From: Escherichia coli
GTDB taxonomy: Bacteria; Pseudomonadota; Gammaproteobacteria; Enterobacterales; Enterobacteriaceae
Assembly: GCF_002854065.1 (NCBI RefSeq)
Contig: NZ_CP024147.1
Reading direction: 5' to 3' (one strand)
Length of the DNA stretch: 64,000 nt
In this document: piece by piece, positions 1-64,000 of the stretch
Position numbering within the stretch: the first letter of the stretch is position 1
How the letters are laid out: each line of letters starts with the position of its first letter
Notes under the pieces: generated by a model
Seen by the model: the letters and a program-made list of their open reading frames with translations, nothing else
What the model was told of the DNA's origin: nothing
The model's database searches: none
Program-made: the position numbers and the translations under genes

Positions 1-446
1 CTGAGCGTACCTGCGCCCCGGCAATCACCGCGCCGTAAATATGAATCGGGTAGCTTGGATTAGGCACCAGCACCGTGTCGCCGTGGTCCAGCGTCGCCAG
101 CATCAGATGCGCCAGCCCCTCTTTCGAGCCAATGGTGACGATGGCTTCTGATTCCGGGTCGATTTCAACGTCGTAGCGATCCTGATACCAACGGGAAATG
201 GCGCGACGTAGCCGCGGAATGCCGCGTGAAGTGGAGTAACCATGCGTGTCCGGGCGCTGGGCCACAGTACATAATTTTTCGACGATATGCGGCGGAGTCG
301 CACCGTCCGGGTTACCCATACTGAAATCGATAATATCTTCGCCGCGCCGACGCGCAGCCATTTTCAGTTCAGCGGTAATGTTAAAAACATAGGGCGGGAG
401 ACGATCAATGCGCGTAAAGCGACGTTCAGGGCGAGTGTCAGCCATA
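1..446 (-). CDS. alaC: Glutamate-pyruvate aminotransferase AlaC, N-terminal part; gene continues past window start
   Basis: Reverse-strand translation from ATG at 444-446 gives [48 protein letters not shown], recognised as AlaC/YfdZ N-terminus; SD-like GAGGAA upstream. Not in ORF track because truncated. Confidence 0.8.
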
Positions 447-821
447 ATTTCCTCAGATTAACGTTAGCGCCCGGACCGTCCGAGCGACGCTGCCACGATG
501 GTGGCTGTTTTGAAAATAGCCTGATTAATTTCTGTCTGTCCAGCGTTTTAGAACATTTTTATTAATGACGTTAAATGAGGAACTCTGCTTTAAAAACAGG
601 AAATTTATCTGCGCTAACAAGAAAATTACCACTCATTTTATTAACATAATAATTTCAATAAATTTACTAACCAGAAGTGCATTATCAAGAGATGCATTGC
701 TAATACACTACTTATCTATCAATCCCCTTTTAAAATTGTGGTTTTTCCTCAAAAACGGCCTGCTGGTCATCAGCCTTCAGGTTACCTATCATAGAGGTTT
801 AATCCTTATTCAGAGTCACCC

Positions 822-2519
822 GTGCACGAAATATTCAACATGCTGCTGGCGGTCTTCGATCGGGCAGCGTTAATGCTTATCTGCCTGTTCTTTCTCATCC
901 GTATCCGCCTGTTTCGCGAACTGTTGCACAAGTCGGCACACTCACCGAAAGAGTTGCTCGCCGTTACCGCCATTTTCTCGCTGTTCGCCCTGTTCAGCAC
1001 CTGGTCCGGCGTTCCCGTAGAAGGCTCGCTGGTGAACGTACGTATTATCGCGGTGATGTCAGGCGGGATTCTGTTTGGCCCGTGGGTGGGCATCATTACC
1101 GGCGTGATTGCGGGTATTCATCGTTATTTAATTGATATCGGCGGCGTGACGGCGATCCCCTGCTTTATCACCAGCATTCTGGCGGGTTGTATATCGGGCT
1201 GGATCAACCTGAAAATCCCCAAAGCACAGCGCTGGCGCGTCGGTATTCTCGGCGGCATGTTGTGTGAAACGTTGACCATGATTCTGGTGATTGTCTGGGC
1301 ACCAACTACCGCGTTGGGGATCGATATCGTCTCTAAAATCGGGATTCCAATGATCCTCGGCAGCGTCTGTATCGGCTTTATTGTGCTTCTGGTGCAAAGC
1401 GTTGAGGGCGAAAAAGAGGCCAGCGCCGCGCGGCAGGCCAAGTTGGCGCTGGATATCGCCAACAAAACGCTACCTCTGTTTCGCCATGTCAATAGCGAGT
1501 CATTACGCAAAGTTTGTGAAATTATTCGCGATGACATTCACGCCGATGCGGTGGCGATTACCAATACCGATCATGTGCTGGCCTATGTTGGCGTGGGTGA
1601 ACATAACTATCAGAATGGCGATGACTTCATTAGCCCGACTACCCGTCAGGCGATGAATTACGGAAAAATCATCATTAAAAACAATGATGAAGCCCACCGC
1701 ACACCAGAGATTCATTCCATGCTGGTGATCCCATTGTGGGAGAAAGGCGTTGTGACCGGAACGCTGAAAATTTACTACTGCCACGCGCATCAGATAACCT
1801 CGTCATTACAGGAAATGGCGGTTGGTCTGTCGCAAATCATCTCCACGCAACTGGAGGTTTCACGCGCCGAGCAGCTACGTGAAATGGCAAATAAGGCAGA
1901 GCTTCGCGCCCTGCAAAGCAAAATTAATCCCCATTTCCTGTTTAACGCTTTGAACGCTATTTCATCGTCAATCCGTCTGAATCCTGATACTGCTCGACAG
2001 CTGATCTTTAATCTGTCGCGTTATCTGCGCTATAACATTGAATTAAAAGACGATGAGCAAATCGATATCAAAAAAGAGCTGTATCAAATTAAAGACTATA
2101 TTGCCATTGAGCAGGCCCGCTTTGGCGACAAGCTCACGGTTATCTATGATATTGATGAAGAGGTGAATTGCTGCATTCCCAGCCTGCTGATCCAGCCGTT
2201 GGTGGAGAATGCCATTGTCCACGGTATCCAGCCTTGCAAAGGTAAAGGCGTTGTCACCATCAGCGTTGCAGAGTGCGGCAATCGGGTACGCATTGCGGTG
2301 CGGGATACCGGGCACGGCATCGATCCAAAGGTGATTGAGCGGGTCGAAGCGAATGAAATGCCGGGCAATAAAATTGGCCTGCTGAATGTTCATCATCGCG
2401 TGAAGTTATTGTATGGCGAGGGGCTGCATATCCGCCGCCTGGAACCAGGAACGGAAATTGCGTTTTACATTCCTAACCAACGCACCCCAGTCGCCTCACA
2501 GGCTACGTTATTGCTTTGA
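822..2519 (+). CDS. ypdA: LytS-type sensor histidine kinase YpdA
   Basis: 565-aa ORF with N-terminal multi-TM 5TM-LytS region, GAF-like middle, His-kinase HATPase C-terminus; matches K-12 YpdA length and position. Confidence 0.9.
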
Positions 2520-2533
2520 GCCGGAGTGATATT

Positions 2534-3268
2534 GTGAAAGTCATCATTGTTGAAGACGAATTCCTGGCACAACAGGAACTGAGCTGGCTAATTAAAGAGC
2601 ACAGCCAGATGGAGATTGTCGGCACCTTTGACGACGGTCTGGACGTGTTGAAGTTTTTGCAGCATAACCGCGTCGACGCCATTTTTCTGGATATCAATAT
2701 TCCGTCGCTGGATGGTGTGTTGCTGGCACAAAACATCAGCCAGTTCGCCCATAAACCGTTTATTGTGTTCATCACCGCGTGGAAAGAACATGCGGTAGAA
2801 GCGTTTGAACTGGAGGCGTTTGACTACATTCTCAAACCGTATCAGGAGTCTCGCATTACCGGGATGCTGCAAAAACTGGAAGCGGCCTGGCAGCAACAGC
2901 AGACCAGCAGTACGCCTGCCGCGACGGTAACGCGTGAGAATGACACCATTAATCTGGTGAAAGATGAGCGAATAATCGTCACCCCCATTAACGATATCTA
3001 TTACGCCGAAGCGCACGAGAAAATGACCTTTGTCTATACGCGGCGTGAATCCTACGTAATGCCGATGAACATTACCGAATTTTGCAGCAAACTGCCGCCG
3101 TCGCATTTTTTCCGCTGCCATCGCTCATTTTGTGTCAATCTGAACAAAATCCGCGAAATCGAACCGTGGTTTAATAACACCTATATTCTGCGGCTGAAAG
3201 ATCTGGATTTTGAAGTGCCAGTCAGCCGCAGCAAAGTAAAAGAATTTCGCCAGTTAATGCATCTTTAA
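2534..3268 (+). CDS. ypdB: LytTR-family response regulator YpdB
   Basis: GTG start at 2534 (VKVIIVEDE receiver start) gives 244 aa; ORF track opens at an upstream TTG; overlaps ypdA stop; LytTR C-terminal domain. Confidence 0.85.
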   Translation: MKVIIVEDEFLAQQELSWLIKEHSQMEIVGTFDDGLDVLKFLQHNRVDAIFLDINIPSLDGVLLAQNISQFAHKPFIVFITAWKEHAVEAFELEAFDYILKPYQESRITGMLQKLEAAWQQQQTSSTPAATVTRENDTINLVKDERIIVTPINDIYYAEAHEKMTFVYTRRESYVMPMNITEFCSKLPPSHFFRCHRSFCVNLNKIREIEPWFNNTYILRLKDLDFEVPVSRSKVKEFRQLMHL

Positions 3269-3280
3269 TCGGGAACTTTC

Positions 3281-4138
3281 ATGAAAGCACCAGGCTTGCC
3301 CGCCGATCAACAATTTTTCGCCGATCTGTTCAGCGGCCTGGTGCTTAACCCGCAACTACTGGGGCGCGTCTGGTTTGCCAGCCAGCCTGCCTCGTTGCCG
3401 GTGGGCAGTTTATGTATTGATTTTCCCCGTCTGGATATCGTGCTGCGCGGCGAATACGGCAATCTGCTGGAAGCAAAGCAGCAACGTTTGGTGGAAGGAG
3501 AAATGCTGTTTATTCCGGCGCGCGCGGCTAATTTACCGGTCAACAACAAACCGGTGATGCTGTTAAGCCTGGTGTTCGCTCCGACCTGGCTTGGGTTATC
3601 GTTTTACGATAGCCGCACCACGTCGTTGTTGCATCCTGCTCGCCAGATCCAGCTTCCCAGCCTGCAACGCGGTGAAGGTGAAGCGATGCTTACCGCCCTC
3701 ACCCATCTTAGCCGTTCGCCGCTGGAGCAAAATATCATTCAGCCGCTGGTGTTAAGTTTGCTGCATCTTTGCCGTAACGTGGTGAATATGCCGCCGGGCA
3801 ATTCGCAGCCGCGCGGCGATTTTCTCTATCACAGCATTTGTAACTGGGTTCAGGATAATTATGCCCAGCCGCTCACCCGCGAGAGCGTGGCGCAGTTTTT
3901 TAATATCACGCCCAATCATCTGTCAAAACTGTTTGCTCAGCATGGAACGATGCGTTTTATCGAGTATGTGCGTTGGGTGCGAATGGCGAAGGCGAGGATG
4001 ATTTTGCAGAAATATCATCTGTCAATTCATGAAGTGGCACAGAGTTGCGGTTTTCCGGATAGCGACTATTTTTGTCGCGTTTTCCGGCGTCAGTTTGGTC
4101 TGACGCCGGGAGAGTACAGCGCCCGTTTTCAGGGCTAA
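3281..4138 (+). CDS. ypdC: AraC-family transcriptional regulator YpdC
   Basis: 285 aa with C-terminal AraC HTH signature (HLSKLF...FPDSDYFCRVFRRQFGLTPGEY). Confidence 0.85.
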   Translation: MKAPGLPADQQFFADLFSGLVLNPQLLGRVWFASQPASLPVGSLCIDFPRLDIVLRGEYGNLLEAKQQRLVEGEMLFIPARAANLPVNNKPVMLLSLVFAPTWLGLSFYDSRTTSLLHPARQIQLPSLQRGEGEAMLTALTHLSRSPLEQNIIQPLVLSLLHLCRNVVNMPPGNSQPRGDFLYHSICNWVQDNYAQPLTRESVAQFFNITPNHLSKLFAQHGTMRFIEYVRWVRMAKARMILQKYHLSIHEVAQSCGFPDSDYFCRVFRRQFGLTPGEYSARFQG

Positions 4139-4140
4139 CG

Positions 4141-6636
4141 TCAGAAGGTTAATTCTGTTTCCAGCAGCGTCAGGATACTTTGTGCATCTTGCGCGGCAAA
4201 CAATGACTGGCGGAAGTTTTTATTCACCAGTTTACGCGCCAGCTGCGAGAAGACTTTCACATGATTCATCCCTTCGTTAGCACCCAGCGTCAGCATGATC
4301 ACCAGTTCGACTTCGCCCATTTCTGACTGCCAGTCAACCGGTTTCGCCAGCCGGGCAATGCTGATACTGGAATGACGGATCCACTGAGATTTGGTGTGCG
4401 GGATCGCCACGCCAAAACCAACGCCAGTGGTGACAATCTCTTCCCGCTGCCAGACATCCTCTTCCAGCTCGAACGGATGTTCAGTGCGCCCGTTAACGCC
4501 GAGGTTACCGCACAGGAACTGGATCGCCTGCTCTTTATTGCTAAAGGCCTGATCAACGAAGATATTCTCCAGCGCCAGCAGCGGGCGAACGTCTTCTTCC
4601 GGCGTAAAGGCGGTGAGTAACGCTTCAATTTCCTGCGCGCTGCGGCATTCACACGCCTGACGTGCCAGTTCCCGACACGCCTCGCTATCCAATTGACGAA
4701 GCTGGCTTTTCACCGCCGGAATGCGCGGGCTACTCATACTCAGCTCATCCAGGCCCAGCCCAAGCAGTAGCGGCAGATAACGGCTTTCACCGCCCAGTTC
4801 ACCGCAAATGCCTACCCATTTGCCCCGCTGATGCGCAGTGGTAACTATTTGCTGCAACATGCGCAGGAACGATGGCGTAATCGGGTTATATAGCGGCGAT
4901 ACGCGCGGGTTATTACGATCGACCGCATACAGATACTGGGTCATATCGTTGGAGCCGATACTGAAGAAATCGACCTCATCGCAGAAGTGATCGATGATGT
5001 AGCACACCGACGGCACTTCCACCATGATACCCAGCGTAATCGTCTCTGCATGACGCAGGCCATCGCGCTTAAGCTCAACGATCGCTTTTTGGATCTCGCC
5101 CTTCACCCATAAGATCTGATCGAGGCTGTGGACCATCGGGATCATCAACTGGGCGTTGCCGAAACTGGCGGCGCGCAAAATGGCCCGCAGTTGAGTGCGG
5201 AACAGGCCAGCAAATTCCGGGTAAATACGTACCGCGCGATAGCCGAGGAACGGGTTCTCTTCCTGGGGAATATTCAGATAAGGAATGCTTTTATCGCCTC
5301 CGATGTCCATTGTGCGGAAGATAATCGGCTTGTCGCCCGCTGCCAGTAGCACCTGCTGGTAGGCTTCAAATTGCTCCTGCTCGTCCGGCGCGCTGTCGCG
5401 ATCCATATAGAGCATTTCGGTACGGAACAGCCCGACGCCTTCCGCGCCGTTGGCAAACGCGCCAGGCGCTTCCAGAGCGGTGCCAATATTCGCCGCGATA
5501 TCAATACGCTTGTTATCACGGGAATAAGCCAGCTGCGCGGCAGCCTGCGCCTGTTGTTTTTGGCGTTTATCCGCCAGCGTCTGCGCGACCTGATAATAAC
5601 CGCTCACCGCGTCATTCGGGTTAATCGCCAGCACGCCGCACTGGGCGTCAAGCACTGCAGGTTGCCCGGCATAACGGGCAATCGCATCCAGCGGCAGGCC
5701 GCTCAGTACCGGGATCGCCGAGGCGCGGGCCAGAATCAGGGTATGCGAGGTGCGCCCGGTTTTCTCCAGAATCATACCCGCAAGATTTTTTAAATCCAGG
5801 CTTAAAAACTGGCTTGGGGTTAAATCCTCGGCCACCAGAATAGTCGGTTTTTCCAGCACCAGATTGTTGCGCGGCTTCAGTTCCGGCCAGGTAATATGCA
5901 GCAACTGTTCGCTAATATCGCGAATGTCGCTAACACGTTCGCGCAGATAATCGCTGGCAGAAGCAGAAAGTTTGGCGCAAACCTGCTCCATATTGCTGAT
6001 GATCGCCGCCCCCAGCCCCTGATGCTGTTCTGTCATCAGGCGACGGATATTGCCTGCAAATTCATCATCCTGAATCAGCGACAAATGGGCGCTGAGGATA
6101 GTTTTGCTTTCGCCGTCACGCTCACGCAATTGCTGGTTCAGTTGCTCGGCAAGCGTTGCCAGGCTGTGCTCCAGCCGGGTGGAATCTTGCGCACTGGCGG
6201 GGATTGCCCGATAACTGTCGAGGCTGTCGCTTTGTAACAGGGTCAGCGTACCCACGCCGACGCCGCTTGCCAGCACATTGCCGTACAGTAAATCCGGGTT
6301 AAGGCGGCTTAATGAACGCGGCAGCGGATGCGCCGTCAGTTCTGCCTGCGTAGGCTGAACGCTGTCGCTGTCGATAAAGCGCACCTGGATGTACTCTTCC
6401 AGCACGCGCCGCGCCTGCTCTTCATCGCTGCCGCTAATGTTCAGGCTGCAACTGTCATTAAATAGGGTGCCGGTGCCAATCAGCGCCAGCGAGCTTTTGG
6501 CATCGGCCTTTGCGTTCTGGCGATGGTTAATAAAAGTGATTTCGCTTTGCCACTGGCTGCACTGTTCTTTAAGTTCCCACGCCGGACGAGCATGTAGACC
6601 GTTAGGCAAAGGACAGAGAAATTGAATCGTTAACAT
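4141..6636 (-). CDS. fryA: PTS multiphosphoryl transfer protein FryA (HPr - enzyme I - IIA fusion)
   Basis: 831-aa ORF with N-terminal HPr-like domain (GLHARPA), enzyme I PEP-utilising core and C-terminal fructose-type IIA domain. Confidence 0.9.
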   Translation of the reverse strand: MLTIQFLCPLPNGLHARPAWELKEQCSQWQSEITFINHRQNAKADAKSSLALIGTGTLFNDSCSLNISGSDEEQARRVLEEYIQVRFIDSDSVQPTQAELTAHPLPRSLSRLNPDLLYGNVLASGVGVGTLTLLQSDSLDSYRAIPASAQDSTRLEHSLATLAEQLNQQLRERDGESKTILSAHLSLIQDDEFAGNIRRLMTEQHQGLGAAIISNMEQVCAKLSASASDYLRERVSDIRDISEQLLHITWPELKPRNNLVLEKPTILVAEDLTPSQFLSLDLKNLAGMILEKTGRTSHTLILARASAIPVLSGLPLDAIARYAGQPAVLDAQCGVLAINPNDAVSGYYQVAQTLADKRQKQQAQAAAQLAYSRDNKRIDIAANIGTALEAPGAFANGAEGVGLFRTEMLYMDRDSAPDEQEQFEAYQQVLLAAGDKPIIFRTMDIGGDKSIPYLNIPQEENPFLGYRAVRIYPEFAGLFRTQLRAILRAASFGNAQLMIPMVHSLDQILWVKGEIQKAIVELKRDGLRHAETITLGIMVEVPSVCYIIDHFCDEVDFFSIGSNDMTQYLYAVDRNNPRVSPLYNPITPSFLRMLQQIVTTAHQRGKWVGICGELGGESRYLPLLLGLGLDELSMSSPRIPAVKSQLRQLDSEACRELARQACECRSAQEIEALLTAFTPEEDVRPLLALENIFVDQAFSNKEQAIQFLCGNLGVNGRTEHPFELEEDVWQREEIVTTGVGFGVAIPHTKSQWIRHSSISIARLAKPVDWQSEMGEVELVIMLTLGANEGMNHVKVFSQLARKLVNKNFRQSLFAAQDAQSILTLLETELTF

Positions 6637-6660
6637 AACCGCTCCGGGTTAATCAGGAGA

Positions 6661-7698
6661 TCATCTGAAATCCGTCAGTTGAACAACCGTCTCACGCGTA
6701 AGACGTTGAATAAGGGCAGATAAAAGTTGCTCCATCTGCAAAATGTCGCGGCAATCGGCAATCGACGCGGCGCAATGTCCGTGGCGGGTGGCAGGCCCCA
6801 TCACCACTGTGGGTACGCCGGTACCGGTTAAGTGCACCGCTCCACCGTCCGTGCCGCCGTTACTGAACATATCCGCCTGTAACGGCACGCCAATTTCTGC
6901 CGCCACGGTTTCAATCCAGGCGGTGAGTTTTGGCGGCGCAATCAGTGACTTGTCGCTTAACACCAGCATCGGGCCGTTACCAATCTGGCGATGGTTAGCC
7001 GCGCCATAATCAAAGTTTTTCGCCCAGCAGGCGGTATCAAGGACAATGGCGACGTCCGGCGACACCGCGCGGGTGGCAGTTTGCCCGCCGCGTAACCCCA
7101 CCTCTTCGCTGGAACTGGCCACCAGCCACACTTCCGCAGGCAGTTCGGCGTCGTGCAGCTCACGTAGTAACGTCACCAGCAGATAGCAACCGAGGCGGTC
7201 ATCAAAGGCTTTCCCCATCACTCGCTGGTGGGGGAGAACCTGAAAAGTGGTATCGAACGTGACGCGATCGCCTGGACGAATTCCCGCCTGCATCACTTCG
7301 TCATACGAGCGCGCGCCAATATCCACGCGCATGGCGCTGACGTCATTCCCCTGCCGGTCGCCGTCAAGCAGGCCGGGAATTTTGCACTCTTCACGGGTGG
7401 TGATGCGCACCGGCTGCAGCTGGCGGGCAGCCATGCGTACGTTGCCAACCGGCAGTACATCAATCGCCCCTTCGCGGGAGATGCTGCGCACCATAAATCC
7501 CACTTCATCCATATGCGCACAGATCATCACCTTCGGACCTGTCGATTCATTGAGGCGGATCAGCACCGATCCCAGACCATCAAATCGCACTTCTTTTTGC
7601 AGGCGATCCGCTTCTTCCAGCAGGATCTGCCGTACTTCCTGTTCCGAGGAGGCGATCGCATCTGCCTCGCTCAACGCTTTTAATAGCGATAAATCCAT
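6661..7698 (-). CDS. ypdE: M42-family aminopeptidase YpdE
   Basis: 345 aa, position and length match K-12 ypdE inside fry operon. Confidence 0.85.
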
Positions 7699-8783
7699 TA
7701 TGCCTCTCCCGTGAGCAACACTGTTTTCGGCATGGCGTAGAGCACTTCTGCGCCTTGCGGGGTGACCAGCACAACATCTTCGATGCGCACGCCCCCTTGC
7801 CCTGGCAAATAAATCCCCGGCTCCACGGTCAGTAACATGCCTGGCTGTAGCGTCGTGGTGTCCCGCGGTGAAAAACGCGGATCTTCATGAACTTCAATGC
7901 CGATAGCATGACCGGTGTTATGACCGAAATAGTGGCTAAAACCTGCCTCGGTAATCACCCGACGCGCGGCTTCGTCAACCTGCTGGCAGCGCACGCCGGG
8001 GCGAATTGCAGAGATTGCTGCGAGCTGTGCCTGCAAAACAATCTGATAGACGTTAAACAGCGGGTGAGATTCGGCGCTCACCCCTTCGCCATTCACCAGC
8101 AAGGTGCGCGTCATATCAGAGCAGTAGCCCTGATAGAGCGCACCGAAATCGAGAGTGACAAACTCGCCCGCTGCAACAATCTTGTCGCTGGCTTTGCCGT
8201 GCGGCAGCGCCCCACGCCAGCCACTGGCGACAATGGTGTCAAAAGAGGTTTTTTCTGCGCCCTGCTGGCGCATAAACCACTCCAGTTCAGCGGCTATCTC
8301 GCGCTCGCTCATCCCCGCCTGAATAAAGCGGCGAATATGCTCTGCACCGCGATCGGCAATCCCACAGGCAAGGCGGATTTTCTCCACCTCCTCTGGCGTT
8401 TTGATTTGCCGCAGCACATCCGGCGTGGCGCTAACCAGTTTCGCATTGAGTTCAGACTGCCAGCGGTGCGCGGTTTCCCAACTCACCTGCTGGCCTTCAA
8501 AACCGAGCGTTTGCAACTGCTCATCGGCAATGATTTGCCTGGCGATGGTTGTAAGCGTGTGCGTCGCGTCAAGCAAATGCAGCTGGTAACCTTGCGTGCG
8601 GGCTTCTACATCCGCGTAATAGCGCGAGTCCACCAGAATGTGCGCACTTTCACGGCTAATCAGCACATAGCCTGATCCGGTGGAGATCCCCAGATGCGGC
8701 TGTTTGTTCTGCCGTGAGGAGAGAAGCACCGCATCCAGTTGTTGCGCCTTAAGCCAGTCACGCAGCGAAGCGAGTAATGTCAT
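7698..8783 (-). CDS. ypdF: Xaa-Pro aminopeptidase (M24) YpdF
   Basis: 361 aa with M24 pita-bread metal-binding motifs ([17 protein letters not shown]); start overlaps ypdE stop. Confidence 0.85.
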
Positions 8784-8797
8784 CTGGATTATCCTTC

Positions 8798-10045
8798 TTA
8801 CAGGCTATCGATTAACAATTTGCCTTTACGGAACATCATCAGACGCAGGAACACCACCATCAGCGCAGTAATGACTGCCCCCAGCGCGATCCCCGCCATG
8901 TAGACGCCGAGGTTAGTGACCAGTGGCCATGCCCAGATAGCGGACTCCGGGAACCATTGCACTGCGCCCAGCCAGACAGCTGCGGTTGAGCCGACAATCG
9001 CGCCAACCATATAGGACGGAATGGCGGTGATGGGGCTTTCCAGTGCAAACGGAATCGCACCCTCACTAATCCCCATAAACGCCAGGAACATAGCGGTTTT
9101 ACCCTGCGGATAAAGCTGAGCACTGAACAGACGTTTGCCGGTTAAACGGCGGTCGATAATGGTCGCCAGACCCAGACCAATCGGCGGAATAACAATAGCG
9201 ATAGAACGAGCGGTGACCGGTAATACGTGGTCAGTGGTAAAGCTGAAGGCAACGAAACCTGCGGCTTTGTTGATCGGGCCACCAAGGTCGATTGCTGTCG
9301 CCGCGGCGATCCCCATTGCGTACATCAGCGCGCCCTTCTCACCTGCGGCAGTCAGCACAGTACGGATACCGCCGTTGATCCAGCCCCCAAAGGGGGTGAT
9401 GACGTAGTACATCGCCAGCATGACAAAAATAGCGGAAAGAATCGGTAGCAAAAATGTGGTTTTGAACGCTAACAGGAAATCCGGTAACTGGATTTTCTGG
9501 TTCATCCATTTCACAAGGTAACCAGCAACGATAGATATAATCAGCGCACCAATGAAGGTGGACGGCACCGGCGAAGAGGTCGCCCATTGCATAGTGCTGG
9601 GATCGAAGTTCAGCAGTTGCGTCGGCTGGGTAGACATCAAGCCGCCGATAAAACCAGCCGGAAACGCCAGTTTGCCACCGATAGAGTTCGCAACAAAAGC
9701 AGCAAACATCGGAATGGCAAAACCAAACAACACGCCGCCGAAGGACTGCGACAACCAGGCAAATTTCAGTAAGGAGAGGTCGAAACCGGAGAATTTCCCG
9801 CTATTAAGAGCATCCATGATGCCGATCTCAGCAGGAATTTTAAGCCAGCTATAAGCAATCAGCTGGCTGAAAGCGAGGATCACACCGCCCATAATTAAGG
9901 TCGGCACCATGCGTGAAATCCCTGACATCACATGCTGCGGGAGTTCACCCCAGAAGCTGCTTTTAGAGGCCTGCGGATTCTTAACTGCCGCTGCCGCACC
10001 GGATGCGCCAGGCACAACGGTTGCACTGCGTTTTTTAATGGCCAT
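8798..10045 (-). CDS. fryC: PTS fructose-like IIC permease FryC
   Basis: 415-aa polytopic membrane protein, position in fry operon. Confidence 0.85.
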
Positions 10046-10066
10046 AACAATTATCCCTGTCGAATA

Positions 10067-10393
10067 TTACTGTTGTTCAGAGGCAATCATCTCTTCGATT
10101 TCTTTGATGATGCCCGCAGCGTTTTTAATTGCGTCCTGCAAAGTGATTTCATAAACGTCGCGTGATTCGAAACGTTCGTTATCTTCCGGGGTAACTGCCA
10201 CGGAATGGATGATGATGGTCGCTTCGGCGATATCCTGCGCCGTCAGGCGATTCTGGATACCGTCCGCGCCCTGGGTTTCAATTTTCACTTCATAACCGGC
10301 TTCTACCGCTGCTTCTTCCAGCGCCTGAGCGGCCATAAAGGTGTGAGCCAGGCCCATCGGGCAGGCACATAAGGCAATCAGTTTCTTACTCAT
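10067..10393 (-). CDS. fryB: PTS fructose-like IIB component FryB
   Basis: 108 aa from ATG at 10393 (MSKKLIALCACPMGLAHTFMAA, active-site Cys motif) preceded by GAGGAA SD; ORF track opens at an upstream in-frame Met. Confidence 0.85.
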   Translation of the reverse strand: MSKKLIALCACPMGLAHTFMAAQALEEAAVEAGYEVKIETQGADGIQNRLTAQDIAEATIIIHSVAVTPEDNERFESRDVYEITLQDAIKNAAGIIKEIEEMIASEQQ

Positions 10394-10611
10394 CGTTAAT
10401 TCCTCGTTCAGTGATAGTTGACGAGTGAAATTATGAACGTGCAAAACAAATCGCCGTTACCAGACAAATAATGCATTTACTGGAGAATTAATCCCGCTGT
10501 ACGGAAGTGTGACGCAGGTCGGCCTTGTGAGGGGACACAAAGAAAAATTGAATTAACTGTATGATTTAAAAGATTATCGGGAGAGTTACCTCCCGATATA
10601 ACAGGAAGGAT

Positions 10612-11577
10612 TTACAGAATGTGACCTAAGGTCTGGCGTAAATGTGCACCGGAACCGAGAAGACCTGGATTGTCATGGACGATGAGATACACCGGAATAT
10701 CATGGACATATTCTTTAAAGCGCCCTTTATCTTCAAATGCGGCACGGAAACCAGAGGCTTTGAAGAACTCAAGGAAGCGCGGCACGATACCGCCCGCAAT
10801 AAACACGCCGCCAAATGTCCCGAGATTGAGCGCCAGATTGCCGCCAAAACGGCCCATAATGACGCAAAACAGCGACAACGCACGGCGGCAATCGGTGCAG
10901 CTGTCAGCCAGCGCGCGTTCGGTAATATCTTTTGGCTTGAGATTTTCTGGCAGGCGGTTGTCGGCTTTCACAATTGCGCGATACAAATTCACCAGCCCAG
11001 GGCCAGAAAGCACACGTTCCGCCGAAACATGACCAATTTCCGCACGCAATATTTCGAGGATAATGGCCTCTTCTTCACTATTCGGCGCAAAATCAACGTG
11101 ACCGCCTTCGCCTGGCAAGCTTACCCAACGCTTATCGACATGGACCAGATGCGCAACCCCAAGCCCCGTTCCGGCACCGTAAACCGCAATAGGCTTACCT
11201 TCTACCGGTTCTGCGCCACCAAACTGAATCAGATGCTCTTTTTTCAGCATCGGGATCGCCATCGATACAGCGGTAAAATCGTTAATAATTTCCAGATGGC
11301 TAAAACCGAGATTCTTTTTCATTTCGGCAATTGAGAACGCCCAGGTATGGTTGGTCATTGCCACCCAGTCACCGGTAATTGGGCAAGCGATGGCAATACA
11401 GCCGTCTTTCACCTCGACCTTATGTTCTTCAAGATAAACGCGAATGACCGCTTCGAGGCTGGGGTAATCAAGCCCTGAATAGGTCTTAGCCTGCGAGATT
11501 TCACCACTGGCAATATCACACAGAGCAAGACGTGCGTTGGTGCCGCCCACATCACCGACTAATGCATACTTTGTCAT
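10612..11577 (-). CDS. glk: Glucokinase
   Basis: 321 aa, [24 protein letters not shown]-like ATP-binding N-terminus, recognised as E. coli Glk. Confidence 0.95.
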
Positions 11578-11780
11578 TCTTCAACTGCTCCGCTAAAGTC
11601 AAAATAATTCTTTCTCACACTGTAAATACCTGGGGGCATAACAACAACGCCGGAAAGGCAGGCTCCCTGTAAATATCGATCTGGGTCACACAATTACTTT
11701 ATCGTTTCAGCACCAATTGCAGCGATGCCTTTTTGCAAGCTGGGCAAACTAAGTATCTGACCCCGCATAAGGAATAGAAC

Positions 11781-13037
11781 ATGCTCCATCCGCGAGCCAG
11801 AACCATGTTGTTATTATCGCTCCCCGCCGTGGCAATTGGGATTGCGTCCAGTCTTATTCTGATTGTGGTGATGAAAATCGCCTCGGTATTACAGAATTTG
11901 CTCTGGCAACGACTGCCGGGAACTCTGGGGATAGCCCAGGATTCACCTTTCTGGATCATCGGTGTATTAACGCTAACGGGTATTGCGGTGGGGTTGGTTA
12001 TCCGTTTCAGCCAGGGTCATGCCGGACCAGACCCCGCCTGTGAACCGCTGATCGGCGCACCGGTTCCGCCCTTTGCGCTACCTGGACTTATCGTAGCATT
12101 AATTCTCGGTCTTGCTGGCGGCGTCAGCCTGGGGCCGGAACATCCGATCATGACCGTCAATATCGCCCTTGCGGTTGCCATTGGCGCTCGTCTGTTACCG
12201 CGCGTCAACCGAATGGAGTGGACTATTTTAGCCTCTGCCGGAACCATCGGCGCGCTGTTTGGTACACCTGTTGCGGCGGCGTTGATATTTTCGCAAACCT
12301 TAAATGGCAGTAGTGAAGTTCCGCTATGGGATCGTCTTTTTGCGCCGTTAATGGCGGCAGCAGCTGGTGCACTTACTACCGGATTATTTTTCCATCCCCA
12401 TTTTTCACTGCCCATTGCGCATTACGGACAGATGGAAATGACCGATATTCTCAGCGGTGCAATTGTCGCGGCGATTGCCATCGCAGCAGGGATGGTCGCC
12501 GTATGGTGCTTACCACGGTTGCACGCGATGATGCATCAAATGAAAAATCCGGTGCTCGTGCTGGGTATTGGCGGATTTATTCTCGGTATTCTGGGGGTTA
12601 TTGGTGGACCAGTTTCGCTGTTTAAAGGGCTGGATGAGATGCAGCAGATGGTGGCAAATCAGGCTTTCAGCACCAGCGATTACTTTTTGCTGGCGGTAAT
12701 TAAACTTGCCGCCCTGGTCGTTGCTGCCGCCAGTGGCTTTCGCGGTGGACGAATCTTCCCGGCAGTGTTTGTCGCCGTGGCATTAGGGTTGATGCTGCAT
12801 GAGCACGTTCCCGCCGTACCAGCGGCAATAACCGTTTCCTGCGCTATTCTCGGCATCGTGCTGGTGGTAACACGCGATGGCTGGTTAAGTCTTTTTATGG
12901 CGGCAGTCGTTGTACCCAATACCACATTGCTACCGCTGCTCTGTATCGTCATGCTTCCGGCATGGCTGTTATTAGCAGGTAAGCCGATGATGATGGTCAA
13001 TCGTCCGAAGCAACAGCCACCCCACGATAACGTTTAG
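11781..13037 (+). CDS. yfeO: Putative ion channel/transporter YfeO
   Basis: 418-aa polytopic membrane protein, position matches K-12 yfeO. Confidence 0.85.
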
Positions 13038-13151
13038 CAAAAAATGCTCTCCTTTATGATTTAAGAGTTATGGCGATGATACGGGGCTTTACCTCCCCGT
13101 AATATTGCGTTAACAGGCCGCTGACGGCTTCGATCGTGAAGGAGAATAACA

Positions 13152-13478
13152 ATGTTCAGGTCACTGTTTCTGGCGGCCGCCCTGATGGCATTTACCCCGC
13201 TTGCAGCAAACGCAGGCGAAATCACCCTACTGCCATCAATCAAATTACAAATTGGCGATCGCGATCATTACGGTAATTACTGGGACGGTGGTCACTGGCG
13301 CGACCGTGACTACTGGCATCGCAATTATGAATGGCGTAAAAACCGCTGGTGGCGTCATGATAATGGCTACCACCGTGGCTGGGATAAGCGTAAAGCGTAT
13401 GAGCGTGGCTATCGTGAAGGCTGGCGCGATCGTGACGATCATCGCGGAAAAGGCCGCGGACATGGACACCGCCATTAA
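13152..13478 (+). CDS. ypeC: Secreted repeat protein YpeC (DUF2502)
   Basis: 108 aa with signal peptide and W/R/D/H-rich repeats ([61 protein letters not shown]). Confidence 0.85.
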
Positions 13479-13500
13479 ACACATTCGCCAATGGAGCACA

Positions 13501-13595
<95 letters not shown>

Positions 13596-13618
13596 TGCCA
13601 GATGCGACGCTCATTCAA

Positions 13619-14866
<1,248 letters not shown>

Positions 14867-14869
14867 CTA

Positions 14870-14891
14870 AAACATAGCCTTTGCTATGTTT
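14870..14891. promoter_or_regulatory. MntR operator (perfect inverted repeat) in mntH leader
   Basis: AAACATAGC-CTTT-GCTATGTTT palindrome 13 bp upstream of the mntH start codon. Confidence 0.65.
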
Positions 14892-14906
14892 CATGCTATT
14901 CCAAAC

Positions 14907-14925
14907 GAGAATGATTATCAAATTC
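14907..14925. promoter_or_regulatory. Candidate Fur box upstream of mntH
   Basis: GAGAATGATTATCAAATTC, about 14/19 match to the Fur consensus GATAATGATAATCATTATC by eye. Confidence 0.45.
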
Positions 14926-15192
14926 ATTTAAATGGGTTGTGGTGATTTCTCTGATAGACCAGGATTATGACTACGAAAAGATTGATGACTTGAATGTTAT
15001 GGTTATGTTTAATGTTAGCACATTTACATAACTTTCAGCTTCCATACACAACATAGCAGAAATGTATGACAGCTCACTATTTTTGAAGCTTGTCACAGGA
15101 CGTCATTATAGTGTGTGTCAGATCTCGTTTTCCTTAACCATGTTACATAGAATGTGCACGGAAATTTAACCTGCCTCATATTTGGAGCAAAT

Positions 15193-16395
15193 ATGGACCG
15201 CGTCCTTCATTTTGTACTGGCACTTGCCGTTGTTGCGATTCTCGCACTGCTGGTAAGCAGCGACCGCAAAAAAATTCGTATCCGTTATGTTATTCAACTG
15301 CTTGTTATCGAAGTGTTACTGGCGTGGTTCTTCCTGAACTCCGACGTTGGTTTAGGCTTCGTGAAAGGCTTCTCCGAAATGTTCGAAAAACTGCTCGGAT
15401 TTGCCAACGAAGGGACTAACTTCGTCTTTGGTAGCATGAATGATCAAGGCCTGGCATTCTTCTTCCTGAAAGTGCTGTGCCCAATCGTCTTTATCTCTGC
15501 ACTGATCGGTATTCTCCAGCACATTCGCGTGTTGCCGGTGATTATCCGCGCAATTGGTTTCCTGCTCTCCAAAGTCAACGGCATGGGCAAACTGGAATCC
15601 TTTAACGCCGTCAGCTCCCTGATTCTGGGTCAGTCTGAAAACTTTATTGCCTATAAAGATATCCTCGGCAAAATCTCCCGTAATCGTATGTACACCATGG
15701 CTGCCACGGCAATGTCCACCGTGTCGATGTCCATCGTTGGTGCATACATGACCATGCTGGAACCAAAATACGTCGTTGCAGCGCTGGTACTGAACATGTT
15801 CAGCACCTTTATCGTGCTGTCGCTGATCAACCCTTACCGTGTTGATGCCAGTGAAGAAAACATTCAGATGTCCAACCTGCACGAAGGTCAGAGCTTCTTC
15901 GAAATGCTGGGTGAATACATTCTGGCAGGTTTCAAAGTTGCCATTATCGTTGCCGCGATGCTGATCGGCTTTATCGCCCTGATCGCCGCGCTGAACGCAC
16001 TGTTTGCCACCGTGACTGGCTGGTTTGGCTACAGCATCTCCTTCCAGGGCATCCTGGGCTACATCTTCTATCCGATTGCATGGGTGATGGGTGTTCCTTC
16101 CAGTGAAGCACTGCAAGTGGGCAGTATCATGGCGACCAAACTGGTTTCCAACGAGTTCGTTGCGATGATGGATCTGCAGAAAATTGCCTCTACACTCTCT
16201 CCGCGTGCTGAAGGCATCATCTCTGTGTTCCTGGTTTCCTTCGCTAACTTCTCTTCAATCGGAATTATTGCAGGTGCAGTTAAGGGCCTGAATGAAGAGC
16301 AAGGTAACGTGGTTTCTCGCTTCGGTCTGAAACTGGTTTACGGCTCTACCCTGGTGAGTGTGCTGTCTGCGTCAATCGCAGCACTGGTGCTGTAA
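15193..16395 (+). CDS. nupC: Nucleoside:H+ symporter NupC
   Basis: 400 aa from ATG 15193 ([17 protein letters not shown]); ORF track opens at an upstream in-frame Met. Confidence 0.9.
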
Positions 16396-16405
16396 GACCA
16401 TACAT

Positions 16406-16437
16406 AAAAAAGCCGGGGATAATTCCCCGGCTTTTTT
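16406..16437. terminator. Bidirectional rho-independent terminator between nupC and pdeA
   Basis: A-run, AGCCGGGG-ATAATT-CCCCGGCT hairpin, T-run. Confidence 0.8.
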
Positions 16438-16444
16438 ACGCCTG

Positions 16445-18634
16445 TTAATCAGCTAATGGCTGCGGGCGACCAATCAAATACCCTTGCAGATATTGCACCC
16501 CGAGCTTATGCAATAGCGCCTGCTGCTGTTGCGTCTCAACAAACTCCGCAACCACACTCAATGACTTCGCTTTCGCCAGATCGGTAATTGATCTCACAAT
16601 CATCGCATCCAGCGTATTCGTGACGATATCTTTCACAAAGACGCCATCAATTTTGATGATATCAGCCTGCAAACGCTTTAACCGTTCGTAGTTGGCATAT
16701 CCGGTGCCAAAGTCATCAATCGCAATCCGGAAACCAAACTTATGCAGCTGCTCGATGTTGTACATGCTGCTTTCTGCGTTCGAAAACGCCTGCTCCTCGG
16801 TGATCTCAAGAATGACCGCCTGCGGGGAGATGTGATAACGCTTAAATAGACGAATAATCCGCCCGGCAATATTCTTTTGCAGCAGCGTGAGCGGCATTAA
16901 ATTAACTGAAAAGCGCGGGCCTTTTTTGTCGCAAGGGTGTGTTGCCAGCCACTTCAACAAGGATTCCAGCACTTGCAAATCAAAACGCGCGCTAAGGTTA
17001 AACTGAGCAATAAGGGGCAGAAACTTATCCGGGGTCATAATGCCGCCGTCATATTTCAGTCGCGCGAGGATCTCATCATAACCTTCACCCTCTTTGTTGC
17101 GAATTGGCTGGGCGTAGAGCAGCAAATCCCCCTGATCTAACGCCGTGCGAATGGTATTCAGCAATAGCACTTGTTTAGTGGTCTGCCCGGAAACCATCTC
17201 CTCTCGGCTATCCAGCGCCAGCACATGATGATGTGCGCAGGATTGCTCCGCCAGCCAGCTTAACTGCCCCAACAAGGGTTGCAGGGTTTCCTGATTTCCA
17301 TCAAAACGCCCCCAGGCAGCACCATAGCCCATATCCAGCCCGGTATTGTTCCAGTGAATTTGCCGACTATTCAGGATGTTAACCATATGCTGGAGTCGCC
17401 CTTCCGTTTCCGGCCCGCTCAGCACTAACAGCAGTTCACTACCCGGCAATTGATATAACTTTTCGTTTTCCTGCATCAACGGCAGCAGCGTACGGTAGAT
17501 TGAGCGGATACAGTGAACGCGCATCATTAAGCCGTAATGACGACTCATAAACTCAAGATTATCAATGCGCAGGCAGCAAAAACTCTTGCCCGCCTCTTGC
17601 TCCGGCGCTTGTTCCAACGCACGAAAATTGGGTAGGAGCGTTAACGGATCGGTCAGCGCCTGCAAATGCCAGCGGCGATTAAGCCATTCACTGCGATGAT
17701 AAATGCGCACCATATAGAGCAGGCAAACGCTAAAGGAAATCAGCACCGCGAGAATAAATGCCAGCGAATATTCGGTTTCCACCCCTTGCAAAAAGTTCTG
17801 GTTGTAATTCAGCAGGCAAAGCGTTGAAACAGCCCAAGTGAGATTTAAAAACGGATAGCGAAGCTTACCGACCCCGAGGGTAAAGATGATGAAGAAAACG
17901 GGTACCAGGTAACCGGCAATAAAGTCGTTTTCATAAGGTGTGCACAACAGAAGTAGCAGCACGCTTAACGCTGCCAGCCAGCTTAAGGTAAATGCGCGTT
18001 TCTCTTTGCCCAACGACGGAGCGATATCCCTGCGCCACAATATCTGCGCAAAGTGGGGACTTACAATCATGCGAGTGAGATAGTAGAAAAGCATGTTGTA
18101 AATCAGAACAGCGGTGAAAAGGCTTAGCAAATCAACGACCGTGAAAATGGCATCCGCATCGCCGAAAAAGGTGGATATCTTTAGCGGGAAATCAAAGAAG
18201 CTCCCCACAAGATACATGCTGCATTTGATGCCGATCGGCGTCACCAAACCAAGCCAGAACAGACGTTGCCAGACATATCGGCTGGTCAATCCATAACGCC
18301 AACGCGTCCCCAGCTGCCAGCGTAATATTGCGCAGGCACACAACACGACAAACGTCTGGCTGCCGAGCATGACCGCAGTCTGTAAAAAAGAGAGATGAAA
18401 GTTCCACAGATTGGTGCAAAACATCCCGCATAAAACGGGAACGACACCGCGCCAGCCAAAGATAAACAAGATTGACAGCATTACGCACAGTGGCATCCAC
18501 GCCAGAAAGATATAACTGGAATGGATAATGGCAAGTGGCGAAATAAAACGGGATAGCTGAATAAGTACCACGGTGAGCGTAAACGCTAGTGTGAATATCT
18601 TGATATTTTTTATCAGGTTATGCTCCACAAACAT
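16445..18634 (-). CDS. pdeA: c-di-GMP phosphodiesterase PdeA (YfeA); membrane MASE-like N-terminus plus degenerate GGDEF and EAL domains
   Basis: 729 aa from ATG 18634 (MFVEHNLIKNIKIF); EAL motifs near C-terminus. Confidence 0.85.
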   Translation of the reverse strand: MFVEHNLIKNIKIFTLAFTLTVVLIQLSRFISPLAIIHSSYIFLAWMPLCVMLSILFIFGWRGVVPVLCGMFCTNLWNFHLSFLQTAVMLGSQTFVVLCACAILRWQLGTRWRYGLTSRYVWQRLFWLGLVTPIGIKCSMYLVGSFFDFPLKISTFFGDADAIFTVVDLLSLFTAVLIYNMLFYYLTRMIVSPHFAQILWRRDIAPSLGKEKRAFTLSWLAALSVLLLLLCTPYENDFIAGYLVPVFFIIFTLGVGKLRYPFLNLTWAVSTLCLLNYNQNFLQGVETEYSLAFILAVLISFSVCLLYMVRIYHRSEWLNRRWHLQALTDPLTLLPNFRALEQAPEQEAGKSFCCLRIDNLEFMSRHYGLMMRVHCIRSIYRTLLPLMQENEKLYQLPGSELLLVLSGPETEGRLQHMVNILNSRQIHWNNTGLDMGYGAAWGRFDGNQETLQPLLGQLSWLAEQSCAHHHVLALDSREEMVSGQTTKQVLLLNTIRTALDQGDLLLYAQPIRNKEGEGYDEILARLKYDGGIMTPDKFLPLIAQFNLSARFDLQVLESLLKWLATHPCDKKGPRFSVNLMPLTLLQKNIAGRIIRLFKRYHISPQAVILEITEEQAFSNAESSMYNIEQLHKFGFRIAIDDFGTGYANYERLKRLQADIIKIDGVFVKDIVTNTLDAMIVRSITDLAKAKSLSVVAEFVETQQQQALLHKLGVQYLQGYLIGRPQPLAD

Positions 18635-18841
18635 GAGTACACTACTCTCACTGATCGGGGTTTTCAGGCACACAAATAATAAGTTTATTCGCATCGCGAA
18701 GCAAACAGGGGCCAGCCTGTTGCCGATTTTTCATCCAATGATGCTTTCACCAGGCGGCGCTAACCCGGACGTAGACTGTATTACAAAAGCGGCAAAAAGC
18801 AGAGACAAAAAACCCCCGCTTTGCAGCGAGGGTTGGAAATT

Positions 18842-18917
<76 letters not shown>

Positions 18918-18956
18918 ACGATGCGTTTACGTACCAAATTTGCTGGGTGCAAAATT

Positions 18957-19032
<76 letters not shown>

Positions 19033-19267
19033 GTCACGTAAAGCTTGTCGAGTTGACGGGCGGCATCATATGAATTCCGCCCGAATGTGTCAACGGCAAA
19101 TTGCAGCGTGTAGTTTCAATCGCTGAAAAATCAGGCAAATGAACAATTTTGGAAAACCGCTCGCATTCAGTAGTTATTCATGTCACGGTTTCCTGTAAAG
19201 TGGTGTTATAAAATGAACTACTAATAGACCCACATACATTCAGGGAATTGTTATGTTCAAGGAGAGG

Positions 19268-19612
19268 ATGACGCCAGATGAACTTGCCAGACTGACCGGC
19301 TATAGCCGCCAGACCATTAATAAATGGGTACGCAAGGAAGGCTGGACGACGTCACCAAAACCAGGCGTCCAGGGTGGCAAAGCCCGACTGGTTCACGTCA
19401 ATGAACAGGTTCGTGAATATATTCGTAATGCTGAACGTCCAGAAGGTCAGGGAGAAGCGCCTGCCCTTTCTGGTGATGCGCCGCTTGAAGTATTGCTGGT
19501 GACACTGGTGAAAGAGATGACGCCAGTTGAACAAAAACAGTTTACATCCTTGCTTCTGCGGGAAGGGATTATCGGATTGTTACAACGCTTAGGGATTCGC
19601 GATAGCAAATAA
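19268..19612 (+). CDS. yfeC: YfeC, small HTH DNA-binding protein
   Basis: 114 aa from ATG 19268 (MTPDELARLTGYSRQTINKWVRKEGW); paralogous to adjacent yfeD. Confidence 0.85.
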   Translation: MTPDELARLTGYSRQTINKWVRKEGWTTSPKPGVQGGKARLVHVNEQVREYIRNAERPEGQGEAPALSGDAPLEVLLVTLVKEMTPVEQKQFTSLLLREGIIGLLQRLGIRDSK

Positions 19613-19613
19613 T

Positions 19614-20006
19614 ATGAAAAGATTACGCAATAAAATGACCACCGAAGAACTGGCTGAATGCCTCGGTGTGGCTAAACAAACTGTTAACCGTTGGATCAGA
19701 GAAAAAGGCTGGAAAACGGAAAAATTTCCCGGCGTGAAAGGCGGTCGTGCCAGACTTATTCTGGTCGATACGCAAGTTTGCGAGTTTATTCAGAACACGC
19801 CAGCCTTCCATAACACACCGATGCTTCTGGAAGCCGAAGAACCCCTTGCCGAATACGCACCGGGGATTCGCACTCCTGCTTATCGGCAAATCATAAGCGC
19901 AATAGACAACATGACTCACAGTGAGCAGGAAAAAGTTGCGCAATTTTTGTCACGCGAAGGAATTCGTAATTTCCTTGCTCGTCTCGACATAGATGAATCA
20001 GCTTGA
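19614..20006 (+). CDS. yfeD: YfeD, small HTH DNA-binding protein
   Basis: 130 aa (ELAECLGVAKQTVNRWIREKGW), tandem paralog of yfeC. Confidence 0.85.
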   Translation: MKRLRNKMTTEELAECLGVAKQTVNRWIREKGWKTEKFPGVKGGRARLILVDTQVCEFIQNTPAFHNTPMLLEAEEPLAEYAPGIRTPAYRQIISAIDNMTHSEQEKVAQFLSREGIRNFLARLDIDESA

Positions 20007-21754
20007 CATCCTCCACGCCCTGAATGACGAGGATCCCTGCTACGTTCAGGCTGTCGCCTGAATCATTTCGGTGGGTTCCTGCTTCAACGAGTGGCCTGAC
20101 TGCACCATCTCTCCACAGGCAAGAACGGCGTGCCCCGCCGCTAAAATGTTACGAGCGCCGTTTACATCGGCGTTCGCTGTATATCCACATACCTGGCATC
20201 TGAATTTACTTTGTGACAGGCGATTTTCTTTCGCTGTATGACCACAGCACGCGCAACGCTGGCTTGTGTACGCTGGCGGAACAGCAAGCACCTGACCGCC
20301 TCGCCAGAGCTGCTTGTACTCAAGCTGGCGGCGCATTTCATACCAGCCCTGATCCAGTATCGAACGGTTTAAACCTGATTTTGCCCGGACATTGCGCCCC
20401 GGCTGGCTGACCGTACCCGCTGCTGACTTTGACATGTTGCTGACCTTCAAATCCTCAATGACTATCATTGCGTGGTTTTTGCTGACGGTCGTTGTGACTT
20501 TGTGAAGGTAGTCTCTGCGGATATTTGCGGTACAGGAATGCAGTCGCTGTATTTTGCGTTTCTGCTTCTGCCAGTTATTGCTGAATTTGACCTTGCGGCT
20601 TAACTGTCGCTGAAGTCTCGCCAGCTTCTTCTGGTTTTTCTGAAAACTGTTTACAGGCTCAAAGACTGTGCCATCTGACAGCGTGGCGAGTTTAGCCACG
20701 CCAGCATCCAGTCCGACCATTGATGCTGAAGGGTGAACCGGAGTTGATACTTCACTTTCTGTCTGAATACTGATGTACCACTTACCGCAGGACTGGCTGA
20801 CAGTGACATTTTTCACAACACCCGTGACCTGACGGCTGTTCCGGTAGCGCATCCAGCCAAGTTTCGGCAGAAAAATACGGCTGTTTTCCTGATCGAGCTT
20901 AACGCCCTGCGGGTAGCGGAATGCATCATTCTGTCCCCGCTTTTTGAATCGGGGAAAAGCAGCCCGCTTCCGGAAGAAGTTTTTGTAAGCCCGCTCAAGG
21001 TCTTTCAGTGACTGTTGCAATGGCTGTGAGGGCGAATCTTTAAGCCATTGCGTTTCAGTGGCATTTTTCCACTCAACCAGCCAGGAAGCCATTTTCCCGT
21101 AAGGGATGTATTTATTACCGGCCTCATGATTCTCATTCTGACGTGCCAGAGCACGATTGAAAACGAAACGACATGCGCCTGCGAAGCGCCTCATTTCACG
21201 CTCCTGTTGACCAGCGGGTCTTAACTGGAATTTAAATGCCTGTAGTCGTTTCACAGGCCAAATGATACTTTGGTCTATGAATAAAGAAACCGATATCCGA
21301 CGGGGAAGGCATTGTGTTTTCCTGATGCATGTTCATCTGGTCTTTGTCACCAGATACCGACGTCAGATTTTTGACTATGACGCGACAGAAAAACTACGCA
21401 CTTACTTTTCAAATGTATGTGCTGATTTTGAAGCTGAACTGGTTGAAATGGATGGCGAACCAGATCACGTCCATTTGTTAATTAACTATCCTCCCAAACT
21501 GGCGATATCCAGTCTGGTAAACAGCCTCAAAGGCGTATCGGGTAGGTTACTGCGACGAGATCGACCAGATATTGCAGTCAGGTATTACTACAAAGGCGTT
21601 TTGTGGAGTCCTGGCTATTTTGCCAGTAGCTGCGGAGGTGCGCCAATATCCGTCATCCGCCAATACATTGAACAACAGCAAACACCTGGTCAGGTGGAAA
21701 ACCGCGCCTTATATCCCCGCCCTGAAGGACGGGGTTTTACGGCGCACCGGATAA
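20007..21754 (-). mobile_element. IS200/IS605-family insertion sequence (IS605-type divergent tnpA/tnpB; possibly IS609-like); boundaries approximate
   Basis: Divergent Y1/HUH tnpA and tnpB fill the yfeD-gltX gap; an 18-nt related motif (CGCCCTGAA-T/G-GACG-A/G-GG) occurs in the same orientation at both ends, as expected for IS200/IS605 subterminal hairpins; gltX terminator lies immediately outside. Confidence 0.7.
20046..21254 (-). CDS. tnpB: TnpB (OrfB) RuvC-like RNA-guided endonuclease family protein
   Basis: 402 aa, GTG start; RuvC-I GLDAGV, Ruv[11 protein letters not shown], zinc finger CACCGH...CQVCG, Ruv[14 protein letters not shown] all present. Confidence 0.85.
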
Positions 21755-21804
21755 ATAAAAAACGGCAGGGGTATCTCTCCTGCCGTTTATCTTTTATGCG
21801 CTAA
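21277..21804 (+). CDS. tnpA: IS200/IS605 TnpA (Y1 HUH transposase), C-terminally extended into flanking DNA
   Basis: HVHLVFVTRYRR (HUH motif) and catalytic-Tyr region VIRQYIEQQ; the ORF has no stop inside the element and reads through the gltX terminator to 21804. Confidence 0.7.
   Translation: MNKETDIRRGRHCVFLMHVHLVFVTRYRRQIFDYDATEKLRTYFSNVCADFEAELVEMDGEPDHVHLLINYPPKLAISSLVNSLKGVSGRLLRRDRPDIAVRYYYKGVLWSPGYFASSCGGAPISVIRQYIEQQQTPGQVENRALYPRPEGRGFTAHRINKKRQGYLSCRLSFMR
21755..21787 (-). terminator. gltX rho-independent terminator
   Basis: On minus strand AAACGGCAGG-AGAGATACC-CCTGCCGTTTTTT just downstream of the gltX stop. Confidence 0.7.
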
Positions 21805-23220
21805 TTACTGCTGATTTTCGCGTTCCGCAATAAAAGCCAGCGCTTTGTTGATACGCTCGATACTGCGGGTCTTACCGATTGCGTGAACGGTAACATCCAG
21901 TGCTGGAGACTGCCCCGCACCGGTTACGGCGACACGCAGCGGCATACCAACTTTACCCATACCCACTTCCAGCTCATCCGCCGTCGCCTGAATAGCGTGA
22001 TGAACGTTTTCAGCGGTCCAGTCAGTAATCGCGGCCAGTTTGTCACGAACCACTTCCAGCGGCTGACGCGCTACCGGACGCAGATGTTTTTTCGCCGCAT
22101 CGGCATCGAACTCAGCAAAATCTTCGTAGAAATAACGGCAGCTCTGTGCCATCTCTTTCAGCGTCTTGCAGCGTTCGCCCAGCAGTTTCACCAGATCAGC
22201 CAGCTGCGGGCCGTTACGGGTATCGATATTTTCCTGCTCAATGTGCCACTGTAAGTGAGTAGCAACATACTCCGGCGGCAGCGCGTTAATGTAGTGATGG
22301 TTCAGCCACAGCAGCTTGTCGGTGTTGAACGCACTGGCAGATTTGCTGACGGCATTCAAAGTGAAGTATTTGATCATCTCTTCACGAGTGAAGATTTCCT
22401 GATCGCCGTGGGACCAGCCCAGACGCACCAGATAGTTCAGCAGTGCTTCTGGCAAATAACCGTCATCACGATACTGCATTACGCTGACTGCCCCGTGACG
22501 TTTGGACAGTTTTTTGCCGTCATCGCCGTTGATCATAGAAACGTGCGCGTAAACCGGTACCGGCGCTTTCAGGGCTTTAAGAATATTGATCTGGCGTGGC
22601 GTGTTGTTGATATGGTCTTCGCCACGGATAACGTGGGTGATTTCCATATCCCAGTCATCGACAACCACACAGAAGTTATAGGTTGGGGAACCATCGGTAC
22701 GGCGGATAATAAGATCGTCCAGTTCCTGGTTGCTGAACTCGATCGGACCACGGATCTGATCGTCAAAAACAACAGAACCTTCCTGCGGGTTAGCAAAACG
22801 TACGACACACGGCTCATCATCAGCGTGATGCTCATGACTGTGGCGGCAGCGACCGTCATAACGCGGCTTCTCACCTTTCGCCATTTGCTCTTCGCGCAGC
22901 GCTTCCAGGCGCTCTTTAGAGCAATAGCATTTATAAGCAGTGCCCTCTTCCAGCATCTGATCGATCACCGCGTTGTAGCGATCAAAACGTTTGGTCTGGA
23001 AGTACGGACCTTCATCCCACTCCAGGCTCAGCCAGTTCATGCCATCCATAATGGCTTCGATAGCTTCCGGCGTGGAACGCTCAAGATCGGTGTCTTCAAT
23101 ACGCAGCACGAACTCACCGCCGTGATTACGTGCAAAAAGCCAGGAGTAAAGAGCAGTACGCGCGCCGCCAACGTGCAGATAGCCTGTTGGGCTTGGCGCG
23201 AAGCGAGTTTTGATTTTCAT
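21805..23220 (-). CDS. gltX: Glutamyl-tRNA synthetase
   Basis: 471 aa, [27 protein letters not shown] (HIGH-type motif) and KLSKR (KMSKS motif). Confidence 0.95.
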
Positions 23221-23478
23221 GAAATGGCCTTACGTTTAGAAAGATGCCGACAACCGGCAAATCCTGGAAAAATTGAGTGGGCGATATTCTATCACTCCCG
23301 CCTGATTCCTCAATGTAGTTCGGGTTGCAACCTTACGCATTATTGTTTTCGTTGACAAATTGCGCAACACGGTCTGTTTTGCGATCATCTTGCTTAAATT
23401 TACGACGAACGAACAATTTCTTTAGAAAATGCGTTGACTCATTTTGAACTCTCCCTATAATGCGACTCCACACAGCGG

Positions 23479-23554
23479 GGGTGATTAGCTCAGCTGGGAG
23501 AGCACCTCCCTTACAAGGAGGGGGTCGGCGGTTCGATCCCGTCATCACCCACCA
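23479..23554 (+). tRNA. valU: tRNA-Val (UAC)
   Basis: GGGTGATTAGCTCAGCTGGGAGAGCACCTCCCTTACAAGGAGGGGGTCGGCGGTTCGATCCCGTCATCACCCACCA. Confidence 0.95.
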
Positions 23555-23598
23555 ACTGCTTTATGTAGTCTCCGCCGTGTAGCAAGAAATTGAGAAGT

Positions 23599-23674
23599 GG
23601 GTGATTAGCTCAGCTGGGAGAGCACCTCCCTTACAAGGAGGGGGTCGGCGGTTCGATCCCGTCATCACCCACCA
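23599..23674 (+). tRNA. valX: tRNA-Val (UAC)
   Basis: Identical copy of valU. Confidence 0.95.
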
Positions 23675-23720
23675 CTTTCTCACCAGCTAAATTTCTTGTA
23701 AAAATGTGAAGTACCGAAGT

Positions 23721-23796
23721 GGGTGATTAGCTCAGCTGGGAGAGCACCTCCCTTACAAGGAGGGGGTCGGCGGTTCGATCCCGTCATCACCCACCA
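23721..23796 (+). tRNA. valY: tRNA-Val (UAC)
   Basis: Identical copy of valU. Confidence 0.95.
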
Positions 23797-23800
23797 CTTC

Positions 23801-23876
23801 GGGTCGTTAGCTCAGTTGGTAGAGCAGTTGACTTTTAATCAATTGGTCGCAGGTTCGAATCCTGCACGACCCACCA
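23801..23876 (+). tRNA. lysV: tRNA-Lys (UUU)
   Basis: GGGTCGTTAGCTCAGTTGGTAGAGCAGTTGACTTTTAATCAATTGGTCGCAGGTTCGAATCCTGCACGACCCACCA, 4 nt after valY. Confidence 0.95.
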
Positions 23877-23881
23877 ATGTA

Positions 23882-23907
23882 AAAAAGCGCCCTAAAGGCG
23901 CTTTTTT
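23882..23907 (+). terminator. Terminator of the val-lys tRNA operon
   Basis: GCGCC-CTAAA-GGCGC hairpin followed by TTTTTT. Confidence 0.8.
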
Positions 23908-23940
23908 GCTATCTGCGATTTGTATGATTGATTTTTCTTC

Positions 23941-23967
23941 TCAAGTTCCTTGTTCTTCTACCGATAT
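23941..23967 (+). promoter_or_regulatory. Candidate sigma28 (FliA) promoter for the FlxA-like gene
   Basis: TCAAGTTC-N11-ACCGATAT versus consensus TAAAGTTT-N11-GCCGATAA (6/8 and 6/8, correct spacing), 29 bp upstream of the ATG. Confidence 0.45.
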
Positions 23968-23995
23968 TACCTCGTACAGTGACGAGGACTGAACA

Positions 23996-24337
23996 ATGGC
24001 CACTATCTCTTCAACTTCAATTCCTTCCATACAAACACAGAGTAGTAACAGGGCATCACAAGGTAGCGATGTTGCTTCACAAATCGCGCGGATAAGTCAG
24101 CAAATCATCAAACTCACTCAACAAATTAAAGAGATTGTAGATACTAGCGGCAGTGCTGAAGACAAGCAAAAACAGGCCGAATTGATTCAACAGCAAATCA
24201 CCCTACTGGAAACACAACTGGCGCAGTTGCAGAGACAGCAGGCAGAAAAGGCGCAGGAGAAAGAGCAGCGTTTGTCTCTGAATGTATCCCTTCTAAATCC
24301 TGTTGAAAATACGACTCATATCGATATCTATATCTGA
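23996..24337 (+). CDS. FlxA-like coiled-coil protein
   Basis: 113 aa, Q-rich coiled coil, C-terminal THIDIYI resembling the FlxA family tail, N-terminal Ser/Thr-rich segment; convergent 10-nt overlap with yfeR. Confidence 0.6.
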
Positions 24338-25254
24338 TACAACGGATCCCCTTCCCGACCAGCCATTAGCGCATTGCCCTGGTCTCGTACCACGTCCCAT
24401 AACGCTTCAGCGGCGGTGGAAAGTGAACGGTTCTTCCTGCGCACCAGCATCAACTGGCGTTCAACAACCGGCGTAATGCGCTTTACCACCAGCGGGCTAC
24501 CTTCAGGCAATGGTAGCGCCAGTGCGGGAAGAATACTGATGCCGATGCCTGCGGCTACCATCGGGAACAGCGTCGCCGGATGTCCAATCTCCTGCACAAT
24601 ATTCGCCTGAATACCATTGCGCGCCAGCGCTGCGTCAATCAGCGGTCGGCTGCCTGACGCGTAATCCTGCAACACCAATTTCGCTCCCTGTAATGCCTGC
24701 CAGGGTACATAATCTTCCACGGTCAAAGCGCTATCGCGATGGCAAAGCAGAAAGAAAGGCTCGGAAAGAATCGCTTCACATTGCAGATCGCCCACTGGGC
24801 CTGGATCGATGACGATGCCAAAGTCGACATCTCCCTGGCGAATACTTTCCATCACCCACTGCTGCGGACGATCGTGCAGGACAAACTGAATATCTGGATA
24901 GCGGCGATGGCTTTCAGCAATGCATTGCGGAATAAGATGCGCGGAAATGGTCTGGCTGGCAGCGACCCGAACTTTTCCGCTCAGTTGTTGCCCCATACGC
25001 CCGGTATCGCGCAACGTGCTGTTAAGTTCATCCAGCAGTCGCTCAAGACGCAAAGCCAACTGCTGCCCTGCATCTGTAAGCACCACTTCACGCGTGGTTC
25101 TGTCCAGCAGGCGAACACCAGTATGATTTTCCAGCTCCTTCACACTGTGACTTACTGCCGACTGGCTCAGGCCGATACGCTCTCCTGCACGACTAAAACT
25201 TTTCTCCTGCGCTACTGTGACGAAAACCTTTAATTGTTTTAAAGAATAATTCAT
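24328..25254 (-). CDS. yfeR: LysR-family transcriptional regulator YfeR
   Basis: 308 aa, N-terminal LysR HTH ([23 protein letters not shown]). Confidence 0.85.
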
Positions 25255-25343
25255 CTGTTTTCTTCATGAATGGATGCAATAAATCAATTTTATTTCTCAA
25301 ACTGGAAGAAGCACAATAGAACCATCGATCATCTGGAGTCTTT

Positions 25344-26342
25344 ATGAAACTTTTTCGTATCCTCGATCCTTTCACCTTAACCCTGATCACGGTGGTGTTG
25401 CTGGCCTCTTTCTTTCCGGCCAGAGGCGATTTCGTCCCCTTCTTTGAAAATCTGACCACCGCAGCTATTGCCCTGCTGTTCTTTATGCACGGCGCGAAGT
25501 TGTCGCGTGAGGCGATTATTGCTGGCGGTGGTCACTGGCGACTGCATTTGTGGGTAATGTGCAGCACCTTCGTGCTGTTTCCGATTCTGGGTGTACTGTT
25601 TGCCTGGTGGAAACCGGTAAATGTCGACCCGATGCTCTACTCCGGTTTTCTCTACTTGTGCATTCTCCCGGCTACCGTGCAGTCTGCAATCGCCTTCACG
25701 TCAATGGCGGGCGGTAACGTCGCGGCGGCGGTTTGTTCTGCGTCAGCATCCAGCCTGCTGGGGATTTTCCTTTCACCATTGCTGGTTGGTCTGGTGATGA
25801 ATGTTCACGGTGCAGGGGGCAGCCTTGAGCAAGTCGGTAAAATTATGCTGCAACTGCTGCTGCCGTTTGTGTTGGGGCATCTTTCCCGGCCGTGGATTGG
25901 TGACTGGGTGTCGCGCAATAAAAAATGGATTGCGAAAACTGACCAGACGTCCATTCTGTTAGTGGTTTATACAGCGTTCAGCGAAGCCGTCGTTAATGGT
26001 ATCTGGCATAAAGTTGGCTGGGGATCATTGCTGTTTATCGTGGTGGTCAGCTGCGTTCTTCTGGCTATCGTGATTGTAGTTAACGTCTTTATGGCACGCC
26101 GACTGGGCTTCAATAAAGCAGATGAAATTACTATCGTCTTTTGTGGTTCGAAAAAGAGTCTGGCAAATGGCATCCCGATGGCAAACATTCTGTTCCCCAC
26201 ATCGGTGATCGGTATGATGGTGCTGCCCCTGATGATTTTCCATCAGATCCAATTGATGGTCTGTGCGGTGCTGGCGCGTCGATACAAACGCCAGACCGAA
26301 CAGTTACAGGCGCAGCAGGAAAGCAGCACCGATAAAGCTTAA
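25344..26342 (+). CDS. yfeH: Bile acid:sodium symporter family membrane protein YfeH
   Basis: 332-aa polytopic membrane protein, position matches K-12. Confidence 0.85.
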   Translation: MKLFRILDPFTLTLITVVLLASFFPARGDFVPFFENLTTAAIALLFFMHGAKLSREAIIAGGGHWRLHLWVMCSTFVLFPILGVLFAWWKPVNVDPMLYSGFLYLCILPATVQSAIAFTSMAGGNVAAAVCSASASSLLGIFLSPLLVGLVMNVHGAGGSLEQVGKIMLQLLLPFVLGHLSRPWIGDWVSRNKKWIAKTDQTSILLVVYTAFSEAVVNGIWHKVGWGSLLFIVVVSCVLLAIVIVVNVFMARRLGFNKADEITIVFCGSKKSLANGIPMANILFPTSVIGMMVLPLMIFHQIQLMVCAVLARRYKRQTEQLQAQQESSTDKA

Positions 26343-26557
26343 AGCGGACGCTTCAGGGGCTGGACCAGTTGCGTCAGCCCCTCGGTTTTAATCAGCAGCG
26401 TGATTTGCATTAGCTCACCGAGCTTCCCTGCCGGGAACTCATCTTTGCGGGCAAACCACAGCAGATACTCCTCCGGCAGGTCGATTAAGCGACGCCCTTT
26501 GTATTTGCCAAACGGCATTATCGTATTGGCTATTTCAATCAGCTGCTCTTTTTCCAT
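26339..26557 (-). CDS. ypeB: Small protein YpeB (DUF3820)
   Basis: 72 aa from ATG 26557 (MEKEQLIEIANTIMPFGKYKGRRLIDLPEEYLLWF); ORF track opens at an upstream Met overlapping ligA. Confidence 0.75.
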   Translation of the reverse strand: MEKEQLIEIANTIMPFGKYKGRRLIDLPEEYLLWFARKDEFPAGKLGELMQITLLIKTEGLTQLVQPLKRPL

Positions 26558-26558
26558 C

Positions 26559-28583
<2,025 letters not shown>

Positions 28584-28644
28584 TCAATGCTAAAAACCCC
28601 CGACAAGCGGGGGTTCGAAGAGGAGTTAATTTGCCTTAAGTGTA

Positions 28645-29643
28645 TCAGGCGTTGGCGTCTTTGACTTCGCGGATGATGTCCTGGTACTCACGCAATTTCT
28701 GCGGAGTCATCATACGGCGCTGATCGTCAAGCACGACACCGCCCACTTCATCGGCAATATGCTGCGCAGATTGCAGCATCAGCTTGAAGTTCTGCAGCTC
28801 GTCACCGTAAGACGGTACCTGCATAAAGATAGTGACACCCGGAGTAGTGAAATCCTTCATTTCAGGATCAAAGGTTCCCGGTTTCACCATATTCGCCAGG
28901 CTGAATAACGCCGGGCCGCTGCCATCCGGGCTAAGATGACGATGGTAAATATTCATATCGCCAAAAATGAAGCCCGCTTGTTGAATGCTGTTAAGAAGCA
29001 GTTCACCGTTTAGCTCGCTACCGTGATGCGCCGCGACGTTCATGATAATCACCGCTTCTTTGCGCTTCGGTTTATCCATAACTGGAGCCGGTTCCGCTAC
29101 AGGCTCAGGCTGTGGTGCCGCTACGGGTTCTGCAGGCTGGAAAGCCTGTTGTGCCGGTTGCGGTGCTGAATGCACTGGCTGCGGCGCTGGCGCGACCTGT
29201 GGCGAAACTGGCTGCTGCAACGGCTGTTCAGGCTGCGGCTGATAGGCAGGCTGCTGCACGGGTTGCTGCACCGGCTGCGCTGGACGCGGAGCATGTTGCG
29301 GCGGTACCTGCGCTTCAGGCGGCTGCTGGACCGGTTGACGCGGCTGCGCAGACGCATAAGGCGGTTGGTACTGGTGTTGCGGCGACGGACGAGCAGCCTC
29401 ATGCTCCTGGGCGTTAGCCGGGGCATGATTCACGCGGTGAACACGAACCTCACCAACGCCCTCATCATCTTCGACATCCTCGTCATAAGAATCGTCGTCA
29501 CGTTTTGACTTCATTCGTTTTAATGGCCGATCGCGGAACATAGAAGATCGTTCTTTACGGCTGGTCCAGAAACCATGTACCAGTAAAGCGATTATGGCGA
29601 TCGCGCCAACAATGATTAATATCAGACGCAAATCCTGCATCAT
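28645..29643 (-). CDS. zipA: Cell division protein ZipA
   Basis: 332 aa from [26 protein letters not shown]; N-terminal TM anchor, long P/Q-rich linker, C-terminal FtsZ-binding domain. Confidence 0.9.
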
Positions 29644-29872
29644 TATATTCTCTGTTGTTCTAACACCTTGCCACCACGGCAAACATTTACTCACTAAGAG
29701 TATTTGCCGATTACCTCAAGTGCAAGTGCACTATTAACTTTCACAGCACAAAGATAGATGAAATCGTGCTTTTTGCTGTTTTTTCGAACATATCCTAACT
29801 GTCCATTGCGCAATTACCCGGTAAAATACGCACAATTTTCCTGGGATTGGTCAAAAGGAGCTCATCCTGATT

Positions 29873-30634
29873 ATGGTTTCATCATTCACATCTGCCCCAC
29901 GCAGCGGTTTTTACTATTTTGCGCAAGGCTGGAAGCTCGTCTCGCAACCTGGGATTCGGCGTTTCGTTATTTTACCGCTGCTGGTCAATATTTTGTTGAT
30001 GGGGGGCGCATTCTGGTGGCTCTTTACGCAACTCGATGTCTGGATCCCGACTCTCATGAGTTATGTTCCGGACTGGTTACAATGGCTGAGCTATCTGTTG
30101 TGGCCTCTGGCTGTCATCTCTGTGCTGTTAGTGTTTGGCTATTTCTTCTCCACGATTGCTAACTGGATTGCCGCTCCGTTTAACGGTTTATTGGCTGAAC
30201 AACTGGAAGCACGATTGACTGGCGCTACACCGCCAGATACCGGGATTTTCGGTATCATGAAAGATGTGCCGCGAATCATGAAACGCGAATGGCAAAAATT
30301 TGCCTGGTATCTGCCGCGCGCAATTGTATTACTAATTCTTTACTTCATCCCTGGTATTGGGCAAACCGTCGCGCCGGTACTGTGGTTCCTGTTTAGCGCC
30401 TGGATGTTAGCCATCCAGTATTGCGATTACCCCTTCGATAACCACAAAGTGCCGTTTAAAGAGATGCGCACCGCCCTGCGCACACGCAAAATCACCAATA
30501 TGCAGTTTGGTGCTTTAACCAGCCTGTTTACGATGATCCCGCTGCTTAATCTGTTCATCATGCCCGTTGCCGTTTGTGGCGCGACGGCGATGTGGGTCGA
30601 TTGCTATCGCGATAAACACGCAATGTGGCGGTAA
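29873..30634 (+). CDS. cysZ: Sulfate transporter CysZ
   Basis: 253-aa membrane protein, position upstream of cysK. Confidence 0.9.
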
Positions 30635-30818
30635 CAATCTACCGGTTATTTTGTAAACCGTTTGTGTGAAACAGGGGTGGCTTATGCCGCCCCTTATTCC
30701 ATCTTGCATGTCATTATTTCCCTTCTGCATATAGATATGCTAAATCCTTACTTCCGCATATTCTCTGAGCGGGTATGCTACCTGTTGTATCCCAATTTCA
30801 TACAGTTAAGGACAGGCC

Positions 30819-31790
30819 ATGAGTAAGATTTTTGAAGATAACTCGCTGACTATCGGTCACACGCCGCTGGTTCGCCTGAATCGCATCGGTAACGGACGCA
30901 TTCTGGCAAAGGTGGAATCTCGTAACCCCAGCTTCAGCGTTAAGTGCCGTATCGGTGCCAACATGATTTGGGATGCCGAAAAGCGCGGCGTGCTGAAACC
31001 AGGCGTTGAACTGGTTGAACCGACCAGCGGTAATACCGGGATTGCACTGGCCTATGTCGCTGCCGCTCGCGGTTACAAACTCACCCTGACCATGCCAGAA
31101 ACCATGAGTATTGAACGCCGCAAGCTGCTGAAAGCGTTAGGTGCAAACCTGGTGCTGACCGAAGGTGCTAAAGGCATGAAAGGCGCAATCCAAAAAGCAG
31201 AAGAAATTGTCGCCAGCAATCCAGAGAAATACCTGCTGCTGCAACAATTCAGCAATCCGGCAAACCCTGAAATTCACGAAAAAACCACCGGTCCGGAGAT
31301 CTGGGAAGATACCGACGGTCAGGTTGATGTATTTATTGCTGGCGTTGGGACTGGCGGTACGCTGACTGGCGTCAGCCGCTACATTAAAGGCACCAAAGGC
31401 AAGACCGATCTTATCTCTGTCGCCGTTGAGCCAACCGATTCTCCAGTTATCGCCCAGGCGCTGGCAGGTGAAGAGATTAAACCTGGCCCGCATAAAATTC
31501 AGGGTATTGGCGCTGGTTTTATCCCGGCTAACCTCGATCTCAAGCTGGTCGATAAAGTCATTGGCATCACCAATGAAGAAGCCATTTCTACCGCCCGTCG
31601 TCTAATGGAAGAAGAAGGTATTCTTGCAGGTATCTCTTCTGGAGCAGCTGTTGCCGGGGCGTTGAAACTACAAGAAGATGAAATCTTTACCAACAAGAAT
31701 ATTGTGGTTATTCTACCATCATCGGGTGAGCGTTATTTAAGCACCGCATTGTTTGCCGATCTCTTCACTGAGAAAGAATTGCAACAGTAA
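30819..31790 (+). CDS. cysK: Cysteine synthase A (O-acetylserine sulfhydrylase A)
   Basis: 323 aa, PLP-binding SVKCRIG motif, [10 protein letters not shown]. Confidence 0.95.
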
Positions 31791-31812
31791 TGCCAGCTTG
31801 TTAAAAATGCGT

Positions 31813-31840
31813 AAAAAAGCACCTTTTCAGGTGCTTTTTT
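31813..31840 (+). terminator. cysK terminator
   Basis: GCACC-TTTTCA-GGTGC hairpin followed by TTTTTT. Confidence 0.75.
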
Positions 31841-32173
31841 GTGGCCTGCTTCAAACTTTCGCCCCTCCTGGCATTGATTCAGCCTGTCGGAACTGGTATT
31901 TAACCAGACTAATTATTTTGATGCGCGAAATTAATCGTTACAGGAAAAGCCAAAGCTGAATCGATTTTATGATTTGGTTCAATTCTTCCTTTAGCGGCAT
32001 AATGTTTAATGACGTACGAAACGTCAGCGGTCAACACCCGCCAGCAATGGACTGTATTGCGCTCTTCGTGCGTCGCGTCTGTTAAAAACTGGCGCTAACA
32101 ATACAGGCTAAAGTCGAACCGCCAGGCTAGACTTTAGTTCCACAACACTAAACCTATAAGTTGGGGAAATACA

Positions 32174-32431
32174 ATGTTCCAGCAAGAAGTTACCATTACC
32201 GCTCCGAACGGTCTGCACACCCGCCCTGCTGCCCAGTTTGTAAAAGAAGCTAAGGGCTTCACTTCTGAAATTACTGTGACTTCCAACGGCAAAAGCGCCA
32301 GCGCGAAAAGCCTGTTTAAACTGCAGACTCTGGGCCTGACTCAAGGTACCGTTGTGACTATCTCCGCAGAAGGCGAAGACGAGCAGAAAGCGGTTGAACA
32401 TCTGGTTAAACTGATGGCGGAACTCGAGTAA
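32174..32431 (+). CDS. ptsH: PTS phosphocarrier protein HPr
   Basis: 85 aa, [29 protein letters not shown] with active-site His15. Confidence 0.97.
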
Positions 32432-32475
32432 TTTCCCGGGTTCTTTTAAAAATCAGTCACAAGTAAGGTAGGGTT

Positions 32476-34203
32476 ATGATTTCAGGCATTTTAGCATCCC
32501 CGGGTATCGCTTTCGGTAAAGCTCTGCTTCTGAAAGAAGACGAAATTGTCATTGACCGGAAAAAAATTTCTGCCGACCAGGTTGATCAGGAAGTTGAACG
32601 TTTTCTGAGCGGTCGTGCCAAGGCATCAGCCCAGCTGGAAACGATCAAAACGAAAGCTGGTGAAACGTTCGGTGAAGAAAAAGAAGCCATCTTTGAAGGG
32701 CATATTATGCTGCTCGAAGATGAGGAGCTGGAGCAGGAAATCATAGCCCTGATTAAAGATAAACACATGACAGCTGACGCAGCTGCTCATGAAGTTATCG
32801 AAGGTCAGGCTTCTGCCCTGGAAGAGCTGGATGATGAATACCTGAAAGAACGTGCGGCTGACGTACGTGATATCGGTAAGCGCCTGCTGCGCAACATCCT
32901 GGGCCTGAAGATTATCGACCTGAGCGCCATTCAGGATGAAGTCATTCTGGTTGCCGCTGACCTGACGCCGTCCGAAACCGCACAGCTGAACCTGAAGAAG
33001 GTGCTGGGTTTCATCACCGACGCGGGTGGCCGTACTTCCCACACCTCTATCATGGCGCGTTCTCTGGAACTGCCTGCTATCGTGGGTACCGGTAGCGTCA
33101 CCTCTCAGGTGAAAAATGACGACTATCTGATTCTGGATGCCGTAAATAATCAGGTTTACGTCAATCCAACCAACGAAGTTATTGATAAAATGCGCGCTGT
33201 TCAGGAGCAAGTGGCTTCTGAAAAAGCAGAGCTTGCTAAACTGAAAGATCTGCCAGCTATTACGCTGGACGGTCACCAGGTAGAAGTGTGCGCTAACATT
33301 GGTACGGTTCGTGACGTTGAAGGTGCAGAGCGTAACGGCGCTGAAGGCGTTGGTCTGTATCGTACTGAGTTCCTGTTCATGGACCGCGACGCGCTGCCCA
33401 CTGAAGAAGAACAGTTTGCTGCTTACAAAGCAGTGGCTGAAGCGTGTGGCTCGCAGGCGGTTATCGTTCGTACCATGGACATCGGCGGCGACAAAGAGCT
33501 GCCATACATGAACTTCCCGAAAGAAGAGAACCCGTTCCTCGGCTGGCGCGCTATCCGTATCGCGATGGATCGTAAAGAGATCCTGCGCGATCAGCTCCGC
33601 GCTATCCTGCGTGCCTCGGCTTTCGGTAAATTGCGCATTATGTTCCCGATGATCATCTCTGTTGAAGAAGTGCGTGCACTGCGCAAAGAGATCGAAATTT
33701 ACAAACAGGAACTGCGCGACGAAGGTAAAGCGTTTGACGAGTCAATTGAAATCGGCGTAATGGTGGAAACACCGGCTGCCGCAACAATTGCACGTCATTT
33801 AGCCAAAGAAGTTGATTTCTTTAGTATCGGCACCAATGATTTAACGCAGTACACTCTGGCAGTTGACCGTGGTAATGATATGATTTCACACCTTTACCAG
33901 CCAATGTCACCGTCCGTGCTGAACTTGATCAAGCAAGTTATTGATGCTTCTCATGCTGAAGGCAAATGGACTGGCATGTGTGGTGAGCTTGCTGGCGATG
34001 AACGTGCTACACTTCTGTTGCTGGGGATGGGTCTGGACGAATTCTCTATGAGCGCCATTTCTATCCCGCGCATTAAGAAGATTATCCGTAACACGAACTT
34101 CGAAGATGCGAAGGTGTTAGCAGAGCAGGCTCTTGCTCAACCGACAACGGACGAGTTAATGACGCTGGTTAACAAGTTCATTGAAGAAAAAACAATCTGC
34201 TAA
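32476..34203 (+). CDS. ptsI: PTS enzyme I
   Basis: 575 aa, [40 protein letters not shown] phosphohistidine region. Confidence 0.97.
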
Positions 34204-34243
34204 TCCACGAGATGCGGCCCAATTTACTGCTTAGGAGAAGATC

Positions 34244-34753
34244 ATGGGTTTGTTCGATAAACTGAAATCTCTGGTTTCCGACGACAAGAAGGATACCGGA
34301 ACTATTGAGATCATTGCTCCGCTCTCTGGCGAGATCGTCAATATCGAAGACGTGCCGGATGTCGTTTTTGCGGAAAAAATCGTTGGTGATGGTATTGCTA
34401 TCAAACCAACGGGTAACAAAATGGTCGCGCCTGTAGACGGCACCATTGGTAAAATCTTTGAAACCAACCACGCATTCTCTATCGAATCTGATAGCGGCGT
34501 TGAACTGTTCGTCCACTTCGGTATCGACACCGTTGAACTGAAAGGCGAAGGCTTCAAGCGTATTGCTGAAGAAGGTCAGCGCGTGAAAGTTGGCGATACT
34601 GTCATTGAATTTGATCTGCCGCTGCTGGAAGAGAAAGCCAAGTCTACCCTGACTCCGGTTGTTATCTCCAACATGGACGAAATCAAAGAACTGATCAAAC
34701 TGTCCGGTAGCGTGACTGTGGGTGAAACCCCGGTTATCCGCATCAAGAAGTAA
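34244..34753 (+). CDS. crr: Glucose-specific PTS enzyme IIA (Crr)
   Basis: 169 aa, [50 protein letters not shown]. Confidence 0.97.
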
Positions 34754-34772
34754 TTCTTGCCGCAGTGAAAAA

Positions 34773-34797
34773 TGGCGCCCATCGGCGCCATTTTTTT
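34773..34797. terminator. Bidirectional terminator shared by crr and pdxK
   Basis: TGGCGCC-CATC-GGCGCCA hairpin, T7 run overlapping the pdxK stop codon. Confidence 0.8.
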
Positions 34798-35647
34798 ATG
34801 CTTCCGCCAGCGGCGGCAAAATCAATTCATCGCTCTCATGCTGCTGGGTGTAGCGCATCACTTCCAGTACGCGCAACCCCGCGCGGTGCACCGCATCGTT
34901 TAATGCCTTCCCTTTCAGCAAACCACTGATAAGCTGAGCACAAAACAGGTCGCCAGTCCCTTTCAGGTCGGTTTTTACCCGTGAATGGGAAATGACATTC
35001 ACGCTGTCGGCAGTGACCACCACAACCTGCATCTCCTGATTTTCTTCATTACCGGAGGCGCTGGTAATCACCACCCATTTTAATGTGTCTGAAAGCAGAC
35101 TTTTTGCGGCAGCAATGGCACTGTCGAGATCGCGGCAATTTTTACCGGTCAGGATTTCCAACTCAAAGATATTGGGGGTAATTCCCTGCGCCAGCGGCAG
35201 TAAATATTGTCGATACGCTTCGGGAAGGTCAGGTTTGACATAAATTCCGCTGTCAATATCGCCAATCACCGGATCGACCATGATCAATAGGTCAGGATGG
35301 TCTTTGCGTAGCGCAGTCAGCCACTCGGCAAGGATTTTGATTTGCGATGCCGTTCCCATATAGCCCGTGGTTACAGCACGAAGTTGGCGCAGCGCATCAC
35401 GCTCCTGAAGCGCACGCAAATAGCCGCTAAACCATTCGTCCGGAATCGCACCACCGTAGAAAGTGTCATAATGCGGCGTATTGCTCAGCAATACCGTCGG
35501 CACGGCAAAGACATTCAGGCCGTTCTGTTTGATAGCAGGCACGGCAATGCTGTTGCCTACGCTGCCGTACACTACCTGCGACTGCACGGCGACGATATCC
35601 GCCTGCAGTGCCCTGCTCTTATCGTTAAACAACAACAAACTACTCAT
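34796..35647 (-). CDS. pdxK: Pyridoxal/pyridoxine/pyridoxamine kinase PdxK
   Basis: 283 aa, ribokinase-like fold motifs (DPVIGD, GTGDLF). Confidence 0.9.
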
Positions 35648-35660
35648 TTAATTTTTTCTC

Positions 35661-36120
<460 letters not shown>

Positions 36121-36122
36121 TC

Positions 36123-37034
36123 TTAAATCCCCGCCCCCTGACTAAAATGCTCTTCCCCAAACACCCCGGTGGAAAGGTAGCGATCGCCACGATCGCAGAT
36201 GATCGCTACCACCACCGCACCAGGGTTAGCTTTTGCCACCCGCAGTGCTCCGGCAACCGCGCCGCCGGAGCTGACGCCACAGAATATTCCTTCCCGCACC
36301 GCCAGTTCGCGCATGGTGTTTTCCGCATCGCGCTGATGAATATCCAGCACCTCATCCACCAGAGAAGCGTTGAAAATCCCCGGCAGATATTCCGCAGGCC
36401 AGCGGCGAATGCCGGGAATGCTACTGCCCTCTTCCGGCTGCAGGCCAACAATGGTCACCGGTTTGGATTGTTCGCGCATAAAGCGTGAAACGCCGGTGAT
36501 AGTGCCGGTTGTTCCCATGCTGGAGACAAAATGGGTAATGCGCCCGCCAGTCTGCTGCCAGATTTCCGGCCCGGTAGTGGTGTAATGGGCGTAAGGGTTA
36601 TCGGGATTGTTGAACTGATCGAGCAGCTTTCCTTCACCACGATTCGCCATCTCCAGCGCCAGATCGCGCGCACCTTCCATGCCCTGCTCTTTGGTGACAA
36701 GAATCAGTTCCGCACCATAAGCACGCATCGCCGCACGGCGTTCCTGACTCATGTTGTCGGGCATCAGCAATTTCATGCGATAGCCTTTAAGCGCGGCAAT
36801 CATTGCCAGCGCAATGCCGGTGTTACCACTGGTGGCTTCGATTAACACATCACCCGGTTTAATTTCCCCGCGCTTTTCCGCCTCGACGATCATCCAAAGC
36901 GCAGCACGATCTTTCACCGAACCTGCCGGGTTATTGCCTTCCAGTTTTAACCACACTTCACTGCCGTTATTCGGCCCCATTCGCTGCAACTTCACCAGAG
37001 GCGTATTGCCTATTGTTTGTTCTAATGTACTCAC
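36123..37034 (-). CDS. cysM: Cysteine synthase B (O-acetylserine sulfhydrylase B)
   Basis: 303 aa from GTG 37034 (VSTLEQTIGNTPLVKLQRMG); ORF track opens at an upstream Met. Confidence 0.9.
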   Translation of the reverse strand: MSTLEQTIGNTPLVKLQRMGPNNGSEVWLKLEGNNPAGSVKDRAALWMIVEAEKRGEIKPGDVLIEATSGNTGIALAMIAALKGYRMKLLMPDNMSQERRAAMRAYGAELILVTKEQGMEGARDLALEMANRGEGKLLDQFNNPDNPYAHYTTTGPEIWQQTGGRITHFVSSMGTTGTITGVSRFMREQSKPVTIVGLQPEEGSSIPGIRRWPAEYLPGIFNASLVDEVLDIHQRDAENTMRELAVREGIFCGVSSGGAVAGALRVAKANPGAVVVAIICDRGDRYLSTGVFGEEHFSQGAGI

Positions 37035-37057
37035 GATCTCTGTCCATACGTGGTGTC

Positions 37058-37093
37058 GCCTGATGCGACGCTTGCGCGTCTTATCAGGCCTAC
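37058..37093. repeat. REP element between cysM and cysA
   Basis: GCCTGATGCGACGCTTGCGCGTCTTATCAGGCCTAC. Confidence 0.8.
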
Positions 37094-37167
37094 AGGTTAC
37101 AAACCTTGCCATTAAAAAACCCGGATCGCGGGAAGCGCCTCCGGGCGTTTAACATTCACTCAACCTA

Positions 37168-38265
37168 TCAGGCGCTTTGTGCGAGAGCAAGTTCCTCATC
37201 TCGGGTTTCGATACGCTCGTCGCCGTTATACAGCCGCGCATGTTGCAGACCAACGAATAAACGCTCGCCACGCTGCGGGGCATCGTCGCCATGCATCACG
37301 ACCGTCAGCGGTTCGTTGTACCACCCCAGCGGCTGCACCACTAATTGGGTGTAGTGACCTTTCGGGCTGGCTTCCAGTACCTGTACCGGCAGCGGCGAAT
37401 CGAGGCTGGTACGGCGGCTGATATCCACTTCCCACGGGCGCAGGAAGAGATCCACCGGCCCCTGATACGCAGGTGTGTAGCCCAGCGGCCAGCGATGTGC
37501 GCCAACATGGAACTGCCCGCCGCGAATGGTTCCCTGCAGGCGGTTCACTTCGCCCATAAATTCGAGCACAAAACGGGTCGCCGGTTCGCGCCATACCTGA
37601 TCCGGCGCGTCAGCCTGTTCAATATTGCCCTGGCTCATCACAACTACACGATCAGCTACTTCGGTCGCTTCTTCCTGATCGTGGGTCACAAAAACGCTGG
37701 TGAATTTTAGTTCTTCATGGAGTTGACGCAGCCAGCGACGCAGCTCTTTACGCACCTGCGCATCCAACGCGCCAAACGGTTCATCAAGCAGCAGAATTTG
37801 CGGTTCTACAGCAAGCGCACGCGCCAGCGCTACACGCTGTTTCTGGCCGCCGGAAAGCTGCGCCGGATAACGATCCGCCAGATGGGCAAGCTGGACCATT
37901 TCCAGCAATTTTGTCACTTTCGCTTTGATCGCCGCGGCATTCGGGCGCTCGCGACGCGGCAGCACCGTCAGGCCAAAAGCGATATTGTCGAATACCGTCA
38001 TATGGCGGAACAGCGCGTAATGCTGGAACACGAAACCGACTTTACGGTCGCGCGCATGCAGGCGGCTGACGTCGGTACCGTGGAAACGGATATGCCCGCT
38101 GGTTTGATGCTCCAGCCCGGCGATAATCCGCAGCAGCGTGGTTTTCCCGGAGCCGGAGGGCCCCAGCAACGCGACCATCTGACCAGAAGGAATATCCAGT
38201 GAGATATCGTTCAGCACCTGGGTGCGACCAAAAGACTTCTTAATATTGGCAATCTCAATGCTCAT
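37168..38265 (-). CDS. cysA: Sulfate/thiosulfate ABC transporter ATPase CysA
   Basis: 365 aa, Walker [13 protein letters not shown] signature [15 protein letters not shown]. Confidence 0.95.
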
Positions 38266-39130
38266 GATGCTCCTCCTGCTGCGCGCGTTTTTCCTGATTC
38301 TCCAGACGCCACTGCAACATACTCTTTAAAAACAGGGTGATAATCGCCATCAGCGTCAACAGCGCGGCGGCGGTAAAGGAGCCGACGGTGTTGTAGTCCT
38401 GCTCCAGCAATTCAATCTGTAACGGCAGCGAAAGTGTTTCGCCACGAATCGAGCCGGAAACCACCGACACCGCGCCAAACTCGCCAATCGCGCGGGCGTT
38501 GGTCAGCACCACGCCGTAAAGCAGCGCCCAGCGAATATTCGGTAATGTAACGCGACGGAACATCTGCCAGCCAGACGCGCCAAGCAAAATCGCCGCTTCG
38601 TCTTCCTGGCTGCCCTGGCTTAACATCACCGGCACCAGCTCGCGCACCACAAACGGACACGTCACAAAGATGGTGACCAGCACCATTCCCGGCCAGGAGA
38701 ACATGATTTGCAGATTATGTTCATCCAGCCAGCCGCCCAGCGGGCCGTTAGAGCCGTAGAACAGCAGATACACCAGACCGGCAACCACCGGCGATACGGC
38801 AAACGGAATGTCCAGTAGCGTCAGCAGTAACTGGCGTCCGGGGAAGTTAAAGCGCGTCACCAGCCAGGCCAGCAGAATGCCGAACACCAGGTTCACCGGT
38901 ACGGCAATCAGCGCAATCATCACCGTCAGCCAAATCGCGTGCAACATGTCCGGATCGGCCAGATTCTGTAAAACCGGCATCAGCCCCTTGCTGAATGCCT
39001 GCACGAAGATGTAAATCATCGGCACCAGCAGGATGAACGCCGAAACCAGCATCCCGATGCCAATCAGAAACCATTTGCCCCAGTTAATCGGGCGCGCGTC
39101 ATAACGCTTCAATTGGGTAACTTCCGCCAT
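38255..39130 (-). CDS. cysW: Sulfate/thiosulfate ABC transporter permease CysW
   Basis: 291-aa permease, overlaps cysA start. Confidence 0.9.
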
Positions 39131-39963
39131 TAATGACCTACCACACGCCGACCAAAGCGACTTTGCAGAGTGTTAATTGAGAACAGCAGCAGCAGAGATG
39201 CCGCGAGGATCACCGAAGCAATCGCGCTCGCCGCCGGGTAATCAAACTCCTGCAAGCGCACAAAAATCATCAGCGACGTCACTTCCGTCTTCCAGGCGAT
39301 GTTCCCGGCGATAAATATCACCGCGCCAAACTCACCAAGACTACGGGTAAACGACAGCGCCACGCCCGCCACCAGCGCCGGAGAAAGCTCCGGCAGCACC
39401 ACTTTGCAGAAACTTTGCCAGCGCGTTGCGCCAAGCGTTTCTGCCGCTTCTTCATATTCCGGGCCCAACTCTTCCAGCACCGGCTGCACGGTACGCACCA
39501 CAAACGGGATGCTGGTAAAGGCCATCGCCACCGCGATCCCAAGCCAGGTGTAGGTGACTTTGATATCAAACTTCGCCAGCCATTCACCGTAAAAACCGTT
39601 CACGGAAAAGAGCGAGGCCAGCGTTAAACCGGCGACTGCCGTTGGCAGCGCAAAGGGTAAATCCATCAGCGCATCAAGCAGCGTGCGGCCCGGAAAGCGA
39701 TAGCGGGTTAAGATCCACGCCATCAGCAGACCGAAAACGCCGTTAAAAATTGATGCCACAAACGCCGACAGCAGCGTCACTTTGTAGGCCGCGACCACCT
39801 GCGGGTTGGTGATCACCTCCCAGTACTGCGCCCAGCTCATCTCAGAGAGTTGCATAACCAGCGCAGAGAGCGGTAGCAGCAAAATCAGGCACACAAACAG
39901 CAGACTGGTGCCGAGGCTTAAGGTAAAGCCCGGCAGCACGCGTCTTGATGAAACTGCAAACAT
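39130..39963 (-). CDS. cysU: Sulfate/thiosulfate ABC transporter permease CysU (CysT)
   Basis: 277-aa permease, overlaps cysW. Confidence 0.9.
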   Translation of the reverse strand: MFAVSSRRVLPGFTLSLGTSLLFVCLILLLPLSALVMQLSEMSWAQYWEVITNPQVVAAYKVTLLSAFVASIFNGVFGLLMAWILTRYRFPGRTLLDALMDLPFALPTAVAGLTLASLFSVNGFYGEWLAKFDIKVTYTWLGIAVAMAFTSIPFVVRTVQPVLEELGPEYEEAAETLGATRWQSFCKVVLPELSPALVAGVALSFTRSLGEFGAVIFIAGNIAWKTEVTSLMIFVRLQEFDYPAASAIASVILAASLLLLFSINTLQSRFGRRVVGH

Positions 39964-40979
39964 TACTTACGCCCCGCCGCTAACAGCTTGTCTAACTCGC
40001 CGCCGCTGGTGAAATGGGTTTTCATCACTTCCAGCCAGGAGCCAAATTTGTCTTCCACGCGGAACAGCTCGGTCTGCGGGAATTTGTCTTTCAGTTTGTC
40101 CATGACTTCCGGGTTATTTACGCGGTAGTAATAGTCGGTGATGATGGTCTGCGCCTGCGGGCTGTAGAGCCAATTCAGATAGGCAATTGCTGCTTTTTCC
40201 GTACCGTTGTCCTGCACGTTTTTATCGACCCACGCCACCGGGAATTCCGCCAGAATGTTGGTTTTCGGAATCACCACTTCAAAGCCCTGCGCTTCATACT
40301 GTTTGCGGATGTTGTTCACTTCCGACTCGAAGCTGATCAGCACATCGCCCAGGCCGCGCTCGGCAAAAGTGGTGGTCGCGCCACGACCGCCAGTATCGAA
40401 CACTTCAACGTTTTTCAGGAACTGGGTCATAAACTGTTCGGTTTTGGCTTTATCGCCACCGTCAGCTTTGTCCGCTGCGCCCCATGCCGCCAGATAGGTG
40501 TAACGCGCGTTACCGGAGGTTTTTGGGTTCGGAAAAATTAGCTTCACATCGGAGCGCACCAGGTCGTTCCAGTCGTGGATATTTTTCGGGTTGCCCTTAC
40601 GCACCAGGAAGCCCATGGTGGAGTAGAACGGCGAGCTATTATTCGGCAGGCGCGACTGCCAGTCCGCCGGGATAAGCTTGCCTTTATCGTGCAGAATTTG
40701 TACGTCGGTCACCTGGTTATAAGTGACAACGTCGGCTTTTAAGCCCTGCAAAATTGCCAGCGCCTGTTTTGATGACCCGGCATGAGATTGTTTTATCGTC
40801 AGTTTGTCGCCGCCGTTATCTTTGGCCCATTGTTGCTCAAACGGCGGGTTCAGGGCGGCAAACAGCTCGCGGGAGACGTCATAAGAACTGTTCAGCAGTT
40901 CCGTTGCCTGTACATGGCCCGCCAGCAGCAGAGAAGCGACCAGCGCGAGTGAGTTCTTTTTCAGTAAGTTAACGGCCAT
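39963..40979 (-). CDS. cysP: Thiosulfate-binding periplasmic protein CysP
   Basis: 338 aa with signal peptide; first gene of the cysPUWAM operon. Confidence 0.9.
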
Positions 40980-41136
40980 TGCGCACCCTTATAAATTTAA
41001 TGACTTTCTAATAGCCATCATATTTATAACGGACGTGAAAGGAGTAACGGTTTTATATACCGTTTGGTGATTTGGAAGTTGAAAAGGGAATAAGACGAAA
41101 TCCTCCCCACACATGCAGGGAGGAAACAGAGGTGAA

Positions 41137-41928
41137 TCAGATACCGACGCTGACCGTCTCCGGCAGTGTGCTGCCGCCATCAATCACATTCTGTGTACCG
41201 GTTAAATAGCTGGATTCATCCGATGCAAGGAAGGCCGCCAGTTCGCCGACTTCCAGCGGATCGGCGAGGCGACGCAGCGGGATTGCTTTTGCCATATCAG
41301 TCAGCACCGACTCTGGATCTTCCGGGTTCGACTGGCGGGCAATGCTTTCCGCCATTGGCGTGCGGACGTATCCCGGGCAGATGGCGTTAACGCGAATACC
41401 GGATTGCGCGTACTCCACCGCCAGCGATTTTGTCAGGCCAACAATCGCCGCTTTCGTTAAGGCGTACGCCGTTTCACCCGGATCGGCCACCATATCACCA
41501 GTGACTGAAGACATCATCACAATGCGACCATCTTTGCGGGCAATCATCTCCGGCAGCACCGCCTTCGTGACGTTCCATACGCCTTTAATATTGATGTCAA
41601 TATGGAAATCGCGATCGTCATCGCTCATATCGAGGAAACTGCCCAGACGACAAACGCCTGCGTTATTCACCAGGATATCAATGCGCCCTTCTTTTTCCTT
41701 CGCGCGTTTGATAGCTGCGGCTACCGACGCCGGGTCACGCACATCGGCGACAACCGCCGTACAGCGATGACCACGACCACACAGTTCGTCCGCCAGCTTT
41801 TCGATCTCAGGGGAGATATCCAGCAAGATTAGGTTTGCGCCATGACGCGCAAAAGTTCTGGCAATTCCTTCGCCAATTCCCTGCAATGCGCCCGTAATCA
41901 GTGCTGTCTTGCCCGTGAGTTTACCCAT
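41137..41928 (-). CDS. ucpA: Short-chain dehydrogenase/reductase UcpA
   Basis: 263 aa from ATG 41928 (MGKLTGKTALITGALQGIGEGIA Rossmann motif); ORF track opens at an upstream Met. Confidence 0.85.
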   Translation of the reverse strand: MGKLTGKTALITGALQGIGEGIARTFARHGANLILLDISPEIEKLADELCGRGHRCTAVVADVRDPASVAAAIKRAKEKEGRIDILVNNAGVCRLGSFLDMSDDDRDFHIDINIKGVWNVTKAVLPEMIARKDGRIVMMSSVTGDMVADPGETAYALTKAAIVGLTKSLAVEYAQSGIRVNAICPGYVRTPMAESIARQSNPEDPESVLTDMAKAIPLRRLADPLEVGELAAFLASDESSYLTGTQNVIDGGSTLPETVSVGI

Positions 41929-42056
41929 TTTAATGCTCTCCTTGTTAATACAGAGCGTTACACTCCATTCCCTCTGAAAATACAGGATAAACAAAATATT
42001 GCTGCGGATCAGCTCACTAATTCAGGAAAATCTCAATCCAGTCGCTGCTTTATGCA

Positions 42057-42914
42057 TCATTTCAGGCGTTGTGTTAGCTCACTGCTGCGCTGAATCATTT
42101 TCAATGACTCCACATCATTGAGTTGCACAAGACCAACAAACAGTAAATCGGTAACAGAATTTTGCGCCGTGCGGGTAGACATCGACGAGCTACGCCATTC
42201 GGTTTCACCGGAAACGGTATCGAGCGTGAAATGCGCCAGCCGCCGCAGCGGAGAGTCAGCCAGAGAAGTAATGGCAATCACCGTTGCCCCCTGCTTTCGT
42301 GCCGCTTCTGCGCACAAGACAATCTCTTTTTTACTGCCGCTGTAAGAGATAGCGATTTGTACATCGCCTTTTTTCAACGCCTGGGAAACGGTAGCTTGTA
42401 CGTGCGTGTCGGCTTCGCAGGCCACGCGATAGCCAATTTTCATCAGTTTGAACGACAGATCGCGCCCCACCAGCGCCGATCCGCCCAGGCCCGTTATCTG
42501 GATAAACGGTGCTTTACTGATGACCTCAATGATTTTTTGCAGCCGCGCGTAGTCGAACAACGCGCAGGTTTGCTCCAGCGCCAGCTCTTTTTCGCGATTC
42601 AGTTTGCGGGCAATCACTTCCAGCGAATCATCACTGGTAATCGAACTGTGCAGGTGCAGCGCCGTGGCATTCGTTTTCTCCCGGCTGGCACAGTATTCGC
42701 CTATTAACGCCATACGCAATTCAGTAAATCCTTGTGCGCCGAGCTTCTGGGCAAACTTCACAATACTCGACTGGCTGATGCCGAGCTGTTTCGCCATCTT
42801 GCGCGAAGAGACGGATTTCAGCTCACTCACGTTGGCCCGCAGAAAGTCAGCAATTTTTTGCTCGTTCTCGGTAAATTCACTTTCCGCATTGCGTATTTTC
42901 GTCAGGTACAACAT
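42057..42914 (-). CDS. murR: RpiR/SIS-family repressor MurR
   Basis: 285 aa from ATG 42914 ([14 protein letters not shown]); HTH plus SIS domain; divergent from murQ. Confidence 0.85.
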
Positions 42915-43077
42915 CTTCCACTCTCCTGGGCTGGCAGCAAAAATTCCGCTTAAGTTCTTATGACGCTCTTCACACTCTGCGAGTGTAGACTCAATGATTC
43001 CTTTATGTCTGTCAATTCGGGATATATGATTCCATACATCTGCAATTATTTGATCGTAAATAGTAAGGTCACCACCG

Positions 43078-43974
43078 ATGCAACTTGAAAAGATGATTAC
43101 CGAAGGCTCGAACGCCGCCTCGGCTGAAATTGACCGCGTATCAACGCTGGAAATGTGCCGGATTGTCAACGATGAAGATAAAACCGTACCGCTTGCCGTT
43201 GAGCGCGTACTGCCGGATATCGCCGCGGCGATCGATGTTATCCACGCCCAGGTAAGCGGCGGCGGTCGTCTGATTTATCTCGGTGCGGGAACATCCGGTC
43301 GTCTGGGGATTCTGGATGCCAGCGAATGTCCGCCCACCTACGGCGTGAAACCGGGTTTGGTGGTTGGTTTGATTGCTGGAGGCGAATATGCCATTCAGCA
43401 CGCGGTGGAAGGCGCTGAAGATAGCCGGGAAGGTGGTGTTAACGATCTGAAAAATATTAATTTAACGGCACAGGATGTGGTGGTTGGTATTGCGGCCAGT
43501 GGTCGCACGCCGTATGTAATTGCCGGACTGGAATACGCACGCCAGCTCGGCTGCCGTACAGTGGGAATTTCCTGTAATCCGGGGAGTGCCGTTTCAACCA
43601 CCGCCGAGTTTGCCATTACACCGATTGTAGGTGCCGAAGTGGTTACCGGTTCTTCGCGAATGAAAGCAGGCACAGCGCAGAAACTGGTGCTCAATATGCT
43701 CTCCACCGGGCTGATGATTAAATCCGGCAAAGTGTTCGGCAACCTGATGGTCGATGTGGTCGCCACCAACGAAAAACTGCATGTGCGCCAGGTCAATATC
43801 GTTAAAAACGCTACCGGATGTAGCGCAGAGCAAGCGGAAGCGGCGTTAATTGCCTGCGAGCGCAACTGTAAAACGGCCATTGTGATGTTGCTGAAAAATC
43901 TCGATGCCGCAGAGGCTAAAAAACGCCTGGATCAACACGGCGGCTTTATTCGTCAGGTTTTAGACAAGGAATAA
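43078..43974 (+). CDS. murQ: N-acetylmuramic acid 6-phosphate etherase MurQ
   Basis: 298 aa, SIS domain. Confidence 0.9.
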
Positions 43975-43977
43975 CCC

Positions 43978-45402
<1,425 letters not shown>

Positions 45403-45406
45403 TATT

Positions 45407-46711
45407 ATGAAACGGACAATGCTCTATCTTTCTCTGCTGGCTGTCAGCTATAGCGTCAGCGCCGCAAAATACCCTGTTCTGACAGAAAGTTCGCCAGAGA
45501 AAGCAGGGTTCAACGTCGAACGGCTTAACCAGATGGATCGCTGGATTAGCCAGCAAGTGGACGCCGGTTATCCCGGCGTAAACCTGCTGATTATAAAAGA
45601 TAATCAGATTGTGTATCGCAAAGCCTGGGGAGCGGCGAAAAAGTACGATGGCAGCGTATTGATGGAACAGCCTGTCAAAGCCACCACCGGGACGCTGTAT
45701 GACCTGGCTTCCAATACCAAGATGTACGCCACTAACTTTGCTCTGCAAAAGCTAATGAGCGAAGGCAAGCTGCATCCTGACGATCGGATTGCGAAATATA
45801 TTCCGGGATTTGCCGATAGTCCAAATGACACCATCAAAGGCAAAAACACGCTGCGGATTTCTGACCTGCTGCATCACAGCGGCGGTTTCCCGGCGGACCC
45901 ACAATATCCGAATAAAGCGGTCGCGGGCGCGTTATATTCCCAGGATAAAGGCCAAACGCTGGAGATGATCAAGCGCACGCCGCTAGAGTATCAGCCCGGC
46001 AGCAAGCATATTTACAGTGATGTCGATTATATGCTGCTTGGATTTATCGTCGAGTCGGTCACCGGTCAGCCGCTTGACCGCTATGTTGAAGAGTCGATTT
46101 ATCGCCCGCTCGGCCTGAAACATACGGTATTTAACCCGTTGCTGAAAGGCTTTAAACCGCAGCAAATTGCCGCCACGGAATTGAACGGCAATACCCGCGA
46201 TGGAGTGATCCACTTCCCGAATATCCGCACCTCCACTCTCTGGGGTCAGGTGCACGATGAAAAAGCCTTTTATTCGATGGGCGGCGTTTCCGGGCACGCA
46301 GGTTTGTTTTCCAATACCGGCGATATTGCGGTGTTAATGCAAACGATGCTGAACGGCGGGGGCTATGGCGATGTGCAGCTGTTCAGTGCGGAAACGGTGA
46401 AGATGTTCACCACCAGCTCTAAGGAAGATGCCACTTTTGGCCTCGGCTGGCGCGTGAATGGTAATGCCACCATGACGCCGACGTTTGGCACGCTGGCAAG
46501 CCCGCAAACCTACGGTCACACTGGCTGGACCGGAACGGTGACCGTTATCGATCCGGTGAATCATATGGCGATTGTGATGTTAAGCAACAAGCCACATTCG
46601 CCAGTTGCCGATCCGCAAAAGAATCCCAATATGTTCGAAAGCGGTCAGTTACCGATTGCAACTTATGGTTGGGTGGTTGATCAGGTATATGCGGCGTTAA
46701 AGCAGAAATAA
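45407..46711 (+). CDS. yfeW: Penicillin-binding protein 4B-like serine hydrolase YfeW
   Basis: 434 aa from ATG 45407 with signal peptide; beta-lactamase-fold SxxK motif (SNTK). Confidence 0.85.
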   Translation: MKRTMLYLSLLAVSYSVSAAKYPVLTESSPEKAGFNVERLNQMDRWISQQVDAGYPGVNLLIIKDNQIVYRKAWGAAKKYDGSVLMEQPVKATTGTLYDLASNTKMYATNFALQKLMSEGKLHPDDRIAKYIPGFADSPNDTIKGKNTLRISDLLHHSGGFPADPQYPNKAVAGALYSQDKGQTLEMIKRTPLEYQPGSKHIYSDVDYMLLGFIVESVTGQPLDRYVEESIYRPLGLKHTVFNPLLKGFKPQQIAATELNGNTRDGVIHFPNIRTSTLWGQVHDEKAFYSMGGVSGHAGLFSNTGDIAVLMQTMLNGGGYGDVQLFSAETVKMFTTSSKEDATFGLGWRVNGNATMTPTFGTLASPQTYGHTGWTGTVTVIDPVNHMAIVMLSNKPHSPVADPQKNPNMFESGQLPIATYGWVVDQVYAALKQK

Positions 46712-46768
46712 TAAAAAGGCCAGTCAGTTGTGTTACTGGCTGGCCTTGAATCATCGAATCAGAAACGC

Positions 46769-47752
<984 letters not shown>

Positions 47753-47763
47753 TCAGACGCAAA

Positions 47764-48339
47764 TTAACGCCGCCAGATAATTTTACTGACTTTCCAGTTT
47801 TTCAGGGTATCGTCCGAAGGCATTAACCCTTCAGGACCACTCCATTCCCCGCTGAACTGGTAGCTAATATGTTGACTGCCTTCGGCTTTACATTCGACGG
47901 CACGATTATCATCACCATCAGCTTTTTGGCAATTGCCAAATGCTTTGCTGTAAAGGTCGCTAAACGGTGTACCGATTTTAACACCGGTGTCAGCAGGAAT
48001 ATCGCTATCCAGCACGTCAATGCGACTGATCGTGCCTTGATCGCCGTTAATCACCATCGCCACGTTGTCGCCCTTCATCACTTCAAAAAAGCGCACCACG
48101 TTGCCGTTCGCGGTTTTCATTCCGCTGCGCAGGCGATAATCGCCATCAAGCGCATCGGCAATGGCTTGTTCTTGCAGTGGTGTGGACGCCGTTAATTCAC
48201 CAACGCCCTGCTCGCTCACTTTGGTGGACGACCCAAACCAGTTCCACGGGTTAGCGGCAGACCAGTTAACTGACGACATCGTGGAACAGCCGGTCAGCAT
48301 CAATGGCATAGCGCATAACATTAAACGCAGCGATTTCAT
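47764..48339 (-). CDS. yfeY: Lipoprotein YfeY
   Basis: 191 aa with lipobox LTGCST. Confidence 0.8.
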   Translation of the reverse strand: MKSLRLMLCAMPLMLTGCSTMSSVNWSAANPWNWFGSSTKVSEQGVGELTASTPLQEQAIADALDGDYRLRSGMKTANGNVVRFFEVMKGDNVAMVINGDQGTISRIDVLDSDIPADTGVKIGTPFSDLYSKAFGNCQKADGDDNRAVECKAEGSQHISYQFSGEWSGPEGLMPSDDTLKNWKVSKIIWRR

Positions 48340-48399
48340 GTCACTTCCTTTGGTTATTCAATAACGTTGCTTGGAGTGCAAATTCACCAAAAAGTGCCG

Positions 48400-48849
48400 T
48401 TATTCTTTTACTTCATTAAAACAAGCGCGTAAACGTCGATTGGTCAGCAGCCAGATTAACGCCACAATATCCGCCACTACCAGCGCCAGACCGAAACCGC
48501 TAACGGATTCACCGTTCAGCCACAGCCACGGTTGCCAGCAAAGTAAAACCACCTGCGCCAACAGCAACAGAAAATAGAGTACACGCCAGGTGCGAGGAAA
48601 CGTAGCCCGCCGACCGCTCAACAAAAACGCCAGCACCGCCGGAATGCCAGGAATCAGCCCCAGCCAGAAATTATCGTGATCGGGATAAAACAGATTTAGC
48701 AGCGCAGTACCCTGCTCGCGCGACGCACCGGCAATGACAAACAGCACCCAGGTTCGCGCCTGAAGCAATAGCACAAGCCAGAAGAGCAAGGGTAAACGCA
48801 GGCGACCGTGCGCATCATAATGGACAGGATGAAACTCAGTACTCTTCAT
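48400..48849 (-). CDS. yfeZ: Inner membrane protein YfeZ
   Basis: About 149-aa hydrophobic protein; start chosen at the second Met. Confidence 0.75.
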
Positions 48850-49261
48850 CTTCAATCAAACGCTTACCCAGACTCAGCACGTCGGCGTGTTCATATCCCA
48901 GGCGTTCATACATTCCGAGCACCATGTCGTTATCTTCCGGCACGTTGATCTGAATTTTCGGGCAGCCGCGAGCAATCAGCTTTTTCTCCAGCCGGTTAAG
49001 CAACGCATTGGCAATCCCACGCCCACGAAACTCTGGATGCACGCCAAGATAATAAGCAGACCCGCGATGCCCGTCATAACCGCCCATCACCGTTCCGACC
49101 ACTTCACCGTTCACCTCAGCGACCAGAAACAAACTGACGTCATGGTTCATCTTACGCTCGATGTCCATTTCCGGATCGTTCCACGGACGCAGCAAGTCGC
49201 AACGCTCCCAAAGGGTGATGACCTCTTCGAAATCTTCCTGGCGAAATACGCGTATCTCCAT
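48836..49261 (-). CDS. ypeA: GNAT acetyltransferase YpeA
   Basis: 141 aa from [14 protein letters not shown]; GNAT motif [10 protein letters not shown]. Confidence 0.85.
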
Positions 49262-49474
49262 GGTATTCGTTACCTTTTTGCGGGTTAAAAGGCTGATTAT
49301 GGCGTGAACGGTCGAATTAGCCAATATCTGACGAAAATCGGTTGAAAAAGTGGCATAATGGGGAGTTGTCAACTATTGAAATGAAAAGTAAAACAATTCT
49401 CAACAGCAAACGGTCGTAACGGATTACGCGATACGATATAACATCTGGAACTTTATTATTACAACTCAGGCCGT

Positions 49475-50344
49475 ATGAGCACTTTTAAACCACTAAAAAC
49501 ACTCACTTCGCGCCGCCAGGTGCTGAAAGCCGGTTTGGCTGCCCTGACGTTGTCAGGAATGTCGCAAGCCATCGCCAAAGACGAACCTTTAAAAACCAGC
49601 AATGGACACAGCAAGCCGAAAGCTAAAAAATCTGGCGGCAAACGTGTCGTTGTTCTCGATCCAGGCCACGGCGGGATTGATACCGGAGCGATCGGGCGCA
49701 ACGGTTCGAAAGAAAAACATGTGGTGCTGGCGATTGCTAAAAACGTCCGTTCCATTTTGCGTAATCATGGGATTGATGCGCGTTTAACGCGTTCTGGCGA
49801 TACGTTTATCCCACTTTACGATCGCGTTGAAATCGCCCATAAACATGGCGCAGATCTGTTTATGTCAATTCATGCCGATGGCTTTACCAACCCGAAAGCT
49901 GCCGGTGCTTCGGTATTTGCCCTCTCTAACCGTGGGGCAAGTAGCGCAATGGCGAAATACCTGTCTGAACGCGAAAACCGCGCCGATGAAGTTGCCGGTA
50001 AAAAGGCGACTGACAAGGATCACCTATTGCAGCAAGTGCTGTTTGATCTGGTGCAAACCGATACTATTAAAAACAGCCTGACGCTTGGCTCGCATATTCT
50101 GAAAAAGATTAAGCCGGTGCATAAACTGCACAGCCGCAACACCGAACAAGCCGCGTTTGTGGTGTTGAAATCGCCGTCGGTTCCTTCGGTGCTGGTGGAA
50201 ACCTCGTTTATCACCAACCCGGAAGAAGAGCGGCTGTTAGGCACGGCGGCGTTTCGTCAGAAAATCGCCACAGCGATTGCTGAAGGCGTGATCAGTTATT
50301 TCCACTGGTTCGACAACCAGAAAGCACATTCGAAAAAGCGATAA
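49475..50344 (+). CDS. amiA: N-acetylmuramoyl-L-alanine amidase AmiA
   Basis: 289 aa, Tat signal (RRQVLKAGLAALTL), amidase_3 domain. Confidence 0.9.
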   Translation: MSTFKPLKTLTSRRQVLKAGLAALTLSGMSQAIAKDEPLKTSNGHSKPKAKKSGGKRVVVLDPGHGGIDTGAIGRNGSKEKHVVLAIAKNVRSILRNHGIDARLTRSGDTFIPLYDRVEIAHKHGADLFMSIHADGFTNPKAAGASVFALSNRGASSAMAKYLSERENRADEVAGKKATDKDHLLQQVLFDLVQTDTIKNSLTLGSHILKKIKPVHKLHSRNTEQAAFVVLKSPSVPSVLVETSFITNPEEERLLGTAAFRQKIATAIAEGVISYFHWFDNQKAHSKKR

Positions 50345-51247
<903 letters not shown>

Positions 51248-51252
51248 CTCCC

Positions 51253-52305
51253 TCACCCCCATTCCCGCATCCGCTGATGCAACGTCAACGACGGCTTCTC
51301 GGCAAACAGCTGCTGGTAATCCGTGGCAAATTGCCCCAGATGCCAGAATCCCCACTGCATGGCGGCGTCTTTTACCGTTGTGCTTTGCGACCACGGGCTT
51401 ATCAGTTCGCGGCGCACGGCGTTCAGGCGAATGCGTTTCAGCCACGCGTTTGGGCCAATGCCTAAAATAGCGTGAAACGCGTTTTGTAGCGTGCGGCGGC
51501 TGACATGCAGTTGATTACACAAATCCAGCACCGTCACCGGTTCGGACATGTTTTCCAGCACATATTCACGGGCGCGGGAAAGTAATCTACGGTAACTCTG
51601 ATGACTGATGCTTTCCGCCGTCACCATTGGCTGTGCTTCTTCCAGCATCGCCCCCATCGCCATTAGCAAATTATCCCCCAGCACTTTTCGCACTGCAGGC
51701 TGATGGAGATTTTCCGGGTTCTCGCAAAACGTCGCCAGCGCCTGTTGGACAAAGCCCCACAGCGCGGCTTTATGCTGCTCTTTCACTTCCAGCGCCGACT
51801 GGCTACGCAGCATATGTAATACCCGATCCGGATTATGCAAAAAGTTAGCCTGACGGGTGATGACATCTTCAGAAAGCACTACGCCCAGGATCGTGTAATC
51901 GTCCGGCGTACTTAATTCAAACTCGGTTCCACCGGGGCGCGTCGCTATTTCTGCGCTTCCCAGACATTGCGAACCGATAAATCCCTGCTCACCGCGCGTC
52001 GCCGGAATGCCAAACCAGAACGAGTTCGGCCAGACCAGGCACGACTGACGCAGCGCCAGACCGGTGTATTCACGAAAAACCTGAATATCATCGAGTAGAA
52101 TTTCCGTAAATTCACCATGAAACTTGCCCGGATGCAGCTGATCGTAAATCTGCTGCCAGGCGGTAATCGTTAAAGCATGTTCATAGACATCCGTTGTCTG
52201 TCGTTGATGAACATTATCCACTTCGACCTTCGGCGTGAGCTTCAGGTTTTCGGGTAAGGGTTCATGATAAAGATGGTGCAAATTGGCTGTACGGGTCTTT
52301 TTCAT
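51253..52305 (-). CDS. eutR: AraC-family activator of the eut operon EutR
   Basis: 350 aa, C-terminal AraC HTH. Confidence 0.9.
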
Positions 52306-52350
52306 GATGTTAATGCCGGGTGTTGTAGGACACCCGGCACCTCCGACAGG

Positions 52351-52854
52351 TTAATGGGGCTTGAGACGATAACGACTACTGCGTTTACGTAACGTCCCGG
52401 CAGAAAAGAGCTGTTCGAGCGCATTTCTGGCTTTTTCCAGCGGCCAGCCAAAGTGGGCAGCCACTTCTCCTGCCGTCATTCCCTGACGTACTGATGTTAA
52501 CAGCGCCAACAACTCGTCAGCAGATTCCGCGACGATAACTGGCGCGTCGGGTTCCTTTACGGGTTGCTTCGGCTGGCGGTTAAAGCCAGTAACCAGCCAC
52601 TGGGTGTCATCGTCTGGCCGACCGATCTCCTTACGGCTGATGACACGCCCGGTACGCATCGCGGCAGCACAACCTGCGTCCAGCGCAGCACGACACGCCG
52701 CCAGATCGCCTTCCACCACCAGCGTTAAGCGACCAGGGTCAAGCACTTCGTGACTGAGCAGACAAACGTTAGCTGCTTTGAGCATGGCCGCTGCATCTAT
52801 CGCAGCGGCCATGCCGTCCACTTCCAGCAATCCCAGTGCATTGATCATCGGCAA
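52351..52854 (-). CDS. eutK: Ethanolamine microcompartment shell protein EutK
   Basis: 167 aa, BMC domain N-terminus plus C-terminal helix-turn-helix-like extension. Confidence 0.85.
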   Translation of the reverse strand: MPMINALGLLEVDGMAAAIDAAAMLKAANVCLLSHEVLDPGRLTLVVEGDLAACRAALDAGCAAAMRTGRVISRKEIGRPDDDTQWLVTGFNRQPKQPVKEPDAPVIVAESADELLALLTSVRQGMTAGEVAAHFGWPLEKARNALEQLFSAGTLRKRSSRYRLKPH

Positions 52855-52860
52855 CCTCCA

Positions 52861-53520
52861 TTACGCACGCTGGATTGGATTACGCGCGATTTCCAGCACT
52901 GCATCGGTAAAGGCGTTACAGGCCGCTTTACACGCTGCCTGGCTACCGGTTAAAAATGCTGCCGAGTAGTTAGTTTCAGACGGTGGCGGGACATAGGTCA
53001 CCAGCTGTACGTCGGCAGATTTCAACGCTGCATCAATGCCGTAGGTCGCTTCCAGCGGCGGTGCCACCAGATACGCCATCGGATCGCCAAGCGTGATCCC
53101 GGCGGTTGATGAGAGATAAGAACCGGTACGCGAAACTACATGTGCCAGGAATGCCGTATCTTGCGCATCATTAGCCCACTGGAAAGCAGCGCCATTTTCA
53201 ATATGCGCAACCATCGCATCCAGACCGGCACGCACTTCCGCCGGGTTTGGCCCACCAAGCATAATCAGTACTTCACCGGCAGTCGGTGACGGGCCGTGTG
53301 CAGCGCCCGCATACAGCGAGCGGCCATACACCACTTCTACCATCGCTTGTTTGGTCGCTTCGTCAGCCGCAATGTAGGTTACGTCATCGGAATCAGCAGA
53401 AATCAGCCCGAGGCTACGAATATGCGGCGGCAATTTCAGTTCACGCGCAAAATCGGCGTTAACGGAGGCAATCACCCGCATAGCGGTGACAGACGGTCGA
53501 ATAAAATCTAAAGCTGGCAT
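52861..53520 (-). CDS. eutL: Ethanolamine microcompartment shell protein EutL (tandem BMC)
   Basis: 219 aa. Confidence 0.9.
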
Positions 53521-53529
53521 GATGCCTCC

Positions 53530-54417
53530 TTATCGGGTCATGTTGATGCCGGATGCTTTCTGCTCCAGCATACGTTTCGCCAAATCCACAATGACGGCTG
53601 CGGCTTCAACCGGCGGCGTGCCGCCCTGGTGAATGTTAGAGATACAGGTGCGATCGGCCTCAACGGTGGTCGCCATACGCGGCGAGTAAACGGCGTAGCA
53701 GGAGAGGCTTTCTGACTGACCCAACCCCGGACGTTCGCCCACCAGCAGGATCACTACTTTCGCGCCGAGGATCTCACCGATCTGATCTTCAATCTTCACG
53801 CGACCATAACGAACAAAGAATGGTGTACCGACTTTCAGCCCGGCCTGTTTCAGCCCCGCCATCAGCGGTGGCAGGATCTCTTCGTAGTTCACGGTGATCG
53901 CATCAGTTGACAGGCCATCAGAAATAACGACCTGTACGTCCGGATTAGCAACACACTGTGCTTTCAGCGCTTCAACAGCTTCTGCACACAGGCGGCGGCC
54001 CATATCCGGGCGAGTCAGGTAGAGATTTTTGTCGCTAATTTCAGAGCGTACTTCCAGCAAGCCCTGCGCTTTCACCCACTCTTCCGGCACTTCTTTAAGT
54101 ACGGTATCTTTCGAACGAGAGTGATCGGCCAGGAAACGCAGCAACGCCTGGGTACGCGGACGCGGACCGGCACGACCGGTACAAACGCGGGCCACGGTGC
54201 TGCGACGCAGTTCTGTTAACACATCCGCACGATGTGGGTTTTCAACACCAATCCACGCTTTTGCTTCCGCAGAACCTAAATCCAGCGCACAGCTTTCCGA
54301 GGTCACCGGTGCCGCACAGGTGGTAGTGGCGCACTTTGCTTCTGACGGCGCGGGGGCCGTTTGTCCCATTGACGCCATCACGCTGCGTACAATTTCTTCA
54401 ATCTGTTTTTGATCCAT
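53530..54417 (-). CDS. eutC: Ethanolamine ammonia-lyase small subunit EutC
   Basis: 295 aa. Confidence 0.9.
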
Positions 54418-54437
54418 GATGTGTTATCTCCGCGTCA

Positions 54438-55799
54438 TCAGAAGAACAGTGACGGATCGCCCGCCCGTTTGATCAAGCGACCGTTTGCCATAATGCCCAT
54501 GCTTTCCAGCCAGCGTTCAAACTCCGGTGACGGGCGCAGGTTGAGTAACTGACGCACAGTGGCAGTGTCGTGGAAGGCGGTGGTCTGGTAGTTGAGCATG
54601 ATGTCATCGCCCAACGGCATCCCCATGATGTAATTGCAGCCTGCGGTGGCGAGCAGGATCATCAGGTTTTCGTTGAGGTTCTGGTCAGCGTCAGCGTGGT
54701 TGGTGTAACAGCAGTCACAGCCCATAGAGATGCCGCTCAGCTTGCCCATAAAGTGATCTTCTAAGCCCGCACGGATAATCTGGCGGTCGTTGTAGAGATA
54801 CTCCGGCCCAATAAAGCCGACCACGGTGTTGACGATAAACGGATCGTAATGACGCGCCAGCCCATAGTTACGTGCTTCCATCGTCACCTGGTCTGCGCCG
54901 AAGTTAGCGCCAGCGGATAGCGCTGAACCTTGTCCGGTTTCGAAGTAGAGGCAGTTTTCCCCGGCGATACGGTTGAACTCTGCACCCACTGCGCGCGCTT
55001 CGTCGAGCATCGCCAGTTCCACGCCAAACTCTTTCAGCCCTTTTTCACTGCCACAGATACTCTGGAAAATCAGCCCGCCTGGTGCGCCACGACGAATCGC
55101 TTCGATCTGGGTGGTGACGTGCGCCAGTACGCAGCCCTGAGTTGGGATGTTGAATTTGTCGATCACGCCATAGATGGTGTCCAGCACGCGGCTTAAGTTT
55201 TCCACGTCGTCAGTCACCGGGTTAACGCCGATCACCGCATCGCCCACCCCGAAGGAAAGCCCTTCGTAGATTTGCGCGGCGATACTTTGCACGTCGTCAC
55301 GGGTGTCATTTGGCTGCAAACGGGCGCTGAAGGTGCCCGGAATACCGATGGTGGTATTGGCCTTTTTGATTACCGGCATTTTCTTCGCGCCGTAGATCAG
55401 GTCCGCGTTGGAGCAAATCTTCGCTATCGCCGCGACCACTTCCGAGGTCAGCCCTTTGCGGGTAAAGGTAATGTCGTCCACGCTGGTTTCATCGCTCAGC
55501 ACATACTCACGCAGTTCGCTGATGCTCCAGTTTTTAATCTGGTTGTAGGCCGTTTCGTTAACATCGTCCTGAATCAGCCGCGTCACGCAGTCATCTTCAT
55601 AGGCAATCACCGGATTATTGCGGATGTCCGCTACGGTCATTTCCGACAACACCTGCTTTGCCGCCACGCGCTCCTGTGAACTTGCCGCTGCAACGCCTGC
55701 CAGCACATCCCCCGAACGCAGTTCGTTGGCTTTAGCCAGCACCTCTTTTACATCCTTAAACTGATATACATTGCCGAACAATGTGGTCTTTAGTTTCAT
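54438..55799 (-). CDS. eutB: Ethanolamine ammonia-lyase large subunit EutB
   Basis: 453 aa, MKLKTTLFGNVYQFKDVKEVLAKANELRSGD. Confidence 0.95.
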   Translation of the reverse strand: MKLKTTLFGNVYQFKDVKEVLAKANELRSGDVLAGVAAASSQERVAAKQVLSEMTVADIRNNPVIAYEDDCVTRLIQDDVNETAYNQIKNWSISELREYVLSDETSVDDITFTRKGLTSEVVAAIAKICSNADLIYGAKKMPVIKKANTTIGIPGTFSARLQPNDTRDDVQSIAAQIYEGLSFGVGDAVIGVNPVTDDVENLSRVLDTIYGVIDKFNIPTQGCVLAHVTTQIEAIRRGAPGGLIFQSICGSEKGLKEFGVELAMLDEARAVGAEFNRIAGENCLYFETGQGSALSAGANFGADQVTMEARNYGLARHYDPFIVNTVVGFIGPEYLYNDRQIIRAGLEDHFMGKLSGISMGCDCCYTNHADADQNLNENLMILLATAGCNYIMGMPLGDDIMLNYQTTAFHDTATVRQLLNLRPSPEFERWLESMGIMANGRLIKRAGDPSLFF

Positions 55800-55986
55800 A
55801 AGTCGTTCCCTCAGGAAGAAGTGATGAGTAACATTTCTTCCAGCATTCGAACAATTCTATTTCATCGTTAGCCCTTGTCCTGTAAGGTAATTGTCTTAAC
55901 ACGCCCGTTATTCATCATGCCGAACGCAACCGAACGCGCCGGATACATGATCGGGTTTATCCAGTCGTTATGTCGAGGTATCCGGT

Positions 55987-57192
55987 TTGAGCAAGACACC
56001 ACTCACAGCAAAGGCCATCGCAGCCGCGCAGCCAAAAGACAAGCCCTATAAACTCACCGATTCACTGACGCCAGGACTGTTTTTGCTGGTGCATCCCAAC
56101 GGCAGCAAATACTGGCGATTCAGGTATTGGTTGAATAAACGAGAGTTTTTGCAGGCCATTGGTGTTTACCCGCTAATCACACTCAAAGAAGCACGCAGAC
56201 GCGCCACAGAGAGCCGATCTCTGATTGCTAATGGAATTAATCCAGTGGAAGAAGCACGCAAGGAAAAAGCCATTGATGCGCTCAACATGGCGGCAGGTTT
56301 TAAGACGGTAGCGGAGGACTGGCTGGCTACCAGGGTCAGCGGGTGGTCAGAGTCCTACACGAAACAGGTTAGATCGGCACTGGAAAAAGATGTTTACCCC
56401 GTGCTGGGGAAGCGGTCAATTGTCGATATAACGGCCCGTGACGTGCTGGAATTGCTTCAGAAGAAAGAGCGTACCGCACCGGAACAAGCCAGGAAGCTAC
56501 GCCAGCGTATCGGGGAGATCTTCAAATTTGCCGTTATCACCGAACTGGTGGCAAGAAATCCGGTTGCAGATCTGAACACAGCACTAAAAGCCCGCCGTCC
56601 GGGCCACAACGCATGGCTGCAAATTAACGAAATTCAGGCGTTCTATGAAGCACTTGAGAGAGCCGGGAGCGTCCAGATTCAGACGGCAATACGTTTGCTC
56701 ATATTGAGCGCTCTAAGGACGGTGGAACTGCGTAAAATGCGCTGGGAATGGGTTAACCTGGAAGACGCGATCATCACCCTACCCGCTGAAGTCATGAAGG
56801 CCCGTCGCCCGCATGTGGTCCCGCTATCACGGCAGGCGGTAGAGCTATTGCAGGACCAGTTTACTCGCACCGGATACAGCGCTTTCGTCTTCCCTGGTCG
56901 ATTCATGGATAAGCCCTTGTCTGCCAGCGCGATACTGAAAGCCCTGGAGCGTATCGGATACAAGTCGATAGCCACAGCACACGGCTGGCGTACAACGTTC
57001 AGCACGACGCTTAACGAGTCCGGCAGGTACTCACCAGACTGGATTGAAATCCAATTGGCCCACGTCCCGAAGGGTGTACGCGGTGTATATAACCAGGCGG
57101 CCTATCTCAAACAGCGCCGTCAAATGCTTCAGGACTACGCCGACGCCATTGATTCAATACTGGCTGGTGAAGGTAATCCGCTGGAACCGTGA
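55987..57192 (+). CDS. intZ: P4-type tyrosine integrase (IntZ-like, CPZ-55-type prophage)
   Basis: 401 aa, apparent TTG start; catalytic R (LRTVELRKMRWEWV), HxxR (HGWRTTFST) and Tyr (GVYNQAAY) regions. Confidence 0.85.
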   Translation: MSKTPLTAKAIAAAQPKDKPYKLTDSLTPGLFLLVHPNGSKYWRFRYWLNKREFLQAIGVYPLITLKEARRRATESRSLIANGINPVEEARKEKAIDALNMAAGFKTVAEDWLATRVSGWSESYTKQVRSALEKDVYPVLGKRSIVDITARDVLELLQKKERTAPEQARKLRQRIGEIFKFAVITELVARNPVADLNTALKARRPGHNAWLQINEIQAFYEALERAGSVQIQTAIRLLILSALRTVELRKMRWEWVNLEDAIITLPAEVMKARRPHVVPLSRQAVELLQDQFTRTGYSAFVFPGRFMDKPLSASAILKALERIGYKSIATAHGWRTTFSTTLNESGRYSPDWIEIQLAHVPKGVRGVYNQAAYLKQRRQMLQDYADAIDSILAGEGNPLEP

Positions 57193-57198
57193 ACTATA

Positions 57199-57224
57199 AG
57201 GCCGGATTCGTCCGGCTTTTCTTT
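57199..57224 (+). terminator. Terminator after integrase
   Basis: GGCCGGA-TTCG-TCCGGC hairpin followed by TTTTCTTT. Confidence 0.7.
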
Positions 57225-57231
57225 CGCTAAT

Positions 57232-57259
57232 TATTCCACTATTCCAATTAAGTGGAATA
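57232..57259. promoter_or_regulatory. Inverted repeat (candidate operator) between int and the 255-aa gene
   Basis: TATTCCACT-ATTCCAATTA-AGTGGAATA, perfect 9-bp arms. Confidence 0.4.
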
Positions 57260-57418
57260 AATTATTCAATATCAAAAACTTACATCAATATTGCAACAAT
57301 AAAAACGGTGGCTTATGATCAGATCATGATTTTCGGTATGTGAACAGCAAAAACAAGAAGCCCGGAAAGGCGGCAACCAATCCGGGCGATATGGGAAAAG
57401 AGATTAGGAGGTTTCCCC

Positions 57419-58186
57419 ATGCGTAATAGTTTAGCAGTTCGCTTTAGCTTGCAGCAAGGCGAAGAATTATCACAGGAATATCAATTCATCAAATACGAAG
57501 AAGCGCCGGAACAGGTGCAAATAGCTTTTGATGATCAGCACTACGGCAACACTATCCGCTACGACGGTAAAAAATGGTTTCTCAATCCGGTAACAAATGC
57601 CATTCACGTATGTCAAATCATTACGCCAGTAAATAACAGCGCGGATAACGATTCGGCTATTGACGCTGAACTGGTGACAGAACCACTACCGCCACCGCCG
57701 CCAGTACAAGAAAGCGATGTAAAACCCGACGCCATCGATCTGACAGCAGAAGCCAGAGAGCGCAAACAACCGAAGCCGGAACAACCGCAAGCCAAGGATA
57801 ACAAACAGTGGCACGGTAACACGGCGTATCTGAATACGTTTGCTTGTCATCTTCATGAAGTGCTACCACAGGCCATCTATAGCACATGGTGCGACAAACA
57901 AACGGCGGCACACTTCCACCTGCTTTACGCGCTTTGCTACCTGGCAAGCTACGAAAACAAAGATGAAGGTATCGAGCTTGGCGAGGTGTTATATGGTGCT
58001 GAAAAGATCACAAAGGGCGGCGTAGTACCTGGTTTCCATATGGCCCGATCAACGTTCGATATCAAGATTAACGAGCTTGAACAGTGGGGATTAATCAAGG
58101 TAACACGAGGTAAGAAACGTAAGGACGGGCAAGGCAACTTGCCGAACAGTATCAAACTGAACTTTAAGCCGTACAGTTTAAAATAA
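57419..58186 (+). CDS. Prophage hypothetical protein with Pro-rich linker and possible C-terminal winged-helix DNA-binding domain
   Basis: 255 aa; AGGAGG SD 8 nt upstream; N-terminal domain, LPPPPPVQ...PKPEQPQ linker, C-terminal STFDIKINELEQWGLIKVTRGKKRK. Confidence 0.6.
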   Translation: MRNSLAVRFSLQQGEELSQEYQFIKYEEAPEQVQIAFDDQHYGNTIRYDGKKWFLNPVTNAIHVCQIITPVNNSADNDSAIDAELVTEPLPPPPPVQESDVKPDAIDLTAEARERKQPKPEQPQAKDNKQWHGNTAYLNTFACHLHEVLPQAIYSTWCDKQTAAHFHLLYALCYLASYENKDEGIELGEVLYGAEKITKGGVVPGFHMARSTFDIKINELEQWGLIKVTRGKKRKDGQGNLPNSIKLNFKPYSLK

Positions 58187-58194
58187 TCACACTA

Positions 58195-58220
58195 GGCGGG
58201 CAATGTTCCCGCCTTTTCTT
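58195..58220 (+). terminator. Terminator after the 255-aa gene
   Basis: GGCGGG-CAATGTT-CCCGCC followed by TTTTCTTT. Confidence 0.7.
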
Positions 58221-58243
58221 TGCCTCAATCCTATAAAATTCAC

Positions 58244-58282
58244 ATCCCGAAAATCGGTATCTGGGTATCCCGAAAATCGGTA
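58244..58282. repeat. Two tandem 16-bp direct repeats, each internally palindromic
   Basis: ATCCCGAAAATCGGTA at 58244-58259 and 58267-58282 (core CCGA-AAA-TCGG), 23-bp spacing. Confidence 0.7.
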
Positions 58283-58289
58283 AGTAATA

Positions 58290-59400
58290 ATAAGTATTAT
58301 CCTTAAAGGTAAAAACCATATAAGTAAGATCTATCTCTTCAAGAATGTATATATTCACTACGTTCATATATACATGAGAAGTTTCCCTTTCATGCAGTCA
58401 AAACTACATTCATCAGCATCGCTTTCTGCGCTCTCCTTCCCAGCAAGCTGGAAAGGCCCATTCACTCACGCACAACCTGCAAACCAGACCAACATACCAT
58501 CATGGCGATTCGTTCATGGGTAGCGCGGGTATATCTCAAAGGGTGATTTCTTCTTGGTGGACCTTCGGAAGACTTCGAGCAATCGCCAGCTCAAAAGACG
58601 GTCTGGCAGTGATGGTTATCATCGACAGCATTGAGCGCTACCGCGCCAACTTACAGCAGCAGGATAACTACCGAAGGAAAACCCACGCCGAAAGGGATTG
58701 ACTCACTGCAAAGCCAATGGGTTTTATCAGCGTATACAGACCAGACAGGAAACAGCAGCAAAGCAGCGTATAGCCAGGTGCAGACAGTACCATCACACAA
58801 CGCACAGCAGGCTGAGGTGAACACTCAAACAGGTTTATCCCCGCAGCCGACCAACGCAAACCATCCTGACCGTGCCAAATTCGAACGGAATGGTGCCTGT
58901 AACGCGATGAACACATATAACCGCTTACTTGCTTACCTGAAAACTTCACGTCGCCACAGAGCGATTTAGACGCATTATAATTGATGCGATTTCATTAAAT
59001 TTTCACCAGACACCGGAACAACGCCGATTAATCCAGGAATGGATTCATCGACATGCGCCGCTTTCCCCGCAGAACAGTCTCGCCTGAATAGTCTCACCAA
59101 CCAGATTTCAGATTGTCCAATCAGGCACGTCTCATTAAACGACAGAATGCGGCCTACAACGCCATCGCTGCCGATCTCGTTTGAGCAAGGTGCTGAGACT
59201 GAATGACGGACGCCCACTCCTCAGAGCTGAGGAATCGCCACACAGAACGCTGAGATCTGATATTACCGCCGCACCATTCCACGCCAGACGAATCAATCTA
59301 ATCACACCTGAGCAAATGCATTGCCAAAAATTAAGGCCGTCAGAATGCGTTATATTGCGTTTAAACGGCATCTAATTTTAATTAGTTTTGATGTGGTGAT
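58290..59400. other. ORF-poor prophage segment with only short overlapping ORFs; possible gene remnants or noncoding RNA
   Basis: No ORF over 112 aa on either strand across about 1.1 kb; the largest is S/T/Q-rich and of low complexity; contains an AT-rich 10-bp inverted repeat ATGTATATAT/ATATATACAT (58345-58375). Confidence 0.4.
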
Positions 59401-59668
59401 TGCAGGCAAAAAAAATCCCGCCGGAGAGAGCGGGGAAGTGAAATCAATCGTTGTAGTTATAGATCACATTTTGAGTAAGGGTTACCAGCCCTTGAGTAAT
59501 ATTATCCCTGTATTACGTGAGATGCGCAATTATTTTTTGCTAATTAAAAGTTTTGTAAACATTACAGAATATCCCCTTTCCCTATATGGTAAAAGATGTG
59601 AAACAGGGACATGAGGAATATAATATTAAGTATCAACAGTAATGTTGGTCTTTAATTTCATTCAGGGC

Positions 59669-59710
59669 GCGGTGAGGGTTTTCCCATATTTTTCCTCACC
59701 GCTACTTTTT
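59669..59710 (+). promoter_or_regulatory. Hairpin plus T-run directly upstream of the alpA-like gene ribosome-binding site
   Basis: GCGGTGAGG-16 nt loop-CCTCACCGC followed by TACTTTTT and then GAGGTGAGAACATG. Confidence 0.45.
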
Positions 59711-59721
59711 GAGGTGAGAAC

Positions 59722-59913
59722 ATGAATGATAGCGAATTAATGACGGTGAGCGAGGTAGCCGCTTTATTCGGCGTTACCCGACGCACTATATTCCGCTGGC
59801 TGAACAAGATTAAAGGTTGGCCCGTTCCGGTTACTCCGGTCGGTGCACGAATTAAGTTTATCCGATCTGAGATTTTGGAATTCTATAAAAACAAAGGCGC
59901 TCGCCACCAATGA
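59722..59913 (+). CDS. AlpA/Xis-family small HTH DNA-binding protein (prophage regulator or excisionase-like)
   Basis: 63 aa, LMTVSEVAALFGVTRRTIFRWL HTH; SD GAGGTGAG. Confidence 0.7.
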   Translation: MNDSELMTVSEVAALFGVTRRTIFRWLNKIKGWPVPVTPVGARIKFIRSEILEFYKNKGARHQ

Positions 59914-59989
59914 AAACAGCTACTGAGATTATCAAATAACCTATTGATTTAATAAGCTAGCTACCGCAATTTCTGAAGGAATAGGCAGC

Positions 59990-60316
59990 ATGAAAATCAA
60001 AGCAAACACAATTAAAGAAATAACATCAATCAAAGTAAAAGGAGCAGATGCCATGCATTCATTAGACAGTTATTTTCAGCGCACGACAGCCCCTAAATCA
60101 GCCGCCCAGGAACGCCGTGAGGAATTCCAGGAAAAAGTGATGCGTTCTGCTGATTATATTGCGGACAAGTTCGTGGAAACGGTTCGGCCACTTGTTGATG
60201 AAGTAGCTGATAAACTTCAGTCTGAAATGCCGGAAGACATGGAAGGCACTGCAAAGGCGCGACTCCTTTTTGAATTAAGTCGTCGTTTCGGCGTGTCAAT
60301 AAGCACTTTTAAATAA
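59990..60316 (+). CDS. Hypothetical prophage protein
   Basis: 108-aa ORF, AAGGA SD, co-directional tight spacing with neighbours. Confidence 0.5.
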   Translation: MKIKANTIKEITSIKVKGADAMHSLDSYFQRTTAPKSAAQERREEFQEKVMRSADYIADKFVETVRPLVDEVADKLQSEMPEDMEGTAKARLLFELSRRFGVSISTFK

Positions 60317-60333
60317 TCGGAGGAGAAAAGACA

Positions 60334-60876
60334 ATGGACGCATTTGATGTACTGACAAACAAAGGCGATGAACTGGTAGCACAGCGTGATAAAACCGCCA
60401 ACGAAGGGGAACGCGCACTGTTAAATAAGCAGATTAAAGCGATCCGTATGGCCCAGTTTAAATTAATCAGCAATGAAGTTATCGAAATAATTAAACCGCA
60501 GATCCCACAAATCGTTGCTGACGCTATTAAAGCCGCCGGACTGGAGAAACGCATTGCCGGGCTGAAAACGAACGCAGAGAAAATGGAGATGCACAAACAG
60601 AGCGGTGCTCCGACTCCGGATGAGTACTTCTCACCGGATGCTGAGTTTATGGCGCAGGTTGAGGAACGTCTGGGTAGCTGTCTCACCGAGGAACAGCGTC
60701 GCTATTTTGATGGAGTGGATAGTTCGGCAGGTATTGACCTGAACTCGTGTTTCGGTCGTGAAATTGAGCATTTTGATGCCGCCCCGTCTATGCCGGAGCC
60801 AGAACCAGAAATGGCCGCCGATCCTGAAGCTGAGCAACGGAAACGCGTATTCAATGCGATAGGGATTCGGTACTGA
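60334..60876 (+). CDS. Hypothetical prophage protein (acidic C-terminus)
   Basis: 180-aa ORF with strong GGAGG SD 8 nt upstream. Confidence 0.6.
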   Translation: MDAFDVLTNKGDELVAQRDKTANEGERALLNKQIKAIRMAQFKLISNEVIEIIKPQIPQIVADAIKAAGLEKRIAGLKTNAEKMEMHKQSGAPTPDEYFSPDAEFMAQVEERLGSCLTEEQRRYFDGVDSSAGIDLNSCFGREIEHFDAAPSMPEPEPEMAADPEAEQRKRVFNAIGIRY

Positions 60877-60927
60877 TCGGATAAAAGAAAGCCGGGAATT
60901 ACCCCGGCTGACTTAACAATGTGACCA

Positions 60928-61302
60928 ATGAACAAATCGGACAAGACAAACAGGATAAGCAGTCTCGAAACAATGTTCGGGAACTATATTAGCACAAGTC
61001 CGGAGAAAATCATCATGTTGGCACTACGCATCATGCAGGGCATCGCTAAGACCCTCGCAGAACATGTCTTAGACCTGAAACATTCGCCACTGAGCAAACA
61101 GGCCATGAAGCGCCAAACGCTTCGTCTGTGGGCTGAATATTCGCTTGGAACTATCAATAAAATCATCGACATGAAATCGGGGCCGAGCAACCAGAGCGCG
61201 GAGGAAATGGAGTTCATCAGGCGTTTAATTCTCATTCGCAGAGATATTCATAGCCAGTTACACAGCGTGGGAATCGATATTAATGATGGGACGGGCGATT
61301 AA
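60928..61302 (+). CDS. Hypothetical prophage protein
   Basis: 124-aa ORF; weak SD, start uncertain. Confidence 0.45.
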   Translation: MNKSDKTNRISSLETMFGNYISTSPEKIIMLALRIMQGIAKTLAEHVLDLKHSPLSKQAMKRQTLRLWAEYSLGTINKIIDMKSGPSNQSAEEMEFIRRLILIRRDIHSQLHSVGIDINDGTGD

Positions 61303-61340
61303 TTTTCGGACAAGTACAATGCGCGCGCGAGGAGCTGAAC

Positions 61341-61571
61341 ATGAAGCAAGATATTGCAGACAGGCTGGAGATACTCGAAGGCCAGCGGGCAGAAGCGAAA
61401 CAACTACGTAAGCAGGCCAGAAGAGCGCACAGGAACTACGAAGCAGAATCACTGACCGCTTTCATCAACTTCACAAACCGTTGCATCCAGGAGTGTTACA
61501 GGGAGGATGCAGAAAACTGGCTGGATTCATTGCCAGAACAGACTCTGCATGAACTGAACGGCGACCAGTAA
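61341..61571 (+). CDS. Hypothetical prophage protein
   Basis: 76-aa ORF with GAGGAG SD. Confidence 0.5.
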   Translation: MKQDIADRLEILEGQRAEAKQLRKQARRAHRNYEAESLTAFINFTNRCIQECYREDAENWLDSLPEQTLHELNGDQ

Positions 61572-61859
61572 ATAAATCCAGTACGTTTCCCGCAGTGCGC
61601 ATAACGTACATTATGTGAAAAACGATATGGATGTATATCAGTATTGATTTCATTGAGAAAACTGGGTTTTCAGTGGCACAGACAAAGAAGCATAGCTGAT
61701 ACAGCTTTATAAGCCATTGATTCTATTAAGTGATGTTTTTTGTGATTGGTTGAAGCAAACCAAAACACGATGCCACTGAAGCGTTAATAAACTGTTTCAA
61801 TGTGAAATTATTAGAGTAAAGAACAATTTGGAGGGTCCGCAAACGCGGATAACAATATC

Positions 61860-64000
61860 ATGAGTGGAAATCTCGGGACCATATACTACGAGGTCGATGC
61901 CCGCACTGGGAAACTTCTTATCGCGCAACAGCAGGCGGAAGAGGCGTTCGATCGCATTGAACGAGGAGCGCGGAAGGCTGATAGCGGCGTCAAAAAGTTA
62001 AATACGCAGATGACTAAAACATCAGCCGCAGTCAAAACCAACCTTTCCCCGGCAATCCGTAACGCATCATACCAGATCGCAGACCTTGCCACTCAATTGC
62101 AGATGGGCGGTAATGCGCTTCAGGCGTTCGCTGTGCAGGGTGCGCAGTTATTAGCTGGCTTTGGCACGATGGGCGCGGTAGCTGGCGCGGTGCTGGCTAT
62201 CGCTGGCGCTATGGGTGGAAGCCTGGCACAAGGCGCTGATAGTGCAGCCGGATCGGTTGAGTATCTGGACAAGGCGATCACCAAACTGAACGAGGTCATA
62301 GCTGTAAATGAACAGGGCGTGACGGTGATGAGTGATAGTTACGCCAGACTTTCTAAGGTTAACGCTGAAGTAGCGAAACAGATGCGGAACATGGCTGAAA
62401 TTCAGGCAATTGCAGCACTGCGTGACCTGAAAGAACAGGCAAGCCAGGCACAGGGGGAAATGTCGTCATTCTGGCGCAGCTTGCAGGGTGGTAAAGCTGA
62501 CGCAGCAGCAGCAGCACAGGCACTTGATGATCTTGGAATCACAACCAACGACTACAAAGAGGCGATAGCCATACTGAACGCCAATCAGCCGGATACACAG
62601 GCGCAAATGGCAACGCTAGCCAAATCCGTGATGTATGTTGGAGAGCAATATGATCTGACCAACCAGCAAGCATACGAATTTATACGCGCACTAAATAAGG
62701 CCGCGACAACGAAAACGCCGGAAGCCATGCAGGAGCTATCTGGCTTCATGCAGGTTTTGCTTCAGGATACCGAAAACGGTAACGAGGCATTCCGTGAACT
62801 GGCTATCAAATTCGTCGATGCACAAACCAAAGGCGCAATGTTGGAGGACCAACTAAACCGACTGAAAGGCGCTATTAGTGACGCAGCCACAGAAGCCAGA
62901 AACGCAAACTTTACCACTATGCTCAACACCGTCGCCGCACGCCTGGCAACCATTGAGCAAGGTTGGGAGGCAGGCGTTAGGATGCAGATGAAAGCCCAGG
63001 GCTACACTGAAGAGCAGATCGATGAATATGTGAACATGGAAACGGCGTACCGTGATGCAAAAGCCGCTTTGGACGAGAAGAACAAGGCCGACCGTGAAGC
63101 TATTGCGCTATCCAAACGCCAGGCCGCAGAAGCAGCCCGCAAGGCAAAACAGGAAGAAGCTGAAGCACAACGCAAGGCCAAACAGTTAGCCGCGCAGAAG
63201 GAGCAGGCAGGACGCTTTACGCAGCAAGTAATGACGGAATACCTGACGACCGTAGATCCGGCAACAGGCAAGGCGTTTAACCCTGCCGCACAAGTAGAAA
63301 TGCAGGAGCAGCAGAAGAAAGCGGCGCTGGATAAATACAGACAGTTGGGCGTCCTGGATGAACAGCAGTACCAGAACACGCTAACCGCCATCCAGAAAAC
63401 CGCGTCAATGCGCCGCCAGCAAATCATCAAAGACGAGGCCGACACGTTATTCAACAATCAGCAACAGTTGATCGGCACATTTGGCGATTTCTTCGGTGAA
63501 CTGTCTGGAGTCATAGCAGACGGTGCAGGTGAGCAAAACGCGGCATATCAAGCGCTATTTGCTGTGCAGAAGGGTTTTGTATTGGCATCAGCAGCTTTAA
63601 GCCTTCAGAAAGCGCTTGCTGAGGCAAACGCCTTGCCTTTCCCGGCTAATCTTCCGGCCTATGCGCAAGCTATGTCAGCAGGTACGCAGATCATTTCAGC
63701 TATTCGTGGAATAGCTTTCGGTGGCGGACGCTACAACGGCGGCGCGGTTGGTGCTGGCAACCTGTACCGCGTGGGTGAACACGGTAAGCCTGAGATATTC
63801 AAGGCGAACAATGGCAGCCAGTACATGATCCCAGGTGATAACGGTCGCGTGATAAGTAATCGTGACATTGGCGGCGGTGGCGGCGTAACAATCAACAGCC
63901 CGATCACCATTAACACTACGAATGGCTTCAGTGATGAAGACTCAAGGCGTCTTGAGGAAGCGATGAAGCGCGTAGCTATGGGCGTTTGCAGGCAGGAGTC
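61860..64000 (+). CDS. Phage tail tape measure protein, 5' part; ORF runs off window end
   Basis: Open frame from ATG 61860 to the window end (over 700 codons; absent from the ORF track because no stop); hydrophobic Gly/Ala-rich segment, long A/Q/K-rich coiled coils, GNLYRVGEHGKPEIF motif resembling lambda gpH. Confidence 0.65.
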   Translation, partial: MSGNLGTIYYEVDARTGKLLIAQQQAEEAFDRIERGARKADSGVKKLNTQMTKTSAAVKTNLSPAIRNASYQIADLATQLQMGGNALQAFAVQGAQLLAGFGTMGAVAGAVLAIAGAMGGSLAQGADSAAGSVEYLDKAITKLNEVIAVNEQGVTVMSDSYARLSKVNAEVAKQMRNMAEIQAIAALRDLKEQASQAQGEMSSFWRSLQGGKADAAAAAQALDDLGITTNDYKEAIAILNANQPDTQAQMATLAKSVMYVGEQYDLTNQQAYEFIRALNKAATTKTPEAMQELSGFMQVLLQDTENGNEAFRELAIKFVDAQTKGAMLEDQLNRLKGAISDAATEARNANFTTMLNTVAARLATIEQGWEAGVRMQMKAQGYTEEQIDEYVNMETAYRDAKAALDEKNKADREAIALSKRQAAEAARKAKQEEAEAQRKAKQLAAQKEQAGRFTQQVMTEYLTTVDPATGKAFNPAAQVEMQEQQKKAALDKYRQLGVLDEQQYQNTLTAIQKTASMRRQQIIKDEADTLFNNQQQLIGTFGDFFGELSGVIADGAGEQNAAYQALFAVQKGFVLASAALSLQKALAEANALPFPANLPAYAQAMSAGTQIISAIRGIAFGGGRYNGGAVGAGNLYRVGEHGKPEIFKANNGSQYMIPGDNGRVISNRDIGGGGGVTINSPITINTTNGFSDEDSRRLEEAMKRVAMGVCRQE

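What the first reader, a model, noticed from the sequence alone, without database searches (positions are those of the whole stretch)
16406..16437. Unoccupied IS186-type target in the nupC terminator
As I recall K-12, an IS186 copy sits between nupC and pdeA; here the genes are separated only by their shared terminator. Its stem GGGG-ATAATT-CCCC matches the G4-N6-C4 type of site IS186 favours. This looks like the empty form of a known insertion hotspot and marks the strain as distinct from MG1655.
Basis: partly seen in the sequence, partly recalled or inferred. Interest (0 to 1): 0.3.

Follow-up and report, generated by a model that had tools for sequence, protein, structure and literature searches.

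The report
Empty IS186 site in nupC/pdeA terminator
The 32-base hairpin between the nupC and pdeA genes is an ordinary two-way transcription terminator that is also a textbook landing site for the mobile element IS186: it is empty here, filled in E. coli K-12 and in about 17% of complete E. coli genomes, and all of this fits what is already known about IS186.

Summary
The observation and the interpretation both hold, but the feature is already known.

**What is there.** Window 16406-16437 is a perfect hairpin, AAAAAAGCCGGGGA-TAAT-TCCCCGGCTTTTTT. It lies in the 49-bp gap between the convergent genes nupC and pdeA and looks like a bidirectional intrinsic terminator. Its stem contains GGGG-ATAATT-CCCC (16415-16428). 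This is the only match in the 64 kb window to the published IS186 target, GGGG(N6/N7)CCCC.

**Comparison with MG1655.** The alignment places IS186C (1337 bp between the repeats) exactly at the hairpin apex. It is flanked by a direct repeat of up to 12 bp, GGGATAATTCCC, which is window 16416-16427.

**Across 5,426 complete E. coli genomes.**
- About 4,460 have the empty site.
- 477 carry IS186 here in the K-12 orientation, and 465 carry it inverted.
- Five sequenced examples show all four combinations of loop allele (ATAATT or ATCATT) and orientation. All share the same junction, so there were at least four independent insertions. It is a real hotspot.

**Why it is empty here.** The window has no IS186. 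The chromosome of its nearest complete relative (strain CUWW06) has none either, so the ancestral state is the simplest explanation.

**Verdict.** Being "distinct from MG1655" is true but trivial, because 82% of genomes share the empty state. Low interest.

The parts
15193..16395 (+). nupC coding sequence (nucleoside:H+ symporter); stop codon TAA at 16393-16395
   Evidence: ORF list. RefSeq annotation of the near-identical strain CUWW06 at the same coordinates. 98.7% identical to MG1655 nupC and its upstream region.
16396..16444 (.). 49-bp intergenic gap between the convergent genes nupC and pdeA
16406..16437 (.). Bidirectional intrinsic-terminator hairpin: A6 + GCCGGGGA + TAAT + TCCCCGGC + T6
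   Evidence: Fold of the + strand: -25.1 kcal/mol, z = -5.8, 0 of 200 shuffles as stable. Both strands fold into the same stem followed by a U-run. The simple terminator scan picks up the inner stem on the + strand.
16415..16428 (.). GGGG-ATAATT-CCCC, a canonical IS186 target motif (N6 class); unoccupied here
   Evidence: Only match in the 64 kb window. The motif is as defined by Lee et al. 2016, PMC5009759.
16416..16427 (.). GGGATAATTCCC, the segment found on both sides of IS186 in genomes where the site is occupied (maximal target-site duplication, with the 6-bp core ATAATT at 16419-16424)
   Evidence: The two window/MG1655 alignment blocks overlap by exactly these 12 bases. The same geometry is seen in five occupied genomes and at the other two K-12 IS186 copies.
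16445..18634 (-). pdeA (yfeA) coding sequence, a MASE1/GGDEF-EAL c-di-GMP phosphodiesterase-type protein; its stop-codon end is at 16445
   Evidence: RefSeq annotation of CUWW06 at the same coordinates. The mechanical ORF is 16445-18694.

Best explanation
The element is the shared Rho-independent terminator of two convergent genes, nupC and pdeA. It has an 8-bp G+C-rich stem (GCCGGGGA/TCCCCGGC) and a TAAT loop. A6 lies on one side and T6 on the other, so each transcript ends in a hairpin followed by a U-run.

The stem happens to spell GGGG-N6-CCCC. This is the palindromic pattern at which IS186, an IS4-family element with a DDE transposase, inserts. The hairpin apex is therefore a natural IS186 landing site.

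In this window the site is in its ancestral, never-occupied state. In K-12 and about 17% of complete E. coli genomes IS186 has inserted at exactly this point, in either orientation. Each insertion duplicates the centre of the hairpin and splits the terminator in two.

Shown: the sequence and fold, the insertion point, the duplication, both orientations, recurrence, frequencies, and the absence of IS186 from the window and from the chromosome of the nearest complete genome.

Inferred: that the hairpin terminates transcription in vivo, that the transposase reads the G4/C4 flanks, and that the empty state is ancestral rather than restored by excision.
For: **Hairpin and gene layout.**

**Motif.** It is unique in the window. 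The consensus GGGG(N6/N7)CCCC comes from 59 reconstructed de novo insertions, which occurred in either orientation; the K-12 genome has only 54 such sites (Lee et al. 2016, PMC5009759).

**MG1655.** IS186C lies between nupC and pdeA. Its junctions are ...GCCGGGGATAATTCCC|ATAAGCG...CGCTTAT|GGGATAATTCCCCGG....

**Strain EC052.** It carries an identical 1337-bp IS186, inverted, at the same position on an ATCATT loop allele.

**Population counts.**
- 4460 of 5425 genomes are contiguous across the site.
- 477 genomes have the K-12-orientation junction and 465 the inverted junction (472 and 465 with longer probes).
- IS186 is present in 2204 of 5426 genomes, so about 43% of carriers have a copy here.

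**Independent insertions.** Five sequenced examples cover all four combinations of loop allele and orientation. Both copies of the duplication carry the same allele in each.

**Other K-12 copies.** The two other IS186 copies in K-12 sit in the same kind of extended palindrome, GC-GGGG-N6-CCCC-GC.

**Transposase.** InsL matches the Pfam DDE_Tnp_1 family.

**Why empty here.** The window has no IS186. The CUWW06 chromosome differs from the window at only 10 of the first 63951 bases and shows no IS186 match.
Against: - Nothing in the data contradicts this explanation.
- Termination at this hairpin was not measured. It was only predicted from the fold and the U-runs.
- The motif count in the window (1) is no higher than chance (2.2 expected), so the motif is not evidence of selection for a target.
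- The exact length of the target duplication cannot be fixed from sequence. The target is palindromic and every target supplies GGG/CCC next to the IS ends. The duplication is 12 bp if the IS is taken as 1337 bp, 6 bp on the core definition of Lee et al., and 4 bp with the 1345-bp MG1655 annotation.
- Plasmids of CUWW06, and the rest of the window's own genome, were not examined for IS186.
Confidence: 0.93

Rival explanations
1. The site is empty because an IS186 copy was once here and excised precisely, restoring the hairpin.
For: Precise excision would leave exactly this sequence, so the sequence alone cannot exclude it. The site is occupied in 942 genomes.
Against: 82% of genomes are empty at this site, and 59% have no IS186 at all. 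The window has no IS186, and the nearest complete chromosome has none either. In mutation-accumulation lines only 1 excision was seen among 857 IS events (Lee et al. 2016).
Confidence: 0.03
2. The site is not a hotspot. IS186 entered here once, long ago, and its occupancy in many genomes is inheritance plus recombination. The G4-N6-C4 match is incidental.
For: Most K-12-orientation hits are laboratory K-12 derivatives, which all descend from one event. The flank haplotypes of MG1655 and B20159 are identical, as expected from shared ancestry of the flanks.
Against: Both orientations occur in near-equal numbers (477 and 465). All four combinations of loop allele and orientation exist, and both copies of the duplication carry the same allele. 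That requires at least four insertions at the identical position. MG1655 and B20159 share the flank haplotype yet carry the IS in opposite orientations. The position matches the independently derived consensus.
Confidence: 0.03
3. The hairpin is kept by selection as an IS186 'safe harbour', not merely tolerated. The terminator and the IS target have co-evolved, or insertion brings a benefit, for example by changing nupC or pdeA read-through.
For: All four sites examined (this one plus three in K-12) are extended terminator-like palindromes in gaps next to gene ends. Lee et al. ask whether such sites are selected. Insertion removes the stem-plus-U-run structure from both transcripts.
Against: A G+C-rich terminator stem yields G4...C4 by chance often enough. 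The best-documented hotspots, in fimA and menC, lie in coding sequence. The empty form predominates at 82%. No expression data exist.
Confidence: 0.1

Closest known systems
IS186C (insL3) insertion between nupC and pdeA/yfeA in E. coli K-12 MG1655 (NC_000913.3 2514273-2515617)
   Same: It is the same locus and the same hairpin. The window sequence is what MG1655 would be if the 1337-bp element and one copy of GGGATAATTCCC were removed.
   Different: The window lacks the element. It also has C rather than T at 16431 in the right arm (CCCCGGC versus CCCCGGT). This is a common allele that also occurs at empty sites. The flanks differ from MG1655 by 1.3-1.9%.
IS186 target-site consensus 5'-GGGG(N6/N7)CCCC-3' (Lee et al. 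2016, NAR 44:7109, PMC5009759; an earlier consensus is in SaiSree et al. 2001, J Bacteriol 183:6943, which could not be read here)
   Same: G4 and C4 flank a 6-nt A+T-rich core. Insertions occur in both orientations at one position. The site is non-coding.
   Different: This site could not appear among their de novo events, because it is already occupied in the K-12 founder strain. Its recurrent use is shown here from natural genomes instead.
lon-promoter IS186 hotspot (E. coli B and many selected K-12 mutants)
   Same: It is a single defined G/C-flanked site hit repeatedly and in both orientations (PMC3045373; PMC11251521).
   Different: The lon insertions are recovered because they give a selectable phenotype (loss of Lon). 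No phenotype is known for the nupC/pdeA insertion, which lies between two gene ends.
Bidirectional Rho-independent terminators between convergent genes
   Same: A perfect G+C-rich stem with an A-run on one side and a T-run on the other, 10 nt and 7 nt from the two stop codons.
   Different: Nothing is unusual about it. Function is predicted, not measured.

Membership tests
IS186 target site (GGGG-N6/N7-CCCC) | Run of four or more G on one side and four or more C on the other | tested here: met
   GGGG at 16415-16418 and CCCC at 16425-16428
IS186 target site (GGGG-N6/N7-CCCC) | Spacer of 6 or 7 nt | tested here: met
   The spacer is ATAATT, 6 nt. The definition is from PMC5009759.
IS186 target site (GGGG-N6/N7-CCCC) | Real IS186 copies inserted at this position, flanked by a direct repeat of the core | tested here: met
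   MG1655, EC052, B20159, KK19-02 and O121 201805972 all carry a 1337-bp IS186 flanked by GGG-N6-CCC repeats at this point.
IS186 target site (GGGG-N6/N7-CCCC) | Insertions in either orientation at the same site | tested here: met
   477 genomes in one orientation and 465 in the other
IS186 target site (GGGG-N6/N7-CCCC) | De novo transposition into this empty allele observed experimentally | not testable with these tools
   This needs a transposition assay in a strain with the empty site.
Intrinsic (Rho-independent) bidirectional terminator | Stable G+C-rich stem-loop | tested here: met
   -25.1 kcal/mol, z = -5.8
Intrinsic (Rho-independent) bidirectional terminator | U-run immediately 3' of the stem on both transcripts | tested here: met
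   T6 at 16432-16437 serves the + strand. A6 at 16406-16411 gives T6 on the - strand.
Intrinsic (Rho-independent) bidirectional terminator | Located just downstream of the stop codons of convergent genes | tested here: met
   The nupC stop is at 16395 and the pdeA stop end at 16445.
Intrinsic (Rho-independent) bidirectional terminator | Transcript 3' ends map to the U-runs in vivo | not testable with these tools
   This needs Term-seq or 3' RACE.
IS186 element (IS4 family) | The element itself (terminal inverted repeats ATAAGCGCTAACTTAAGGGTTG and the insL DDE transposase gene) is present in the window | tested here: not met
   Blastn of the 1337-bp element against the whole window gave no hits. 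The feature is a target, not an element.

The most novel reading that the evidence does not exclude
The nupC/pdeA terminator may be one of the most frequently and recurrently used natural IS186 sites in the species: at least 4 independent hits, and occupied in about 43% of IS186-carrying genomes. IS186 may systematically exploit the apexes of G+C-stem terminators between gene ends as low-cost harbours. Each insertion would abolish both terminators. In the K-12 orientation it would place insL directly downstream of an unterminated nupC transcript, which could link transposase expression to nupC transcription.
Probability: 0.15. Interest if true: 0.35.

Novelty: already known. Interest (0 to 1): 0.1.

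Why it matters
The feature matters little beyond bookkeeping. It confirms that the window comes from an E. coli lineage with the ancestral, IS-free nupC-pdeA junction. It also gives a clean natural example of the published IS186 target rule.

The one mildly useful by-product is the population figure. This single terminator is occupied in 942 of 5,426 complete genomes, in both orientations and on two loop alleles. That makes the site a convenient presence/absence/orientation marker for strain typing. It also offers a test case for whether IS insertion into shared terminators changes expression of the flanking genes.

Tried and rejected
1. **Right-arm C/T difference as decay after insertion.** I tested whether the difference at 16431 (GGC here, GGT in MG1655, B20159 and O121) reflects decay of the terminator after insertion. 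This was rejected. The GGT form with an intact, empty hairpin is common in natural genomes, with full-length 100% matches.
2. **Reading the original target-consensus paper.** SaiSree et al. 2001 (PMC95536) is not held. The consensus is cited from Lee et al. 2016 instead, whose supplementary site table is also not held.
3. **Literature linking IS186 to this locus.** Searches for IS186 with nupC or with yfeA found nothing. One search was badly specified and returned papers on the hormone INSL3.
4. **First chimeric-probe attempt.** The aim was to see whether CUWW06 carries IS186. The first probe joined nupC flank to IS186 and was listed with 'spread' rows. It ranked the K-12-orientation genomes first and never showed CUWW06. 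A second probe anchored on the rare island at 59-61.5 kb worked.
5. **Rfam scan of 13000-22000.** Only the two tRNA-Ala genes were found, and nothing at the hairpin.
6. **Fixing the true target-duplication length.** This was not possible from sequence, because every target supplies GGG/CCC next to the IS ends.
7. **Genomes left unexamined.** About 24 genomes are neither contiguous across the site nor carry either junction.

Full report
**Observation.** Window 16406-16437 reads AAAAAAGCCGGGGATAATTCCCCGGCTTTTTT. The nupC reading frame ends at 16395 on the + strand, and the pdeA frame ends at 16445 on the - strand (RefSeq annotation of a near-identical genome). The two convergent genes are therefore 49 bp apart, and the palindrome fills 32 of those bases.

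As RNA, the + strand folds into a 15-bp stem, made of an 8-bp G+C-rich core extended by A-U pairs, with a 4-nt loop. The free energy is -25.1 kcal/mol and the z-score is -5.8 against dinucleotide shuffles. None of 200 shuffles folds as well. The - strand transcript forms the mirror structure, also followed by a U-run. This is the anatomy of a bidirectional intrinsic terminator. An Rfam scan of 13000-22000 found only the two tRNA-Ala genes.

GGGG-ATAATT-CCCC at 16415-16428 is the only GGGG-N(3-6)-CCCC match in the 64 kb window. There is no N7 match. One match is not more than chance (2.2 expected), so the non-random object is the hairpin, not the motif count.

**Comparison with MG1655.** In NC_000913.3 the order is nupC, IS186C (insL3), pdeA. 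Window 12151-16427 aligns to MG1655 up to the base before the IS. Window 16416-20002 aligns from the base after it. The two blocks overlap by 12 bases, GGGATAATTCCC (16416-16427), which in MG1655 stand on both sides of a 1337-bp element:

...GCCGGGGATAATTCCC|ATAAGCGCTAACTTAAGGGTTG...CAACCCTTAAGTTAGCGCTTAT|GGGATAATTCCCCGG...

The element has 22-bp perfect terminal inverted repeats, and its ORF matches the DDE_Tnp_1 transposase family.

The length of the duplication depends on where the IS ends are drawn. The target is palindromic, and every target supplies GGG/CCC next to the ends. The duplication is 12 bp with a 1337-bp element, 6 bp (ATAATT) on the 'core' definition of Lee et al., and 4 bp with the 1345-bp MG1655 annotation. 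The other two K-12 copies show the same geometry. Both sit in extended palindromes: GGCGGGGATCACTCCCCGCC after dnaJ and GCGGGGAGTAATCCCCGC after hokE.

**Target rule.** Lee et al. 2016 (PMC5009759) reconstructed 59 de novo IS186 insertion sites in mutation-accumulation lines. They found a highly specific pattern, 5'-GGGG(N6/N7)CCCC-3', with insertions in either orientation. K-12 has only 19 N6 and 35 N7 sites, and some of them are hit repeatedly. The site here is a canonical N6 site. Other papers describe the lon-promoter hotspot, also hit in both orientations (PMC3045373; PMC11251521). The original consensus paper (SaiSree et al. 2001) is not held.

**Population data.** A 1051-bp probe across the site matched 5,425 of 5,426 complete E. 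coli genomes. Of these, 4,460 were contiguous across the site. In the rest the match broke at query position 517, which is window 16416.

| State at the nupC/pdeA hairpin | Genomes | Source |
|---|---|---|
| Empty (contiguous) | 4,460 | |
| IS186, K-12 orientation (70-bp probe) | 477 | |
| IS186, inverted orientation (70-bp probe) | 465 | |
| IS186, K-12 orientation (300-bp probe) | 472 | |
| IS186, inverted orientation (300-bp probe) | 465 | |
| Any IS186 in the genome | 2,204 | |

- The K-12-orientation set is dominated by laboratory K-12 derivatives but includes wild isolates.
- The inverted set consists mostly of natural isolates from humans, pigs, poultry, wild birds and water.
- Together that is 942 genomes (17%), or about 43% of the genomes that carry any IS186.

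**Independent insertions.** Five occupied genomes were read across both junctions.

| Strain | Loop allele | Orientation |
|---|---|---|
| MG1655 | ATAATT | + |
| O121 201805972 | ATAATT | + |
| B20159 | ATAATT | - |
| KK19-02 | ATCATT | + |
| EC052 | ATCATT | - |

- In every case the element is 1337 bp, differs from the MG1655 copy by 0-2 bases, and is flanked by the same GGG-N6-CCC repeat.
- In every case both copies of the repeat carry the same loop allele, so the loop polymorphism predates each insertion.
- This requires at least four independent insertions at the identical position.
- MG1655 and B20159 share an identical nupC haplotype yet carry the IS in opposite orientations.
- The site is therefore a real recurrent target and not one inherited event.

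**Why it is empty here.** The window contains no IS186. It differs at only 10 of its first 63,951 bases from the chromosome of strain CUWW06 (wastewater, Thailand). It diverges only in the last 49 bases, where CUWW06 has an IS1. A chimeric probe joined a rare island sequence to 1,137 bp of IS186. It gave a single place in the CUWW06 chromosome, the island, so that chromosome has no IS186. Most genomes are empty at this site, and most lack IS186 altogether. Excision is also rare: 1 of 857 IS events in Lee et al. The simplest reading is an ancestral site that was never occupied.

**Consequence of occupation (inferred).** In MG1655 the 3' ends of both nupC and pdeA lose the stem-plus-U-run and run directly into IS186 sequence. 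Whether this changes expression was not testable here.

**A side hypothesis rejected.** The right arm is CCCCGGC here but CCCCGGT in MG1655, B20159 and O121. This might have been decay after the hairpin was split. It is not, because the GGT form is common with the hairpin intact and empty.

**Comparison with what is known.** The K-12 insertion is annotated, the target rule is published, and the hairpin is an ordinary terminator. No paper in the searchable library links IS186 with nupC or yfeA. The population-level recurrence at this locus may therefore not have been written up, but it is an expected consequence of the known rule.

**Verdict.** The novelty class is 'already known', and interest is low.

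Noticed in passing
window 20003-21750: A ~1.75-kb insertion relative to MG1655 lies between yfeD and gltX. It is an IS200/IS605-family element with an intact 402-aa TnpB/InsQ (OrfB_IS605 + Cas12f1-like TNB + HTH domains; 20046-21254, - strand). It also has a 137-aa Y1 (IS200-like) TnpA frame (21277-21687, + strand), which RefSeq flags as partial in strain CUWW06.
   Followed up: partly
window 55987-63951: An integrase-led island (intZ-type tyrosine recombinase followed by short hypothetical and HTH genes) sits directly after eutB, where I recall (not checked here) K-12 carries the CPZ-55 prophage. The stretch probed (59000-61500) matched over its full length in only seven genomes (one at 100%, six at 99.5%), with shorter or more diverged matches in others.
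   Followed up: partly
window 63952-64000: The window is collinear with the E. coli CUWW06 chromosome (10 SNPs in 63,951 bases) and then diverges completely for the last 49 bases. An IS1B transposase gene is annotated in CUWW06 from about position 63967. The window's genome is therefore a close relative of CUWW06 but not the same strain.
   Followed up: no
window 16421 and 16431: The terminator is polymorphic across E. coli at two positions. The loop is ATAATT or ATCATT (16421). The right arm is GGC or GGT (16431); the GGT form gives a G-U pair in the nupC transcript and an A-C mismatch in the pdeA transcript. Both variants occur at empty and at occupied sites.
   Followed up: yes
L006 (NC_000913.3 15200-16900) and L007 (607800-609600): The other two K-12 IS186 copies also split extended G+C palindromes beside gene ends: GGCGGGGATCACTCCCCGCC after dnaJ and GCGGGGAGTAATCCCCGC after hokE. 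All four sites examined are terminator-like hairpins and not bare G4-N6-C4 motifs.
   Followed up: partly
window 16445-18694: The mechanical ORF for pdeA is 749 aa from an upstream ATG. RefSeq annotates 729 aa (16445-18634), so there is a start-codon ambiguity of 20 codons.
   Followed up: no

Follow-up and report, generated by a model that had tools for sequence, protein, structure and literature searches.

A complete IS609 element with an intact tnpB between yfeD and gltX of Escherichia coli

Introduction

In E. coli K-12 MG1655, the genes yfeD (end at 2519205) and gltX (end at 2519257) are separated by a spacer of 51 bp, most of which is occupied by a terminator hairpin shared by the two genes. 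In the E. coli sequence analysed here (64,000 nucleotides, referred to below as the window), two divergent open reading frames, 20046..21254 (-) with 402 codons and 21262/21277..21804 (+), lie between yfeD (19614-20006, +) and gltX (21805-23220, -). This raises the questions of what the additional DNA is, how and when it came to occupy this site, and whether its genes may still be functional. The first-pass annotation of this locus had put the K-12 gap at a few tens of base pairs, mainly terminator, and had seen in the two divergent frames an insertion of the IS200/IS605 family that was possibly IS609-like. Each of these statements is borne out by the comparisons presented below.

We are highly confident in the following general picture: the segment is a full-length IS609 placed 3' of TTTAT in the yfeD-gltX spacer, its tnpB is open, its tnpA has an intact core extended by a tail, and the copy probably descends from one old insertion.

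Results

Identity and boundaries of the element

The K-12 genome contains a feature annotated as "insertion sequence:IS609" (NC_000913.3 1503161-1504908, 1748 bp), which holds the tnpA pseudogene yncK and insQ. This RefSeq feature was used as the reference for naming, the criteria being shared ends and a nucleotide identity of 95% or more. The minus strand of the window element aligns with it from end to end, with 1712 of 1748 positions identical (97.9%); the first bases (CCGGTGCGCCGTAAAACCCC...) and the last bases (...GGCGTGGAGGATGTCAA) are the same in both, and the similarity ceases precisely at the two element ends. Because of this end-to-end match, the equal length and the shared termini, the element is IS609, an ordinary and already catalogued member of the IS200/IS605 family in E. 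coli, here with an intact tnpB. Several hallmarks of the family are found: a Y1 HUH TnpA, subterminal hairpins, and a fixed target adjoining the left end (LE) that is not duplicated.

The exact limits were obtained by alignment with the empty site of K-12 (locus L001), in which the junction 7202|7203 corresponds to 20002|20003 and 21750|21751 of the window. The first-pass annotation had given 20007-21754, so that its length was right while its position was 4 nt too far to the right. The element and the features of its insertion site are as follows.

20003..21750, minus strand: complete IS609, 1748 bp (breakpoints fixed to the base by the K-12 empty site; length and termini equal to those of K-12 IS609)
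21751..21755, minus strand: target and TAM TTTAT (core TTAT), adjoining LE (TTAT at five independent insertion sites)
20004..20006, plus strand: yfeD stop codon TGA, donated by the right end (RE) of the element (K-12 gca taa against gc|t tga in the window)
21760..21788, plus strand: pre-existing bidirectional yfeD/gltX terminator hairpin (terminator scan; also in the K-12 empty site)

The top strand of IS609 is the minus strand of the window, with LE at 21750 and RE at 20003. Deleting 20003-21750 gives back the K-12 sequence ...AATCAGC|ATAAATAAAAAAC... exactly, with zero bases duplicated; relative to K-12, the segment is an insertion. The insertion point lies inside the final sense codon of yfeD (GC|A), where RE (TTGAC...) contributes a T and the stop codon TGA, and the YfeD protein (...DESA) does not differ from that of the uninterrupted K-12 gene, despite the insertion within its coding sequence. 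The TAA used by yfeD in K-12 is now beyond the insert, on its far side, and the terminator hairpin is, after insertion, on the gltX side only. A promoter scan returned two sites against 1.7 expected and was uninformative.

Two other differences from K-12 were observed within the window. After the valU-valX-valY-lysV tRNA cluster (approximately 23880-25260), a FlxA-like open reading frame and yfeR follow directly, as in O157:H7, without the xapR-xapB-xapA-yfeN block that K-12 has there. The nupC-pdeA spacer (approximately 16400-16450), in which K-12 has IS186C, contains no insertion sequence, as judged by the identical segment of strain CUWW06.

Ends, target sequence and candidate guide RNA

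On the top strand of the element, TTAT is found directly 5' of LE at all five independent insertion sites compared (yfeD-gltX, ydcL-ydcO, the yajI coding sequence, yeaQ-yeaR and tam-lsrG), and the longer form TTTAT at four of them. A 2026 study describes the purification of an IS609-type TnpB and its assay on a target composed of a TTAT TAM and a 20-nt guide (PMC12781874, supplement). Terminal inverted repeats were absent, the ends CCGGTGCG... and ...GGATGTCAA not being inverted copies of each other, and each end carries a subterminal hairpin found by DNA folding.

21704..21745, minus strand: subterminal LE hairpin, core CCCCGTCC-TTCA-GGGCGGGG at 21715-21734, outer stem GCGCC/GGCGC
20008..20034, minus strand: subterminal RE hairpin, ATCCTC...GAGGAT around GTCATTCAGGGCGTG, followed by the terminal GTCAA

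The DNA fold of the LE hairpin has an energy of -14.7 kcal/mol (z -2.4). A core GTC(C/A)TTCAGGGCG is common to both hairpins, and the termini are kept in five other IS609 copies.

The 3' end of tnpB and the adjoining flank contain two further predicted features.

20003..20119, minus strand: putative scaffold of the guide RNA (omega/reRNA), extending over the tnpB 3' end and RE (sub-threshold Rfam matches, fold)
19983..20002, minus strand: putative guide GCUGAUUCAUCUAUGUCGAG, in antisense to the final yfeD codons (directly 3' of RE, by the family rule)

Two Rfam models match the sense strand of tnpB in this region. RAGATH-18 covers the conserved CCUGUGGAG...CGUUGAAGCAGGAA at 20076-20119 with 29.5 bits, below its gathering score of 44.9, and HgcC extends over 19992-20113, ending in GGAGGAUGUCAA, with 16 bits against a gathering score of 50. 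At gathering thresholds, Rfam detected only tRNAs in the whole window, and since the two matches appear only at permissive E-value thresholds, we treat them as suggestive. The 230 nt up to RE form an RNA fold somewhat better than those of shuffled sequences (z -2.5). RNAs derived from RAGATH-18 are the guides of IS607 TnpBs (PMC11061315), and HgcC has been tied to RNAs that overlap IS1341-type tnpB genes at their 3' end (PMC4615843). We predict that this region at the 3' end of tnpB is the expected guide-RNA scaffold; the target of the guide complex would be the TTAT-flanked GCTGATTCATCTATGT.

TnpB

20046..21254, minus strand: tnpB (insQ), 402 aa, GTG start, intact open reading frame of the RNA-guided endonuclease family (list of open reading frames, Pfam, NCBIfam, ISDra2 alignment)

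In the annotation of an identical genome segment, this gene is insQ (WP_071999256.1). Its product scores 382 bits against the NCBIfam model guided_TnpB (NF040570; cut-off 100) and shows the Pfam domains HTH_OrfB_IS605, OrfB_IS605 and Cas12f1-like_TNB zinc ribbon in this order. The best match among natural solved structures is TnpB of ISDra2 from Deinococcus radiodurans (8bf8, 8exa, 8h1j), with an E-value of 1e-54 over residues 3-379 of 402 and the same order of domains. The motifs GLDAG, IEDLK and NADVNGARN align on the Asp/Glu/Asp acidic residues of the ISDra2 RuvC domain (8bf8), which we take to be positions D191, E278 and D361 of that protein. The zinc finger CACCGH...CQVCGY has four Cys residues, and both of its CxxC pairs align to those of ISDra2 TnpB. 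A protein of about 400 aa with the RuvC triad and the zinc ribbon is thus what the locus encodes. The first-pass annotation had claimed that these residues were kept, and the full-length protein confirms it; it had also named a frameshift or truncation of tnpB as grounds for abandoning its reading, and we found neither, the 402-aa frame being open. Judged from its sequence, TnpB would be an RNA-guided nuclease with all catalytic residues in place.

To assess the constraint on both genes, we aligned seven complete copies of IS609, which represent four insertion sites, with codon columns projected on the window sequence. tnpB is open in six of the seven, and its pooled pN/pS in this small sample is 0.31.

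The K-12 InsQ protein (NC_000913.3 1503657-1504865) differs from the window TnpB at eight residues. Its C336Y replacement removes a zinc ligand in the first CxxC, whereas the window TnpB keeps all four Cys.

A stem-loop with a stem of 6-7 bp (GCCTGT GAAACGACT ACAGGC, 21238-21258, minus strand) encloses the GTG start of tnpB and could serve in translational control of this gene. The divergent starts of tnpB and tnpA are 7-22 bp apart, and an obvious Shine-Dalgarno sequence is absent.

TnpA and its read-through tail

21277..21804 (alternative ATG at 21262), plus strand: tnpA, Y1 HUH transposase (Pfam Y1_Tnp, NF033573, alignment with IS608 TnpA)

The transposase covers the full Pfam model Y1_Tnp (1-121 of 121, E 4e-41) and scores 144.6 bits against NF033573 (cut-off 55). 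The HUH motif and catalytic-Tyr region reported in the first-pass annotation are present as HVHLL and RQYIEQQ, and both align to the transposase structures of IS608, ISDra2 and Sulfolobus.

The closest complete relatives, the TnpAs of IS609-like elements in Salmonella, Proteus, Photorhabdus, Klebsiella and Yersinia, are 138 aa long, show 83-87% identity over the whole core and end right after ...YIEQQQTPG/S/D. The E. coli IS609 forms, in contrast, go on into a tail encoded by LE and the flank. In the window, a CAG codon is found where the 138-aa relatives stop, and the frame continues through LE (QVENRALYPRPEGRGFTAHR) into the flanking DNA. The core of 138 codons (21277-21690) is followed by 20 LE codons and 17 flank codons, and the resulting tail of 37 aa reaches a stop beside that of gltX (21688-21804). 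The first-pass annotation overlooked that a stop codon for tnpA is missing within the element and that the frame closes only at 21802-21804, next to the end of gltX.

The same read-through is found in the K-12 copy (L003) and at the loci L004 and L007. The IS609 tnpA frame enters whatever flanks the element, and therefore the tail differs from copy to copy; E. coli TnpA entries in the databases vary in length from 152 to 254 aa. PGAP labels tnpA as "incomplete; missing C-terminus" in every E. coli IS609 copy inspected. This pseudogene flag arises because the stop codon is absent and the frame reads through, not because catalytic sequence has been lost, so the automatic label on IS609 tnpA should be read as a lost stop with read-through rather than as a truncation. 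Across the seven aligned copies, the pooled pN/pS of tnpA is 0.73, and four of the seven have additional stops or frameshifts in this gene.

Distribution and age of the insertion

We searched 5426 complete E. coli genomes by megablast and with junction-specific queries. IS609 sequence was detected by megablast in 5425 of them, with a median of three places per genome, and plasmids carry it as well. Of the 5426 genomes, 535 contain the yfeD|RE junction and 533 the LE|gltX junction, the O157:H7 lineage being among them; the empty site of the K-12 type is present in 4641, in identity bands from above 99% down to 80-90% to K-12. The insertion at yfeD-gltX is already annotated in hundreds of RefSeq genomes, including O157:H7. 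Coverage of 80% or more in 4307 genomes had suggested that most strains carry the yfeD-gltX insertion; this was discarded, the junction queries showing that these are mostly copies elsewhere.

Strain CUWW06 is 100% identical to the window across the element and its flanks, and this is the sole IS609 place reported there. Identities of three other occupied sites to the window are as follows.

O157:H7: IS609 99.0%, left flank 99.1%, right flank 99.5%
SCU-111: IS609 97.8%, left flank 96.8%, right flank 98.4%
GN03551: IS609 97.7%, left flank 97.8%, right flank 97.0%

Three substitutions are common only to the four IS609 copies at the yfeD site. In SCU-111 and GN03551 tnpA has decayed, and in GN03551 tnpB is also frameshifted. 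Because the divergence of the element tracks that of its flanks, the yfeD-gltX IS609 is probably one old insertion that about 10% of genomes have inherited along with its flanks and that is decaying in certain lineages; the single origin is drawn from four occupied-site copies in an unrooted comparison. Being old and present in about 10% of genomes, the insertion is not a recent event.

Discussion

Among known systems, the window element is closest to the IS609 of K-12 (insQ/ydcM b1432 and yncK), with which it shares the divergent, IS605-type gene order and TTTAT at LE in addition to its length and termini. The K-12 copy is located between ydcL and ydcO instead of yfeD and gltX. Its tnpA (yncK) lacks an ATG and is interrupted by an in-frame stop, in contrast to the open tnpA core of the window. 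Taken with the altered zinc finger of InsQ, the sequences suggest that both genes of the laboratory-strain IS609 are probably defective, which sets it apart from the window copy.

The other two useful comparisons are with IS608 (ISHp608) of Helicobacter pylori and with ISDra2. The IS608 TnpA (PDB 2a6m, 2vjv) aligns with that of IS609 at the HUH and Tyr positions with an E-value of 1e-19, and the two elements are alike in their subterminal imperfect hairpins and in a tetranucleotide target that adjoins LE and is not duplicated; in IS608 this target is TTAC. They differ in that tnpA and tnpB of IS608 have the same orientation, while those of IS609 are divergent and tnpA is without its own stop codon. 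For ISDra2, the analogy of TnpB leads one to expect the same working mode, in which the guide RNA comes from RE and the TAM is identical with the target of the transposon, although tnpA of IS609 is divergent from tnpB. The TAM of ISDra2 is TTGAT, that of IS609 TTAT.

By analogy with these family members, a cycle of transposition and retention may be proposed for IS609. TnpA would recognise the subterminal hairpins of the top strand as single-stranded DNA, excise the element as a circle and re-insert it 3' of TTAT, no duplication being formed. Excision would rejoin TTTAT to GCTGATTCATC..., that is, the TAM and the target of the complex between TnpB and the guide RNA of the same copy. This guide RNA would be processed from the 3' end of the tnpB transcript itself and would include about 16-20 nt of the flank. 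TnpB loaded with it would cut the TTAT-flanked empty joint left after excision, and recombination with a sister copy on the sister chromosome would then restore the element.

It is tempting to go further and suppose that IS609 persists in E. coli mainly by its TnpB/guide-RNA module and not by transposition, because the tnpA stop is lost in all copies examined, tnpB is under purifying selection (pN/pS 0.31 against 0.73 for tnpA), and the yfeD-gltX copy has been in place for long enough that it and its flanks have diverged by 2-3%. We regard this proposal as rather improbable. If it were true, strains with a single intact copy would offer a natural setting in which to study how TnpB retains a transposon, and could also show whether the guide antisense to yfeD affects this gene.

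The facts may also be read in another way, namely that this IS609 copy is an immobile relic in which TnpA is crippled by its lost stop and tail, and TnpB with its guide RNA may be inactive too. In keeping with this, tnpA reads through LE in all E. coli copies that we examined and is flagged as a pseudogene, its pN/pS is 0.73, and stops or frameshifts interrupt it in four of the seven copies aligned. The window copy has diverged in step with its flanks and therefore has stayed put, and no transposition of the K-12 IS609 was seen in mutation-accumulation lines (PMC5009759), that copy being the one with the in-frame tnpA stop. However, IS609 occupies at least five chromosomal sites, a median of three places per genome and plasmids, which implies that elements with the read-through have moved within E. 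coli. Moreover, the catalytic HUH and Tyr residues of the window TnpA are intact, the IS608 TnpA with its 155 aa also extends well past the Tyr helix, and the pN/pS of tnpB is only 0.31. On balance, we consider the relic a serious possibility, though one that we incline against. Another alternative concerns the direction of the event: the segment could be ancestral at the E. coli yfeD-gltX site, K-12-like genomes having lost it by precise excision. Elements of the IS200/IS605 family excise seamlessly, so an excised site is indistinguishable from one never occupied, and the occupied alleles differ by up to 2-3%, the same as their flanks. Nevertheless, the empty site in 4641 of the 5426 genomes, in identity bands from above 99% to 80-90% in this comparison within E. 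coli, and the target signature of the family at the site speak against such a loss. We judge it to be very unlikely; the first-pass annotation, which had itself named an ancestral segment as contrary to its claim, is not refuted on this point.

The guide segment antisense to yfeD might also recall the domesticated, nuclease-dead TldR-like proteins, which act as RNA-guided regulators outside any transposon; this antisense position is the sole reason for raising the idea, and nothing specific favours it. With the D/E/D triad and the zinc finger intact, and with the gene located beside tnpA between intact LE and RE, such a role is extremely improbable for the window tnpB and was rejected.

The reading that we prefer, an old IS609 insertion with tnpB open and the tnpA core intact, has little importance beyond annotation, since IS609 and InsQ/TnpB are catalogued and routine in surveys of E. 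coli genomes. A literature search combining insQ with "RNA-guided" yielded nothing relevant. For testing a native E. coli TnpB, the window copy represents a better start than insQ of K-12, because its tnpA core is uninterrupted and the zinc finger of its TnpB is complete.

Two other arrangements of IS609 were observed in the genomes compared. In some strains (L004/L005, 633-2380), the element lies within yajI, which encodes the SadB/YajI lipoprotein and is annotated there as two pseudogene fragments. In strain 2017-02-2CC, the tam-lsrG spacer (L008, 1655-2380) contains a 726-bp derivative that adjoins TTTAT and has lost nearly all of tnpB, with LE, RE and tnpA intact.

Follow-up and report, generated by a model that had tools for sequence, protein, structure and literature searches.

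A predicted TnpB guide RNA at the right end of an IS609-type element inserted at the 3′ end of yfeD in Escherichia coli

The guide RNA/TnpB model is experimentally established for ISDra2 (PMC8612924) and for Geobacillus stearothermophilus (Gst) elements (Meers 2023 preprint, 10.1101/2023.03.14.532601). In ISDra2, the RNA consists of a 116-nt scaffold, in which a short stem 2 encloses stems 3a and 3b and the UUUA tetraloop of stem 4 occupies positions −20 to −17, followed by a 16-nt guide; a pseudoknot ahead of the guide is conserved in this RNA and in Cas12 guide RNAs (PMC10097598). Processing of the ISDra2 RNA from the tnpB mRNA is stated in the title of PMC10278001. For TnpB of IS607 elements, the RAGATH-18 core of the guide RNA has been solved by cryo-EM, and RAGATH-18 is stated to be found together with IS607 TnpB alone (PMC11061315). 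Some natural TnpBs are inactive in assays, e.g., the IS608 TnpB of H. pylori (Meers 2023 preprint).

Almost every E. coli genome carries an IS609-type element, whose tnpB is annotated in K-12 as insQ, “RNA-guided endonuclease InsQ/TnpB family protein.” RNA sequencing of K-12 detected transcripts overlapping tnpB 3′ ends, according to PMC4615843, and these presumably concern the orthologous element. A search for literature on insQ as an sRNA found none. A 2026 screen included the purification of a TnpB labelled IS609, but its main text gives no result for this protein (PMC12781874).

Here, we analyzed a 64-kb stretch of E. coli DNA (the window) that contains a copy of such an element. The minus strand from 20141 to 19987 very probably encodes the guide RNA of the IS609-type TnpB nuclease, and, as far as can be judged from sequence, every testable hallmark of a TnpB guide RNA is present at this locus.

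The element and its insertion site

Between about 19.2 and 23.2 kb, the window comprises the E. coli yfeC-yfeD/gltX interval and an inserted IS200/IS605-family element. The same site is empty in another E. coli (L001), where it reads ...GACATAGATGAATCAGC|ATAAATAAAAAACGGCAGG.... In the window, the two filled junctions read ...GAATCAGC|TTGACATCC... and ...GCGCACCGG|ATAAATAAAAAAC..., and L001 joins the same flanks as GAATCAGC|ATAAATAAAAAAC. The element therefore occupies exactly 20003-21750, without ambiguity. Its main features are as follows.

20003..21750, minus strand (element top strand): IS609-type IS200/IS605 element, 1748 bp, delimited by empty-site comparison
20046..21254, minus strand: tnpB (insQ-type), 402 aa, stop codon at 20046-20048, aligned with ISDra2 TnpB over its full length
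21277..21804, plus strand: tnpA (Y1 HUH transposase), divergent from tnpB, with its start 22 nt away
21715..21734, minus strand: left-end subterminal hairpin CCCCGUCCUUCAGGGCGGGG, read from the sequence; a weak model echo of stem 4 of the scaffold (12.7 bits)
21751..21755, minus strand: target or transposon-adjacent motif 5′-TTTAT (TTAY core), adjoining the left end

The sense strand of tnpB is the top strand of the element and the minus strand of the window. On this strand the right end reads ...GGAGGAUGUCAA at 20003, with a TCAA terminus as in IS608. The match to other E. coli copies, likewise 1748 bp long, extends over exactly the element and the flanking ATAA(A). A Y1 HUH transposase, subterminal hairpins rather than inverted repeats, insertion 3′ of a fixed motif of 4 to 5 nt, and the absence of a target duplication between L001 and the window all identify the element as a member of the IS200/IS605 family (IS609 type).

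The insertion lies at the very end of yfeD (19614..20006, plus strand). An initial annotation of the window had given the stop codons of tnpB and yfeD as 20046-20048 and 20004-20006, with 39 bp between them, and these gene coordinates agree with ours. It had also assumed that the element boundary falls between the two stop codons, which proved incorrect: the empty site puts the boundary at 20003, 4 bp further out, with the TGA of yfeD inside the element. The outermost four bases at this end of the element (plus strand, TTGA) provide the third base of the final yfeD codon and the stop codon, and insertion converts the 3′ end of the gene from GCA TAA to GCT TGA. The YfeD protein is unaltered, and empty and filled alleles share a protein accession. 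The yfeD-gltX insertion is present in 501 of 5426 complete E. coli genomes (matches to ≥80% of a 2.4-kb query), and many genomes in this set have the site empty. IS609-type matches at any site were found in 5425 of the 5426, K-12 included.

TnpB aligns end to end with the ISDra2 TnpB structures 8EXA and 8H1J (E, 1e-54), scores 382 bits against the NCBIfam model guided_TnpB, and contains the Pfam domains HTH_OrfB_IS605, OrfB_IS605, and Cas12f1-like_TNB. The D/E/D residues of RuvC and the CxxC...CxxC cysteines are retained, and TnpB of the window is apparently catalytically intact. The predicted RNA thus adjoins a TnpB gene that encodes an intact RuvC triad and zinc finger. TnpA matches the NCBIfam model transpos_IS200 with 144.6 bits over model positions 2-126 of 126, a coverage that takes in the HUH motif and the catalytic tyrosine region. 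The tnpA open reading frame has no stop inside the element and continues via the left end into flanking DNA to 21804; because of this, PGAP flags tnpA as incomplete, and the flag may indicate that excision is rare.

Scaffold structure and covariation

The predicted RNA and its parts, listed from the scaffold as a whole to the guide, are located as follows.

20003..20141, minus strand: predicted guide RNA (omega RNA or reRNA) scaffold, 139 nt, from covariance model, covariation, and synonymous constraint
20125..20141, minus strand: stem 1, a hairpin of 6 bp whose loop is GGRCA, within the tnpB coding sequence
20078..20119, minus strand: stem 2, with invariant outer helix CCUGU/GCAGG, GGA/UGAA internal loop, and variable inner hairpin
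20036..20071, minus strand: 2-bp closing helix (CC/GG) and long stem 3 with a variable tip, spanning the tnpB stop codon
20012..20033, minus strand: stem 4, the subterminal hairpin of the right end, whose loop is UUCA
20003..20011, minus strand: single-stranded tail GGAUGUCAA, invariant, with the TCAA cleavage site at its end
19987..20002, minus strand: predicted 16-nt guide 5′-GCUGAUUCAUCUAUGU-3′, positioned from the boundary; a 20-nt guide would reach 19983

The scaffold is made up of the last 96 nt of tnpB (20141-20046) and the 43-nt right end. The initial annotation had predicted both its overlap with the tnpB coding sequence and its continuation through the right end, which extends to the element boundary at 20003. 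The locus proposed there, 20007-20250, contains all of the scaffold except the last 4 nt; its 5′ limit was set too far upstream, at 20250 instead of about 20141.

A protein homologue search yielded near-identical E. coli copies alone, which are useless for covariation, and a scan of one genome per species was used instead. This gave 80 related loci from different species, ranging from Enterobacterales to Burkholderiales, with 58 to 94% TnpB identity. Every intact right end read among these loci terminates in GGAGGATGTCAA or a one-base variant of it, a sequence that is present once in the window. Beyond this end, similarity among the loci stops at once and the flanks are unrelated; the scaffold reaches exactly to the transposon boundary and no further, and the ∼16 nt that follow are flanking DNA specific to each site. 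Upstream of this end, synonymous constraint, covariation, and a covariance model independently point to a functional element. Synonymous constraint was calculated as codon identity among sequence pairs with the same amino acid and normalized for degeneracy. Synonymous identity is ∼0.8 to 1.1 of expectation over most of tnpB and rises to 1.5 to 1.7 times the expected value over the last ∼30 codons, beginning at aa 373 and running through the stop (window 20138->20046). No such constraint was found just upstream of stem 1.

RNAalifold, applied to the raw alignment with its indels at stem tips, recovered the structure in parts only, and the four-stem structure was therefore written by hand from the alignment and tested separately. 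Paired cells reach 90.8% in this structure, compared with 38 to 52% when partners are slid by 1 to 3 columns, and compensatory changes on both sides are seen in 27 of the 38 pairs. Its covariation score of 0.32 exceeds those of all slid controls, which are no higher than 0.12, and none of 500 shuffles reaches the observed values. All four stems contribute: both sides change in four of six pairs in stem 1 (A1 columns 25-39, 27-37, 28-36, and 29-35), and compensatory changes occur in six of seven pairs in the inner helix of stem 2, in all 10 pairs of stem 3, and in seven of nine pairs of stem 4. An unsupervised ranking by mutual information, headed by column pair 29-35 of stem 1, yields the same helices and one extra stem 1 pair. 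The locus has a conserved secondary structure backed by covariation, and conservation of the scaffold is far beyond chance.

Folding of the region and a search with omega-RNA covariance models had both been proposed in the initial annotation. The hand-drawn structure has a free energy of −51.0 kcal/mol on the window sequence, compared with −51.9 kcal/mol for the minimum free energy fold, but folding of the single sequence barely exceeds shuffled controls (z = −1.9) and is uninformative alone. Existing Rfam models scored below threshold or found no match. A new model, R1, was constructed from 27 relatives, leaving out the window and its two closest relatives (L006 and L007), and matches the window at 20003-20141 on the minus strand with 144 bits (E, ∼4e-37) over model positions 1-142 of 142. 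It has a single full-length match in the 64-kb window, the other match being the faint echo at the left-end hairpin. R1 gives 84 matches in 87 loci, at most one per locus, and each lies in tnpB orientation at the 3′ end of the gene; in the three loci with no match (L021, L026, and L064), the contig stops at the tnpB end or a few bases away from it. With R1, a family of RNAs missed by Rfam 15 has a covariance model.

An invariant junction, GAACCCACCGAA, follows stem 2, and stem 4 doubles as the DNA recognition hairpin of TnpA. Three scaffold positions differ between the window and K-12-type copies: two break pairs in stem 4, giving the non-pairs U.U and A.G, and the third, located in the inner helix of stem 2, turns a U.G pair into the better U-A. 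The mutual-information scan revealed no new long-range Watson-Crick pair that might represent a pseudoknot preceding the guide, inspection by eye gave no usable candidate, and the tail GGAUGUCAA and its candidate partner columns are invariant. Pairing of the stem 3 loop GACA with UGUC of the tail was considered as a pseudoknot and rejected: the two are complementary in the window, but the loop is not conserved. Within 19800-21400, the minus strand shows no sigma-70-like site; together with the lack of constraint 5′ of stem 1, this is weak negative evidence that would fit processing from the tnpB mRNA.

A separate 17-nt stretch of tnpB, AUC AGC MAA AAC CAC GC (window 20486->20469), is near-invariant, with synonymous positions conserved across ∼65 diverged relatives, and is similar to AGCAGGAACCCACCG, the scaffold's invariant single-stranded junction. 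It is conceivable, if unlikely, that this stretch forms a second cis element in the tnpB mRNA, acting as a TnpB-binding, processing, or autoregulatory site. If true, it would constitute an undescribed layer of guide RNA biogenesis.

Predicted guide, target, and alternative explanations

The guide length of ∼16 nt is borrowed from ISDra2 (PMC8612924). A guide complementary to the last codons of yfeD had been anticipated, and GCUGAUUCAUCUAUGU is indeed antisense to codons 125-130 (D125-A130); the stop codon, which the element supplies, is excluded, as the predicted guide starts at 20002. Seven other E. coli insertion sites each have a different sequence in the corresponding 20 nt. At the other end of the element, the motif flanking the five near-identical E. 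coli copies for which the left end was found is TTTAT in three and CTTAT in two, and TTAC occurs at two diverged copies, namely, a truncated plasmid copy (L089) and the copy of a related Escherichia species (L006). Enterobacterial relatives have TTTAT or TTTAC, and some distant relatives have TTGAT, as in ISDra2.

On the minus strand, the empty allele L001 reads TTTAT|GCTGATTCATCTATGT, such that the rejoined flanks (the donor joint) consist of the motif followed by a match to the guide; the predicted target of the window's guide is TTTAT+GCTGATTCATCTATGTCGAG. The window holds no other match to the guide. Self-targeting of the occupied locus was considered and rejected, the sole guide match being preceded there by TCAA, not TTAT.

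Judged by ISDra2 and the elements of Geobacillus, the guide RNA would be cut out of the tnpB transcript and would bind TnpB, carrying ∼16 nt of the flank, GCUGAUUCAUCUAUGU, as its guide. Excision by TnpA would rejoin the flanks to 5′-TTTAT|GCTGATTCATCTATGT, TnpB might then cut this vacated site in a motif-dependent, RNA-guided reaction, and recombination with a sister copy would restore the element after cleavage. The IS609-type element of nearly all E. coli carries what looks like a complete RNA-guided nuclease system, comprising a defined scaffold, the TTAY motif, and guides that are specific to each site. We predict that strains bearing the insertion hold a nuclease programmed against the empty yfeD-gltX allele, and such a nuclease could skew how the insertion is inherited once excision or recombination has occurred.

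Other functions of the structure must be weighed against this proposal. The structure could act solely as a single-stranded DNA signal that marks the right end for TnpA, with no functional RNA. Stem 4, the subterminal hairpin of the right end, is similar to the hairpin of the left end (the weak second model match at 21715-21734), and covariation alone cannot separate DNA hairpins from RNA hairpins. However, the constrained, co-varying region measures 139 nt and reaches 96 nt into coding sequence, far exceeding a subterminal hairpin; stem 2 has the invariant internal loop and helix of RAGATH-18, a module seen in a TnpB-RNA cryo-EM structure; and the layout agrees with that of the ISDra2 RNA. 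An exclusively DNA-level role is, in our judgment, very unlikely. It is scarcely credible that the structure is a 3′-UTR stabilizer or terminator of the tnpB mRNA and not a guide RNA, even though it lies at the 3′ end of a gene and stem 4 is rich in G+C: stem 4 lacks a following U-run and is not flagged by a terminator scan, most of the structure is within coding sequence, and the invariant tail stops exactly at the transposon boundary.

Alternatively, the RNA gene may be encoded but non-functional in this copy, through a weak stem 4, a lack of expression, or an inactive TnpA, in which case the element would be a relic and its guide inconsequential. The two non-pairs in stem 4 relative to K-12-type copies would fit this explanation, as would the annotation of tnpA as incomplete and the sharing of the insertion by 501 of the 5426 genomes, which suggests a long-fixed site. 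Conversely, tnpB is a complete open reading frame with its catalytic residues, all of the IS200 model is covered by TnpA, with the HUH motif and catalytic tyrosine region included, and the remaining scaffold difference strengthens pairing (U.G to U-A) rather than weakening it. The stem 4 variant of the window is also found in L003, a copy inserted at an unrelated position, between yeaQ and yeaR, and elements with this variant have therefore still transposed since it arose. We consider decay of this copy improbable and favor a functional guide RNA gene.

Comparison with known systems

Among the closest known systems is the TnpB RNA of ISDra2 from Deinococcus radiodurans (PMC8612924 and PMC10097598). 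In both elements, the RNA, predicted in the case of IS609, is formed from the tnpB 3′ end and the right end, the guide is the flank past the boundary, and the target motif is the TnpA target located 5′ of the left end. Both scaffolds are just over 100 nt long and end in a stem 4 whose UUYA-type tetraloop lies ∼20 nt from the guide, and each contains a long stem 3 with a variable tip inside a short helix, window 20036..20071 corresponding by its position to stem 2 plus stems 3a/3b of ISDra2. The elements differ in target motif (TTGAT in ISDra2 and TTAY here) and in gene arrangement, as tnpA is co-directional with and overlaps tnpB in ISDra2 but is divergent from it here. The IS609 scaffold has an extra co-varying 5′ hairpin (stem 1) and a RAGATH-18-like internal loop in stem 2, and the pseudoknot of the ISDra2 RNA was not located in the IS609 scaffold, where the relevant columns are invariant.

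[quoted passage not shown] In both RNAs, this is an internal module of a TnpB guide scaffold on the tnpB strand. Rfam model RF03064 aligns at stem 2 from model end to model end (1-71) with 29.5 bits, compared with a gathering score of 44.9. The inner hairpin has 17 nt in IS609 and 44 in RAGATH-18, the partner is a Y1 IS200-type transposase rather than an IS607 serine recombinase, and the module is in the tnpB coding sequence (20078-20119), in contrast to the ISFba1 RNA, which is wholly outside it. Membership of RAGATH-18 was rejected on the score, the lack of association with IS607, and the location within the tnpB open reading frame. Nevertheless, the match of stem 2 to the consensus implies that the module is shared beyond IS607 elements and suggests that IS605- and IS607-type guide RNAs may have a common core.

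The sotRNAs of the HgcC family (PMC4615843; RF00062) resemble the predicted RNA in being sense transcripts over tnpB 3′ ends with a right-end hairpin and UUCA tetraloop. HgcC is an archaeal family, in contrast to the RNA considered here, and its RNAs were described at a time when the guide function had not yet been recognized. Its weak match at 19992-20113 on the minus strand (16 bits; E, 0.22) falls far below the gathering score of 50, and membership was rejected. The TnpB-associated models RF03065 and RF02998, named in the Meers 2023 preprint, gave no match at an E value of ≤10 within 19950-20400, and none of 20 relatives reached any Rfam gathering score. With no score at threshold, assignment to any Rfam 15 family was rejected.

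IS605-family elements of Geobacillus stearothermophilus (Meers 2023 preprint) share with IS609 an AT-rich motif used by both TnpA and TnpB and a vacated site composed of the motif and the guide match, which for IS609 is literally the empty yfeD-gltX allele. Their TnpB clade and RNA are different, and transposon retention is proposed for IS609 by analogy. A close relative of the window copy is the IS609 remnant of E. coli K-12 (insQ, adjoining ydcO), which is the same 1748-bp element with 97.9% identical DNA. It has the same scaffold, scoring 147 bits with R1, and ydcO, like yfeD here, receives its stop codon from the element. The K-12 copy differs in its site, and hence in its guide (UAUCGGUUUCUGUCAG...), in a tnpA with an internal stop, and in a fully paired stem 4. 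The homing biology of TnpB is already established, and the RNA predicted here would be a well-defined guide RNA of a known type.

Host stop codons supplied by the element end

The host gene abutting the right end of the IS609-type element takes its stop codon from the element.

20003-20006: last four bases of the element, reading TTGA on the plus strand; source of the host-gene stop codon

In yfeD (19614-20006, plus strand), GCA TAA is replaced by GCT TGA, and the YfeD protein is the same. The element's last four bases likewise provide the stop codons of ydcO in K-12 and of yedK in another strain (L086). Read on the opposite strand, the target TTAT is ATAA, which contains TAA, and the element end TCAA is TTGA, which contains TGA in the same register. 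Because the two stops share one register, insertion at an NNA-TAA stop leaves the open reading frame closed and its length unchanged.

The surrounding yfeCD-gltX block is flanked on either side by tRNA gene clusters, which are ordinary chromosomal context.

18845-19032, minus strand: two tRNA genes (Rfam tRNA matches)
23479-23873, plus strand: four tRNA genes (Rfam tRNA matches)

Transcription within and across the insertion

21277-21804, plus strand: tnpA open reading frame, 175 amino acids against a 126-position model
20469-20486, minus strand: AUC AGC MAA AAC CAC GC stretch, tnpB codons 257-262
21758-21795: gltX terminator hairpin, compared with the yfeD end at 20006
19938-19955, minus strand: terminator-like hairpin plus downstream T-rich run, within yfeD on its antisense strand

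The tnpA frame has no stop within the element; it crosses the left-end hairpin into the flank and stops at 21804. PGAP labels the gene incomplete, yet its product has both a HUH motif and the region of the catalytic tyrosine. Since the start codons of tnpA and tnpB are divergent and separated by only 22 nt, the promoter of each gene must lie inside the other. The stretch at tnpB codons 257-262, placed ∼330 nt upstream of the predicted guide-RNA scaffold, is almost invariant in nucleotides (observed/expected synonymous-position conservation of 1.5 across ∼65 loci) and resembles AGCAGGAACCCACCG, the invariant junction of the scaffold. It does not represent a conserved promoter.

Where the site is empty, the terminator hairpin of gltX lies immediately 3′ of the stop codon of yfeD and probably serves both of these convergent genes. 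The insertion has moved it 1.75 kb from yfeD, and yfeD transcripts should now continue into the element as antisense to both tnpB and the guide RNA; conversely, read-through of tnpB or the guide RNA is antisense to yfeD. The terminator-like hairpin within yfeD, 48 nt past the right end, could form the 3′ end of a read-through guide-RNA precursor, or it may be a chance occurrence, such sites numbering 5 against 1.7 expected.

Scaffold variants in relatives

L039, L042, L052, L055, L057, L058, L060, L063, L067, L069, L071, L073, L076, L079, L080, L083: loci with an enlarged stem 4 tip
L070:3248-3600 (Alcaligenaceae MAG), sense orientation: group II intron (Rfam group-II-D1D4-3, 101 bits; D1D4-1, 46 bits)

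Many Burkholderiales-type relatives have an extra 30 to 40 nt of nested stem-loops inserted at the tip of stem 4, the right-end subterminal hairpin of the scaffold, with the hairpin foot and the tail GGAGGATGTCAA both as elsewhere. In L070, the scaffold tail is split by the group II intron after GGAGGAUGU, immediately ahead of the terminal CAA. The intron lies between scaffold and guide, an arrangement reminiscent of the conflict reported in the literature between guide RNAs and introns carried by transposons.

Follow-up and report, generated by a model that had tools for sequence, protein, structure and literature searches.

Two divergent genes lie between yfeD (19614-20006, + strand) and gltX (21805-23220, - strand) in the 64,000-nucleotide stretch of Escherichia coli DNA analyzed here (the window), as seen in its list of open reading frames. 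One of them, the transposase gene tnpA, raises the question of why a transposase frame should have no stop codon inside its own mobile element and should run on through the terminator of a neighboring host gene. Translation of the + strand gave a frame of 180 codons from ATG 21262 (with an alternative ATG at 21277) to TAA 21802-21804, without any in-frame stop between, and a preliminary description of the locus that reported this open end was thus accurate for this copy. The TAA belongs to host sequence, lies beyond the T tract of the terminator and directly adjoins the gltX stop codon (21805-21807, - strand). The same description took the missing stop to be a property of the element, while the comparisons below trace it to a single-base mutation in a gene whose normal product has 143 amino acids. 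A long "transposase" frame that enters the terminator of its neighbor is in this way explained by one substitution in a known element.

An IS609 element at the yfeD-gltX junction

A megablast search with positions 19950-21850 against complete E. coli genomes found a match to the element in 5410 of 5426 genomes, at a median of two places per genome, and one record (strain CUWW06) was 100% identical across the whole 1901-bp query. With thousands of E. coli records matching, the presence of the element is not due to chance. Copies at other loci (ydcO/ydcL as in K-12, yeaQ, ytfB, and further ones), some of which are annotated as "IS200/IS605-like element IS609", matched only the part of the window from 20002/20003 to 21754-21756. 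The empty yfeD-gltX site of another genome reads GAATCAGC on one side of the insertion point and ATAAATAAAAAACGG directly on the other, and in the occupied site a segment starting with TTGACATCC and ending with GCGCACCGG is inserted between GC and ATAA. The empty site and the copies at other loci thus delimit an element of the IS200/IS605 family, IS609, at 20003-21750 (1748 bp). The copies at ydcO, yeaQ, and ytfB contain exactly the same 1748-bp stretch, and six other copies also have this length. The top strand of IS609 is the - strand, and coordinates decrease from its left end to its right end. Its last base is 21750, and past 21754 the sequences diverge between loci; the end had been placed at about 21745-21754 beforehand, a range that the comparison with the empty site and three other loci narrows to this single base. 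The name IS609 rests on the naming by PGAP of copies that are 97.8-98.7% identical to the window over 1748 bp ("IS200/IS605-like element IS609 family transposase"), and the label "putative IS609 transposase TnpA" is used in GenBank for members of the same protein cluster.

The target TTAT (- strand, 21751-21754; ATAA on the + strand) is host sequence in the empty site and adjoins the left end at all four loci, with no target duplication (CAGC/ATAA becomes CAGC-IS-ATAA). In the IS200/IS605 family, TTAT and TCAA are reported to be the commonest motifs for left-end and right-end cleavage, respectively (PMC9956272). The right end (20003-20045, - strand) has the cleavage-site TCAA at 20006-20003 and a hairpin at 20013-20032. 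DNA and RNA folding placed a subterminal hairpin at 21704-21745 in the left end, with the core CCCCGCCCTGAAGGACGGGG at 21715-21734. The two cores lie on the same strand, differ at 3 of 20 positions, and are the only two matches of the core in the window; the fold is clear at the left end (z = -3.0) and weak at the right end (z = -1.4). There are no terminal inverted repeats, and related subterminal hairpins occur in the same orientation at both ends. The element has every defining feature of IS200/IS605 elements (IS605 group) for which it was tested. It was also observed that the insertion point falls within the terminal part of yfeD: GCA TAA in the empty site is GCT TGA in the occupied one (window 20001-20006), as the right-end TTGA (+ strand) contributes the third base of the final yfeD codon and then a new stop codon for the gene. 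The YfeD protein is unchanged by this, being WP_000826499.1 in both occupied and empty sites.

Both proteins of the element were readily classified. Residues 1-143 of the extended TnpA (21262-21804, + strand) are a canonical Y1 TnpA, with matches to Pfam PF01797 over residues 18-139 (E 3.5e-41) and to NCBIfam NF033573 over residues 13-138 (144.5 bits against a cut-off of 55). Its HUH motif (H69-V70-H71) and catalytic tyrosine (Y135) line up with their counterparts in solved TnpA chains, and the matches to solved TnpA structures stop at residue 140-145. The second gene, tnpB (insQ; 20046-21254, - strand), is intact according to Pfam, NCBIfam, and PGAP and encodes 402 amino acids from a GTG start at 21254, in agreement with the PGAP coordinates in an identical record. 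Its product matched Pfam PF12323, PF01385, and PF07282, NCBIfam NF040570 (382 bits against a cut-off of 100), and solved TnpB structures over its full length (E 1e-54), and tnpB was full length in nine of the ten copies examined. The TnpB stretches GLDAGV, IEDL, and NADVNGA align with stretches of a solved TnpB-like (AI-designed) nuclease chain. A sub-threshold Rfam match to RAGATH-18 was seen at 20076-20119 (- strand; 29.5 bits, where the gathering score is 44.9; E 0.006), inside the 3' end of tnpB, which is the expected place of a TnpB guide-RNA scaffold. Besides this, the only Rfam match was one to sot0042, at chance level, over the left end and the terminator.

The lost tnpA stop codon

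Alignment of the window with nine other IS609 copies (L003 to L011) showed where TnpA normally stops. The codon at 21691-21693 (+ strand) is TAG in L006, L007, L009, and L011, and in each of these four PGAP annotates an intact 143-aa TnpA that ends at this codon, 57 nt inside the element. The window has CAG (Gln) at the same position, as do L003, L004, L005, L008, and L010. Compared with the TAG copies, the window has C instead of T at base 21691 and no other difference nearby. A protein search recovered TnpA orthologues of 138-146 aa, sharing 80-87% identity, from Salmonella, Photorhabdus, Morganella, Proteus, Klebsiella, and Yersinia, and every one checked ends in QQQTPG, QQQTPS, or QQQTPD followed by the stop. 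Since both the intact E. coli copies and the orthologues in other genera end there, the internal stop is ancestral, and the window therefore carries a TAG-to-CAG stop-loss substitution. The alignment with other copies, which had been proposed as the check on where the protein normally ends, thereby gave a definite answer (TAG at 21691-21693), and the intact copies and the out-group proteins rule out a stop-less tnpA as a feature of the family. RefSeq (PGAP) already calls tnpA in an identical copy a pseudogene ("incomplete; missing C-terminus").

The substitution extends TnpA by 37 residues, namely Q144 and 19 further residues encoded by the left end (144-163) and 17 residues encoded by the flank (164-180), the latter being INKKRQGYLSCRLSFMR, with codon 164 at 21751-21753 as the first flank codon. 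The number of flank-encoded residues agrees with an earlier estimate of roughly 15-20; the abnormal tail as a whole is longer than that estimate, since 20 of its residues come from the left end. A C-terminus shared with other copies and encoded inside the element, which had been named as the finding that would count against this reading of the frame, was not seen: the TnpA tails differ at every locus after 21754, with 5 to >60 flank-encoded residues.

Three other sources of the unusual reading frame were considered and rejected. The target TTAT/ATAA does not supply a TAA stop, as the frame there reads CGG ATA AAT. Deamination at a Dcm site is not the origin of the C/T difference, because the base that varies does not occupy the inner-C position of a CCWGG site. 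An error of sequencing or assembly can be discarded outright, given that a 46-mer with the CAG codon is present in 4026 complete-genome records and that the 1901 bp are 100% identical to an independent assembly. We also noted that the canonical stop lies within a short palindrome, CACCTG-GT-(T/C)AGGTG at 21683-21696, to the arms of which the C allele adds one pair; this may be a coincidence or may promote repeated T-to-C change through template switching.

Transcription signals and predicted products

The divergent genes start very close to one another. The distance from the tnpB GTG at 21254 to the start of tnpA on the opposite strand is 7 nt (21255-21261) for ATG 21262 and 22 nt for ATG 21277, which bears out the proximity pointed out in the preliminary description. 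The 7-nt gap is the usual IS609 layout and was the same in all copies compared. With so short a gap, each promoter must sit within the 5' coding region of the other gene, and it is a reasonable expectation from this arrangement that the tnpA and tnpB promoters overlap. Within 21100-21400, a scan for the sigma-70 consensus gave nothing resembling a promoter, and its two hits elsewhere are the number expected from shuffled sequence. An inverted repeat, GCCTGTAGTCGTTTCACAGGC (21238-21258), covers the GTG start of tnpB, ends 3 nt 5' of the tnpA ATG, and contains the only AGG to which a ribosome could bind; the repeat may control tnpB, tnpA, or both.

Beyond the left end lies the host bidirectional yfeD/gltX terminator (21760-21798, with its stem at 21760-21788), recognized by a terminator scan and by RNA folding and identical in sequence in the empty site. 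The scan scored the hairpin as a + strand terminator, with the tail ATCTTTTATG at 21789-21798 (AUCUUUUAUG as RNA), and on the - strand it serves gltX. The - strand tail, TTTTTTATTTAT, ends at the insertion point: the TTAT target makes up the final four bases of the T tract in the gltX terminator (on the - strand CCTGCCG, then TTTTTTATTTAT, then the left end), and gltX retains its full terminator. On the other side of the element, yfeD is now 1.7 kb away from the hairpin that it formerly had in common with gltX. Parted from its terminator in this way, yfeD would give transcripts that enter the right end, antisense to tnpB.

For tnpA, it had been proposed that the frame crosses the gltX terminator hairpin and that any tnpA transcription would run antisense into gltX. 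The first point holds, since the frame passes through the hairpin at 21760-21788 and codons 167-179 cross the terminator. The second is doubtful on sequence grounds. A left-end hairpin, CCCCGCC-CUGAAG-GACGGGG followed by UUUU at 21735-21738 (21715-21738 together), is also terminator-like in the tnpA sense and is likewise translated through by the extended frame, so that two terminator-like hairpins stand on the tnpA strand after the lost stop and before the one at 21802, and antisense read-through into gltX would have to pass both. Some read-through is conceivable, as the host terminator has a break in its + strand T tract (UUUAUCUUUU), no more than four U follow the left-end hairpin, and ribosomes translating the frame could keep the hairpins from forming.

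From these features we propose the following course of events. IS609 inserted 3' of the TTAT that closes the T tract of the gltX terminator and also overlaps the yfeD stop codon, and translation past 21691-21693 would then continue through 19 further left-end codons and 17 host codons to the TAA at 21802-21804. Transcripts that end at the left-end hairpin or at the host terminator would have no in-frame stop. Products of non-stop mRNAs in bacteria are subject to tmRNA tagging and degradation, and the same fate, tmRNA rescue and degradation, would be expected for non-stop tnpA products. Any full-length product would carry an unrelated 37-residue tail beginning 8 residues past the catalytic Tyr135, straight after its helix. 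The tnpB gene and the right end remain intact.

A segregating allele and its relation to known systems

The CAG codon is not confined to this copy. Exact 46-mers with CAG were found in 4026 of 4335 matching records and exact 46-mers with TAG in 1258 of 4301; these counts are per record, not per copy, and many genomes carry both alleles. Most IS609-bearing E. coli genomes have at least one copy without the canonical tnpA stop and with tnpB intact. IS609 occupies exactly this gltX site in about 1,100 of 5,426 genomes, and the TAG and CAG alleles are both present at the gltX, yeaQ, and ytfB sites. The exact 180-aa product is found in GenBank as "IS200/IS605 family transposase" on 155 contigs. When L003 to L011 were compared with the window, IS609 copies proved to be SNP mosaics, with variant blocks common to copies at different loci. 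Copies at the same site differ at 17-28 positions (the first pair compared at the gltX site at 28). The simplest explanation for CAG at every locus would be gene conversion between copies. The tnpA gene also has a second nonsense polymorphism, at codon 96 (21547-21549): where the window has TTA (Leu), the K-12 copy, L004, and a further copy at the gltX site (L005) have TGA. Apart from CAG, the frame is open in the window copy, L008, and L010. Two genomes labelled O157:H7 that were compared for an allele switch differed throughout their flanks, and one of them contained N bases.

We consider it probable (about 0.85) that the window contains an ordinary IS609 copy with a single-base tnpA stop-loss, and that the CAG allele is common and segregates in a transposase gene undergoing decay, being neither a design feature nor a programmed fusion. 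A null or weak effect would be its most likely consequence, in view of the two hairpins before the new stop and of several indirect signs of decay. Further nonsense codons were present in three of six CAG copies and in none of four TAG copies, and pairwise pN/pS among the ten copies was 0.69 for tnpA and 0.24 for tnpB; as the ten copies are a non-random sample of SNP mosaics, both the link with nonsense codons and the pN/pS contrast are only indicative. The K-12 copy of IS609 gave no new insertions in mutation-accumulation lines (PMC5009759). Two observations speak against a null or weak allele: the tnpA frame of the window is otherwise fully open, with its HUH motif and catalytic tyrosine intact, and CAG is found at four loci at least, which could mean that the CAG allele has transposed. 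The literature searched for IS609 and insQ yielded no work on the expression of tnpA or on the CAG allele.

On a rival view, the stop-less form is the working IS609, and a longer TnpA, with a tail encoded partly by the left end and partly by the flank, drives transposition. In its favor, CAG is the more frequent allele and is present at the gltX, ydcO, yeaQ, and ytfB loci, three of the sampled CAG copies (the window, L008, and L010) have otherwise open frames, and the 180-aa frame recurs exactly on those 155 contigs. We nevertheless regard a working long form as very unlikely. All out-group orthologues stop at codon 144, and a tail that differs from locus to locus, with anything from 5 to >60 flank residues, can have had no common selection. 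Additional nonsense codons interrupt half of the CAG copies sampled, and the evident gene conversion between copies explains the spread across loci. The immobility of the K-12 copy also weighs against it, although that copy carries a premature stop as well.

About equally unlikely, in our assessment, is a recurrent T-to-C hot spot, in which template switching lengthens the palindrome at 21683-21696 from CACCTG-GT-TAGGTG to CACCTG-GT-CAGGTG and the allele is frequent at several loci through mutation pressure, not shared descent. The palindrome is visible and was also detected as a small hairpin, and TAG and CAG both occur at each of three insertion loci, but its arms of 5-6 bp and loop of 2-4 nt are weak for template switching. 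Copies at one locus that have different alleles here differ, moreover, at 17-28 other sites as well, in blocks common to copies at other loci, which is the pattern made by gene conversion, and no pair of copies was found that differs at this base alone.

The segregating stop-loss allele of an ordinary IS609 copy thus remains the preferred reading. The element is a known one, its stop-loss is already flagged as a pseudogene in public annotation, and nothing here falls outside known kinds. The case is of little importance beyond annotation, where ORF callers report a 180-aa transposase and RefSeq a pseudogene; it fits the general picture of TnpB outliving its transposase and adds no new principle. 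A more far-reaching idea, which we think rather unlikely, is that the stop-loss is one step in a species-wide taming of IS609, with tnpA switched off and TnpB and its guide RNA retained. If this were true, tnpA mRNA would end stop-less at the left-end hairpin or the host terminator and its product would be degraded, whereas purifying selection would preserve TnpB and the right-end guide RNA at fixed places in the chromosome. In that case IS609 would persist not as a transposon but as an RNA-guided nuclease locus that no longer moves, with a role for the host or in retention of the element.

Compared with canonical IS609 (143-aa TnpA, for example WP_024203870.1 and WP_000604912.1; 402-aa TnpB/InsQ), the window element is 97.8-98.7% identical over 1748 bp and has the same ends, TTAT target, TCAA right-end terminus, divergent layout, 7-nt gap, and tnpB; it differs in the C for T at 21691, with which the frame gains 37 codons and enters the flank. 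The K-12 copy, between ydcO and ydcL, also has CAG at codon 144 and is also a PGAP pseudogene, but its codon 96 is TGA and its frame closes 5 codons into the flank, whereas the window copy lacks any such premature stop. IS605 and IS606 of Helicobacter pylori have divergently ordered tnpA and tnpB. The window element resembles them in combining a Y1 HUH TnpA with TnpB, in having subterminal hairpins where terminal inverted repeats might be expected, and in inserting 3' of a short target without duplication, and it is set apart from the H. pylori elements by its host and its distant sequence, the solved IS608 TnpA matching only at E 1e-19. With IS200 of Salmonella and E. coli it shares the TnpA family (NF033573). 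IS200 has an end hairpin resembling a transcription terminator and a hairpin at the start of tnpA, and its tnpA expression is tightly limited. Unlike the window element, IS200 lacks tnpB, and a stop codon of its own ends its tnpA; judging from the sequence, tnpA expression in the window has probably been disabled by mutation, whereas IS200 limits it by regulation.

Follow-up and report, generated by a model that had tools for sequence, protein, structure and literature searches.

Subterminal hairpins at the two ends of an IS609 copy located between yfeD and gltX in Escherichia coli

An insertion sequence lies between yfeD and gltX in the 64-kb stretch of E. coli chromosome analysed here (hereafter the window), and related 18-nt motifs are found at its two ends. 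The question raised by this locus is whether these motifs are the same-strand subterminal palindromes on which a transposase of the IS200/IS605 family acts, as the initial annotation had proposed, and whether both could still be recognised by the transposase TnpA. The gene order is yfeA/pdeA, two tRNA-Ala genes, yfeC, yfeD, the insertion sequence, gltX and a tRNA-Val/Lys cluster, and the locus is defined by the following features:

19614-20006, plus strand: yfeD, whose last four bases (the T of a GCT codon and the TGA stop) are provided by the right end of the insertion sequence.
20003-21750, minus strand: complete copy of IS609 (IS200/IS605 family), 1748 bp, with its left end (LE) at 21750 and its right end (RE) at 20003, its limits having been set with the aid of one empty allele and copies at five further sites.
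21751-21754, minus strand: target TTAT (ATAA on the plus strand), lying in flanking DNA and not duplicated; putative left cleavage site CL and predicted TnpB TAM.
21805-23220, minus strand: gltX.

The first motif, ACGCCCTGAATGACGAGG, was found at 20015-20032 as annotated, and the second, CCGCCCTGAAGGACGGGG, at 21717-21734 and not at 21716-21733, the earlier position being off by one. Their relatedness held, with 15 of 18 positions matching; in the correct register they differ at three positions and not at about four. When the two 60-nt termini of the element were compared, the best ungapped 18-mer match was 16/18, a value reached by none of 2000 shuffles (maximum 14), and the best match in the inverted orientation was only 12/18, in agreement with the same orientation having been assigned to both ends. 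Extended to 20 nt, CCACGCCCTGAATGACGAGG (20013-20032) and CCCCGCCCTGAAGGACGGGG (21715-21734) were the sole matches to the end motif in the window, and the 20-nt pattern CCNCGCCCTGAANGACGNGG gave exactly two matches in the 64 kb, both on the plus strand, with 0.05 expected by chance. Since no shuffle equalled the observed match, the match is direct and only two places carry it, the similarity is real, direct and specific to both places.

The boundaries of the element were determined by megablast of positions 19950-21800 against 5,426 complete E. coli genomes and by comparison with an empty yfeD-gltX allele (L001) and with copies at ydcO-ydcL (the K-12 copy, L002), yeaQ-yeaR (L003), a TetR pseudogene (L004), yedK (L005) and yidH (L006). 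With a solidus marking the junction, the empty site reads GAATCAGC/ATAAATAAAAAA, the junction being ...CAGC/ATAA..., and the occupied site reads GAATCAGC/TTGACATCC...GCGCACCGG/ATAAATAAAAAACGG versus GAATCAGC/ATAAATAAAAAACGG in the empty one. The other five copies showed unrelated flank, then TTGACATCC...GCGCACC(G/A)G, then ATAA, then unrelated flank. In the megablast search, copies at other sites matched the query from position 53/54 to positions 1805-1807. The ATAA at 21751-21754 is therefore the target TTAT, outside the element; the empty site has a single copy of it, and in each of the six occupied sites it directly adjoins the LE. No target duplication was seen at the RE flank when empty and occupied sites were compared, and no terminal inverted repeats were present in the copy at 20003-21750. 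The two hairpin-bearing motifs lie 10 nt (RE) and 16 nt (LE) inside the ends so defined, being neither deep within the element nor in flanking chromosome.

The 3' end of yfeD is GCA TAA in the empty allele versus GCT TGA in the occupied one. The yfeD protein is unchanged, because the tip of the element supplies the last base of the final codon and a new stop codon, and the same protein accession (WP_000826499.1) is common to both alleles.

GC-rich extragenic palindromes abound in E. coli, and TnpA-like proteins associated with REP sequences are known (PMC3333891); hence two similar GC-rich motifs might be a coincidence or members of a genome-wide REP-type repeat unrelated to the element. In REP/BIME systems with RAYT (TnpA_REP; PMC3333891, PMC8266576), GC-rich hairpins follow a guide-like tetranucleotide and are recognised by a Y1 HUH enzyme. 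Unlike these, the hairpins of IS609 form a single LE/RE pair on either side of tnpA and tnpB, the whole moving as one unit, and no solo copy of the end motif was found in the 64-kb window. None of the 2000 shuffles reached the observed similarity, the only two copies in 64 kb fall within the mobile unit, and both accompany the element at six different chromosomal sites, the empty site having neither. The chance and REP readings were rejected on the shuffles, the two-copy count and the empty-site comparison, and their probability is practically nil.

The element between yfeD and gltX is IS609, as judged by its identity to the copy of K-12 named so in the literature (PMC5009759, PMC2891674) and by RefSeq names, some copies being labelled "IS609 family transposase". 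It is 97.9% identical in nucleotide sequence to the MG1655 K-12 copy over query positions 54-1806, that is, over the whole 1.75 kb. The K-12 copy (insQ/ydcM and the tnpA pseudogene ynck) shares with that of the window the ends TTGACATCC...CACCGG, the TTAT target, divergent tnpA and tnpB, and a 402-aa TnpB. It differs in its location, ydcO-ydcL versus yfeD-gltX, and in its tnpA, which has a GTG start and R91* (PMC2891674) versus an uninterrupted reading frame in the window. IS609 was found in 5,410 of the 5,426 E. coli genomes, at 12,732 places of which 563 are on plasmids; it occupies six or more chromosomal sites in addition to plasmids.

Two genes are carried by the element:

20046-21254, minus strand: tnpB (insQ), 402 aa, intact, its 3' end facing the RE.
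21277-21804, plus strand: tnpA (Y1 HUH transposase), divergent from tnpB and uninterrupted, with an alternative ATG at 21262.

TnpB showed the Pfam domains OrfB_IS605 (4.8e-34), Cas12f1-like_TNB (5.8e-24) and HTH_OrfB_IS605 (3.8e-14), and its product is annotated in RefSeq as an RNA-guided endonuclease InsQ/TnpB family protein. TnpA matched Y1_Tnp over the full length of the model (3.5e-41, 1-121/121), and its translation contains HVH (in HVHLL) and the Tyr of RQYIEQQ, that is, the HUH motif and the catalytic Tyr. The ancestral tnpA stop TAG is now CAG (21698-21700) in all E. coli copies examined except the yidH one. As a consequence of this loss the reading frame, of 176-180 aa, runs through the LE into the flank, in the window up to 21804 with a 38-aa flank-dependent tail; RefSeq flags tnpA as "missing C-terminus" in an identical record. 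Furthermore, tnpA is broken in five of the six copies compared (window and L002-L006): by R91* in K-12 and at yedK, by E57* at yeaQ-yeaR, and by frameshift in the TetR pseudogene and yidH copies. By contrast with tnpA, tnpB is intact in the window copy and in most sampled copies. The K-12 IS609 did not transpose in mutation-accumulation lines (PMC5009759, PMC2891674).

Given the direction of tnpB, towards 20003, and the conserved tetranucleotide just beyond the opposite end, the top strand of IS609 corresponds to the minus strand of the window. The LE is thus on the right of the window and the RE on its left, and the order on the top strand is TTAT/LE...RE-TCAA/. Read on this strand the LE is TTAT/CCGGTGCGCCGT-AAAA-(CCCCGTCC TTCA GGGCGGGG)-ATATAAGGCGC and the RE is ...CAGG-GGAT-(CCTCGTCA TTCA GGGCGTGG)-AGGATG-TCAA/GCTGATTC, where the following elements were located:

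21715-21734, minus strand: left-end imperfect palindrome IP_L, CCCCGTCC TTCA GGGCGGGG, its sixth pair being a T.G; the second motif lies within it.
21735-21738, minus strand: putative left guide tetranucleotide GL = AAAA, directly 5' of the foot of IP_L and 12 nt from the end of the element.
21704-21745, minus strand: outer 5-bp helix GCGCC (21704-21708)/GGCGC (21741-21745), enclosing IP_L, GL and a conserved ATATAA.
20013-20032, minus strand: right-end imperfect palindrome IP_R, CCTCGTCA TTCA GGGCGTGG, with pairs 3 (T.T) and 8 (A.G) broken; it contains the first motif.
20033-20036, minus strand: putative right guide tetranucleotide GR = GGAT, 5' of the foot of IP_R.
20003-20012, minus strand: right-end linker AGGATG and putative right cleavage site CR = TCAA (20003-20006), cleavage being predicted 10 nt 3' of the foot of IP_R.

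The LE of the window copy is the E. coli consensus; in K-12 its hairpin bears one extra substitution (CCCCATCC) which is not found in the window. IP_L is an imperfect hairpin of eight pairs, with a predicted energy of -7.5 kcal/mol on the minus strand, and 5 of 200 shuffles folded as well. A weak Rfam match (sot0042, E = 0.6), below the gathering score, overlaps the LE hairpin.

The RE of the window copy departs from the canonical one, CCACGTCC TTCA GGGCGTGG, by A to T at pair 3 and C to A at pair 8, so that its hairpin has two extra mismatches relative to that of K-12 (CCTCGTCA versus CCACGTCC). Only five Watson-Crick pairs and one T.G remain in the homologous register. The canonical RE folds at -7.7 kcal/mol, with none of 200 shuffles as good, versus -3.2 kcal/mol and 41 of 200 for the window RE, which is predicted to form a 6-bp stem in a shifted register, ATCCTC/GAGGAT, with half of GR taken up in it. 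Consequently, the capacity to form a short stem, earlier attributed to both motifs, is borne out for the left-end motif, and the right-end motif in its present form folds no better than shuffled sequence.

The structure of both ends was then assessed in relatives, a scan of viral contigs with TnpA having yielded 36 loci of 44-83% protein identity. The right end of most of them consists of GAAT, a hairpin of 19-21 nt and AGGATGTCAA, where similarity stops; of the 22 distinct right ends, 19 have retained AGGATGTCAA, the conserved block ending with it in every case. GR is GAAT in the viral-contig relatives ending in TCAA, and GGAT in all E. coli copies examined, with a G.T in place of A-T with T(-4). 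In the alignment of the 22 distinct right ends (A1), 96.6% of the IP_R cells were paired and compensatory changes occurred at five of eight pairs, a result reached by none of 500 shuffles (slid controls, 43-61%); the same helix was predicted independently by RNAalifold. The window right end is the most degenerate of the 22, its row giving two of the six unpaired cells.

In the corresponding left-end alignment (A2), 93% of the IP_L cells were paired, with compensatory changes at four of eight pairs, and 94% of the cells of the outer helix were paired. Pair 15-55 of this helix is CG in 16 sequences and UA in six, and pair 14-56 also changes on both sides. When the LE hairpin, the outer helix and the guide/target pairs were taken together, 93.9% were paired with eight pairs compensated, and no shuffle of 500 reached this value. 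It is conceivable, if unlikely, that this covarying outer helix around IP_L and GL is a new structural component of the transpososome at the left end.

The guide and target tetranucleotides vary together in the relatives as follows:

GL AAAA, target TTAT: IS609 and many relatives.
GL AAAG, target TTAC: L013.
GL AAAC, target TTAG: L033-L035.
GL CAAG, target TGAC: the L015-L019 group.
GL CAAA, target TGAT: L020, L023 and L024.

Thus, five different GL/CL pairs were found in 22 distinct left ends, the LE boundary being ambiguous by one base and set with the pairing rule in mind in the CAAG/TGAC and CAAA/TGAT groups, and there were two exceptions, L021 with TTAT beside CAAA and L006 with GL destroyed. 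The boundary of IS609 itself was fixed independently of the rule. Pair CL(-3):GL(1) was UA in 17 sequences and GC in four, and pair CL(-1):GL(4) was UA in 16, CG in three and GC in two. On this comparative evidence, the cleavage sites of IS609 are probably recognised by pairing with the tetranucleotides 5' of the hairpin feet, and the covariation provides a clean natural confirmation, in an enterobacterial lineage, of the rule known from IS608 as "resetting the site".

A role of the hairpins as transcription terminators, that of the LE with its TTTT serving tnpA and that of the RE serving tnpB or yfeD, was also considered. On the plus strand the LE hairpin reads CCCCGCCC-TGAA-GGACGGGG, is followed by TTTTAC and lies directly downstream of the region of tnpA encoding the catalytic domain, as a terminator might. 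Yet this TTTT is the complement of GL and covaries with the target in relatives (TTTG, CTTT and others), which is unexpected for a U-tract, and the tnpA reading frame crosses the LE hairpin in the E. coli copies. The RE hairpin is without a T-run on either strand, and neither hairpin was called by the terminator consensus scan, the sole call of which was the bidirectional yfeD/gltX terminator at 21760-21788. We therefore regard terminator function as very unlikely.

These end structures were compared with those of the Helicobacter pylori element IS608, which serves as the mechanistic model of the family, on the basis of features stated in words in PMC3201880 and PMC5934647. In IS608, TnpA binds subterminal imperfect palindromes and CL, TTAC, lies 19 nt 5' of IP_L (PMC3201880, PMC5934647); CR, TCAA, is cleaved 10 nt 3' of IP_R, and A-10 and G-9 3' of IP_R form base triples (PMC3201880). 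The guides 5' of the hairpin feet are AAAG (GL) and GAAT (GR) (PMC3201880, PMC5934647), and cleavage site and guide form the pairs C(-4):G(2) and C(-3):G(1), A(-2) being unpaired (PMC3201880, PMC5934647); the pair C(-1):G(4) follows from the IS608 sequences. IS609 resembles IS608 in its direct subterminal palindromes, in TCAA at a spacing of 10 nt with A-10 and G-9, in guides preceding both feet, the third base of each being A, in an A at -2 that stays unpaired in either cleavage site, and in insertion 3' of a TTAN tetranucleotide without duplication. Its own pairing would be C:G, T.G and A:T for GGAT with TCAA, and T:A three times for AAAA with TTAT. It differs in TTAT/AAAA versus TTAC/AAAG, in CL lying 16 nt versus 19 nt from IP_L, in GR (GGAT versus GAAT), in the sequence and loop of the hairpins, in that no extrahelical T is evident, in the extra outer helix around IP_L, and in tnpA being divergent from tnpB versus co-directional.

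All these features make it very probable that the two motifs are IP_L and IP_R of the IS609 copy at 20003-21750, on which TnpA would act in the manner of IS608. If IS608 is taken as the model, both hairpins would be bound on the single-stranded top strand by a dimeric Y1 HUH TnpA, and the cleavage sites would be read through DNA-DNA pairing and not by the protein, AAAA (GL) with TTAT (CL), which lies in flanking DNA at 16 nt 5' of IP_L, and GGAT (GR) with TCAA (CR) at the tip of the element, 10 nt 3' of IP_R. In this "peel and paste" scheme the element would be excised as a single-stranded circle and inserted again 3' of a further TTAT, which would not be duplicated. The hallmark of IS200/IS605 elements invoked at the outset, same-strand subterminal palindromes in place of terminal inverted repeats, agrees with both the boundaries and the hairpin covariation.

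End hairpins of this kind are an already known feature of a catalogued element and of a known mechanism, and in that sense the finding is ordinary, textbook material which leaves the understanding of the family unchanged. A literature search for descriptions of the IS609 ends returned surveys and statements on the inactivity of the K-12 copy only. The gain is one of annotation: the exact boundaries of IS609, its strand, its TTAT target, its guide tetranucleotides and the weakened right end of the window copy.

Between the tnpB stop and the RE boundary, no more than 30 nt from the latter, lies the RE hairpin, the sequence of which may also belong to a TnpB guide RNA. The predicted features are:

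20003-20119, minus strand: predicted omega/reRNA scaffold, overlapping the 3' end of tnpB, ending at the RE boundary and including the IP_R stem-loop.
19983-20002, minus strand: predicted TnpB guide segment GCTGATTCATCTATGTCGAG, lying just beyond the RE in the 3' flank of the top strand, placed according to the architecture of PMC8612924.

The guide RNAs of TnpB originate in the RE and terminate at the edge of the transposon (PMC8612924); RNAs derived from RAGATH-18 guide TnpBs (PMC11061315). No family was found by Rfam in IS609 at its gathering score, and a RAGATH-18-like motif was detected at 20076-20119 with 29.5 bits (E = 0.0076), below the gathering score of 44.9. An GAAGCAGGAACCC motif in the predicted scaffold is conserved in relatives. 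The TnpB/omegaRNA of ISDra2 (Deinococcus radiodurans) and the IS607 TnpBs guided by RAGATH-18 reRNA (PMC8612924, PMC11061315) resemble IS609 in having TnpB beside the RE and a conserved structured region over the 3' end of tnpB that stops at the RE boundary, and in that the target motif would act as TAM. IS609 differs from these systems in its sub-threshold Rfam match and in its predicted TAM, TTAT. The TAM of ISDra2 is TTGAT. In IS609, IP_R would be transcribed as the last stem-loop of the omegaRNA, the scaffold of which would end at 20003, with the yfeD flank as guide and TTAT as TAM. With this guide and TAM the ribonucleoprotein would target the empty allele, and the analysis thus offers a predicted TAM and guide for an E. 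coli TnpB (InsQ).

It is possible, if the less favoured interpretation, that the RE motif is conserved chiefly for a function in RNA, as the stem-loop closing the TnpB omega/reRNA scaffold, and not as a DNA site of TnpA, its likeness to the LE motif being a relic in an immobile copy. The RE motif lies where omegaRNA scaffolds end, with the RAGATH-18-like motif just upstream, tnpB is intact in the window and most sampled copies with tnpA broken in five of the six compared, and the top-strand mismatches are T.G, good pairs in RNA. On the other hand, an RNA role of the RE leaves room for a DNA role. The LE hairpin is in no TnpB transcript, yet it belongs to the same sequence family, with the same loop and position of the T.G; the invariant AGGATGTCAA and the GAAT/GGAT flanks match the TnpA geometry of IS608; and the two substitutions of the window break the stem in RNA as well (U.U and A.G). 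A role in RNA only is compatible with the decayed copies and leaves the LE twin and the IS608-like DNA geometry unexplained.

With IP_L and IP_R taken as TnpA-binding hairpins, the earlier suggestion that TnpA can still recognise the ends has good support in the case of the LE. For the RE of the window copy recognition is uncertain, its hairpin carrying the two stem-breaking substitutions, and the excision competence of this copy is doubtful for that reason. Three versions of the RE hairpin were found, CCACGTCC (canonical), CCTCGTCC and CCTCGTCA (window). RE variants were counted as exact 40-mers in the 5,426 genomes and their flanks were sampled. The canonical RE was present at 5,547 places in 4,327 genomes, the window variant at 1,590 places in 1,562 genomes, and a one-substitution variant at 1,105 places, at ydcO, yedK and yfeD. 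The sampled places of the window variant were yfeD-gltX or yeaQ-yeaR, apart from seven on plasmids. Since the chromosomal sites yfeD and ydcO bear different RE variants in different strains, mutation or gene conversion in situ fits as well as transposition after mutation.

The E. coli IS609 might be moving from a mobile element to a fixed TnpB/omegaRNA locus, its RE changes having been selected to stop excision by TnpA or to retune the omegaRNA and not being neutral decay; taken jointly with the proposed role of the outer helix, we consider this unlikely. Pointers to such a shift are the broken tnpA of five of the six copies together with its lost stop, the weakened GR (GGAT), the two substitutions that break the RE stem in about 1,560 genomes and favour a shifted stem sequestering GR, and an intact tnpB in most copies.

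The hairpin at the left end of the IS609 copy, together with its guide tetranucleotide AAAA and the conserved ATATAA, was found to be enclosed by a second helix:

21704-21708 and 21741-21745: outer helix GCGCC/GGCGC, 5 bp (columns 14-18 and 52-56 of the left-end alignment A2)

This outer helix covaries in the relatives, one of its pairs being UA in six sequences of A2 and CG in 16. The IS608 description consulted for comparison is without a counterpart of it. The outer helix may act in the DNA transpososome, or it may be a 3' structure of the tnpA mRNA.

The left end of the copy at the yidH site (L006, NZ_CP059283.1) has GGGGATATAAG in place of GGGGTTTTAC (equivalent window positions 21735-21740), which destroys the left guide and makes the left end a perfect long palindrome, GCGCCTTATATCCCCG...CGGGGATATAAGGCGC; judged from the sequence, the change looks like a template-switch "quasipalindrome correction". 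In two viral-contig relatives, L014 and L018 (IMGVR_UViG_2516493029_000002, where a pair of related elements is separated by about 3.9 kb), the left-end consensus downstream of tnpA is lost within the hairpin (CCCCGGCCAAACTCGCCGG...), as if other sequence had inserted there. Rfam sot0042 gave a weak match (15.3 bits, E = 0.6) at 21714-21835 on the minus strand; since its 3' end aligns with the left-end hairpin (CCCCGUCCUUCAGGGCGGGG), an IS200/IS605 end may be among the sequences of that family.

The tnpA stop codon is TAG in the relatives and in L006, whereas the E. coli IS609 copies have CAG (21698-21700), so that the reading frame continues through the left-end hairpin into any adjoining flank. 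In the window copy this read-through (21701-21804) adds 38 residues and ends within the gltX terminator region. When the five copies at other E. coli sites (L002-L006) were compared with window positions 21262-21700, five of the six elements proved to have an inactivated tnpA, through various lesions (R91*, E57*, frameshifts and ATG to GTG). The tnpB gene (402 aa, 20046-21254) is annotated as intact in most of the six, which suggests that TnpB is kept independently of the transposase. Only 7 nt separate the tnpB start (GTG, 21254, minus strand) from the first tnpA ATG (21262, plus strand), and therefore the promoter of each gene must sit within the other; a consensus scan gave no sigma-70-like site there.

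At the right end, the insertion split the last yfeD codon (20000-20006), GCA TAA of the empty allele becoming GCT TGA in the occupied one. The final T and the TGA come from the right-end tip of the element (TTGA, the reverse complement of the cleavage site TCAA), and the YfeD protein is the same in both alleles (WP_000826499.1). Since the insertion moved the yfeD terminator 1.75 kb off, yfeD transcription should continue antisense into tnpB. The right guide (20033-20036) is GGAT in all the E. coli IS609 copies examined in the right-end alignment A1, in contrast to GAAT in IS608 and in viral-contig relatives with a TCAA end; the T(-4):A pair thereby becomes T.G.

The insertion neighbourhood contains two groups of tRNA genes:

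18842-19032, minus strand: two tRNA-Ala(GGC) genes, upstream of yfeC/yfeD
23479-23876, plus strand: three tRNA-Val(TAC) genes and tRNA-Lys(TTT), beyond gltX

Such tRNA genes flanking yfeC/yfeD and gltX are the usual E. coli context.

Follow-up and report, generated by a model that had tools for sequence, protein, structure and literature searches.

Gene content of the lysV–yfeR interval

The DNA under study is a stretch of 64,000 nucleotides from Escherichia coli (contig NZ_CP024147.1), here referred to as the window. The order of genes in the region of interest is gltX (−), valU-valX-valY-lysV (+), flxL (+), yfeR (−), and yfeH (+), and the positions of all features are given in Table 1. The stop codon of yfeR lies 451 nt past lysV, close to the distance of about 450 bp estimated in the original prediction. 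The sole open reading frame in this gap is flxL; its product comprises 113 amino acids, 20 of which are glutamine, and ends in NTTHIDIYI, as had been read from the sequence before (a single Q-rich frame of this length ending in THIDIYI). The genes flxL and yfeR are convergent and overlap by 10 nt, and a terminator scan between the two reported none. The terminator-like hairpin of the tRNA operon escaped a simple terminator scan; its sequence is identical in K-12-like strains. An Rfam scan of the interval matched the tRNAs alone. Positions 23400 to 25300 are 100% identical to the corresponding region of E. coli strain 100416 (NZ_CM128593.1).

Table 1. Features of the lysV–yfeR region, with positions in the window
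Feature	Position	Strand	Basis
valU-valX-valY-lysV tRNA operon	23479-23876	+	ARAGORN, Rfam tRNA matches, RefSeq annotation of identical strain
tRNA-Val UAC (three copies)	23479-23554, 23599-23674, 23721-23796	+	ARAGORN
tRNA-Lys UUU (lysV)	23801-23876	+	ARAGORN
Intrinsic-terminator-like hairpin of the tRNA operon, AAAAAA GCGCC ctaaa GGCGC TTTTTT	23881-23907	+	Read from sequence
Strain-variable segment, ~404 bp	23923-24326	none	Alignment with two K-12-type junctions
Predicted FliA (sigma-28) class-3 promoter	23941-23968	+	PWM from FliA ChIP-seq motifs
Leader hairpin	23970-23987	+	RNA fold
flxL (name used here), FlxA-like gene	23996-24337	+	ORF list, Pfam, RefSeq, alignment, AlphaFold2, dN/dS
yfeR, LysR-family regulator	24328-25254	−	ORF list, RefSeq annotation
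yfeH, bile acid:sodium symporter family; right-hand synteny anchor	25344-26342	+	ORF list, RefSeq

FlxL as a member of the FlxA family

The flxL product matches the Pfam family FlxA (PF14282) with an i-E of 9.1e-14 (51.8 bits, residues 15–92) and is identical to the RefSeq protein WP_000201414.1, which is named "FlxA-like family protein." Compared with FlxA of E. coli K-12 (b1566, located in the Qin prophage and also a PF14282 protein), FlxL shows just 43% identity over 74 residues in BLASTP (E 2e-12), although the two proteins are similar in length (113 versus 110 amino acids) and share a disordered N-terminus, two helices, and a C-terminal IDIY[IV]. The proposed membership in the FlxA family was thus confirmed, the similarity being significant in the profile search as well as in the BLASTP search. 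With its entries in RefSeq and Pfam and over 1300 complete E. coli genomes that carry it, flxL is an already catalogued gene. No paper was found on "FlxA-like" or on lysV together with xapR in the literature.

FlxL is an acidic protein of 12.5 kDa (pI 5.3) devoid of Cys, Trp, and Phe. A disordered N-terminus rich in Ser, Thr, and Gln (residues 1–21) is followed by two helices (24–49 and 54–97) and a disordered tail ending in IDIYI, and AlphaFold2 modeled the protein as a two-helix hairpin with disordered ends at moderate confidence (pLDDT 67). FlxL thereby has the form common to the family, namely, approximately 90–120 amino acids with helices rich in Gln in the middle and (I/V)D(I/V)Y(I/V) at the C-terminus. 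The tyrosine of this motif (Y112) is near-invariant in a family alignment of 26 sequences. Among 1.84 billion cluster representatives, all of which were scanned, 80 relatives were found at E ≤ 1e-3; of these, 30 were retrieved, most of them with about 110 amino acids, and they have one common architecture. The N-terminus is rich in Ser, Thr, and Gly; the first helix has the form SQIxxIxxQIxKLTQQLK and is followed by a short acidic loop; the second helix, of the form LIQxQIxMLQAQLAQLQxQQAE, leads via a variable linker to the C-terminal form GVNxPxxxxxIDIYI. Word-indexed protein searches returned 8 and 50 matches and under-sampled the taxonomic range.

Other resources gave no further assignment of FlxL. 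The NCBIfam scan returned sub-threshold coiled-coil noise only, the PADLOC defence models had no meaningful match, and a sequence search of the PDB with the family profile retrieved just designed coiled coils and PspA-like low-complexity matches. A Foldseek search of the PDB with the FlxL model gave no significant match. The top match (E 0.28) was CdsO bound to CdsV (PDB 6wa9), one of the FliJ/SctO-type antiparallel two-helix hairpins, whose length is like that of the FlxL model. At 10–14% identity and with a generic hairpin fold, this match is not evidence of homology and was set down to general hairpin similarity.

Coding capacity of flxL

In comparison with the orthologue of Pseudocitrobacter faecalis, flxL has a dN/dS of 0.16 at a dS of 0.58, and this purifying selection argues against a chance open reading frame. 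The values overall range from 0.16 to 0.48; those within E. coli (0.34–0.38) derive from few differences. The start codon and the Shine–Dalgarno sequence are conserved in the orthologues, and the gene is intact and of the same length in five loci of four genera, these being the loci for which open reading frames were listed or translated. By these measures of the sequence, flxL is a real gene that encodes a protein of the FlxA family (PF14282). A chance or decaying, untranslated frame might be suspected from its short length and biased composition and from three E. coli genomes in which a garbled copy carries a pseudogene annotation. In view of the low dN/dS, the intact length across genera, the conserved start codon, Shine–Dalgarno sequence, and promoter (see below), and the significant Pfam match, a frame of this kind is strongly disfavoured and has next to no probability.

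Two alternative cassettes within E. coli

The homology to K-12 ends after GCTATCTGCGATTTG (position 23922), just beyond the terminator of the tRNA operon, and restarts at 24327, the first base beyond the yfeR stop codon. The segment between these junctions stands in place of a block of approximately 4.4 kb, xapR-(DUF1427)-xapB-xapA-yfeN. The K-12 gene order that the original prediction had given for this site was found in MG1655 (lysV-xapR-xapB-xapA-yfeN-yfeR), and in JME67, a K-12-like strain, this order is supplemented by a small DUF1427 open reading frame. In a synteny comparison across E. coli, as had been proposed, the ~404-bp flxL segment was detected in 1317 of 5426 complete genomes (~24%), including O157:H7. 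In its carriers, it is always chromosomal and single-copy, with 96.5–100% identity. Most other E. coli genomes match the query across yfeR only, like K-12. The presence of flxL is thus ordinary variation among strains.

Both states of the locus appear to be old. In Citrobacter freundii, xapA-xapB-xapR is located between yfeR and lysV, and the left junction of its xap genes is homologous to that of K-12, which indicates that the xap state is old as well. Salmonella LT2 presumably also carries xapR-xapB-xapA-yfeN at this site and lacks a chromosomal flxL. No remnants of flxL were found in the xap-type loci of K-12 and C. freundii, in which homology restarts only at the yfeR stop codon. In E. coli TUM13867, flxL is 96.5% identical to the gene of the window, compared with 97.7% for both gltX and yfeR. 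Within the species, the identity of flxL (96.5–97.3%) stands against 97.7–99% for the flanks, and the dS values are 0.071 and 0.065, respectively. Since the divergence of flxL tracks that of its flanks, the flxL/xap polymorphism is as old as the diversity of the species. The locus is a clean example of two alternative cassettes, one for xanthosine catabolism and one holding a flagellar-regulon gene, that segregate within one species. An RtT-type repeat past lysV, present in some strains, occurs with both cassettes. Strain HH45 contains a FlxA-like stretch of approximately 1.4 kb that is ridden with indels, for which assembly error and decay are not separable.

Conserved position beside yfeR

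In a scan of one genome per species, relatives of flxL were detected in Pseudocitrobacter, Kluyvera (six species), and Pluralibacter, and all of these loci with visible flanks have the gene in the same position between lysV and yfeR. Look-ups of remoter family members and of YfeR orthologues extended this to more distant genera: Enterobacter roggenkampii, Enterobacter hormaechei, Scandinavium goeteborgense, and Pantoea/Erwinia carry the gene in the same position adjacent to yfeR. In Serratia liquefaciens, a longer FlxA-like form of 158 amino acids abuts yfeR-yfeH-ypeB-ligA-zipA, with upstream neighbors that are neither gltX nor tRNA genes. The tail-to-tail arrangement with yfeR, either with a 4- to 10-nt overlap or abutting, was thus found in at least seven other genera of three families (Enterobacteriaceae, Erwiniaceae, and Yersiniaceae). 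Because the Serratia locus lacks the tRNA array, the conserved partner of flxL is yfeR and not the tRNA operon.

The gene had been described as part of a tRNA-adjacent variable islet. Like tRNA-linked genomic islands, flxL adjoins a tRNA gene (tRNA-Lys) and is strain-variable. In contrast to such islands, the segment is only about 0.4 kb long and syntenic across genera. Neither an integrase nor an IS element is present within the interval, and the 3′ end of lysV is not repeated in positions 23400 to 24500; the marks of tRNA-associated islands, integrase or mobility genes and flanking direct repeats derived from the tRNA, are thus absent. With the position kept across genera and with no integrase and no tRNA-derived repeat, the islet description is largely inverted. 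The yfeR-adjacent position in at least seven genera and the lack of an integrase and of a repeated tRNA 3′ end lend good support to the view that flxL is an ancestral, long-standing resident of the locus in the Enterobacterales, with xap (+yfeN) as the alternative occupant.

E. coli itself may owe its flxL to re-acquisition and not to unbroken inheritance. The nearest defensible form of the islet description, which is compatible with flxL being ancestral to the order, is that the Escherichia ancestor already had xap, like Citrobacter, and that flxL is a horizontally acquired cassette in E. coli, which some lineages regained when homologous replacement between the conserved tRNA terminator and yfeR brought it in from a Pseudocitrobacter-like donor. 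No relatives of flxL were found in the Escherichia genomes of the one-per-species collection, and the left junction of xap is, as described above, homologous in K-12 and C. freundii. The dS of flxL between E. coli and the Pseudocitrobacter metagenome-assembled genome L003 is 0.10–0.11, whereas that of the adjacent yfeR is six-fold higher (0.69), and flxL of L003 differs from that of P. faecalis by a dS of 0.65. This contrast between flxL and yfeR implies that the lineages of E. coli and L003 underwent a horizontal exchange, whose direction is not resolvable with three taxa and thus does not settle E. coli as the recipient. The GC content of the segment is also lower than that of the window (42.6% versus 51.7%), but a low GC content is to be expected of a coiled coil rich in Gln, Ile, Lys, and Ser. 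Any acquisition must be as old as the diversity of the species because flxL is as diverged as its flanks within E. coli. Furthermore, the breakpoints are sharp, no tract resembling a donor reaches into yfeR, which is 98.9% identical to that of K-12, and the segment is free of integrase, IS element, and att repeat. On balance, the acquisition of the cassette by E. coli has a substantial minority chance.

Relationship to the prophage paralogue of K-12

The flxA gene of K-12 is prophage-borne, whereas flxL is chromosomal, lies in a core context, and has orthologues at the same position in other genera. The two proteins also differ in their similarity to the phage protein family phrog_11044, which K-12 FlxA matches end to end (E 1.8e-71); the match of FlxL is partial and weak (E 4.6e-8), unlike that of a prophage-borne FlxA. 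A tblastn search with FlxL against 50,697 phage records returned no match. Genes of the K-12 type were detected in 1200 of the 5426 E. coli genomes with at least 99% identity in nearly all, a pattern consistent with recent spread by prophage. The match to the phage family, the near-identical copies, and the lack of phage matches for flxL identify the FlxA protein studied in K-12 as a mobile paralogue of a chromosomal family.

The location of K-12 flxA in the cryptic Qin prophage, its end-to-end match to phrog_11044, and the tRNA gene next to flxL could also be taken to mean that flxL itself is what remains of a prophage or another mobile element that had inserted at tRNA-Lys, comparable to flxA in Qin. 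This origin is very improbable given the empty search of the phage records, the weak phrog_11044 match of FlxL, neighbors that are all core genes with neither an integrase nor an att-like repeat, and the conservation of the flxL position across genera.

The predicted sigma-28 promoter of flxL

Upstream of flxL, a promoter of the flagellar class 3 type TAAAGTTT-N11-GCCGATAA is present and correctly placed. It consists of the −35 box TCAAGTTC (23941–23948), an 11-nt spacer, and the −10 box ACCGATAT (23960–23967) and is located 27 nt before the ATG; transcription of flxL would accordingly be predicted to start near 23974–23977. The site was scored with a position weight matrix (PWM) built from the FliA ChIP-seq motifs of PMC4183435 (Fitzgerald et al., 2014, Table 2). 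With 16.1–16.5 bits, it is the second best site on both strands of the 64-kb window and within the range defined by ChIP, as 20 of the 49 training sites score lower. An equally good site occurs somewhere in 16–18% of shuffled 64-kb windows, and the number of such sites expected in the 119-nt intergenic stretch is 1.5e-4.

The conservation of this promoter is more telling than its PWM score. All 17 relatives examined at the locus (16 loci outside E. coli and E. coli TUM13867) have an equivalent site, in which the boxes TCAAGT/TAAAGT and [GT]CCGATA are conserved, the spacer sequence is variable, and the end lies 26–34 nt before the ATG. In the nine loci that were scanned first, the FliA site was the single best of the whole locus. 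A relative in the betaproteobacterial genus Azonexus, located in an unrelated context, is preceded by a sigma-28 site of 21.6 bits, and flxA in the Qin prophage of K-12 by one of 24.5 bits; in flxA and flxL, the promoter lies 22–27 nt before the start. In total, 18 of 19 genes of the family carry the motif, with conserved boxes and a variable spacer; an extra copy of the family (paralogue) in Cedecea has no such site. The first −10 position is A in the allele of the window, in place of the G of the consensus; TUM13867 and other genera have G there, and the Erwiniaceae locus has T. The functional promoters of ycgR and fliDST, which share this ACCGATA variant with flxL, also carry ACCGATAA (PMC4183435).

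For flxA of K-12, the dependence on FliA, to which FlxA owes its name, is experimental. Deletion of fliA lowered its expression from 280 to 2, and binding of FliA to its promoter was detected by ChIP-seq (PMC4183435); in another study, expression was 28-fold lower in a fliA deletion (PMC1935009). The link to FliA that had been suggested for the family is strengthened by the conserved sigma-28 promoter motif upstream of flxL, and expression of the chromosomal gene is likewise predicted to be FliA-dependent. Most likely, flxL would be transcribed from its own sigma-28 promoter and, as one of the late genes (class 3) of the flagellar regulon, would be made only once the hook-basal body is complete. 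Promoters of the type TAAAGTTT/TCAAGT-N11-GCCGATAA are shared with ycgR, yhjH/pdeH, ynjH, yjcZ, and the modA promoter, which belong to the non-structural part of the FliA regulon of E. coli. These have no sequence relationship to flxL, and those of known function act via c-di-GMP; flxL further differs from other members of the regulon in that its dependence on FliA is a prediction. Taken as a whole, we assign a probability of about 0.8 to the reading of flxL as a genuine FlxA-family gene that is syntenic beside yfeR across the Enterobacterales and most likely has its own sigma-28 promoter.

Leader hairpin and overlap with yfeR

The leader of flxL can fold into the hairpin CCUCGU-acagug-ACGAGG, in which CCUCGU (23970–23975) pairs with ACGAGG (23982–23987) and thus with part of the Shine–Dalgarno sequence GAGGA (23984–23988). 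The fold has a free energy of −8.6 kcal/mol (z −1.4). Of 10 other orthologues folded, seven have hairpins at the same place that differ in sequence, and each z-score is weak. Its 5′ arm falls downstream of the −10 box but ahead of the predicted transcription start, so the hairpin is perhaps confined to read-through transcripts. One may speculate that it is present only in read-through from the highly expressed tRNA operon and silences translation of flxL there.

YfeR was reported to repress FNR and to promote biofilm formation (PMC11227560). With convergent, overlapping genes, no terminator between them, and a pro-biofilm YfeR, interference of antisense transcription from the sigma-28 promoter with yfeR is conceivable. 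Carried further, the main selected function of flxL could lie at the RNA level: sigma-28-dependent transcription through flxL into the 3′ end of yfeR would dampen YfeR in motile cells, and the peptide would be secondary. Besides the lack of a terminator and the reported effects of YfeR, the tail-to-tail arrangement with yfeR in three families (overlapping by 4–10 nt, abutting in Serratia) and its retention in Serratia despite different upstream neighbors speak for such a function. However, the protein is under purifying selection with conserved motifs, paralogues away from yfeR (Qin, Azonexus) have lost neither the protein nor the sigma-28 promoter, and the adjacency may persist through inertia alone. 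We therefore consider a primary function in the RNA improbable.

Possible function of FlxL

According to Ide and Kutsukake (1997), as cited in PMC4183435 and PMC6551532, FlxA of K-12 is FliA-dependent and dispensable for flagellum formation and motility. FlxL would, like K-12 FlxA, be expected to be dispensable for motility in the laboratory. FlxA was still listed as uncharacterised in a 2024 review of the E. coli y-ome (PMC11551758). The sole FlxA protein ever studied is thus the prophage paralogue of K-12, and the chromosomal context described here should be useful to flagellar biologists. The synteny with yfeR and the sigma-28 promoter in three families, together with the sigma-28-linked relative in a betaproteobacterium, argue for a real, selected role of the family that is linked to the flagellum. 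The conserved synteny and promoter make FlxA function testable in strains with a chromosomal copy, and O157:H7 and other E. coli carriers of flxL are natural test strains for it.

The proteins FlgK, FlgL, FliD, FliC, FlgM, and FlgE are substrates of flagellar export. Together with all of these, FlxA of strain DH5alpha was quantified in a 0.22-µm culture filtrate; the same exoproteome also contained cytoplasmic proteins (PMC6391000). FlxL has a disordered N-terminus without a Sec signal. It is small and acidic, its expression probably has class 3 timing, and by analogy with FlxA in the culture filtrate, FlxL, a 12.5-kDa acidic helical hairpin, might be an accessory factor that either leaves the cell through the flagellar type III export apparatus or docks on it. 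Among the conceivable modes of action, this appears to be the most likely one, and we put it forward as tentative, with a chance clearly below even. The export data concern the paralogue FlxA and come from one exoproteome. FlgM and other late export substrates are likewise small and acidic, have a disordered N-terminus and no Sec signal, and are under sigma-28 control, which is probable for FlxL. FlgM and FlxL have no sequence similarity in the Pfam scan; the resemblance is one of mode of action only, with export of FlxL as a prediction.

The FlxA family might have been overlooked because K-12 has no chromosomal copy. That it represents an overlooked, conserved late component of the enterobacterial flagellar program, either as an export substrate or gate ligand acting via its C-terminal tyrosine or through sigma-28-dependent transcription that puts a brake on yfeR, is a rather doubtful proposition at present. 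The export chaperones FlgN, FliT, and FliS bind the cytoplasmic domain of FlhA (FlhA-C) through a conserved tyrosine, which makes the invariant C-terminal tyrosine of the FlxA family a lead of interest.

Variation of the lysV–yfeR locus and its surroundings

Besides the two cassettes found between lysV and yfeR, the FlxA-like segment and xapR-xapB-xapA-yfeN, the locus of E. coli HH45 represents a third state. It contains an indel-ridden stretch of approximately 1.4 kb, which is annotated as a frameshifted pseudogene and shows roughly 67% similarity to the FlxA-like segment. The surrounding backbone and the K-12-like strain JME67 encode identical GltX and YfeR proteins, and the identity band of the HH45 stretch holds three genomes. 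The stretch reflects either real decay or an assembly error limited to strain-specific DNA.

At the yfeR end of the locus, the nucleotide identity of E. coli yfeR is 87% to the Pseudocitrobacter gene and only 76% to that of C. freundii. The neighboring genes yfeH and ligA of E. coli are approximately 80–83% identical to their counterparts in Pseudocitrobacter and C. freundii alike. The yfeR end may have a separate exchange history.

Among strains with either cassette, some have a copy of an RtT-type repeat 3′ of lysV; no such repeat follows lysV in the window. The number of tRNA-Val copies (two or three) also differs by strain. On the gltX side, yfeD lies directly beside gltX in K-12-type strains, whereas an IS200/IS605-family element separates both genes in the window strain.

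Features of the window and of the compared loci
Feature	Location	Strand	Remarks
IS200/IS605-family element	window ~20046-21687		
insQ/TnpB-like gene	within ~20046-21687	-	part of the element
tnpA pseudogene	within ~20046-21687		truncated; part of the same element
flxL leader hairpin (predicted)	window 23970-23987		
yfeR	window 24328-25254		
Best FliA-matrix match	window 45793-45820	+	18.4 bits
RtT-type repeat	L002 (lysV locus of another strain) 3431-3556		duplicates lysV 3′ end and terminator
RtT-type repeat	L027 (lysV locus of another strain) 3327-3452		duplicates lysV 3′ end and terminator
K-12-type flxA	L012 (K-12 Qin prophage) 5406-5738		
FlxA-like stretch	L025 (E. coli HH45, NZ_CP116411.1) 3346-4735		

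Promoter and leader of flxL

The first base of the sigma-28 −10 box (ACCGATAT) of flxL, at position 23960 of the window, is an A. The same position is occupied by G in E. coli TUM13867 and in other genera, and by T in the Erwiniaceae locus. The window and the O157:H7 strain TR01 share 100% identity over the flxL segment.

A hairpin predicted in the leader would sequester the Shine-Dalgarno sequence of flxL; its 5′ arm precedes the point at which sigma-28-driven transcription is expected to begin. Equivalent hairpins of differing sequence were found in Pseudocitrobacter, two Kluyvera species, Pluralibacter, Enterobacter, and Serratia, and for K-12 flxA a CUUUU/AAAAG pairing was recognized by eye.

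The highest-scoring FliA-matrix match of the window, GAAATATATTCCGGGATTTGCCGATAGT, is located within pbp4b/yfeW in sense orientation. It is absent from the FliA ChIP-seq sites of PMC4183435 and is probably one among many intragenic look-alikes.

Distribution of K-12-type flxA

K-12-type flxA was found in 1200 complete E. coli genomes, and in almost every one its identity is at least 99%. Up to three copies occur per genome, and six copies across the whole collection are plasmid-borne. Such a pattern is typical of genes carried as prophage cargo.
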